Source: Candidatus Saccharimonadota bacterium
Lineage (GTDB): Bacteria; Patescibacteriota; Saccharimonadia; Saccharimonadales; Saccharimonadaceae
Length of the DNA stretch: 32,000 bases
Reading direction: 5' to 3'
Assembly: GCA_002421785.1 (NCBI GenBank)
Contig: DIRZ01000003.1
Location: 310,700 to 342,699 of the forward strand
A program made the position numbers and the translations under genes. This document shows positions 1-32,000 of the stretch, piece after piece (position 1 is the stretch's first letter; each line of letters starts with the position of its first letter). A model generated the notes under the pieces. That model was not told the DNA's origin and did no database searches. It worked only from the letters and a program-made list of their open reading frames with translations.

Positions 1-157
1 TAGCTGGCGTAGACGCATCGACAGGTTTGTCTTGCATTGTCAATGTCACCACATTATCTTCTGGATCATCAAGCCCTGGATTGCGTTTGCTTGTATCGAC
101 ATCGCCCATCAGGCTATTCACTGCTTTGTCTAGTTCGTCGAAGTCAAGCTCGGTCAT
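1..157 (-). CDS. Hypothetical acidic protein, N-terminal part only (runs off the left edge)
   Basis: Minus-strand ATG at 157-155 overlaps the tpiA stop (ATGA overlap at 157-154). The frame stays open to position 1 (MTELDFDELDKAVNSLMGDVDTSKRNPGLDDPEDNVV...). It is missing from the ORF track because it is truncated. I recognise no family. Confidence 0.45.
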   Translation of the reverse strand, partial: MTELDFDELDKAVNSLMGDVDTSKRNPGLDDPEDNVVTLTMQDKPVDASTPA

Positions 158-960
158 TTAATTTTTCCTTTAGTAGTATTAGTCGTTGGATTGTGGGATT
201 TTTCTACGATGGCCGCAAACGAATGCGCGTCAAGACTCGCCCCGCCGATAAGCAGGCCGTCGATACCTGTCGCATTCACAAATGCCGCGGCGTTATCTGG
301 GTTAACACTCCCGCCATACAGCACGCGAATTGCCTTGGAGACTTCAGTACCGAATAAATGTCGTACCTGCGAGCGAATCGCCTTGGCGGCTTTTTCGATT
401 TCGGCAGGCGTCGGCACTTCGTGCGCGGCAAAGTCTTTACCGTTGCTCAGTGCCCAAACTGGCTCATACGCAATAACGAGCTGGCTGGCTTCTTCACCGG
501 TAATGTTGCTGAGCCCACCCACAAGCTGGTCATGGATTACATCGGTTGTCTCGCCCATTGCGCGTTCGCTCGCTGTTTCACCAACGCACAGAATAGGCGT
601 AATGCCATGACGATAAGCCGCCTGGACTTTATTGCGGATGTCACGCGAAAGTTCACCAAATACATGACGACGCTCGGAGTGGCCGACCAGCGCGTACTGA
701 ACAAGACCACGCAACTGATTCGCCGACACTTCTCCGGTGAAAGCACCCTCGTCGCGCCAGTAAAAATTCTGTGCAGCGAGTTTAAAGTGATGTTTATGTG
801 CCTGAAGTGAAATTGATTGCAATGCAATAGCGCTTGGCGCCAGTACGACTTCGATATCACGGTGATTCGCAACCGCGTCGGCAAGCTTGTGTACAAACAA
901 ACTTGCTTCACCGATAGTGAAGTTCATTTTCCAGTTCGCGATAATTAGTTTTTTGCCCAC
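154..960 (-). CDS. tpiA: Triosephosphate isomerase
   Basis: 268 aa. N-terminal IANWKMN motif, GHSERR, and EPVWA(I/L) plus YGGS motifs typical of TIM. Confidence 0.95.
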   Translation of the reverse strand: MGKKLIIANWKMNFTIGEASLFVHKLADAVANHRDIEVVLAPSAIALQSISLQAHKHHFKLAAQNFYWRDEGAFTGEVSANQLRGLVQYALVGHSERRHVFGELSRDIRNKVQAAYRHGITPILCVGETASERAMGETTDVIHDQLVGGLSNITGEEASQLVIAYEPVWALSNGKDFAAHEVPTPAEIEKAAKAIRSQVRHLFGTEVSKAIRVLYGGSVNPDNAAAFVNATGIDGLLIGGASLDAHSFAAIVEKSHNPTTNTTKGKIK

Positions 961-1002
961 TGTATATACTGCTTATTCTTTATTATCTTTAGTGTACACT
1001 GT

Positions 1003-2244
1003 TTACCTGCGTGCGTCTATAAGTGCTTCAATTCCTGGTAATTTGGCGCCACTCATGAGCTCCAGGCTTGCGCCACCACCGGTCGAAACGTGCGAAAAGC
1101 TCGCGCCACGCTTTTTGTCCCAGTGCAGCACGAAGTCGGCCGTATCACCGCCACCAATAATAGAGGTGACGTCTGGGTGACCAGCCAGCATGCCAGCTAA
1201 CTTGGCGCTCGCGGTTGCAAAGGCCGGAACGTCACTATACCCCAAGGTGCCGTTCCATATCACTGTTTTAGCCGTCGAAAGGACATCCAGCATTTTTGCA
1301 ACGGCCTGAGGGCCGATATCGAGCGCCATTTCATCTGCGCCCACATGGTTTGCTGCCACGTCTTTGCGAGTGGCTGTTTTTTCAAGCGATGTGCCAACGC
1401 CCAAATCAGTAGGCAGTATCAAAAATGAATCCAGCTGCTCTTTACCGACTTTTTTTGTCGCTCGGGCATAAATCTCATCGATGACGCTCGTTTGATCGGC
1501 TTCATACTTACTCTTACCCATTTTCATGCCCTCATTCGCTAAAAAGGTATTAGCCAAAGCGCCACCTACGACAATCGTGTCGGCAACGGGGATCATTGCA
1601 TTGAGTACCGGCAGCTTGTCACTGATTTTTGCACCACCCATCACCGCCACAAGAGGGCGTGCCGGGTGCCTCATTGCCGTAGTAATCGTTGTATATTCAT
1701 GTTCGAGCAATACCCCTGCTACACTCGGTAGGAACTGCGTAATAGCAGCGGTGCTCGCATGGGCGCGGTGCACCACGCCAAAACCGTCTTGCACAAAGTA
1801 GTCCGCGCCGCTATCTTCCGCGAGACTCTTCGCAAAGTCACTATCATTGGCTTCTTCGCCAGGGTAAAACCGAACATTTTCCAGCACGGTCACACTATTT
1901 TTCGGCGCACGCTTAATTGCCATTTTTGCTTTATGGCCTACACAATCATCAACAAACCGAACAGACCGCCCCAACAGGCTGGCAAGTCGCTGAGCTGCAG
2001 GCTCAAGGGAAAACTGCATGTTTCGCCGACCATCCGGTCGCCCCAAATGGCTGATAATCACAACTTTGCAGCCGTAGCCGAGCAGTTTTTTTACCGTTGG
2101 CAAACTCGAACGAATACGATAGTCGTCCGCAACATGCCCGTCCTTAGTGAGTGGTACGTTGTAGTCCGCGCGCAACAAAATAGTCTTGCCGCGCAGCGGT
2201 ACATCGTCAATGGTCAGTTTGTAAAATCGCCCACCGATTGTCAT
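1003..2244 (-). CDS. pgk: Phosphoglycerate kinase
   Basis: 413 aa. RADYNVPL, SHLGRP and GGGD(T/S)A motifs, with PGK-like length and architecture. Confidence 0.95.
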   Translation of the reverse strand: MTIGGRFYKLTIDDVPLRGKTILLRADYNVPLTKDGHVADDYRIRSSLPTVKKLLGYGCKVVIISHLGRPDGRRNMQFSLEPAAQRLASLLGRSVRFVDDCVGHKAKMAIKRAPKNSVTVLENVRFYPGEEANDSDFAKSLAEDSGADYFVQDGFGVVHRAHASTAAITQFLPSVAGVLLEHEYTTITTAMRHPARPLVAVMGGAKISDKLPVLNAMIPVADTIVVGGALANTFLANEGMKMGKSKYEADQTSVIDEIYARATKKVGKEQLDSFLILPTDLGVGTSLEKTATRKDVAANHVGADEMALDIGPQAVAKMLDVLSTAKTVIWNGTLGYSDVPAFATASAKLAGMLAGHPDVTSIIGGGDTADFVLHWDKKRGASFSHVSTGGGASLELMSGAKLPGIEALIDARR

Positions 2245-2248
2245 AGGT

Positions 2249-3670
2249 CTATTCTATCACGCGCGCGCGAAGTGTGTCGGTACCGCCGGTAACGCCAGGT
2301 TGACGGCCGCTAACGATAACAACTGGCATTTTTTCCATGTCACCAAAGTATTTTTTTGTGAAGAGTTCTCGTGCAAGTTCGGCACCGGCTTTTTCACCGT
2401 CTGGTCGCACAAAACTACGAGTCGCATAGGTAAGGGAAAGTTGCTGAGCCGCGCGCGGCGAGCTCGTCACTGCACAGATTGGCAAGTGAGGACGATTTAC
2501 TGCGATGTTCGCAGCGGTCGCGCCAGATTTTGTCTCGGCAATAATCGCGATGGCGTTGATTTCCTCGGCAACAGTCACTGCCGCACGTGAAATCGCGTTT
2601 CGGCGGATCTCGCTTGATGTCATTAAGTCTTCGGCAATATTAACAGGCCAGTTTTCCTGGGTATAAAGAATCGTCTTCTTCATTGCAGCAACTGCTTCAA
2701 TCGGGTAGCTGCCGTTTGCAGTTTCGTCGCTCAACATCACGACATCAGCACCCTGAATGGTTGCAGTTGCGACGTCGCTGACTTCAGCGCGCGTTGGCTC
2801 TGGCGCGTCTACCATGCTCGCCATCATCTGAGTGGCAACAATGCATAGTTTGCCGTACTTGCGGCAGAGCGCGATAATCTGGCGCTGAACAATAGGCACA
2901 ACTTCGGCACCAGCCTCAACAGCCAAGTCGCCGCGGGCAACCATCACACCATCACTGGCCATAACGATAGCTTCGAGCGCCTCAGGCTTAATTGCGGCCT
3001 TAGTTTCAACTTTCGCAATAATCTGCGCTGTACTGCCAAGTCCAACAAGGATCTGGCGTAGGTTGTTAATGTCTTCTTCGCTCTGTACAAAGCTCAGGGC
3101 AACAAAGTCGATATCTTTGTCAGCGCCAAATTCGATATCCGACATATCTTTTGCAGTCAAAATATCACCACCAAAGTCGGTGTCAGGCAGGTTAATGCCC
3201 TTTTTGCTCATCAGCGTACCGTCGTTTTCGACACGCAGCTTAATAGCGGTCTTTGAAGGAATATCGACAACTGTCGTACGGATTTTACCGTCAAATAGAT
3301 AGATTGGCTCGCCAACCTTTACTTTTTCGGCCAAGTTGTACTGAACTGGCATCGTCAGACCATCATGTTCAGCTGCATAGTCGAGGACGATTTCGTCACC
3401 CTTTTTGACAGGCTGGTTATTGTCGTTCAAAACGCCTAAACGGATTTTTGGACCCTGAAGATCCTGCAAAATAGCAACAGGGCGCTCCAACTTGGCGCTG
3501 GCGTCGCGAATCCACTGCATTTGGTCAATTCGCTCTTCGTGCGAACCATGGCTAAAGTTAAGTCGGAAGCCATTGGCGCCCGCCTTCATTAGCTCTTCAA
3601 TTTTTTCTGGGGTGTTTGTTGCTGGACCAAGTGTGGCCAGAATCTTAGTGCGTTTAAAAATGGTATTCAT
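2249..3670 (-). CDS. pyk: Pyruvate kinase
   Basis: 473 aa. KILATLGPA, GANGFRLNFSHG and MVARGDLAVE motifs. Only a 4-nt gap separates it from pgk. Confidence 0.95.
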   Translation of the reverse strand: MNTIFKRTKILATLGPATNTPEKIEELMKAGANGFRLNFSHGSHEERIDQMQWIRDASAKLERPVAILQDLQGPKIRLGVLNDNNQPVKKGDEIVLDYAAEHDGLTMPVQYNLAEKVKVGEPIYLFDGKIRTTVVDIPSKTAIKLRVENDGTLMSKKGINLPDTDFGGDILTAKDMSDIEFGADKDIDFVALSFVQSEEDINNLRQILVGLGSTAQIIAKVETKAAIKPEALEAIVMASDGVMVARGDLAVEAGAEVVPIVQRQIIALCRKYGKLCIVATQMMASMVDAPEPTRAEVSDVATATIQGADVVMLSDETANGSYPIEAVAAMKKTILYTQENWPVNIAEDLMTSSEIRRNAISRAAVTVAEEINAIAIIAETKSGATAANIAVNRPHLPICAVTSSPRAAQQLSLTYATRSFVRPDGEKAGAELARELFTKKYFGDMEKMPVVIVSGRQPGVTGGTDTLRARVIE

Positions 3671-3703
3671 TCCTGCTACTATACCACATTACCCCTGTAG
3701 AAT

Positions 3704-4735
3704 CTAGCGTTTGTGTATCATGTCTTCTTCTACCATCGAACGGTAACTCCAGACGCCTGGACTCTCGGTTTTGTAGCTCCAGTAAAACCACGCATCGGCT
3801 GCCTCATACGCCACCAATTGCCGCTGCGTGTGCTCAGATATCATGGTGGCATGTTCGCTCTGCACGTACTTGCCCAATACCTCGCCGGCGATAATTCCAC
3901 TCCACTCCCCTACAATCACCCCCTGCCAGCGACGTAGGCTAATAATAAGCCGCCCATGCCATGGCAATACATAGCGGTAATATGCGCCGAGCGGAAGCCA
4001 TTTGAATGCCCAAAACGTAAAGTGGTACCAATGGATATCCATCATCGTGGGGTGCGTATCTTTCGCGCGAATCGCGCCGTTCAATAGCCGCGGAGTAAAA
4101 GCATCGTGAAAAATAACCCTTGTCGTCGGACGTAGCACCGTTACAAGCTGCCGATACGCCTGGTTATAAAACCGGCGCAGTGTCAGCTGGAATAAACCAA
4201 CCTTTGGCTCGTTCAGTAACTCAAGCCCCCAAAACTGTGAGTGGGCGCGATAGCGCATTGCGATGCGCATCAGCACTTCGAGTGTCCGCTGCTGGTACGC
4301 GAAACTTTGGTGCCATAGCGCCTTACCGATTCGCCCACTGTGATCATGCCCGTTCTGACTTCCGGGCGCGCCGTGGAGGCACACCAGTACCTGCAGGTCA
4401 TACTTTGCTGCCATGCGGAATGCCCAGTCTAGGTACCCAATACACGACACATACGGATCATCACCGTCAAACAACCAGTAGCCCACTGGGATACGAATGG
4501 CCTGCACGCCGTTATTTGCCATCCATTTAAAGTCATCTTCGCGAATGAAGTTTTTCTGGTGGCTGCGGAGTTTTACACGGGCGCCAGGCGTTTGCATAAA
4601 AGTATACTCATCCACAGCATCGGTATCCGCAAATAGGCTAGGAGCCATCCATTTCTCGACAATCAGCCAGCCGCCCAAGTTTACGCCACGCAGTGCACTC
4701 ATGTCTTTAGTATAGCTATTCGTCGCGCATATCAC
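3704..4735 (-). CDS. Glycoside hydrolase family 5 (glucan beta-1,3-glucosidase-like)
   Basis: GVNLGGWLIVEKWM N-terminus, an LNEP acid/base motif (LELLNEPK) and a GEWS nucleophile motif. The start is uncertain: the ATG at 4735 overlaps the upstream permease, and the alternative ATG at 4702 gives MSALRGVNLGGW. Confidence 0.8.
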   Translation of the reverse strand: MICATNSYTKDMSALRGVNLGGWLIVEKWMAPSLFADTDAVDEYTFMQTPGARVKLRSHQKNFIREDDFKWMANNGVQAIRIPVGYWLFDGDDPYVSCIGYLDWAFRMAAKYDLQVLVCLHGAPGSQNGHDHSGRIGKALWHQSFAYQQRTLEVLMRIAMRYRAHSQFWGLELLNEPKVGLFQLTLRRFYNQAYRQLVTVLRPTTRVIFHDAFTPRLLNGAIRAKDTHPTMMDIHWYHFTFWAFKWLPLGAYYRYVLPWHGRLIISLRRWQGVIVGEWSGIIAGEVLGKYVQSEHATMISEHTQRQLVAYEAADAWFYWSYKTESPGVWSYRSMVEEDMIHKR

Positions 4736-6623
4736 GAATCGGATTGCGAGCTGTATTGCGGAGCAATGGTATGGCCATCCCCGCTACGCCCGCCAGCAAA
4801 ATAGCCCCCACTATGGCTAGTATCTTTGGCGTGAATCCAACAAAGCTAAACTGTGTACCCGGATCGAACACTCCCAGTGCCAACTGTGCTTGAATAGTAG
4901 TGTCGATCCAGAAGTTCGAATGCACCAGCAACGCCGCACCGAGGCCTATCAACAGCGCAAAAATGGCAATGCGCAGGCAAAGCAGCAGCGTATAGGTCAC
5001 ATAAATCTGGTTAATATCCATGCGTTTAAACCCAATCGCGCGAAAGACTGCCGTTTCCCTGCGACCGTCAGCAATCGTACGGCCAATCGTTAGTCCTGCA
5101 ATGACTGCCGCTAGAATCGTCACGATACCCGTCGTCCACAGCAGCACTACCGACACTCCGTGTTTTACTTCGTCGAGCCCAATGCTATTACTGCCGAACG
5201 GCGCCATCACAAAGTACTTGCTGCGTGGCTCGCAACCCGTCATTCCATATTGACACGATTCATTTTTGGCAAAATTGCGTGCATCGGTGGCATTTGCAAA
5301 CTCTGCAAAATATTGACCCCCACTGCCCATGTACCCCATATTATCTGTATTTTTTTGCGTACTCAGCACGTTGGCATAATCGGTCTTGTTTGGCATGCTT
5401 TCATACAATTCGGTAGGAACGGCAAAGCGGAACGACTGCGACATCAGCAAAGAGGCAACGATATCTTTCACCCCTAGCGAAAAGCCCATATCCATGTCGG
5501 CCCAGCCGTTGGGTGCCACGCCCACGACTTCGTACGTTACCTTTTGCTGAACCGGATCAACCACTGCGCCAAACTTCCGATTGAACTGCATCAACTTGTC
5601 AGCGTATTGCTTTTCTGCGGCCGTGCGCACGTCACGCACCACGACAGCCGCCCCACATGATGATTCATCGGGCAATCCATAAATAAGTGACGGCCGCTGG
5701 TAGGTTGTGTCGTTCTTTTTGGCAGCGATTTCTTTTGCTACGCTTAGCGCTTCGGTTATCTGTTCGCTGCTCGCAGTATTACGGTAACAGGCACTAAATG
5801 TTGCGCCATTTACCCGGTCGCGTAACTCATTCAGGTAATTCAGCCGTTCAGCTGCTGGTGCATCAGTACCCGGTGCTTTGTATCCTGTTAACTGTGTCGC
5901 GCGTTTTTGGGACACGACGACGGGGATATGCCCGCTCGTGGCGCTCCACTTAGCGTTCGGCAACAAATAGCTTGATAGCAACGCTTTCGGCACCAGCGTT
6001 GCTTCCTGAAGATCGGGTGGCGCGCCAGACATGCCCTGCTTGGAAGTATCGGTCTGTGTGAATGCCTCTTTACCGGCCTTCATTTCCGTCAGCGCCCCAT
6101 CCTTAGGCTGTGTCGGCCTTGCTTCGTAATACACCGTTGGCTGATACTTGTCCGCAAATTGCTTAAAATCATCCATGGTTCGGGTTGGCTGCGCCTTGGC
6201 ATACAGCTCGTTCATCACCGCCTGGCCAATCGGGCTACTGTACGACAACATTTGCTGTCCATCAAATGTTTCAACTGGCGATGGATCCATCGCGGCATCA
6301 TACTCTATCCCTAGCCGCTTTGCCTCGGCTTTTTTGTCTGCCACCATGGTTTTGTGACGCAACAATGCCTCCGCAATTCCGTCCTTGTCGCGCGACACAT
6401 CGGCCACGTCTTGGTAAGCAGTCGAACCACCTACAATAAAACGCCCCGTCATACTCTTTTGTGTCATACGTTCAACGCTCATGAATACGCCGTCACTTAT
6501 AATGACAATCGCCATTACCAGGCCAAATAGTATCCCAGCAATCGCTACAGTAAATGCCGTTCGAACTTTGCGCGTACGCAGCTTGGTATATGCCATAGTT
6601 AGTGTGTCTATAACACGAATCAT
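4716..6623 (-). CDS. ABC transporter permease, MacB/FtsX type
   Basis: 635 aa. One N-terminal TM helix, a large (about 450 aa) extracytoplasmic domain and a C-terminal multi-TM FtsX-like block. Its start overlaps the stop of the ATPase gene. Confidence 0.85.
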   Translation of the reverse strand: MIRVIDTLTMAYTKLRTRKVRTAFTVAIAGILFGLVMAIVIISDGVFMSVERMTQKSMTGRFIVGGSTAYQDVADVSRDKDGIAEALLRHKTMVADKKAEAKRLGIEYDAAMDPSPVETFDGQQMLSYSSPIGQAVMNELYAKAQPTRTMDDFKQFADKYQPTVYYEARPTQPKDGALTEMKAGKEAFTQTDTSKQGMSGAPPDLQEATLVPKALLSSYLLPNAKWSATSGHIPVVVSQKRATQLTGYKAPGTDAPAAERLNYLNELRDRVNGATFSACYRNTASSEQITEALSVAKEIAAKKNDTTYQRPSLIYGLPDESSCGAAVVVRDVRTAAEKQYADKLMQFNRKFGAVVDPVQQKVTYEVVGVAPNGWADMDMGFSLGVKDIVASLLMSQSFRFAVPTELYESMPNKTDYANVLSTQKNTDNMGYMGSGGQYFAEFANATDARNFAKNESCQYGMTGCEPRSKYFVMAPFGSNSIGLDEVKHGVSVVLLWTTGIVTILAAVIAGLTIGRTIADGRRETAVFRAIGFKRMDINQIYVTYTLLLCLRIAIFALLIGLGAALLVHSNFWIDTTIQAQLALGVFDPGTQFSFVGFTPKILAIVGAILLAGVAGMAIPLLRNTARNPIRDMRDE

Positions 6624-7429
6624 AGTAATACTCCGTCTTTGAGTGATATTTCACGGTCAGCGCGGGCTGCAATGGCCGCATCATGCGTCACTACCACGAT
6701 TGTCGTGCCAAATTCATTACGAATCTTTTCGAACAAATCGATGATCGCTTTGCCGTTTTCGCTGTCTAGGTTACCCGTCGGTTCGTCCGCTAGCAAAATT
6801 TCAGGGTTATTCAGCAACGCACGTGCAATCGCTGCTCGTTGCATCTGACCACCCGACAGTTCTTTGGGGAAATGCTCTAACCTATCGCCCAGCCCCACTA
6901 CTTCGGCTAACTGAGCGACTCGCTCGCGACGGACGGGCCGCTTAGTGCGCGCCGGCATACCGGCGACTTCCAGATTCTGGCGCAGGCGCAAAAATGGCTG
7001 CAAATAGAAGAACTGAAATACGAACCCGACCGTTTTGTTACGGAATTCTGATAATTTCTTATCATTAAGGCTCGCCAGCTTGTTACCATGTATCGTCACG
7101 CTGCCCTCACTCGGCTTGTCAAGTCCGCCCATCAGCTGTAGCAGCGTACTTTTGCCGCTTCCGCTTGCACCGGTGAGCGCTAAAAACTCACCTTTGTGCA
7201 CGTCGAGCGTCACGCCGTTCAGGGCATTCACATGCTGTTTACCGACTTTGTACGACTTTTTCAAATCCTCAACGCGAATCAACACTTCATCTGATAGGGG
7301 TCGCCGAGGTGCCGCAGGTGCCGCGGGCTTACCGTAGCCAACCTCTCGCAGCGCACGCACTGCCTGCAGTACATCGCCATCAAACAGGTCAAGGTACTCT
7401 TTTACTTTTTCTGACGGAACGTCTTTCAT
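6620..7429 (-). CDS. ABC transporter ATP-binding protein (MacB/LolD-like) with an N-terminal extension of about 50 aa
   Basis: Walker A GASGSGKST, signature LSGGQMQR, Walker B ILLADEPT. Confidence 0.93.
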   Translation of the reverse strand: MKDVPSEKVKEYLDLFDGDVLQAVRALREVGYGKPAAPAAPRRPLSDEVLIRVEDLKKSYKVGKQHVNALNGVTLDVHKGEFLALTGASGSGKSTLLQLMGGLDKPSEGSVTIHGNKLASLNDKKLSEFRNKTVGFVFQFFYLQPFLRLRQNLEVAGMPARTKRPVRRERVAQLAEVVGLGDRLEHFPKELSGGQMQRAAIARALLNNPEILLADEPTGNLDSENGKAIIDLFEKIRNEFGTTIVVVTHDAAIAARADREISLKDGVLL

Positions 7430-7445
7430 GCCACCCTTTCAGTTA

Positions 7446-8165
7446 CTAGGCGATTGTCGCCCCAAATAATATTCCTACACCGTATGTTGCGATCATTGCG
7501 ACCACACCACCCAGCACAACACGCAGGACAGCCCGGACCTTTGATGCATTGCCTACGTGGGCGCTCACCAGCCCGACGGCAATGAGTGAAATCACCACCG
7601 CGATAACCGTCAGGGGTATGCGCCACGCAGCCGGTGACACAATGATAGCAACAAAGGGAATGATACCGCCGACCGTAAACGCAAGGAGCGACGCCACTGC
7701 GGCGTGCCACGGGCTCACCACTTCTTCAGGATCGATGTTGAAATGCATCCGCAGATGCGCCTTTAGGGCGTCCTTTTTGGTCAGCTCTGCCGCCACAACA
7801 TGCGCAGTCTTTTTGCTCACCCCGTGTTTCATGTACTCACGCGCCAGCTCGTCTAGCTCATACTCAGGGTTGTCGCGTAAATCTTCTTGTTCTAGCCGAA
7901 TGTATGCCTTTTCAGCATCGCTCTGACTACTGACGCTCACGTACTCACCCACCGCCATACTCAGCGCTCCGGCAACAAGGGCTGCCAAACCGGCAAGGGT
8001 AATCGCTTTGGCGTCACCTGTGGCGCCCGCCACCCCCATTACCACGCTTGATGTGCTGACGATTCCATCATTCGCGCCCAGCACTGCGGCGCGCAGTTTA
8101 TTCAGCTTACCATTGTCCGCTTGGTCAGACGGTAAATCGTATTTTGTGTTGTCAAATTCTGGCAT
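7446..8165 (-). CDS. VIT1/CCC1-family (Fe/Mn) transporter
   Basis: 239 aa. LGANDGIVSTSSVVMGV motif, a central acidic helical segment and C-terminal TM helices, matching VIT family architecture. Confidence 0.85.
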   Translation of the reverse strand: MPEFDNTKYDLPSDQADNGKLNKLRAAVLGANDGIVSTSSVVMGVAGATGDAKAITLAGLAALVAGALSMAVGEYVSVSSQSDAEKAYIRLEQEDLRDNPEYELDELAREYMKHGVSKKTAHVVAAELTKKDALKAHLRMHFNIDPEEVVSPWHAAVASLLAFTVGGIIPFVAIIVSPAAWRIPLTVIAVVISLIAVGLVSAHVGNASKVRAVLRVVLGGVVAMIATYGVGILFGATIA

Positions 8166-8236
8166 AACACTAGTATATACTCTCTATGTCAAAATGCCAT
8201 AATGGTTATGATTGCAATATATTTGACAAACAGTAA

Positions 8237-8516
8237 AATACATACACCGTCCGCGGCTACGAGCGCTACCCGAATGGTGATGACACGCGAGTTTCAGTGG
8301 ATGAAAACACAGAAGATGGTCTCGCATTCATCAAAACTTTCACTGTTACGGAACCGTACTGCGAACCAGGTAGGGGCTCAATCACACCCCTCCCTACACC
8401 TCTTGAGCTACCACACAGGTAGCGACAGCCTCAACGCATGGCTCGTTGCGACTGCGAGCGCAGTTGCGGTCTACGGTGCAGTCTACTTCGCGCAGCCAAA
8501 GCGACGTTACGAATAA
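8237..8516 (+). pseudogene. Remnant of an LPXTG-anchored surface protein (C-terminal fragment, frameshifted)
   Basis: The frame starting at 8237 reads NTYTVRGYERYPNGDDTRVSVDENTEDGLAFIKTFTVTEPYCEPGRGSITPLPTPLELPH, then stops at 8420. The track frame continues from 8415 as TGSDSLNAWLVATASAVAVYGAVYFAQPKRRYE. Joining the two at the CACACA run (8412-8417) restores ELPHTG, a hydrophobic helix and a KRR tail. There is no start codon or signal peptide upstream (stop at 8234). Confidence 0.5.
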
Positions 8517-8537
8517 GATAATAACAAACACTTGCAA

Positions 8538-8570
8538 TACCACCCCGCCAAAGGGGTGGTATTTGTTTGT
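8538..8570 (+). terminator. Intrinsic terminator hairpin
   Basis: TACCACCCC-gccaaa-GGGGTGGTA (9-bp stem) followed by TTTGTTTGT. Confidence 0.6.
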
Positions 8571-8602
8571 AAGCATAATCATTACCATACCATATCATGG
8601 TA

Positions 8603-8631
8603 TTGACAAATTGTCTTATTTTTGGTATAAT
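8603..8631 (+). promoter_or_regulatory. Sigma-70-type promoter for the LPXTG repeat gene
   Basis: TTGACA (8603-8608), a 17-nt spacer and TATAAT (8626-8631) preceded by TGG (extended -10). AAGGAG RBS at 8663-8668, ATG at 8677. Confidence 0.6.
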
Positions 8632-8676
8632 ACACATATTAAAGCTTTGAGAGGCTTTATATAAGGAGATTTTGGA

Positions 8677-9456
8677 ATGATTGCAGTATTACACCGTATC
8701 TGCGCCCCTGCATTCGCAGTCGCCCTGGTTGCCGGCCTTTCGGTCGCCACCATGAGCACCGCTTATGCGACACAGCCCGCAAAGGGCCAAAGTACAACCC
8801 ATTTGGTTTATTGCCAGAAGACTGGAAACCACTGGACCATCACCAAGGGCGATAACCCTAGCGATAACAAGAATCGTACACAGGTAGGTACCTGGAACGA
8901 ACACGAACGTGGCGAAGGCTGGAACCAGGCCCGAGCTGAACAGGAATTTTTGAGTAAGTGTACCACCACTGAGCCAACTCAGCCAACCGTACCAACTACT
9001 CCCCCCACTTCAAACCCTGGCAATGGCAACAATGATCCAAAGCCAACCACACCAGCACCCGGCAAAGGCCAGAGCACCACTCACTTAGTATTCTGCCAGA
9101 AGACCGGTAACCACTGGACGATCACCAAGGGTGACAATCCAAGTGACAACAAGAATCGTACACAGGTAGGTACCTGGAACGAACACGAACGTGGCGAAGG
9201 CTGGAACCAGGCCCGAGCTGAACAGGAATTTTTGAGTAAGTGCCGCGTCAGCGTGCCTGCGACCCCCGTCACTCCAACCGAGACCCCAACACCAGGCAAG
9301 GGCGGCGTTTCGCCAGCACCTGTCAAAACGGCCGTCAACACTGTCGTCACCGAGCTACCACGTACTGGTTCACTCGGTATGGCCGGCCTTGTACTTGGCC
9401 TCATGACCACAGTTGCCGCTTACGGCATCACCTACGTTTTGCAGCCAAAGCAATAG
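8677..9456 (+). CDS. LPXTG cell-wall-anchored protein with two copies of a 60-aa Cys-containing domain
   Basis: Signal peptide (…ATMSTAYA/TQP), two near-identical 60-aa units, Pro/Thr linkers, and a C-terminal ELPRTG with hydrophobic helix and basic end. Confidence 0.85.
   Translation: MIAVLHRICAPAFAVALVAGLSVATMSTAYATQPAKGQSTTHLVYCQKTGNHWTITKGDNPSDNKNRTQVGTWNEHERGEGWNQARAEQEFLSKCTTTEPTQPTVPTTPPTSNPGNGNNDPKPTTPAPGKGQSTTHLVFCQKTGNHWTITKGDNPSDNKNRTQVGTWNEHERGEGWNQARAEQEFLSKCRVSVPATPVTPTETPTPGKGGVSPAPVKTAVNTVVTELPRTGSLGMAGLVLGLMTTVAAYGITYVLQPKQ
8782..9243 (+). repeat. Intragenic duplication: 180-nt unit at 8782-8961 and 9064-9243 (282-nt period)
   Basis: Hand alignment. The last 95 nt of each unit (8866-8960 and 9148-9242) are identical. 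The first 84 nt differ at 19 positions, almost all at synonymous third positions. Confidence 0.9.
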
Positions 9457-9477
9457 CCCATAACCAGTGACGCATAG

Positions 9478-9506
9478 AACACGCTCCATTGCTGGGGCGT
9501 GTTTTT
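9478..9506 (+). terminator. Intrinsic terminator after the LPXTG repeat gene
   Basis: AACACGCTCC-attgct-GGGGCGTGTT (10-bp stem with one G-U pair) followed by a T-run. Confidence 0.65.
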
Positions 9507-9540
9507 GTGTATTAACCGCTGCCCTGCCTATATTTCACCA

Positions 9541-9569
9541 CGAAAATAGCCCACCTGTACGGTGAGCTA
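9541..9569 (-). terminator. Hairpin plus U-tract downstream of tRNA-Glu
   Basis: On the minus strand: TAGCTCACC-gtaca-GGTGGGCTA, then TTTTCG. Confidence 0.5.
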
Positions 9570-9575
9570 TGTTCG

Positions 9576-9650
9576 TGGTGATCTCACGGAGAATCGAACT
9601 CCGATTGCCAGGATGAAAACCTGGTGTCCTAACCGTTAGACGATGAGACC
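9576..9650 (-). tRNA. tRNA-Glu (anticodon UUC), CCA encoded
   Basis: The reverse complement folds by hand into a 75-nt cloverleaf: acceptor GGTCTCA/TGAGATC, anticodon stem CCAGG/CCTGG with loop TTTTCAT, T arm CGGAG-TTCGATT-CTCCG, and 3' ACCA. Confidence 0.9.
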
Positions 9651-9687
9651 AGAACTTTGCCAATTATACCAGACATTCCGCTACTTT

Positions 9688-9726
9688 AAAAGGGGGTGGA
9701 GCGCAACAAATGTCACACTCCACCCC
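9688..9726 (-). terminator. Intrinsic terminator of the 9733-10377 gene
   Basis: GGGGTGGAG (9693-9701) and CTCCACCCC (9718-9726) form a 9-bp stem. On the minus strand CTTTTAAAG follows it. Confidence 0.6.
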
Positions 9727-9732
9727 AGTGGA

Positions 9733-10377
9733 TCAGCGCGAGGCGCCAACAGATACACCGGGAGCGATGCCGAGGCCCCCGAGGCGGCTGCGGTCACGCT
9801 CTGGGCGCCCGTGGAACGGCCGGATATCGGCCTTGATCGCGCGCCTCAGCCGGAAATGCTGGCGACCGTACATCTCGCGGCGCAGGTTATCCCACTCATC
9901 CATCAGCGACTGGCGCGCCTGCCAGGTACGTTCGCCGCGCATGTACCACACCAGGGCTTCGCGACCCGGTGCATCGGTCATGAGATCGGTCAGCACCCGT
10001 GCTAGCAACAGCTGCCGAGCATAGACTGCAACGGTATCGTAACGCTTGTCCGGCAGGTTCCGGAAGTCGCGCGCAAAGTCTCGCCGTCGCACCAGCCATG
10101 GCCCCTGCTTGGTGAGAGCGGCGATGACCGCCACCAACTCATCGCAGCTAGGCCCGCAGTTCATGATGTAGCTGTCCGTGGGCCGAAGCTTGTCGTCGAC
10201 GGCATTGCGAAACCCCTGCAACACCTTGTAGCGCGCCCTTCGCAGCATGCGCCGCAAGTTCGCACCGGGCTCGGCGTAGACATCATCGTCGGCGAACAAC
10301 TCCTCGAGCGTCAGCTCCCCGTCCTGCAGACGAAACAGCTGTTCCAGGCTCAGGTCGACCCGCGGATTGGATGACAT
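9733..10377 (-). CDS. Hypothetical protein (high-GC island), Arg-rich and soluble
   Basis: 214 aa with a G/C-biased third position. AAAGGTGGTGAT Shine-Dalgarno-like sequence just upstream of the ATG, and a terminator downstream. No family recognised. Confidence 0.7.
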   Translation of the reverse strand: MSSNPRVDLSLEQLFRLQDGELTLEELFADDDVYAEPGANLRRMLRRARYKVLQGFRNAVDDKLRPTDSYIMNCGPSCDELVAVIAALTKQGPWLVRRRDFARDFRNLPDKRYDTVAVYARQLLLARVLTDLMTDAPGREALVWYMRGERTWQARQSLMDEWDNLRREMYGRQHFRLRRAIKADIRPFHGRPERDRSRLGGLGIAPGVSVGASR

Positions 10378-10524
10378 ATGCCATCACCACCTTTCGTTAG
10401 GTACTAGCTCACTGATCAGTAAACTATTTATACAATACTATATACCACAAAAATTGCAATAATTATCACACACTACCCCTGTAAGTAACTATTGAAGCAT
10501 AAGTGGTATATATGGTATTATATA

Positions 10525-10553
10525 TTGACATTTTAGCTTAATTATGATAGACT
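10525..10553 (+). promoter_or_regulatory. Candidate promoter inside the AT-rich block of the island
   Basis: TTGACA (10525-10530), a 17-nt spacer and TAGACT (10548-10553). It would give a leader of about 300 nt before the ATG at 10855. Confidence 0.35.
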
Positions 10554-10854
10554 GTATAAGTCACAGTGAATGAGGTGGAAGCCACTCACTTGAGTACGAG
10601 GACATTGACAATCAGGCTATACCTTACTACTAAAGCCTGTGAGTGTAGCCACAAGGCCCAAGAATACTACGTCTTGGCTTTTTGGCTGCACTTGCAGCGT
10701 GTAATGAGAAACTAGATACCATTCCCCTTTGTGCGCCTGTGCGACAGGGCACCCTGTATACATACGATGTATATAGCGTGCCCCGCCGCACCTGCGCAGT
10801 GTTACGGAGCACCCACCATGTGGGCGCCCGCCCACACGAACGAAGGAGAACCAC

Positions 10855-11742
10855 ATGACCGCGCTCACGCGCCTCACCGAGGCCGAGTACAACGCGCTCA
10901 AGAACCAGATCGACGGCGAGAACGGTGCCGGGTTCGCCCTGTACGTCGCGTTCTCGCGTCAGTCGAACGCCATGGGGGTGGCCACGCCGCTCACCCAGAC
11001 GTTCCGCGACAACCTGAAGGCGTCGTACGACAACCACCTCCCGTTCGATCGGACGCTGCCGAGCTACAACACGTACTCGGCCGTTTTCGACGAATACGAG
11101 GCGGCCCTCCCGCCGGTTCCAACGCCCGCTCCCGCCACCCATCCCGCTCCGGCGGGCGGAGGCAGCGCCGACCCCCTGGGCGAGGACCCGCTCGATGACC
11201 CTGACGATGACTCCGACGACGCGCCCATCGCGCCCGTCACGTCGCGTCCGGTGCATCGCCCGGCCGCTCGTTTCACCCCTCCGGCACCGCCGGCGGGTGA
11301 GCCCACCATCGCTGACGTGTTCACCTTCTTCGGCGGCCTCGTGCCGACGGTGGAGAACCACGCCGACATGTTGGACGAGCACGAGGCCGAGCTGTTCAAT
11401 CCCGACGGCACCAGCCGCCTGGACCAGCTCGAGGACGCCGTCTTCGGAGGCGCCAACCCGGCCCGCCCGTGGTATCCCCGCTCCAGCTCCGCTCACGTCT
11501 CCGACGAGGCCAGCTGGGGGAAGATCGTCGGCGTCGCCATCGTCACGTTCCTCGTGGCCTTCCTGGTCCTGTTGGCAGTCGTCGGCATCGTCGGCGCAGC
11601 CGTCAACTACGGACCGATCGCCGCCATCGCCACCTGGCTGTGGCCGATCACGCTCCTCGCCATCATGGCGGCCATCGTGGCCAGCCTCGTGACCTACCGC
11701 TCCACCACCGCTTCCGCGGTGACGCGGGAGGAAAGGATCTGA
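10855..11742 (+). CDS. Hypothetical membrane protein (acidic and Pro-rich middle, two C-terminal TM helices)
   Basis: 295 aa. AAGGAG at 10843-10848. Extreme GC3. C-terminal hydrophobic stretches IVGVAIVTFLVAFLVLLAVVGIVGAAV and IAAIATWLWPITLLAIMAAIVASLV. Confidence 0.8.
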   Translation: MTALTRLTEAEYNALKNQIDGENGAGFALYVAFSRQSNAMGVATPLTQTFRDNLKASYDNHLPFDRTLPSYNTYSAVFDEYEAALPPVPTPAPATHPAPAGGGSADPLGEDPLDDPDDDSDDAPIAPVTSRPVHRPAARFTPPAPPAGEPTIADVFTFFGGLVPTVENHADMLDEHEAELFNPDGTSRLDQLEDAVFGGANPARPWYPRSSSAHVSDEASWGKIVGVAIVTFLVAFLVLLAVVGIVGAAVNYGPIAAIATWLWPITLLAIMAAIVASLVTYRSTTASAVTREERI

Positions 11743-11743
11743 C

Positions 11744-13201
11744 ATGCTGAAGATCGTCATGAAGTTCGTGGCGGCGCTCATCGCTACTGCCCTGGTGGCA
11801 GGAGGGATGTTCGTCGTCGTCCGGAGTCTCGCGACTCCGGAAACCGCCAGTACCGTCTGCGAGACCAACTCGCTCCGGACCTTCGCCAACCAGGCGGAGG
11901 CCGACGGCGACGCGATGAGCGCCGGGCTGTACCGGCAGTGGGCGGAGAAGTGCGACGAGGCAAAGGAGGACGGGTCAACACCCAGCCCCGAGCCGACCAC
12001 CACTTCCCCCGCCGCAACGGCGCCGGCCACACCCGCACCCAGTGCGACGGCCGAACCCACCGAGACCGCGGCCGCACCAGTTGCGATCATCGAGGAGTTT
12101 CTGGCCAACCGGCCAGTGGACACCAAGACATCCACCAACGCGTACGGCCCCAAGGCCGCCGTGCTCCCCGCCCTCAACGGCAGGGACATGGAGACCTTCG
12201 AGGTCGGCAACGTTAGCGATGCCAAGCTCGTGCAGGATGAACTGATCTACGTCGTTCGCGACGTCGACCGGATGCAGACTGCCGACAAGGCCCTTGACCT
12301 GGGAATCGTCGCCAAGAACGGCGACGAGAATCAGGTCAACGAGCTGACCGCGCGCTTCGTGAACGATCGGGCCTACTGGGACGAGATTCGCATGGCTGTT
12401 GCCAAGCGGATTTCCGAACTGGAGCCCAGCATCGTCAACGTGGAGGCAGGGACCGTGGTAGGCATGTCCTACTCCGTACCCGGGACCATCCCGCAGATCG
12501 GCTACAAGGACGTCACCTTCGAGTACGACACCAAGTGGATCGAGTTGCGCGACCCGGAAACGGGCAAGGTAGTCGGCAAGTACCGACTGCACTGCAAGTT
12601 CCAGCATGGTTCGGACTGGATGCGCAAGCTCCCGCCCGCCCCCAGGGGCACGGGCTACACGCCCGAGGGTGAGACCGTCATCTTGTTCGACGCCTGCCGC
12701 TTGGTTGGTGACAACTGGGTGAACGTGTACGACGTCGAGAAGCTTCCGGGTGACCGGAAGGTGAACGACGCCAAGTGCACGCCGCCGACCACTCCGCCGA
12801 CCACGCCGCCGACCACTCCGCCGACCACTCCGCCGACGACGCCGCCGACCACTCCGCCGACGACGCCGCCGCCGACCACGCCGCCTCCGACCACACCTCC
12901 TCCCACGACGCCGCCGACGACCCCGCCGACGACGCCGCCGGGATGTGCGAAGAAGGAGTGCCAGACGCCGCCGCCTGCTCCGCCGAACCGCGACCCCGCT
13001 CCCGCGCCCACTGGGCCGAAGGAGTCGGTTGCACCGGTTGAGCCGAAGCCGGCAGACCCGACGCAGGAACCGGGCGACCCGGTCGACCTGCCGGCACCTG
13101 GGGCAACCCAGGCACCGGCGCCGACCGCGCCCGCACCTCCTGTCGAGGTTGCACCGGAGCCGTCCGACCCTGGAACGACGGATCCCGACCCTGGTCGGTA
13201 A
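11744..13201 (+). CDS. Hypothetical N-terminally anchored protein with a globular domain of about 300 aa and a (TPPT)n/Pro-rich C-terminal region
   Basis: 485 aa. The ATG lies 1 nt after the upstream stop and is preceded by GGGAGGAAAGG. N-terminal TM helix FVAALIATALVAGGMFVVV. Extreme GC3. Confidence 0.8.
   Translation: MLKIVMKFVAALIATALVAGGMFVVVRSLATPETASTVCETNSLRTFANQAEADGDAMSAGLYRQWAEKCDEAKEDGSTPSPEPTTTSPAATAPATPAPSATAEPTETAAAPVAIIEEFLANRPVDTKTSTNAYGPKAAVLPALNGRDMETFEVGNVSDAKLVQDELIYVVRDVDRMQTADKALDLGIVAKNGDENQVNELTARFVNDRAYWDEIRMAVAKRISELEPSIVNVEAGTVVGMSYSVPGTIPQIGYKDVTFEYDTKWIELRDPETGKVVGKYRLHCKFQHGSDWMRKLPPAPRGTGYTPEGETVILFDACRLVGDNWVNVYDVEKLPGDRKVNDAKCTPPTTPPTTPPTTPPTTPPTTPPTTPPTTPPPTTPPPTTPPPTTPPTTPPTTPPGCAKKECQTPPPAPPNRDPAPAPTGPKESVAPVEPKPADPTQEPGDPVDLPAPGATQAPAPTAPAPPVEVAPEPSDPGTTDPDPGR
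12779..12940 (+). repeat. 12-nt periodic tandem repeat (ACN CCG CCG ACN) encoding (TPPT)n
   Basis: About 13 imperfect copies read directly. They encode TPPTTPPTTPPTTPPTTPPTTPPTTPPPTTPPPTTPPPTTPPTTPPTTPP. Confidence 0.9.
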
Positions 13202-13208
13202 CGTCACC

Positions 13209-13255
13209 GCAGTGGCACCCTAGCTGCCCTTCGGGGTAAGCCTGGGTGCCACTGC
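13209..13255 (+). terminator. GC-rich hairpin after the island operon (no clear U-tract)
   Basis: GCAGTGGCACCC (13209-13220) and GGGTGCCACTGC (13244-13255) form a perfect 12-bp stem. The 23-nt loop contains a CCC-TTCG-GGG mini-hairpin. Confidence 0.55.
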
Positions 13256-13512
13256 ACCCCCCTAGTTTCTCACTACAACCCCTGGCGGGGCACCTGTACG
13301 ATTTATCGTGTGGGTGCCTCGCTGGCACAACTTTAGTACATTCGTAAGGCATAGTCTGATTGACAATCAATCCCCGGCAGTGACTGTACGTTAACAATTA
13401 GCTTTGCATGTCCACGGCATAACAACCGTGGGTACGAACAGTCACAACCAATGGAAACCAACCATTATTACTAATCAATTCTGCTCCTAAAAGCAGAGAA
13501 GGAAATGAGTCT

Positions 13513-14994
13513 ATGCAACTACCAACGTTCATGCAAAAGATCTCAAAGCGCGCATATGCCGTCATGGCACTTGCTGTTGCAACCGTTGCAATCCCTGCAA
13601 CATTGCTCGCTTGGGGTCCTTCTGCACGCGTTACGTTTACCCTCGCTCACCCAGCAGAGTACGTGACGTTTAACTCGATCACAGACAACAAACAGTACGG
13701 CGATGAGCGAAACTTCGTTCAGATCCGTAGTGTCACAGACAACACAAAATTCGGCGAAAACGCGACCCTTACCCCTGGTAAAGAGTACGAAGTTTTTGCT
13801 TATTACCACAACAACGGCGACACCGACCTGAATGCAAGCGGCGCAACTGTTGCAACTGGCGCGTTTATGCGTGCTCAGATGCCAGCAACCGTTAACGCAG
13901 GCGAAAACGCCCGTGTGACTGTATTTGTTGGTGCAACCAACGCCAAGCACCTAGACGCAGCTGGCACCAACCTGGGCAACCAAGTATGGGATGAAGCCTT
14001 TGCGAAAAACAGCACTAACGGTGCAGTAGCACTTCGCTACGTTCCTGGCTCTGCCAAAATCACCAGCAATGGTGCTGTGAACGGCAAATCAATGCCTGAC
14101 ACACTTTACACCACTGGCGCAGCCCTTGGCTACGACGCACTTGACGGTAAACTCCCTGGCTGCTTGCAGTACTCGGGCTACGTAACCTACCGTTTCAAAG
14201 TCGACCAGCCAAACTTCACTATGGAAAAGCAAGTTGCTCGTTCTGATGAAGCTACGTTCAAAGAAACGACAACTGCGAAAATTGGTGACATCGTGGACTT
14301 TAAACTCCACTACAAAAACACTGGTACAACTCAGCAGGACGGCGTTGTCATTCGTGACCAACTGCCAGCCGGGCTTGAGTACGTCGCAAACTCTACCTAC
14401 GTGTCAACAACTGGTACGTGGGTAAAAACCGCACACGAAACCGTTACTAAGCAAGGTATCAACGTTGGATCATATGGTCCAAACGGTGGCGCCTATGTGA
14501 AGTTTAGTGCTAAAGTTGTTGCCGACAAACTCGTTTGTGGTACCAATACTATCAAAAACATCGCAAGTGCTGACACGCAAAATGGCAGCAAGAGCGATGA
14601 CGCGACAGTGACTGTGACAAAAGAATGTACGACACCTGAAAAGGTAGAGGCATGTAACCTCGACACGAAGAAGATTGAGACCGTAGAAAAGTCAAAGATT
14701 GACAACGTTCACTACACGCTTGACCTTAGCAAATGTAAAGAAGTTGCTGTAAAGGAAATTACTGTTTGCCGCTTGAGCGACAAGAAGTATCCTGTAACTA
14801 TCAAGGAGTCTGAATTCGACAGTGCCAAGCACTCGAAGAACCCAGATGACTGTAAAACAACACCCGTTACTCCCGAAATTCCAACTGAACTACCAAAGAC
14901 TGGTATCGCAGAAGGACTCATGAGTATCGTTGGACTTGGCTCACTTGTAGCAAGCACAAGCTACTACATCGCAAGCCGCCGCATGCAAAGCTAA
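13513..14994 (+). CDS. LPXTG cell-wall-anchored protein with a DUF11-like repeat domain
   Basis: 493 aa. N-terminal signal/anchor. The DQLPAGLEYVANS motif is typical of the DUF11 'conserved repeat domain'. C-terminal ELPKTG, hydrophobic helix and RR tail. Confidence 0.88.
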   Translation: MQLPTFMQKISKRAYAVMALAVATVAIPATLLAWGPSARVTFTLAHPAEYVTFNSITDNKQYGDERNFVQIRSVTDNTKFGENATLTPGKEYEVFAYYHNNGDTDLNASGATVATGAFMRAQMPATVNAGENARVTVFVGATNAKHLDAAGTNLGNQVWDEAFAKNSTNGAVALRYVPGSAKITSNGAVNGKSMPDTLYTTGAALGYDALDGKLPGCLQYSGYVTYRFKVDQPNFTMEKQVARSDEATFKETTTAKIGDIVDFKLHYKNTGTTQQDGVVIRDQLPAGLEYVANSTYVSTTGTWVKTAHETVTKQGINVGSYGPNGGAYVKFSAKVVADKLVCGTNTIKNIASADTQNGSKSDDATVTVTKECTTPEKVEACNLDTKKIETVEKSKIDNVHYTLDLSKCKEVAVKEITVCRLSDKKYPVTIKESEFDSAKHSKNPDDCKTTPVTPEIPTELPKTGIAEGLMSIVGLGSLVASTSYYIASRRMQS

Positions 14995-15044
14995 TAGGAA
15001 CTGACCGCTCCGTTACAGTACTTGAAGCGTCAGCTTCTCCAAAC

Positions 15045-15072
15045 AAAACCACCCCTTCTACGGGGTGGTTTT
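15045..15072. terminator. Bidirectional terminator between convergent genes
   Basis: AAAACCACCCC-ttctac-GGGGTGGTTTT. It has A/T runs on both sides and abuts the kinase stop at 15075. Confidence 0.7.
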
Positions 15073-15074
15073 TG

Positions 15075-17198
15075 TTATTCAGGCTGCTGAGCGGGTGGTG
15101 GTGTTTGTAGTTTTTTAATCGGAAGTCGAAAACCAAAGGTACTCCCCTTGTCGAGCTTAGATTCAAACACCAGTTTACCGCTATGACCATCAACGACTCG
15201 CTTGGCAAGGTACAGCCCAATCCCTGTACCGTCCGGTCGTTGGCGACGAGCATTTTCGGCACGGAAGAACTTGGTGAACAAATGCTGCTGCACGTCCGCG
15301 GGCACCCCAATACCCTGATCTTTCACTCGTAGCACAGCTTCGCCGTCTTCTACCGCCAGTTTGACGAGGATTTTGGTTCCCTCTGGGGAGTAGTATATGG
15401 CGTTATCAATAAAATTCATGACGACCTGACGCATCTTCCCTTCGTCCAGGTAAAGCTGAGGGAATCGAGCGGGCTTTTTAAAAGCAATCGCGATGTCGTG
15501 CGTATCCGCAATTTGACGAATCCCTTCGACTTCTTGCTGCACAATCGTCGACAGATCAACCAACCGCCTATCGAGCATAAACTTCCCTGTTTGCAGTCGA
15601 GACACGTTCAAGAAGTCGCTTATCAGGTGAACCATGCGCTCACTACTTGTAAATGCTTCTTCAAGCAGTTGCCGCTGCGGCTCGGTAATCTCGCCCGCAT
15701 CGCCTTCTAGAACCATGCTTATATAGCCTTTTACGCTCGTGAGCGGCGTTCGGAGTTGATGACTCGCGATGCTCACGAATTCATCCTTCGTCGCATCCAT
15801 TTCGAGGAGTTTTTTGTTAGATGCTCGCAATTCTCTCGTTGCAGCCCCCACCTCTTTTTCGAGCGTGCCCGCAAAAGCGCGAATTTCTTCCAGCCGATAA
15901 ATGTTCTGGATAGCAATGGACAGCTCATCGCTCACGACACTCATCACATGTTCATCCTCTGTACCATAGGGGCGCCCATCGCGCTCAGGACCAATCACAA
16001 AATAACCCAACTCTTGTGAAGGCGTTTCCAGCCGATACACTTGAGCGCCGCTCGCCGGCGTCTCGCCCCGCTGGGATTGTTCGTACATTCGAGCCACATA
16101 ACTCGGATCAATCACGCGCGCCGACACCCTCCCGTACACTACATTTGAGTGAGCATTATCCTGAAATATCACCGCTACATACCGCGGGTTTAATGTTTCG
16201 GATATTTTGGCAGCAACCGACTCGAGCAACACGTCTAGATCCGTGATTTTAACGCTGAGTCCACTAATTTCATCGATAACCTTCTGGCTATTATAGTGAT
16301 GCCCATAAAAAACACGCCTAGTCGTACGGTCAAAAAAGCGCCGGAGGGAGTTGAAACTAAACGCGATAATCAGCGCGATCCCTACATTAGCCGCAAATGT
16401 TATTTCGTTACTTGCCTTGTCGCCTAGCAGGAGCGATGTCAGTACATAGAGCAACCCCGAATAAAATGCAACGAGAGTGCCGATAAGGAGCAAATAGAAA
16501 GCGGTTTTGGACAAAAACGCTTTAACATTTAGCAGTCGATGACGCGCGATACTATACCCCGACGCCAACAAAAATGCCGACGACGCCACGGGACCAATCC
16601 ATATGTAGCGATAATCTCCGTAATACGGAAGCACAAGGTCAAAAATAAAACCGGGGATACTTGTTGCCACGATACCGAGTGCGTAGTACGACGCACGTAG
16701 TCGTTCGGCGCCACGATACGTGAAATATTTGTAGAAAGTAATCGCGACGGCTGTGGCGAAATAACAAACGAAATATCCGGCAAATAGCCAATACCCCACC
16801 TTATTTACTTGGACTTGCCAGTAACCATCCACGCGCTGCAAGGATTGGATAATGGCCGTATCATTAAGTAGGATCACCAAAGACACAAGAATAGCTAGGG
16901 CGGTCATAGGTACGACGTATACCCTTGCGAGTGGATGGGCGCGTGGATAATGAATCGCAAAAAGGACAAGCAGTGGGGTAAAAATAACCGAACCAGCATA
17001 GTAGATTTTCGCGTACGAGAGCGCATAAAGCGGGTCGCTCGTCATGCTAAACAGTAGAATGCTTAGCGACCATACACCAAAGCAAAAAGCGATGCCAGCA
17101 AAGAGTTGATTCGAGAGCCGTCTGTTGTCACTCAGCCACACCACCAGTGCAAGGGCAAACGATCCCACCAACGTTGCTTGAAGCATAAATTCTATCAT
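15075..17198 (-). CDS. Sensor histidine kinase with a multi-TM N-terminal sensor
   Basis: 707 aa. About 7-8 N-terminal TM helices, a GAF-like middle, a HisKA H-box SHQLRTPLT and HATPase N/G boxes (DNAIYYS, DQGIGV, GTGIGL). Confidence 0.92.
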   Translation of the reverse strand: MIEFMLQATLVGSFALALVVWLSDNRRLSNQLFAGIAFCFGVWSLSILLFSMTSDPLYALSYAKIYYAGSVIFTPLLVLFAIHYPRAHPLARVYVVPMTALAILVSLVILLNDTAIIQSLQRVDGYWQVQVNKVGYWLFAGYFVCYFATAVAITFYKYFTYRGAERLRASYYALGIVATSIPGFIFDLVLPYYGDYRYIWIGPVASSAFLLASGYSIARHRLLNVKAFLSKTAFYLLLIGTLVAFYSGLLYVLTSLLLGDKASNEITFAANVGIALIIAFSFNSLRRFFDRTTRRVFYGHHYNSQKVIDEISGLSVKITDLDVLLESVAAKISETLNPRYVAVIFQDNAHSNVVYGRVSARVIDPSYVARMYEQSQRGETPASGAQVYRLETPSQELGYFVIGPERDGRPYGTEDEHVMSVVSDELSIAIQNIYRLEEIRAFAGTLEKEVGAATRELRASNKKLLEMDATKDEFVSIASHQLRTPLTSVKGYISMVLEGDAGEITEPQRQLLEEAFTSSERMVHLISDFLNVSRLQTGKFMLDRRLVDLSTIVQQEVEGIRQIADTHDIAIAFKKPARFPQLYLDEGKMRQVVMNFIDNAIYYSPEGTKILVKLAVEDGEAVLRVKDQGIGVPADVQQHLFTKFFRAENARRQRPDGTGIGLYLAKRVVDGHSGKLVFESKLDKGSTFGFRLPIKKLQTPPPAQQPE

Positions 17199-17213
17199 TC
17201 TGCCATCATTCTA

Positions 17214-18536
17214 CTATTGTTTCTCGGTGAAGTACATCGTATACACCCCGTCGCGCGTGACACGCATCCGAGTCGCCCGCTGTGGAATGCCCGCCTCACG
17301 GTGAAGCCGAGCGCCCTCAGCTATGGTGCGCATTTGCACTTTCGGCCACCAGCCCATCATGCCATGCAAAAATTCTGCATGGGGTCGATTAATGTTCATG
17401 TTGCCAGTCGTCATCAAACCGCCGGACCGTAAGTTACGCCATGTTTCACGCGTAAGACTACGGTAAATCGCATCCGGCAGATATTCGCGCAGCCCGGAGT
17501 CTTCGGCAATATCAAGCTGACGCCCCTTCAGTATTGACTGAAGCTTTATAGGTGCTCCGAACCTACCAAATAGTCTCTCACAGTGTATTTCGATTGCATC
17601 ACCTACCCCCATGTCTTCAGCTAGGCATGCGGCCGATGCGAGCGCAAGCGGATCCTGGTCGAGCAGAATCAGCCTACCATGAACATCATAATGGGTTTTG
17701 AGGTCTTGAATTACTTCGAGCATTGGCAGCGCAGTCCCGCAACCAAAACTCATCATCAAATACTCACGCCCGCCTGCCCCGTGCATTGTATCGACAAGAT
17801 GGTGACGGATCGCCTGGTGCACTTCGGCCTTGCGACTACGAATACCTAGCGCATCAGCGCTGTACTGAACGACATCTTTAAATACGGGCGATACGGGCGA
17901 GAGAACGAATTCTTCCATTTTCTTTAATCGCATCGAAGCTCGTTGCTTCGCCTTTACCTCGGCGTGCCCGCCATGTCGTTTCTCTGCATCAATAAGGGCT
18001 TCTTCTATGTTCACTCCGGCAAGCCGTGGCGCATTCTGCCCGAAAGTATAGTCCAATACCCGTGTGTCCAGGGGGCCGCTCATGGTCGCATACCGACCCG
18101 TCATCAGATTTTGATCGACCTGCAGATCATGAGCACTGACTATCGAAAGTAACGCAGCCGCCCTGCCCCGCTGTTCGTGCCAAGCAATTGCCCGGTTTGG
18201 ACCAAATAGGCGCCGCACGCGTAACGGCTCCAGCGCGATATCGATTGCCTTTTCGCGCCGATAATCACGCTTCAAAGGGTTCAACCCCAGCCGTCCAAGC
18301 CCTTGGATAATCACCTGTTTTCGATCTTGTTCCAGTCTTATGTCGTGCTCGTGGAGAAATTCATACACCTGTGAAATCTTACTGGGGTGGTCGTATGCTT
18401 GGTCAAAAGTATCGCCTATGGTCACTTCATAGCCATCGTGACGCGCATCATCAACTTCATCATAAATACGCCAGCTTGCGGCTGTGTCTATATCGAGTAG
18501 GGGCATATTATGCGCCCGTTTTAGTTCTTCGTGCAT
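17214..18536 (-). CDS. Class I SAM-dependent methyltransferase-like protein with an unknown N-terminal domain of about 230 aa
   Basis: 440 aa. Motif I-like MMSFGCGTALP followed by an acidic post-I LILLDQD. It sits directly upstream of the kinase on the same strand. Confidence 0.65.
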   Translation of the reverse strand: MHEELKRAHNMPLLDIDTAASWRIYDEVDDARHDGYEVTIGDTFDQAYDHPSKISQVYEFLHEHDIRLEQDRKQVIIQGLGRLGLNPLKRDYRREKAIDIALEPLRVRRLFGPNRAIAWHEQRGRAAALLSIVSAHDLQVDQNLMTGRYATMSGPLDTRVLDYTFGQNAPRLAGVNIEEALIDAEKRHGGHAEVKAKQRASMRLKKMEEFVLSPVSPVFKDVVQYSADALGIRSRKAEVHQAIRHHLVDTMHGAGGREYLMMSFGCGTALPMLEVIQDLKTHYDVHGRLILLDQDPLALASAACLAEDMGVGDAIEIHCERLFGRFGAPIKLQSILKGRQLDIAEDSGLREYLPDAIYRSLTRETWRNLRSGGLMTTGNMNINRPHAEFLHGMMGWWPKVQMRTIAEGARLHREAGIPQRATRMRVTRDGVYTMYFTEKQ

Positions 18537-18550
18537 TAAAAGGCTTCATG

Positions 18551-18579
18551 TTGCAGTTGTTGTTTGTTACCAGTATACT
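18551..18579 (+). promoter_or_regulatory. Candidate promoter giving a leaderless receiver mRNA
   Basis: TTGCAG (18551-18556), a 17-nt spacer and TATACT (18574-18579). Only 6 nt separate the -10 from the ATG at 18586, and there is no SD. Confidence 0.4.
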
Positions 18580-18585
18580 GTAACC

Positions 18586-18960
18586 ATGACTAAAATAGCC
18601 ATCATTGAAGATGACCAAGTAATAAACCAGATGTACCGCATGAAGTTTGAAGCGGCTGGTTTTAGCGTCGCAACAGCAAGCGATGGCGAATCGGGCGTAA
18701 AGATGGCGGAAAAGTTTAAACCGAACATTATTTTGCTCGATCTACAAATGCCGCATATGAATGGCGCTGAGGCGCTTGAAATCATTCGTAAGTCAAGTTG
18801 GGGCAGCAGAACTCCTGTCATTATCCTCACAAACCTCGGCGAAGAAGAAGCACCAAAAACTCTCCGTGCCCTGGGAATTCATAGCTACATCGTGAAAGCC
18901 GAACTGACGCCAAGCCAAGTCGTTGCCCGCGTCCAAGAAGCGCTGGAACCTACAGCCTAG
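18586..18960 (+). CDS. Stand-alone response-regulator receiver (CheY-like)
   Basis: The start is trimmed from the track's 18484 to MTKIAIIEDD. Acidic pocket EDD, phospho-acceptor ILLDLQMP, TNLG and a conserved K (VKA). There is no output domain. Confidence 0.9.
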   Translation: MTKIAIIEDDQVINQMYRMKFEAAGFSVATASDGESGVKMAEKFKPNIILLDLQMPHMNGAEALEIIRKSSWGSRTPVIILTNLGEEEAPKTLRALGIHSYIVKAELTPSQVVARVQEALEPTA

Positions 18961-19776
18961 CTATAATTGCCCGGCATTTTTTAGTGCCGATTGAATCACG
19001 TGATCAAACAGTAGCGTATACGTCAACGGGCCAACGCCACCTTTTGCGGGCGTTATCGTCACGTCATCACGTTCGCGAAGTCTCTCATCAGCGTCCCCTA
19101 CAATCGTGCCACCTTCGCTCGCCGTACCCGCATCAACAACGATCGCGCCCGGTTTTACCCATTCGGCCTTGAGTATTCTTGGCACACCCGTTGCCGACAC
19201 TATGACGTCACTTCGCTGTAACGTTTCTGCCACCCGGTCGCTATGCTCATCAAGAACCGTTACCTGCAGTCCACGGGATTTCCATAACTTCGCGAGCGGA
19301 GCGCCCACCAACTTACCGTGGCCTAGTAGGACAATATGCTTATCGCGCAGTTCGACATTGTAACCCGTAAGCAACCAGTCAATCGCTTCGGCCGTCGCGC
19401 TCGCATACGCGGCAGTCGCACCCAATCCATCAACATCCTTGGCAGGTGCAATGAGATTACATATTTCATCAGTCTGCTCAGGATTATCAAGTGGCAATTG
19501 CACAATCACACCATGAACCAGGGCATCAGCGTTTGCGCGTTTGATTACCTGCGGTATCTCACTTTGTGTCACTATGACAATATCTACGTCAATCAATATA
19601 TCGGCCGCGTAGCGTTGCTTCATGCGCACATAGGTGTGGATTACGTCGGACGCATGCTCGCTCATAACTATCAGAAGCTTTGGGATGATGCGAAATTGCT
19701 GCCGCAAATTACGCACTTGTTTCGCCTGCCGCTCCTTAATAAATCCTTGTAGCTCGAGGCCGTTAAGTTCTCGCAT
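18961..19776 (-). CDS. folD: Bifunctional methylenetetrahydrofolate dehydrogenase/cyclohydrolase
   Basis: 271 aa. YVRMKQR, VQLPLP-like (VQLPLD), DVDG, GHGKLVG(A)PLA and PGGVGPLT-like (KGGVGPLT) motifs. Confidence 0.93.
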   Translation of the reverse strand: MRELNGLELQGFIKERQAKQVRNLRQQFRIIPKLLIVMSEHASDVIHTYVRMKQRYAADILIDVDIVIVTQSEIPQVIKRANADALVHGVIVQLPLDNPEQTDEICNLIAPAKDVDGLGATAAYASATAEAIDWLLTGYNVELRDKHIVLLGHGKLVGAPLAKLWKSRGLQVTVLDEHSDRVAETLQRSDVIVSATGVPRILKAEWVKPGAIVVDAGTASEGGTIVGDADERLRERDDVTITPAKGGVGPLTYTLLFDHVIQSALKNAGQL

Positions 19777-21347
19777 TAGACTATTCGATCCTTTCTATCA
19801 TCAATAAATGATCCCCACTGGCGAATAAGCCGCAGCACGGTTTTGAGTGGAAGTTCAATAAGCATATCAAGCACAATTGTCACTACGTTCACCTGGCTGT
19901 ACTTGTCGCTCATCCATTGCCCTACAATGACAAATGGCAAGTATACGATGTCACGGACAAACGTCAGTCCATTACTGCTGCTCCGAACGATTTCCAGCTC
20001 ACGAATCAGCCTGCTAAGGCGGAACCCAAGGAAGCTAGCTGCCGAAATAAACACGAAGAAAATAGCAATATGTACCAGTGAGAAACCAAGCATCAGGAGG
20101 AGCGCCATCACTCCCGCGAATACGATGACACTAAGGAGTGCATAGACAACAGAAAATACTGGCCCATAACGGCGACCGTTCAGTTGCTTGCGAACAAGCA
20201 TCGTGCGTTCGCCGTACAGCATGCTGTCCACCCTATCGACAAGCGCAGTGGTATTGGCGTAGCCAGGCAGCGTATGCGTAAGCCGCAGCGCAATCATGTA
20301 TAGCGGAGGGAACGCAAGGTTAATGAGAAGCGGCTGCCATACAATTTCGCCGTGTGCCCACAAATCATACGGCACTTCTACGGCAATGCCGATCAAGAAC
20401 TTGGTAATAATCAGGAATACGACGCTTCGCACAATCGCACGATTAATGCGCTGGCCAATTGCCATGTACTCTTTATTCACCTGTTGTTCAAAAGCTTCCA
20501 GGAATGATTCGCGCTTGGGCAGCAGTTCAGTTATGTCATCGCGCGATTCAAGCATATGACGAATCACACGCAGCGGTGCTCCCTGTCGGTCGACAACGTG
20601 ATACAGCTTGTCGGTGAATGGAAGCTTCAGTAGTACATCGATATGCTTGTTCAGAGCAATATAGGCGTCAAGGTTTGAAACGTCCGTACTATACCTTGCG
20701 AGCAGGCTCGCCCGTATCACAGCAGTATTCGACTTGAGGAGTGCTTTGTGAATCCCTGCAAAAAGTGCAGCGCCGTATTCTTCCTTCTGCGCATCATCGG
20801 TAGCAATTTCGCTGGCAGGAATGAGTGTTTCATAGTAGCGATATGCCACATCAATGAATGCACTTTCACGACGATGGCTATTGATAGATGCTTCCACGGC
20901 AACAGACAGCGTATCGAGAATCCAATCGAGTGATTTGTCGAGCCCCGGCGCGCGACGCGCGAGTAGTGACTCATAGGCATCGTAGTGGGCGGAAGCAAGC
21001 CGTGAAATTGCGTCAACCTGTTCCTTCGTCAAGCTATCATTAGCGACGTAGCCAGCAAATGTCAGCTCTACCGCAAGTTCGTTGCCACTTGTGCGCACCA
21101 GGCTTTCGTCACGTGCGATAAACAATTGCTTGTAAAACCTGCGAATGGCATTTTGCAACAGCAAGTGCTCTTCGGTGTTCTCGGCAGCGTTGCGAAGCTG
21201 CTCATAGGCGGCCGTCAGGGCACCGCCCGCGCCAACCACATTAACTTTTGTCGCACGCGAAACAGCCTGTCGATCAGCGTCATCGGCATTATTTGCATGC
21301 ATGAGCCCCTGGACGAGCTGCTGTCCTGTCTGATTTAGTGGTGTCAT
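19776..21347 (-). CDS. Hypothetical membrane protein (soluble N-terminal region of about 300 aa, 4-5 C-terminal TM helices)
   Basis: 523 aa. Its stop overlaps the folD start. No family recognised. Confidence 0.75.
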   Translation of the reverse strand: MTPLNQTGQQLVQGLMHANNADDADRQAVSRATKVNVVGAGGALTAAYEQLRNAAENTEEHLLLQNAIRRFYKQLFIARDESLVRTSGNELAVELTFAGYVANDSLTKEQVDAISRLASAHYDAYESLLARRAPGLDKSLDWILDTLSVAVEASINSHRRESAFIDVAYRYYETLIPASEIATDDAQKEEYGAALFAGIHKALLKSNTAVIRASLLARYSTDVSNLDAYIALNKHIDVLLKLPFTDKLYHVVDRQGAPLRVIRHMLESRDDITELLPKRESFLEAFEQQVNKEYMAIGQRINRAIVRSVVFLIITKFLIGIAVEVPYDLWAHGEIVWQPLLINLAFPPLYMIALRLTHTLPGYANTTALVDRVDSMLYGERTMLVRKQLNGRRYGPVFSVVYALLSVIVFAGVMALLLMLGFSLVHIAIFFVFISAASFLGFRLSRLIRELEIVRSSSNGLTFVRDIVYLPFVIVGQWMSDKYSQVNVVTIVLDMLIELPLKTVLRLIRQWGSFIDDRKDRIV

Positions 21348-21466
21348 TACTACTGCTTATTATATAACATTTATGCCACTGCTAACACCCGGGATTTGTG
21401 AACTATTTCGCACATCCTAAATGTAACTTCGTTATAATATACGTAGCGACACGCAGGAGAATTACC

Positions 21467-22063
21467 ATGAAAACACCCACACTATCCGCCCTCTGCCTTA
21501 CACTACTACTCGGAACCGTACCGATTGCTTATTCGTCTGGAACAGCCGTTGCGCTTTCGGACAAAGCCGTCCAGGTGCGCGCCGATCAAGCTGTGGAGCG
21601 TTCACGTAACCCCATGAGCGAAACGGTTCGCAGTCAGCGCGCGTCGACAGTACTCGCAGAAAAAGAAGAGCGCTTCACGGACAAGAAGCTCCAACGATGC
21701 AATAAGAGCCAAGACGGGATCAAGCTTCGCATGCAACAAATTAGCAATCGAGGCGTTAAGCAGCTCGAGGTGTTCAGAAAAATAGCAGACAGGACCAAAG
21801 CCTTCTACGAAACGAAGGGCTATTCGGTTGAGCGATACCCTGCACTTGCAGCCGAAGTTGACCTGCAGTACGAACAGTCAGTTGCTTCGCTACGCGCTAC
21901 TCAATCTTCCCAAAACGAGTGGAGCTGTGACAGCAGCAATCCCTTGCGCGCGATGAGTGGTTTTAGCGACGCAAAGAAGAACGAAATCGCCGCCCTGCGA
22001 GCGTACAAGGACAAAGTTCGCGAGCTGATTCTTCTGGTAAAGCAAGCGGGAGGGACGCAGTAA
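21467..22063 (+). CDS. Secreted hypothetical protein, helical and charged
   Basis: The start is trimmed to MKTPTLSALCLTLLLG (signal peptide) with AGGAGA at 21455-21460 and TATAAT at 21433-21438. The track start at 21398 is GTG/TTG-type and lacks an RBS. Confidence 0.75.
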   Translation: MKTPTLSALCLTLLLGTVPIAYSSGTAVALSDKAVQVRADQAVERSRNPMSETVRSQRASTVLAEKEERFTDKKLQRCNKSQDGIKLRMQQISNRGVKQLEVFRKIADRTKAFYETKGYSVERYPALAAEVDLQYEQSVASLRATQSSQNEWSCDSSNPLRAMSGFSDAKKNEIAALRAYKDKVRELILLVKQAGGTQ

Positions 22064-22350
22064 TGAAACGCGTTATTCGTCGCTACCGATCTATCACTGG
22101 ACTAGTTGCAATCATGTTCATCGTGCTCGTCAGCGCACTCGGGTATACATATGTGCTCAATTACAAGGCGTATGTAGCCTCCGCACCTGCGCAACAATCA
22201 CAAACTATTGCCGCCGAAAACACCGAGGTGCCCGAAATTAACGAAACAAATGATCTTGACGCTGCGCTTGCCACGCTTGACGCTGCAAGTGTCGATAGCC
22301 TGAGCGAAGCCGATTTGCAGTCACTTGAAAACGACTTAAATAGCCTGTAG
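22063..22350 (+). CDS. Small N-terminally anchored acidic protein
   Basis: 95 aa. The ATG overlaps the upstream stop (TAATG). One TM helix (LVAIMFIVLVSALGYTYVL). Confidence 0.65.
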   Translation: MKRVIRRYRSITGLVAIMFIVLVSALGYTYVLNYKAYVASAPAQQSQTIAAENTEVPEINETNDLDAALATLDAASVDSLSEADLQSLENDLNSL

Positions 22351-22390
22351 GTTGACATATCCGCCCCTGTTTGCTACACTAGGCCGAGTT

Positions 22391-22410
22391 ATGGGCCAGT
22401 AGCTCAGCTG
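22391..22410 (+). repeat. Exact 20-nt copy of the 5' end of tRNA-Lys (with 2 upstream nt)
   Basis: ATGGGCCAGTAGCTCAGCTG occurs at 22391-22410 and again at 22513-22532. The upstream copy does not continue into a tRNA fold. Confidence 0.85.
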
Positions 22411-22514
22411 CTGTCCGAGGCGCCTACGCCGAGTAAAGTTATCAAGCACCAGATGCTCTAACCTTAGCGGATATTGCGCTTTCGCAAATGCTTGCGCATA
22501 ATAGACATGAGAAT

Positions 22515-22591
22515 GGGCCAGTAGCTCAGCTGGTTAGAGCACCTGCCTCTTAAGCAGGGTGTCGTGGGTTCAAGCCCCACCTGGCCCTCCA
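22515..22591 (+). tRNA. tRNA-Lys (anticodon CUU), CCA encoded
   Basis: A 77-nt cloverleaf folded by hand: acceptor GGGCCAG/CTGGCCC, D arm GCTC/GAGC, anticodon stem CCTGC/GCAGG with loop CTCTTAA, and T arm GTGGG-TTCAAGC-CCCAC. Confidence 0.92.
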
Positions 22592-22604
22592 AATTGATTC
22601 ATAT

Positions 22605-22644
22605 TATACAAAGTAGCCTCGAAATATCGAGGCTACTTTGTATA
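22605..22644. repeat. Perfect 18-bp inverted repeat (4-nt loop) just 3' of tRNA-Lys
   Basis: TATACAAAGTAGCCTCGA-aata-TCGAGGCTACTTTGTATA. There is no clear U-tract on either side. Confidence 0.6.
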
Positions 22645-22738
22645 TGGGTTAGATTGCATAACACGCCGATAAATGGTTGTTCTTATTTGTATCCATGCAT
22701 ATACTATAGGCATAATCACAATAGGAGATATCGGTAGC

Positions 22739-24109
22739 ATGTTCAGAAAACTAATAACACTCATGGCTGTGAGCATTGTCGCAGCAACCAGTGCCATCCC
22801 TGCATCCGCAGCATCACTCTTGAACGGCCAAGAACACTACTATACCGTACAGTTTCGTAGTGACAGCAAGGCAACAGTTTATGCAAAACTCGCGTTTCAG
22901 AACGGCCAGTCCGACAAAGACCGTGACACCTATACCTTCAGCTTGCCGTCAGGTGTGAGCGCGGACTCGTTGAGCGTTCAACAAATTATTGCTAAAAAAA
23001 CCGAAGTTAGCACCTGTAATCCCAAAATAGTAATCGGCTCGTCAACCGCAACCCAAAACTGTCCCGTAACAACAACCGGATATGATGATGACTTTGATTT
23101 CTTCTCTAATAACAACAACTACGGCTACTATTACGACTATTACTACCCCGAATCCCGCTACGACGATAAATATGAATATACCGATGTCACGCCCAGCGTA
23201 AATGGGCAGACCTACACCGTCAAACTCCCCCGCGCCATTAAGCCCCACAAGCAAGGTGCCGTGCTCGTTACTTTTGTTTCCACGAATTACGTTACAAGCG
23301 CGTTTGGAGGCCGATTTAACTACGACTTCCGCACGCTCATGACCGACGAAATGATCGATGACGCGTCCGTTGCCATTAATTTTGACGAAGAGCTGTACTC
23401 GCGTGATGTCGACCAAAAGCGCACATCAGGCGTAACAGCCGCTAACAGCATCAAATCCGGAGCTGATATGAGTGCGTCGTACGAAAGCAAACGTATTGAT
23501 TCGCTCATCCCAACCATTGGCAACGGTGGTGAATACAATCGTACACAGACAAAAATGCTACCGGGTGACGTGCTCAGCGTAAAGGGAACCTATGCGACAA
23601 ACCCAACGCTACTCTTCCTCAATGAGATTCTCGTGGGGATAGCTATCACGGTAGCTGCCGCTGCCGCGCTATGGTTTGGTTTTAAGCACTATCGAAAGAC
23701 TCATCCACGCAAGTCGCATAGCGATACGAGCGCCGCTATCCATCCTAAATATAATGATGACGCCGAAACTGCATCAATCAAGCACCTGCTGGCGGTAAGT
23801 GGCGCCAGCACGCTCGCCACAGTTGTTGCACTCCTCGTGCTTACCGGGCTCGTAGCGATAGCGAACAATGGTTCTAGCGACCTTATCCCTTACATCCTCA
23901 GCTTGTTCACAATCGTGGTTGTCGGCACTACCGCTGTATTCGCACCAATTGCCTATGTGTTACGCTTCGGCGTACGAAGCTTGCTGCGCTGGCTGCTCAT
24001 TAATGCAGCGCTAATCGCCATACTCTGCTTCGTCGCCATCGGCGTCACGTCTATCGACTCTGGCTACTCCGATCCATACTATGGATCAAGCGAATGCATC
24101 ACCTGCTAG
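22739..24109 (+). CDS. Hypothetical exported/membrane protein (signal peptide, extracellular domain of about 300 aa, C-terminal multi-TM block)
   Basis: The start is trimmed to MFRKLITLMAVSIVAATSAIPASA with AGGAGA at 22723-22728. It has an aromatic/acidic patch DDDFDFFSNNNNYGYYYDYYYPESRYDDKYEY, 4-5 C-terminal TM helices, and ends in ...SSECITC. Confidence 0.8.
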   Translation: MFRKLITLMAVSIVAATSAIPASAASLLNGQEHYYTVQFRSDSKATVYAKLAFQNGQSDKDRDTYTFSLPSGVSADSLSVQQIIAKKTEVSTCNPKIVIGSSTATQNCPVTTTGYDDDFDFFSNNNNYGYYYDYYYPESRYDDKYEYTDVTPSVNGQTYTVKLPRAIKPHKQGAVLVTFVSTNYVTSAFGGRFNYDFRTLMTDEMIDDASVAINFDEELYSRDVDQKRTSGVTAANSIKSGADMSASYESKRIDSLIPTIGNGGEYNRTQTKMLPGDVLSVKGTYATNPTLLFLNEILVGIAITVAAAAALWFGFKHYRKTHPRKSHSDTSAAIHPKYNDDAETASIKHLLAVSGASTLATVVALLVLTGLVAIANNGSSDLIPYILSLFTIVVVGTTAVFAPIAYVLRFGVRSLLRWLLINAALIAILCFVAIGVTSIDSGYSDPYYGSSECITC

Positions 24110-24124
24110 GTAGTCTTGAAGTTT

Positions 24125-24163
24125 ATAGAAAAATGACTAGCGCTAGGCTAGTCATTTTTCTAT
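24125..24163. terminator. Strong bidirectional hairpin
   Basis: TAGAAAAATGACTAGC-gctag-GCTAGTCATTTTTCTA, a 16-bp perfect stem with internal A/T runs. Confidence 0.65.
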
Positions 24164-24204
24164 GGTACACAGTAGTAAGAGAAGTCCAAAACATAATTAA
24201 CAGT
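24163..24204 (+). repeat. 42-nt intergenic direct repeat, copy A
   Basis: TGGTACACAGTAGTAAGAGAAGTCCAAAACATAATTAACAGT. 33 of 42 positions match copy B in an ungapped hand alignment. Confidence 0.75.
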
Positions 24205-24365
24205 GGCTATACGCCCGATGAGCAGTTATGATAAGCATCTTGTTCAGCTCTATGGTTCGAACTTTTGTTTGATCAATTAAACTATTGACAAATGTATTTA
24301 TATGTGATAGTATTTAATCACTAAAGCTGTAATTACAGCATAACTCTTAAACAAATAGGAGGCTC

Positions 24366-25106
24366 ATGGAGCCAATATATCTTGCAACGTTTTTAGTTGC
24401 TCTCATATCAAGTATTTTTAGTGGTCTCGCTGGCGGAGGCGGTGGGTTTATCATGTCGCCATATTGGTTACTTGCAGGACTATCACCAGCTCAAGGAGCA
24501 AATGTCGGAGCGTTCACTGCATTAGGTATGGGCGCAAGTTCATTAGTAGCGTTTCGTAAGACGGGTTATCTGCCTAAAGGTGTTCGCTTAACCGTATTAC
24601 TTGCAGTAGTGACGATAGCCGCTTCTATCGTTGGGGCGTTAGTTTTGCCGAAAATTGACGTATCGTCATTTAAGACAGCGCTAGCCCTGCTTACATTCGC
24701 TTCGTTGCCGCTACTTTTCGTAAAGCGTTCACACACGCACCGTTTCGCACAACACCGCAACATCGGGATTGGACTGATGATTTTGCTGCTTATCGTAAGT
24801 TCAGTAATAATGAGCAGCGCATTCTCGTTACTTATAGCAATCGTACTTATTGGCTTCTTCGACTTATCAACGCTCCAAACGACAGCACTACGCAGGCTTG
24901 TTACACTAAGCCAATCTGCCGTACTGTTTGCTGTACTCACAGTTCAAGGCTTCTTCATATGGCAACACTCACTGGCAGGAATTATCGGTGGAAGCATTGG
25001 AAGTTACATAGGTACAAAGTTCGCTATCTCAAATGGTGAAACATTTGCTAAATGGGCTTTGGCTATAGGTGCACTCATAGGAGCTGTTGCCCTACTCCTA
25101 ACATGA
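24366..25106 (+). CDS. TSUP-family (TauE/SafE-like) anion permease
   Basis: 246 aa. Polytopic, with a GLAGGGGGF(I) motif in the first helix. AGGAGG RBS at about 24358. Confidence 0.85.
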   Translation: MEPIYLATFLVALISSIFSGLAGGGGGFIMSPYWLLAGLSPAQGANVGAFTALGMGASSLVAFRKTGYLPKGVRLTVLLAVVTIAASIVGALVLPKIDVSSFKTALALLTFASLPLLFVKRSHTHRFAQHRNIGIGLMILLLIVSSVIMSSAFSLLIAIVLIGFFDLSTLQTTALRRLVTLSQSAVLFAVLTVQGFFIWQHSLAGIIGGSIGSYIGTKFAISNGETFAKWALAIGALIGAVALLLT

Positions 25107-25166
25107 TGGACACCACACGGAAGTTCAAACTCATATAACAGATACGTGCTGGAAGCCAACAAAAAA

Positions 25167-25190
25167 GAGATTGGTGCCTAAACCAATCTC
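25167..25190. terminator. Hairpin after the TSUP gene
   Basis: GAGATTGGT-gcctaa-ACCAATCTC (9-bp stem), with an A-run before it and a weak T-rich tail. Confidence 0.45.
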
Positions 25191-25207
25191 AATCTGTAAT
25201 TTTCGCG

Positions 25208-25249
25208 TGGTACACCCTAGTTAAAGAAGTTCAAACCATCATTACAAGT
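25208..25249 (+). repeat. 42-nt intergenic direct repeat, copy B
   Basis: TGGTACACCCTAGTTAAAGAAGTTCAAACCATCATTACAAGT. It lies 1045 bp from copy A, and both copies follow a hairpin. Confidence 0.75.
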
Positions 25250-25304
25250 AATATCGTAACTTGATATAAATAAATACCGTCCAAAGATTATATTGTTAAT
25301 AAAC

Positions 25305-25318
25305 CTACCATATGGTAG
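25305..25318. promoter_or_regulatory. Candidate TetR operator (14-nt perfect palindrome)
   Basis: CTACCATATGGTAG sits 10 nt upstream of the TetR ATG. A palindrome this short can arise by chance, so position is the main argument. Confidence 0.4.
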
Positions 25319-25327
25319 TATGGTATT

Positions 25328-25849
25328 ATGATTCAGAAAAAAGATATTATTAAAGCTGCACAGGAACGTATAAAAAACGGGGAAACGGTTTCGCTTGATT
25401 CCGTCGCTCGTGATATAGGATTAACTAAAGCAGGACTAGTGCATCACTATCCTACAAAAAAATCGCTTATGATGGGTCTTGTGAATGATGTCGTAGAAAG
25501 ATGGCAATTAATGCTTGACGCAACTCCTGCTAAACCTAACGCCGAAGACAGGATGATGACTTACCTTAGGTATGCAATGTCTGACGAAATAGACTCATCA
25601 GATTTCGCCTTTATGGCTGACTACAAATTAAAAGATGAGCTTTACGCTAAATGGGCTAAACAGATTGAAGCTTGGTTCAACTTTTACGATATTACGGACA
25701 TTACTAGGCGGTCTGCATTGATGACTGTTCGACTTATCGCTGATGGGGCTTGGTTCGATAGAGGCTTGGGGATGTTGAACATAAGTGTCGAAGAGAGGCA
25801 GTCAATCTTAGACGTCTCAGAGAAAATACTAAAAGAAGGAGTAAAATAA
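25328..25849 (+). CDS. TetR/AcrR-family transcriptional regulator
   Basis: 173 aa. N-terminal HTH SVARDIGLTKAGLVHHYPTKKSL. Its stop overlaps the SMR gene start. Confidence 0.9.
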   Translation: MIQKKDIIKAAQERIKNGETVSLDSVARDIGLTKAGLVHHYPTKKSLMMGLVNDVVERWQLMLDATPAKPNAEDRMMTYLRYAMSDEIDSSDFAFMADYKLKDELYAKWAKQIEAWFNFYDITDITRRSALMTVRLIADGAWFDRGLGMLNISVEERQSILDVSEKILKEGVK

Positions 25850-26196
25850 TGAAACAATGGATATTTCTAGTCGGAGCTATCATTTCGGAAGTAGTAGCTA
25901 CACTTTCATTGAAGGCAGGGATGGATAATTCAATTTTCTATATAGTGGTATTGATAGGTTATGTATTAGCTTTTGTGTTTTTAACAAAAGCACTTAAATC
26001 AGGTATGGCTCTAGGGGTAGCTTATGGGATATGGGGTGCTTGTGGTGTAGCAATGACTGCGTTCCTATCACATTTGATTTTTAACGAACCTTTAACCTCG
26101 ATTATGGTACTAGGGATTGTAGTAATTATTGCTGGCGTACTAATGATTGAATTAGGTTCACAGGCTGCAACTAGAAAAGAGAAAGGAAACGTATAA
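25849..26196 (+). CDS. Small multidrug resistance (SMR) protein, first subunit of a pair
   Basis: 115 aa with 4 TM helices and the conserved membrane Glu in helix 1 (AIISEVVATLSLK). Confidence 0.9.
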   Translation: MKQWIFLVGAIISEVVATLSLKAGMDNSIFYIVVLIGYVLAFVFLTKALKSGMALGVAYGIWGACGVAMTAFLSHLIFNEPLTSIMVLGIVVIIAGVLMIELGSQAATRKEKGNV

Positions 26197-26522
26197 TGGG
26201 TTGGTTATTTCTTATCGGTGCAATTATTGCCGAGGTATCAGGAGCACTTTCATTACGGATGGCAAGCTCAGGCAAGCGTCGATGGTGGGTAGCTGTTGCG
26301 GTTGGATATACTATTGCCTTTACAATGCTGATTTTTACACTTTCTAGCGGTATGGCCCTCGGTGTCGCTTACGGTATATGGGCAGCGTCAGGAGTTGCTC
26401 TTACTGCGATTTTTAGCAAACTACTATTCAAAGAACATCTGACGTTAGTTATGTCCATTGGTATTGCCGTTGTAATTGGAGGTGTGCTTATGATTGAACT
26501 AGGTAGTGGCGCTACGCATTAG
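26196..26522 (+). CDS. Small multidrug resistance (SMR) protein, second subunit of a pair
   Basis: 108 aa with 4 TM helices and the conserved Glu (AIIAEVSGALSLR). Start and stop overlap (TAATG). Confidence 0.9.
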   Translation: MGWLFLIGAIIAEVSGALSLRMASSGKRRWWVAVAVGYTIAFTMLIFTLSSGMALGVAYGIWAASGVALTAIFSKLLFKEHLTLVMSIGIAVVIGGVLMIELGSGATH

Positions 26523-26573
26523 GTTGGATAGAAAATAGACAATTTATAGTGTAGATATATACAATTTATATAC

Positions 26574-26807
26574 TTAACGAAAGTGAGCCTTGCCGTCCGA
26601 GAATCCATTGAATTCACCCTTATGTATTTTGACAGTAACCATATCAGGGTTCCATTCAGAGACTGAAATGGATTCTCCTTCGTTCCCCAATACACTTCTT
26701 CCATAGTAAGTTCCGTTAGGAAAGATTGTGTTAGCGATAGGGTGGTATTGCTCGAACAATTGTCTCTCTAAATAGTCGTTGAGTATCCATAAGAATCTTT
26801 TAAGATT
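26574..26807 (-). pseudogene. 77-codon open frame continuing in-frame past the TAA of the upstream membrane-protein gene (possible severed C-terminal domain)
   Basis: After the stop at 26810-26808 the same frame reads NLKRFLWILNDYLERQLFEQYHPIANTIFPNGTYYGRSVLGNEGESISVSEWNPDMVTVKIHKGEFNGFSDGKAHFR. There is no ATG near its start; the track ORF uses TTG at 26759. Confidence 0.3.
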
Positions 26808-27302
26808 TTATTTTTTCTTATCTTTTTCCATCTGATTGCGAACGATAACAGCAATTAGAGAAGCGATGATAACAGTAATAGGCAGGGTACTCCAAAACTT
26901 ATCCCATTTCTGGTCGCCGGTAGCTTCGTAGCCATCGTCTGCATATTCGACACAGCTACTGCCCCTATTATCTGTATCCGACTCCACACAAGAAGGTCCG
27001 CCTAAACTCATTCCCAAGTATGCACTGACTACAACGGCAGCAATAACGCCAATTATAATGAACGGTAGCAATCGTCCTTTTTCAACTTCCTTTTTAATCC
27101 ACTCCCATCCGTACATTCCGATGAATGTTATGACACATACTGCAAGCCCAATACCCGCTCCCCATAAAAATCCTGATAGGGGGTCGGGATTGTCACCCAT
27201 AAATCCAATAAGTCCACCTAGAACTCCAAACATAAGGATTGGAATCAACATTAAGAAATAAATACCTTTAGACATTTCTTTCTTTTGATTTTGTTGGGTC
27301 AT
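26808..27302 (-). CDS. Hypothetical 4-TM membrane protein with a Cys-containing acidic loop
   Basis: 164 aa. Its ATG overlaps the stop of the SHOCT gene (ATGA at 27302-27299). Confidence 0.75.
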   Translation of the reverse strand: MTQQNQKKEMSKGIYFLMLIPILMFGVLGGLIGFMGDNPDPLSGFLWGAGIGLAVCVITFIGMYGWEWIKKEVEKGRLLPFIIIGVIAAVVVSAYLGMSLGGPSCVESDTDNRGSSCVEYADDGYEATGDQKWDKFWSTLPITVIIASLIAVIVRNQMEKDKKK

Positions 27303-27943
27303 ATAGACGTCCTACCGTTAAGTACTTTAGCTTTTTCTGTATCAAACTCAGCTTGGGTCAATATACCTTGTTCTTTGAGGTTAGCGAGTTTACCGAGTTC
27401 ATCAGCTATGCTTACTCGTGGTTGCGGCTGAGCAGAGACTACTTGGTGTGATGCACTAACTTGTTTAACAGACGAGATAACCTTAGCTAATTTAGCTCTC
27501 AAAGCCATAGGTGCTTTATTTTCCACGAATAAAATAACTTCTTGACCATCAATAAGTTCAAGCGTGATATACGATTCTTGGTCTTTGCTCTTCTTCTTGA
27601 GTGCAAAAGCAAATATACCAACTGCAATAAGTCGGGTTACGGTAACACGCCTATTAACTTCATCTTTACCTTCTACAAGAATGTCTTTGATTTGAGAATT
27701 AGGTATAGTGAACTTTGTACTCATAACAGCACTGAACTCTGTTTGGTTTTGGTAAAAAGTAATAATGCCATTCGCTTTACGACCATCACCGTATCCACCC
27801 ATATACTCCACAGCTAGAGCGTCTAGTTTAGCCCCTCTAATATCCTTTAGTTCGGCTGACTTCTGCTGTTGCTCTTGATAGCTCTTCTGAATTGATTTAC
27901 CAGCTTTATCACTTGCATCTTTAACCTTGTCGAAGAATGACAT
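27299..27943 (-). CDS. SHOCT-domain protein with a PH/GRAM-like N-terminal region
   Basis: 214 aa. The C-terminal ELGKLANLKEQGILTQAEFDTEKAKVL matches the SHOCT pattern. The central beta-rich region with an embedded hydrophobic hairpin resembles bacterial PH-like domains (my impression only). Confidence 0.75.
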   Translation of the reverse strand: MSFFDKVKDASDKAGKSIQKSYQEQQQKSAELKDIRGAKLDALAVEYMGGYGDGRKANGIITFYQNQTEFSAVMSTKFTIPNSQIKDILVEGKDEVNRRVTVTRLIAVGIFAFALKKKSKDQESYITLELIDGQEVILFVENKAPMALRAKLAKVISSVKQVSASHQVVSAQPQPRVSIADELGKLANLKEQGILTQAEFDTEKAKVLNGRTSI

Positions 27944-28083
27944 TTCTAAGCTCCTAATTTCATTTTGAATTAATCATTTACGTTTACTATACAACATCAA
28001 TACCTATATATTTGTTAGCGGGCAAACACCATTAACTATTTATCAATACTTTTTATATAACAGTACAACCCCGTTAATTAAGT

Positions 28084-28124
28084 AATAATAAACAGCTAGT
28101 TTATGTAACTATCTGTTTATTATT
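28084..28124. promoter_or_regulatory. 12-bp perfect inverted repeat upstream of the XRE gene (operator or terminator)
   Basis: AATAATAAACAG, a 17-nt spacer, then CTGTTTATTATT. TATGAT (28132-28137) follows and abuts the ATG. Confidence 0.45.
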
Positions 28125-28137
28125 TTACGCTTATGAT

Positions 28138-28356
28138 ATGAATGAAAACGAATTGATGAAAACATTTGGCAAGCGTGTTGCAGTAGTACGAAAAAGTAAA
28201 GGCGTAACGCAACAACAATTAGCCGAAAGTATTAGTATGAGCGTCGTAGCAATTGCATATATCGAAACTGGTAAGCGGTGGGCTAGACTCGGTACATTAA
28301 ATAAGATTGCAAGCTCATTGAAAGTAGATATAGCAGACTTATTTAAAGATATTTAG
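28138..28356 (+). CDS. XRE-family helix-turn-helix regulator
   Basis: 72 aa. HTH_3 pattern GVTQQQLAESISMSVVAIAYIETGKR. No SD. The real start may be the second ATG (MKTFGKR). Confidence 0.88.
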   Translation: MNENELMKTFGKRVAVVRKSKGVTQQQLAESISMSVVAIAYIETGKRWARLGTLNKIASSLKVDIADLFKDI

Positions 28357-28403
28357 CTGTTAATCTGACAGTCAAATAATAATTATCAGTGACGTTACAT
28401 AGG

Positions 28404-28895
28404 CTATTTCCAATACATTGTCAGAAAACCTTTGTAGGGACTGTTCTTCCCATCAACACCAGGAACTTTCCTAACTCTTCGCTTCCATTCCACATTATTT
28501 AGAACATCTACAGGCGGTTGTTTATAAAGCTTCTTGAAGTCTTTTCTAGCAGCTTCGATAATTTTTTTCTCACCAAAGTCCTCCCAATCTATATGCGACA
28601 TTAAGATTTGAAAAACGCCATCGTAAAAGAACCTGTCTTCAACTTTGAAACGCCAGTCTTTGTCAAAAATAAATAGTTGTTGATTTTTCCAATCTTCATC
28701 TTCAACTCTGTAACCTAAAAATCCTTGTGGGTGAGGCACGAAGGAGAATCGTACATTACAGTTCGTCAGTAAACCTCCCTTGAGCCTAGAAGCTACTACG
28801 CCATTATTAGCGTGTATAAAATCTCCTACGTTATACCTACTTAGAAATATCGAATCTGCTTCAATATCGGCATAGAAAAACTCGTACTCTTCCAT
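28404..28895 (-). CDS. Hypothetical protein (aromatic-rich, soluble)
   Basis: 163 aa, starting 3 nt downstream of the HTH gene on the same strand. No family recognised. Confidence 0.7.
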   Translation of the reverse strand: MEEYEFFYADIEADSIFLSRYNVGDFIHANNGVVASRLKGGLLTNCNVRFSFVPHPQGFLGYRVEDEDWKNQQLFIFDKDWRFKVEDRFFYDGVFQILMSHIDWEDFGEKKIIEAARKDFKKLYKQPPVDVLNNVEWKRRVRKVPGVDGKNSPYKGFLTMYWK

Positions 28896-28898
28896 TAT

Positions 28899-29222
28899 TT
28901 ATACCCTCGGCACTTCGTCAGCAATAGCTAGAGAGGGAGTAACGACCTTTTCTAATAGCCATAAACTGCTCTCATAATCACCTTCTATTATCGCTCTACT
29001 AACATTTGATTTAGCGATTGTTAGCAGCTTATTTCGTGCAAGTTCCATTTTTTCAGCAAAGATTCTATCTTCACGGAAGTAACGGTAAAATGTATCCCTA
29101 CTAATTCCAGCGTAGTAACAAGCTTCTGAAATAGTAGACCCGTACTGCAATGAGTCCTCCAATTTACTTATAATCTGATAATTAACTTTTTGTGGTCTAC
29201 CTATTGGTTTTTTATTAACCAT
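28899..29222 (-). CDS. HTH protein resembling phage terminase small subunits / HTH_23-type DNA-binding proteins
   Basis: 107 aa. GRPQK...STISEACYYAGISRDTFYRYFREDRIFAEKMELAR is the pattern seen in many TerS-like or transposase-type HTH proteins. Confidence 0.7.
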   Translation of the reverse strand: MVNKKPIGRPQKVNYQIISKLEDSLQYGSTISEACYYAGISRDTFYRYFREDRIFAEKMELARNKLLTIAKSNVSRAIIEGDYESSLWLLEKVVTPSLAIADEVPRV

Positions 29223-29344
29223 AAAAACTCCTGTTTATATTTGTTTTATCTCTACTCTTATTATAGAGAGAATAGCTTTTTCAATTTCTTACATATAACG
29301 AAATCACCGTCAGAATATCCAAATCGCTTACAATATAAATAGCT

Positions 29345-29851
29345 ATGAATAAATACTTTGCATTCAATACACCGCAGATAGAAGTAGACCCTGAGTTTAA
29401 TAATATCTTTCTTGTAGTGTACGCAATTCTTTCCCTTATGGCTTTAGGTATGGCGGTTTGGTATTTTGCACCAATCCTTTATAAGAAAAGGAAGAATAAC
29501 ATAGCCGCAAAGTCTCTCTTGAAGAACTCTATTTGGTATGACCTGAAAGAAACCGAACTCCATTCAGGCGATAATAAAATAAGAATTGAACCAAAATCTC
29601 TTGAACACTATGTATGTAAAATAACATTCAACTCTCCTAATAAATATATTGACGACTATGCAGTGTTTGAAGCTAGAGATAATGCCGTATCTCTTGCAAA
29701 ACTTAAAGAATCCCGAAGAGGCGTAGAACAAGCTGTTCGACGCTTAAATGATAAAGGTAGGAAGCTTGGATTAAAAACTGATTTATTCAAACGCAGTAAA
29801 GAACGAACTTCCGTTAATGACGAATATCGTCTGAGAATCACTCGAAACTAA
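29345..29851 (+). CDS. Hypothetical N-terminally anchored protein with a basic C-terminus
   Basis: 168 aa with one TM helix (IFLVVYAILSLMALGMAVWYF). The C-terminal RRGVEQAVRRLNDKGRKLGL...EYRLRI faintly resembles a winged-helix output domain. This is speculative. Confidence 0.65.
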   Translation: MNKYFAFNTPQIEVDPEFNNIFLVVYAILSLMALGMAVWYFAPILYKKRKNNIAAKSLLKNSIWYDLKETELHSGDNKIRIEPKSLEHYVCKITFNSPNKYIDDYAVFEARDNAVSLAKLKESRRGVEQAVRRLNDKGRKLGLKTDLFKRSKERTSVNDEYRLRITRN

Positions 29852-29870
29852 TATAACTGAACTTGAACAT

Positions 29871-29903
29871 ACCGCCCGTAATACGGCGGTTTTTTCGTTT
29901 TTT
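29871..29903 (+). terminator. Intrinsic terminator
   Basis: ACCGCC-cgtaatac-GGCGGT followed by TTTTTCGTTTTTT. Confidence 0.8.
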
Positions 29904-30241
29904 ACATCTGTTACTAACATATCCTAACAAGTTATTGCTAAGTCCTAACAGCCCCCTCCCTATAGTGGAACTTAGTTTTTCAGCAAGCGACTAACGAATC
30001 ACCGTACATATACGATTCAACAGCAGTCACATAAGAAAAGCTAACGACAGAAAACCAATAAACAAAGGGAGAAACATCTTAAAGATATAGAGAAGAAGTA
30101 AAACAGTCACAAATAATAATTAGTAATCGTTTACGAATAACTTTGTAAGCATTCTATTCTAATTGCCTTAACTTAGCTGGATTCAATCCACGACTGGGCT
30201 GGTTAAGTGCGTCAAAAATTAGAGTAACAGGTGGTAAAAAT

Positions 30242-30394
30242 ATGCAGTTAAAAGAAAAGCAAATAAAAGAGTTTCAAGTACTCTACAAGAAAAACTTCGG
30301 CAAGAAGATAAGTAAACAAAAAGCAATCGTAGATGGAATGGCTTTGATACGCCTAGTCTACTTAACACAACCGAATTATGGAGCTAGGAAATGA
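30242..30394 (+). CDS. Small basic protein (50 aa), translationally coupled to the ATPase gene
   Basis: This ORF is too short for the track. It reads MQLKEKQIKEFQVLYKKNFGKKISKQKAIVDGMALIRLVYLTQPNYGARK. GGTGG lies upstream, and its TGA overlaps the ATG at 30391 (ATGA). Confidence 0.5.
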   Translation: MQLKEKQIKEFQVLYKKNFGKKISKQKAIVDGMALIRLVYLTQPNYGARK

Positions 30395-31431
30395 CCTCTC
30401 CAAATCGCAACCGATACAAAGAGCTTTGGGAAAAAGGTACACAGACAGGCCAGCTAAGGCTCTCTACTGAACGATTGAGCGATTTGTTGCTAGAGGAGTT
30501 TCCGCCAGAAGTTTGGGCTATAGAAGGCTTAATACCAGCCGAGGGAGTAACAATCATCTCAGGCTCACCTGGAAGTTTCAAAACTTGGCTATATATGGAG
30601 ATGGCAGTGAAAGTTGCTCAGGGTGAGAGTGTGTTTGGACATTTCCCTTCTAAACAGATGGGGGTAATGGTTATTGATGAAGAGAGTGGACGACAGAGAC
30701 TACAAAAGCGGTTCAAACAAATGGGAGCTTCTGAAAATACAGAGATTCATTTTACTTCCAGAATTGGCTATAAGATGAACCATTTATATGTAGACGCAAT
30801 CGCAAAAGAAGCTAAAGAAAAAGAAATTGGCTTAGTTATATTTGATTCCTTTACCCGCTTCAATAATGCTGATGAAAACGCTTCTGGTGATATGGCTACG
30901 CTTATGGACTGCTATAGGCAGTTGGCGGATACAGGACTTGCAGTATTGATTCTGCACCACAACCGAAAAGGTGTCGCAGGGCAAAGCAATCCAGCAATGG
31001 AAATGCGTGGTTCTTCCGACATTTTAGCTGCCGCAGATTGTCACATTGCAGTAAACCGTGTTGGTCAAAGCGAGTTCGTAAGACTTACACAAACCAAGAA
31101 TAGAGATATTTGGGAGCCAGCCCCATTTGAACTGAGGTTTCACGAGAATGCTACAGAGTTTGAATATGTAGGCGAAGGAAAGTCGTCAGCAGACCGACAC
31201 AATGAACAGCTGAAAGAAATTGTAGAAGCAGTAGGGTTATATCCTGGATTATCTAAAAGGCAGCTTGTAGCACAAATTAAGACAGATGGGTTCAAAGGTG
31301 GTGATAAAAAGATTAGCGACTGCCTAGATGAGCTAGCTCGTACAGAGATGGTAAGAGTACTACCTGGTGGGCGTAATTCTTATAAATACTATTTACCCTC
31401 TGACGAGCCGAGTGCCGCAAAAAATGATTAG
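30391..31431 (+). CDS. RecA-fold AAA_25-type ATPase (RepA-like replication/mobilisation protein) with a C-terminal winged-helix
   Basis: 346 aa. Walker A GSPGSFKT, Walker B LVIFDSF, and an LILHHNRK motif typical of AAA_25. C-terminal LSKRQLVAQIK...LDELARTEMVRV. Confidence 0.88.
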   Translation: MTSPNRNRYKELWEKGTQTGQLRLSTERLSDLLLEEFPPEVWAIEGLIPAEGVTIISGSPGSFKTWLYMEMAVKVAQGESVFGHFPSKQMGVMVIDEESGRQRLQKRFKQMGASENTEIHFTSRIGYKMNHLYVDAIAKEAKEKEIGLVIFDSFTRFNNADENASGDMATLMDCYRQLADTGLAVLILHHNRKGVAGQSNPAMEMRGSSDILAAADCHIAVNRVGQSEFVRLTQTKNRDIWEPAPFELRFHENATEFEYVGEGKSSADRHNEQLKEIVEAVGLYPGLSKRQLVAQIKTDGFKGGDKKISDCLDELARTEMVRVLPGGRNSYKYYLPSDEPSAAKND

Positions 31432-31554
31432 TTATAGGTGTATACATTTTTGCTTCACTCACTTAATCCCACAGTGTAGACCACCACCTCTATAAACATA
31501 AACTAATTGTTTAACATAATACTAATAAAGTTATATAATATAGATAGGAAAACT

Positions 31555-32000
31555 ATGAACTTAGAACAACTGAAATACGGACTTTACGCAAGAAAGTCTA
31601 ACGAAAGCGAAGACAAACAAATTGCGTCACTAGATGACCAACTAGAAACAATGACCGAAATTGCAGAAGCAAGAGAATATCGTATCGTCAAAAAAGCGAT
31701 ATATAAGGAATCTAAATCTGCAAAGATACCAGACCAGCGGATAAAGTTTGATGAGCTTATCGAACAAATAGAAAAAGGTAATATAAACGCTATTCTTACC
31801 TATAAATCTAATCGCTTAGCTCGTAATCCAAAAGAGAGTGGAGTTATCCAGCAGCTAATGTTTGATGGCAAACTTAAAGCTATTATTACCAAGGATAAAA
31901 ACTACCTTCCAGAAGATAACGCCCTTATATTTAGCATAGACGCAGCTCAAGATACTCAGTTTAGTCGTGATTTATCAATAATTGTAAAAGACCGAATGTC
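31555..32000 (+). CDS. Serine recombinase (resolvase/integrase N-terminal catalytic domain), truncated by the window end
   Basis: It is absent from the track because it has no stop. My translation is MNLEQLKYGLYARKSNESEDKQIASLDDQ...ILTYKSNRLARN...DAAQDTQFSRDLS, which fits the catalytic Ser in YARKS and the RLARN motif of the resolvase domain. Confidence 0.88.
   Translation, partial: MNLEQLKYGLYARKSNESEDKQIASLDDQLETMTEIAEAREYRIVKKAIYKESKSAKIPDQRIKFDELIEQIEKGNINAILTYKSNRLARNPKESGVIQQLMFDGKLKAIITKDKNYLPEDNALIFSIDAAQDTQFSRDLSIIVKDRM

What the first reader, a model, noticed from the sequence alone, without database searches (positions are those of the whole stretch)
26523..32000. Low-GC element with a phage-satellite-like gene set: serine recombinase, AAA_25 replicase-like ATPase, XRE switch and TerS-like HTH
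The block is about 38% GC and gene-dense, with small genes of unknown function. It combines a truncated serine recombinase, a coupled pair of a small basic protein and a RecA-fold ATPase, an XRE regulator opposite a divergent operon, and a terminase-small-subunit-like HTH protein. It has no capsid, tail or portal genes. That inventory resembles the integrase, regulator, replication and TerS logic of phage-inducible chromosomal islands, or a small integrative plasmid-like element. Such satellites are essentially undescribed in ultra-small, CPR-type bacteria. The TSUP/TetR/SMR genes to the left may be cargo.
Basis: partly seen in the sequence, partly recalled or inferred. Interest (0 to 1): 0.65.

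Follow-up and report, generated by a model that had tools for sequence, protein, structure and literature searches.

The report
tRNA-targeting mobile element of Saccharibacteria
The low-GC block is one end-to-end copy of an active 8-kb mobile DNA element that a large serine recombinase inserts into the 3' end of tRNA genes of ultra-small Saccharibacteria, and near-identical copies in different species show it is currently carrying resistance and anti-phage genes between them.

Summary
The element starts at 25208, not 26523. It ends about 1.18 kb past the window, at a tRNA-Arg(TCG) gene, and is 7,974 bp long. A 10-bp direct repeat, TGGTACACCC, flanks it; this is the reverse complement of the tRNA 3' end GGGTGTACCA. 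The recombinase is a complete 560-aa large serine recombinase, cut only by the window edge, and no structural phage genes follow it.

Copies 98.7-99.9% identical sit at several tRNA genes (Arg, Tyr) in Saccharibacteria whose flanking DNA is only 71-78% identical. One metagenome contig carries the predicted attP junction, with the right end, one core and the left end joined.

The core holds an XRE repressor, a TerS-family HTH, an ADP-ribosyltransferase-fold protein, a membrane-anchored OmpR-type regulator, a 50-aa basic protein, a RepA-like helicase and the recombinase. The cargo is swappable. Here it is TetR plus an EbrAB/Qac-like SMR pair. Elsewhere it is ArsR/CadD, CBASS-like, DISARM-like, restriction-modification or Iet-like genes.

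The architecture resembles streptococcal PICIs and tycheposons. Satellite behaviour is not shown, and the transfer route is unknown. I found no published description.

The parts
24163..24191 (+). Relic attL-like site (TGGTACACAGTAGTAAGAGAAGTCCAAAA), the left end of an older, decayed family member
   Evidence: 26 of 29 matches to the family left-end consensus; 0 matches expected by chance in 100 shuffles. Aligns with the left ends of six family members.
24366..25106 (+). TSUP/TauE membrane protein. It is outside the active element, between the relic attL and the live attL, and may be leftover cargo of an earlier insertion.
   Evidence: PF01925. Segment GC is 42.8%, intermediate between host and element. 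Absent from every other copy of the element.
25167..25190 (-). Host terminator hairpin that lay just downstream of tRNA-Arg before insertion
   Evidence: Terminator scan. It sits 18 nt outside attL, and other insertion sites have analogous hairpins at the same place.
25208..25237 (+). attL: the 10-bp core TGGTACACCC (25208-25217) plus the element's P' arm, with the conserved GAAGTTCAAAC motif
   Evidence: Similarity to seven other insertion contexts (L002, L004, L007, L008, L028-L031) begins exactly here. The core repeats at attR.
25328..25849 (+). Cargo: TetR-family regulator
   Evidence: PF17937 TetR_C_28
25849..26522 (+). Cargo: two tandem SMR efflux genes (115 and 108 aa), EbrAB/Qac-like and presumably a heterodimer
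   Evidence: PF00893. NCBIfam Qac, EbrA and EbrB models score 1e-12 to 5e-18, below the equivalog cut-offs.
26808..27943 (-). Cargo: 214-aa SHOCT-domain protein and 164-aa multi-pass membrane protein, overlapping; function unknown
   Evidence: SHOCT 1.8e-7 and phrog_888 5e-11. No PADLOC hit. Replaced by other cargo in L001 and L006.
28084..28124 (.). 18-nt inverted repeat (AATAATAAACAGCTAGTT / AACTATCTGTTTATTATT). Candidate XRE operator and the breakpoint between variable cargo and conserved core.
   Evidence: Inverted repeat I2, 94% complementary. Similarity to the ArsR/CadD and Iet-like variants begins at 28084-28089.
28138..28356 (+). XRE/Cro-CI-type repressor (72 aa)
   Evidence: HTH_3 1e-11; phrog_5823 1e-15
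28404..28895 (-). p163: protein with a predicted ADP-ribosyltransferase-like fold, translationally coupled to the HTH gene upstream
   Evidence: AlphaFold2 pLDDT 79. Foldseek matches to Tre1, C3, SpvB and VIP2 ADP-ribosyltransferases, E about 1e-4, TM 0.45-0.5. No sequence-level support.
28899..29222 (-). HTH107: short member of the terminase-small-subunit (phrog_4102) family and first gene of the leftward, cargo-side operon
   Evidence: phrog_4102 8.8e-14. 38-40% identity to the IPP26 TerS and the Javan594 satellite gene. 377 representative clusters at E<=1e-10, mostly 120-200 aa; the ten scanned, taken among the nearest, all match phrog_4102.
29223..29344 (.). Divergent promoter region between the leftward (HTH107-p163-cargo) and rightward (p168...) transcription units
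   Evidence: Gene layout. Inference only; no strong consensus promoter found.
29345..29851 (+). p168: N-terminal transmembrane helix plus a C-terminal OmpR/ToxR/CadC-type winged-helix DNA-binding domain
   Evidence: AlphaFold2 pLDDT 84, helix 16-60. Foldseek matches ToxR 8b4d, CadC 5ju7, CovR, AdeR and OmpR, target-normalised TM 0.6-0.76.
29871..29900 (+). Intrinsic terminator after p168
   Evidence: Terminator scan
29901..30241 (.). 340-nt non-coding stretch upstream of p50. Candidate replication origin or regulatory region (inferred). An IS is inserted here in L006.
   Evidence: No ORF of 40 aa or more spans the stretch; no Rfam hit; no clear iterons; IS insertion at 29944-29947 in L006.
30242..30394 (+). 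p50: small basic protein overlapping the helicase start. Kept next to the recombinase-side operon across the family; candidate recombination directionality factor or loader (inferred).
   Evidence: pI 10.2. Homologues in L012-L019, where the replication gene is swapped in L018, and in L089.
30391..31431 (+). RepA-like (AAA_25) hexameric-helicase-type ATPase with a C-terminal winged-helix-like tail; presumed replication protein of the excised circle
   Evidence: PF13481 1.1e-34. RSF1010 RepA 1g8y 4.7e-7. Distant phage primase/helicase hits. Walker A GSPGSFKT and Walker B VIFDS are visible in the sequence.
31511..31539 (+). Promoter-like site for the recombinase (TTAACA-17-TATAAT, 11/12)
   Evidence: Best consensus match in the scan
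31555..32000 (+). N-terminal 148 codons of the large serine recombinase. The gene continues to window-equivalent 33237 and attR lies at 33172-33181, both beyond the window.
   Evidence: Resolvase 2.3e-13. The full 560-aa ORF in L003 has Resolvase, Recombinase and Zn ribbon domains. Its last 21 codons are antisense to tRNA-Arg(TCG).

Best explanation
Window 25208-32000, plus 1,181 nt beyond the window, is one integrated copy of an active 7,974-bp integrative element of Candidatus Saccharibacteria.

Shown:
- A large serine recombinase (LSR) sits at the right end. Its own reading frame runs across the attachment site.
- The element lies at the extreme 3' end of a tRNA gene. Both junctions carry TGGTACACCC, the reverse complement of the tRNA 3' end GGGTGTACCA.
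- At tRNA-Tyr, tRNA-Leu and tRNA-Arg(TCT) sites only TGGTAC is shared between the junctions, so strand exchange lies within those 6 bp.
- Every occupied tRNA but one ends in GTACCA. The tRNA stays intact, and the element supplies a terminator hairpin for it.
- Near-identical copies sit in unrelated Saccharibacteria at different tRNA genes.
- A contig carrying the attP junction exists.

Inferred:
- The central dinucleotide is AC, corresponding to G71-U72 of the tRNA.
- The P' arm carries a mimic of the tRNA T-loop (TTCAAACC) placed 5 bp further out than TTCGAACC in attB, as in the standard LSR attP/attB geometry.
- After excision the circle is copied using the RepA-like helicase, probably from the non-coding stretch upstream of p50.
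- The XRE repressor, the TerS-family HTH and the membrane-anchored OmpR-type protein control the two divergent operons and excision.
- p50 or HTH107 acts as the recombination directionality factor.
- Everything between attL and the 28084 palindrome is an exchangeable cargo slot. Here it holds TetR plus a paired SMR efflux pump, which may be selected by cationic biocides in wastewater.

The route between cells is not determined.
For: Boundaries and att sites:
- Identical left junction at 25208 in five contexts (L002, L003, L004, L007, L008), plus four more from a DNA pattern scan (L028-L031).
- The right junction lies in the tRNA 3' end.
- Left ends with the same core are found in six more divergent members.

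Target rule:
- 17 of the 18 distinct tRNA genes ending in GTACCA in the fetched loci carry an element or a remnant of one. Only 1 of 40 other tRNA genes does.
- Tyr, Leu and Arg(TCT) sites share only TGGTAC with attP.
- The best attP dyad is centred on AC, 11 of 22 matches.

Mobility:
- The exact 346-aa helicase occurs in 613 collection blocks.
- Element identity is 98.7-99.9% between hosts whose flanks align over less than 15% of their length at 71-78%.
- All 13 genome hits are Saccharibacteria.

Excision or circularisation:
- The predicted circular-form recombinase (557 aa, tail WYTLVKEVQTIITSNIVT) exists verbatim in the protein collection.
- Its contig, L084, joins the right end, a single core and the left end.

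Recombinase: Resolvase, Recombinase and Zn ribbon domains; nearest NCBIfam models are XisF, CcrB and CcrC.

Helicase: AAA_25 1e-34 and RSF1010 RepA.

Cargo swapping: ArsR/CadD, Iet-like, SMODS+CARF, SMODS+SLATT, C5 methylase+HNH, ABC-2 transporter, Y-family polymerase+SRAP, DISARM-like.

tRNA kept intact: Rfam tRNA 69.7 bits. Terminator hairpin z = -3.98.
Against: - The attP junction rests on one 2.7-kb contig and could be a head-to-tail tandem rather than a free circle.
- No empty attB was found for the window's own species; all 7 contigs with the identical TSUP carry the element.
- No origin (iterons) was identified. No primase is encoded, so autonomous replication is inferred only from the helicase.
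- No transfer function was found: no relaxase, coupling protein or capsid genes.
- The roles assigned to p50, HTH107, p163 and p168 come from fold or position, not from tests.
- The loci were collected through the recombinase, so the tRNA-end statistic is not an unbiased sample.
Confidence: 0.82

Rival explanations
1. It is a true phage satellite (PICI-like). A Saccharibacteria helper phage derepresses it. It then excises, replicates with RepA, and its TerS-family protein redirects the helper's large terminase to package the 8-kb genome into helper capsids, which carry it to other species.
For: - HTH107 belongs to the TerS family phrog_4102.
- It is 38% identical over 92 residues to the gene directly upstream of, and overlapping, TerL and the portal in pneumophage IPP26.
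- It is 40% identical over 85 residues to a gene of S. suis satellite prophages that also carry an AAA_25 RepA and an integrase.
- In IMG/VR the same TerS family occurs in two size classes, 5-15-kb islands and 35-53-kb prophages.
- The 8-kb size, the XRE switch, the defence cargo and the lack of structural genes all fit PICIs.
- Capsid delivery of double-stranded DNA would explain precise recombinase-mediated insertion in distant species.
Against: - No relative of HTH107, the helicase or the recombinase was found in 2.9 million IMG/VR contigs using the element's own proteins.
- Every close homologue of HTH107 (104-113 aa) lies in this element family, never next to a TerL.
- It lacks the 25-90 C-terminal residues its TerS relatives have.
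- It heads the cargo operon and is coupled to an ADP-ribosyltransferase-fold protein.
- Homologues persist in sister lineages whose recombinases are about 30% identical, while several members of the same recombinase clade lack it.
- No capsid-remodelling genes. No helper phage is known.
Confidence: 0.25
2. It is an integrative mobilizable element moved by the chromosomal type IV secretion system of Patescibacteria, or taken up by natural transformation. HTH107 or p50 would serve as excisionase or accessory factors, and a non-canonical relaxase or oriT remains unrecognised.
For: - T4SS pilin and TrbL genes lie within 10 kb of the element in L004 and L007.
- Patescibacteria T4SS is widespread and homologous to monoderm conjugation machinery (PMC12102498).
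- Saccharibacteria are naturally competent (PMC10633639).
- HTH107 shows weak excisionase, HTH_17 and HTH_7 resemblance, E 5e-4 to 2e-3.
Against: - No relaxase, coupling protein or rolling-circle Rep domain in any ORF.
- Most Patescibacteria T4SS clusters lack relaxases and are thought to be repurposed (PMC12102498).
- Transformation imports single strands and needs flanking homology, which hosts only 71-78% identical lack. It would not by itself produce recombinase-precise junctions at different tRNA genes.
Confidence: 0.12
3. It is a decayed prophage remnant or a fixed genomic island that no longer moves.
For: Low GC, phage-like regulators and a TerS-family gene. Some copies carry an IS insertion (L006), a nonsense mutation in the recombinase (P0070, 510 aa) or frameshifts (L033).
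Against: - All core ORFs are intact in the window copy.
- 98.7-99.9% identity across hosts that differ at genus or species level, at several tRNA genes.
- An attP junction contig exists.
- No structural-gene relics occur anywhere in the family.
Confidence: 0.03

Closest known systems
Phage-inducible chromosomal islands of Gram-positive cocci (SaPIs; Streptococcus 'Javan' satellite prophages such as Javan594, MK448557)
   Same: - 8-11 kb in size, with an integrase at one end.
- XRE-type regulator and divergent operons.
- AAA_25 RepA-type helicase.
- A phrog_4102 TerS-family gene, 40% identical over 85 residues to the Javan594 gene.
- Accessory cargo and no structural or lysis genes.
   Different: - A large serine recombinase instead of a tyrosine integrase.
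- The TerS-like gene is shorter, divergently placed, and coupled to an ADP-ribosyltransferase-fold gene.
- No primase domain and no capsid-size or packaging-interference genes.
- No helper phage known.
- The helicases are only distantly related (BLASTP E about 0.01).
- The host is a CPR bacterium.
Tycheposons of Prochlorococcus (Hackl et al., bioRxiv 10.1101/2020.12.28.424599)
   Same: - Hosts with streamlined genomes.
- Site-specific integrase facing inward at one end, a small replication module and a cargo slot.
- Integration at the 3' ends of a small set of tRNA genes.
- Decayed relics accumulate next to the tRNA, as with the relic attL at 24163.
- Both PICI-like and cargo-carrying variants exist, and a minority use a large serine recombinase.
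   Different: - Tycheposons are defined largely by a lineage-specific tyrosine recombinase and shared hallmark genes, and homology to those was not tested here.
- Their att repeats are partial tRNAs of tens of bp. Here only 6-10 bp are shared, as expected for a serine recombinase.
Staphylococcal cassette chromosome (SCC/SCCmec) elements
   Same: - Ccr-type large serine recombinase; CcrB and CcrC are among the nearest NCBIfam models.
- Insertion at the extreme 3' end of a conserved housekeeping gene without inactivating it.
- An element-encoded replicative helicase (Cch; from my own knowledge of Mir-Sanchis et al. 2016).
- Resistance cargo, no transfer genes, and an unresolved transfer route.
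   Different: - The target is rlmH, not tRNA genes.
- Its helicase belongs to another family.
- SCC elements are 20-60 kb.
- The scores to the Ccr models are far below their cut-offs (73 and 58 bits against 900).
Phage large serine integrases (phiC31, Bxb1, TP901-1, A118 type) and multi-targeting large serine recombinases
   Same: Same domain set. Short att sites with a non-palindromic central dinucleotide. The inferred 5-bp offset of the outer motif between attP and attB fits the Van Duyne/Rutherford model, which I cite from my own knowledge.
   Different: - Serine integrases usually target protein-coding genes, while tRNA genes are the classic targets of tyrosine integrases (PMC8092301).
- This enzyme uses a 6-bp feature shared by several tRNA species.
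- Its own 3' coding end contains attP.

Membership tests
Large serine recombinase (serine integrase) | N-terminal resolvase catalytic domain with the Arg-x-Ser nucleophile motif | tested here: met
   PF00239 2.3e-13 on the window part and 1.8e-12 on the full protein. YARKSNES motif at residues 10-17.
Large serine recombinase (serine integrase) | C-terminal Recombinase domain plus zinc-ribbon domain; total length over 400 aa | tested here: met
   PF07508 4.3e-8; PF13408 5.8e-5 (23.8 bits, just under the 25.3 cut-off); 560 aa.
Large serine recombinase (serine integrase) | Short att sites with only a few identical bp at the crossover, and attL/attR hybrids flanking the element | tested here: met
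   6-10 bp shared core at both junctions. The attP junction was recovered.
Phage-inducible chromosomal island / phage satellite | Small size (under about 15 kb), integrase, replication module, and no structural or lysis genes | tested here: met
   7,974 bp; large serine recombinase; RepA-like helicase; no capsid, portal, tail or lysin hits.
Phage-inducible chromosomal island / phage satellite | Gene(s) that redirect helper packaging (TerS, capsid-size or interference genes) | tested here: inconclusive
   A TerS-family homologue is present. It lacks the C-terminal part, is never found next to a TerL, and is absent from several members of the same recombinase clade.
Phage-inducible chromosomal island / phage satellite | Induction by a helper phage and transfer inside helper capsids | not testable with these tools
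   No hit in IMG/VR with the element's own proteins. This is weak negative evidence only.
Tycheposon | [quoted passage not shown] | tested here: met
   compared with the definition quoted.
Tycheposon | Tycheposon-lineage tyrosine recombinase and shared hallmark gene set | tested here: not met
   The integrase is a serine recombinase. Homology to tycheposon hallmark genes was not tested.
SCC element | Ccr recombinase that integrates at the 3' end of rlmH (orfX) | tested here: not met
   CcrB and CcrC models score 73 and 58 bits against a cut-off of 900. The target is a tRNA gene.
Integrative conjugative or mobilizable element | Relaxase and/or oriT, with or without a coupling protein or T4SS | tested here: not met
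   No relaxase, rolling-circle Rep or FtsK/TraG domain in any ORF. An oriT cannot be excluded.
Prophage | Capsid, portal, large terminase, tail and lysis genes | tested here: not met
   None found in the window part or in the full element in L001-L008.
Terminase small subunit (phrog_4102 type) | N-terminal HTH plus oligomerisation helices, a C-terminal TerL-binding region, and a gene adjacent to terL | tested here: inconclusive
   The N-terminal 92 residues are homologous. The C-terminal 25-90 residues of relatives are missing. No terL lies adjacent.

The most novel reading that the evidence does not exclude
This would be the first phage-satellite family described in CPR/Patescibacteria. It would be an 8-kb island using a tRNA-3'-end-specific large serine recombinase, with a truncated TerS and a coupled ADP-ribosyltransferase-fold protein to hijack or sabotage a Saccharibacteria helper phage. 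It would ferry defence systems and biocide or metal resistance between species of ultra-small epibionts. A further twist is that attP lies inside the recombinase gene, so the enzyme's C-terminal tail differs between the integrated and excised states and could bias the direction of recombination.
Probability: 0.22. Interest if true: 0.85.

Novelty: new variant of a known kind. Interest (0 to 1): 0.62.

Why it matters
- Mobile elements are thought to be scarce in Saccharibacteria and other CPR bacteria. One study found no prophages in environmental TM7 (PMC7739484), and their T4SS mostly lacks relaxases (PMC12102498).
- Here a single small element is present in hundreds of public assemblies and is nearly identical across species. 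It has mapped ends, a defined 6-bp target rule and a swappable cargo slot.
- This gives a concrete vehicle for recent horizontal transfer of defence systems and of Qac-type efflux or cadmium resistance in this phylum.
- It also offers a ready-made tool, a compact serine integrase with attP and natural attB sites in tRNA genes. That would suit site-specific genome engineering of Saccharibacteria, for which the only genetic tool I found described is transformation by natural competence (PMC10633639).
- It makes testable whether phage satellites exist in CPR bacteria.

Tried and rejected
- **IMG/VR scans.** Scans with HTH107, the helicase and the recombinase found nothing. The alignment-based scan found only streptococcal phages and satellites.
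- **Exact attP pattern in JGI metagenome contigs.** No hits. A control scan showed only 4 contigs there carry the left end at all, so this negative says little.
- **Empty site in the window's own species.** All contigs with the identical TSUP protein carry the element.
- **Circular contig.** The 8,058-bp contig carrying the 510-aa recombinase variant (P0070) is an integrated copy with a nonsense mutation, not a circle.
- **Replication origin.** No convincing iterons. Rfam found nothing but the tRNA.
- **p163 and p168.** No hits in phage genomes, in Pfam above threshold, in PADLOC, or by sequence in the PDB. Only fold searches were informative.
- **Plasmid relatives of the helicase.** Only 26-29% identity.
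- **tRNA C72 to U72 conversion.** I considered whether insertion changes this base and rejected it, because both attL and attR carry TGGTAC, so the target must already have U72.
- **tRNA-Lys at 22515.** I considered it as the attachment site and rejected it; it is an unrelated conserved tRNA gene.
- **Literature.** Eight searches found no description of this element.

Full report
**1. Observation**

The region 26523-32000 has 37.5% GC. The DNA to its left has about 50-52%. About 81% of 25208-32000 is coding.

- A serine-recombinase N-terminus at 31555-32000 (Resolvase 2.3e-13; phrog_95 integrase).
- A 50-aa basic protein (pI 10.2) overlapping by 4 nt an AAA_25 ATPase (PF13481 1.1e-34).
- An XRE protein (HTH_3 1e-11).
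- A 107-aa HTH protein that matches 'terminase small subunit' phrog_4102 at 8.8e-14.

No ORF matches capsid, portal, tail or lysis families.

**2. Extending the contig and fixing the boundaries**

The exact 346-aa ATPase occurs in 613 blocks of the public assembly collection. One locus, L003, comes from an 812-kb contig and is 100% identical to window 22001-32000. It therefore extends the window, with window coordinate = L003 coordinate + 20390.

Beyond 32000 lies only the rest of a 560-aa large serine recombinase with Resolvase, Recombinase and Zn-ribbon domains. After it come a tRNA-Arg(TCG) gene on the opposite strand, then murB and pilin genes. There is no prophage.

Comparison with seven other genomic contexts places the left edge of similarity exactly at window 25208, at TGGTACACCCTAGTTAAAG. 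The right edge is at the same 10-mer, which abuts the tRNA. TGGTACACCC is the reverse complement of the tRNA 3' end GGGTGTACCA.

The element is therefore 7,974 bp, from window 25208 to window-equivalent 33181. TetR and the two SMR genes are inside it. TSUP is outside it.

**3. Target and crossover**

In the near-identical copies (L001-L011) the occupied genes are tRNA-Arg(TCG), tRNA-Arg(GCG) and tRNA-Tyr(GTA). More divergent members, with recombinases 57-71% identical, also use tRNA-Leu(CAG) and tRNA-Arg(TCT).

At the Tyr, Leu and Arg(TCT) sites only TGGTAC is common to attL and attR, so exchange happens within those six bases.

In the fetched Saccharibacteria loci, 17 of the 18 distinct tRNA genes that end in GTACCA carry an element or a remnant of one. 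Only 1 of 40 other tRNA genes does, and that one is an ATACCA variant. This sample was collected through the recombinase, so it is not unbiased.

The best dyad in attP is centred on the AC of TGGT-AC-ACCC, with 11 of 22 matches. A requirement for a matching central dinucleotide would explain why only tRNAs with U72 (a G1·U72 pair) are used. This is inference.

Read directly from the sequences, the conserved left-arm motif TTCAAACC lies 16 nt from TGGTAC. The tRNA T-loop motif TTCGAACC lies 11 nt from it. That 5-bp offset is what the established attP/attB model for serine integrases expects; I cite that model from my own knowledge.

The tRNA remains complete (Rfam 69.7 bits). A hairpin plus U-run on the tRNA strand, 12 nt past the CCA, lies inside the recombinase coding region (z = -3.98). 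The element therefore gives the tRNA a new terminator. The original terminator sits just outside attL at 25167-25190.

**4. Evidence that the element is active**

- The element is 98.7-99.9% identical between hosts whose 13 kb of flanking DNA align over less than 15% of their length, at 71-78% identity. That implies recent transfer between species.
- All 13 hits in a one-genome-per-species collection are Candidatus Saccharibacteria.
- Because attP lies inside the recombinase gene, the excised form predicts a different C-terminus: 557 aa ending WYTLVKEVQTIITSNIVT, against 548-570 aa in the integrated forms. That exact 557-aa protein exists in the collection.
- Its contig, L084 (2,755 bp, assembled with k = 141), joins the right end, a single core and 245 bp of the left end. 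A 10-bp repeat cannot create such a join at k = 141. The molecule is therefore real, either an excised circle or a head-to-tail tandem.

**5. Gene content**

The conserved core starts at an 18-nt palindrome (28084-28124) just upstream of the XRE gene. This palindrome is also the breakpoint where cargo differs between copies.

Leftward operon:
- HTH107, the TerS-family protein.
- p163. Its model has pLDDT 79 and an ADP-ribosyltransferase-like fold, with E about 1e-4 and TM about 0.5 to Tre1, C3, SpvB and VIP2. There is no sequence-level support, and its catalytic status is unknown.

Rightward genes:
- p168. Its model has pLDDT 84, an N-terminal transmembrane helix, and an OmpR/ToxR/CadC-type winged helix.
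- A terminator, followed by 340 nt of non-coding DNA.
- p50.
- The RepA-like helicase, which matches RSF1010 RepA 1g8y at 4.7e-7.
- The recombinase, behind its own strong promoter-like site.

Cargo in this copy is TetR plus an EbrAB/Qac-like SMR pair, and a SHOCT protein with a membrane protein of unknown function.

Cargo in other copies and relatives:
- ArsR/CadD
- IetA-like ATPase with an Hsp70-like protein
- SMODS with a transmembrane-CARF protein
- SMODS with SLATT
- C5 methylase with HNH
- ABC-2 transporter
- Y-family polymerase with SRAP
- a DISARM-like set

**6. Is it a satellite?**

For:
- HTH107 is 38% identical over 92 residues to the gene that overlaps TerL, followed by the SPP1-type portal, in pneumophage IPP26.
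- It is 40% identical over 85 residues to a gene of S. suis satellite prophages that also encode an AAA_25 RepA.
- An exhaustive profile search finds 377 representative clusters at E <= 1e-10, mostly 120-200 aa. The ten I scanned, taken among the nearest, all match phrog_4102.

Against:
- The Saccharibacteria proteins are 104-113 aa and lack the C-terminal part of their TerS relatives.
- All close homologues sit in this element family, never beside a TerL.
- The gene always heads the cargo-side operon.
- Homologues persist in sister lineages whose recombinases are only about 30% identical: L024, and L089, which is inserted antisense into tRNA-Lys. Several members of the window's own recombinase clade lack it.
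- Nothing from the element is in IMG/VR.

I therefore rate true satellite behaviour at about 0.25. I keep the transfer route open. Conjugation lacks a relaxase. Transformation is possible in principle (PMC10633639) but fits the precise junctions in hosts with divergent flanks poorly.

**7. Comparison with known systems and novelty**

The element works like a PICI or tycheposon-type island: an integrase at one end, a small replication module, regulators and a cargo slot, with relics accumulating at a tRNA gene.

It also resembles SCC elements. These combine a serine recombinase with a helicase and resistance cargo, insert at the 3' end of a housekeeping gene, and have no known transfer genes.

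It differs in four ways:
- It uses a serine recombinase on tRNA genes, a target normally associated with tyrosine integrases (PMC8092301).
- It recognises a 6-bp feature shared by several tRNA species.
- It carries attP inside the recombinase gene.
- It lives in CPR bacteria.

Eight literature searches found no description of it. I class it as a new variant of a known kind.

**8. Verdict**

Noticed in passing
window 24125-25207: A second, degenerate copy of the element's left end lies at 24163-24191 (26 of 29 matches to the family consensus; 0 expected by chance). A perfect 17-nt hairpin precedes it, and the TSUP gene follows it in a segment of intermediate GC (42.8%). It looks like the relic of an earlier family member inserted at the same tRNA, as described for tycheposon islands.
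   Followed up: partly
window 10500-13500: A 3-kb block of 63.8% GC sits in a genome of about 50% GC, next to tRNA-Glu (9576-9650). Long ORFs overlap on both strands, and a 12-nt-period repeat (CACGCCGCCGAC, 12778-12940) is present. No Pfam hits. It may be a Pro/Thr-rich surface protein or foreign DNA.
   Followed up: partly
L003 12782-12847 (window-equivalent 33172-33237, beyond the window): The last 21 codons of the recombinase are the antisense of the host tRNA. The tail therefore differs with each insertion site (548, 560 or 570 aa) and with state (557 aa when excised). A sister lineage whose recombinase is 31% identical, at tRNA-Lys (L089), shows the same arrangement.
   Followed up: partly
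L003 12742-12781 (beyond the window), minus strand: A hairpin plus U-run inside the recombinase coding sequence (z = -3.98) sits 12 nt after the tRNA CCA end. Comparable hairpins occur in all family members, so the element appears to replace the tRNA's terminator.
   Followed up: partly
L006 8283-9554 (window-equivalent 29944-29947): An rve-family insertion sequence has landed in the non-coding stretch between the p168 terminator and p50 in one otherwise 99% identical copy.
   Followed up: no
L001-L021 tRNA genes: Every occupied tRNA (Arg, Tyr, Leu) has a G1·U72 wobble pair and A73, apart from L010, whose ATACCA end was not checked. The tRNA-Arg(TCT) genes without an element (L013, L021) have G1-C72, while the occupied one (L018) has U72. 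Whether U72 is native variation or a footprint of the element is not fully settled.
   Followed up: partly
L024-L027 and L089-L091: Two sister element lineages have recombinases only about 30% identical. Both keep a TerS-family HTH gene as the first gene of an operon carrying defence cargo: DISARM-like in one, N6-methylase plus ResIII helicase in the other. The HTH-first cargo operon may be a general design.
   Followed up: partly
L033 (JGI 3300001592), 6963-7485 and 12027-12741: A copy in the same genomic context as the window has split TetR and helicase ORFs. These are either true pseudogenes or sequencing frameshifts in an older assembly.
   Followed up: no
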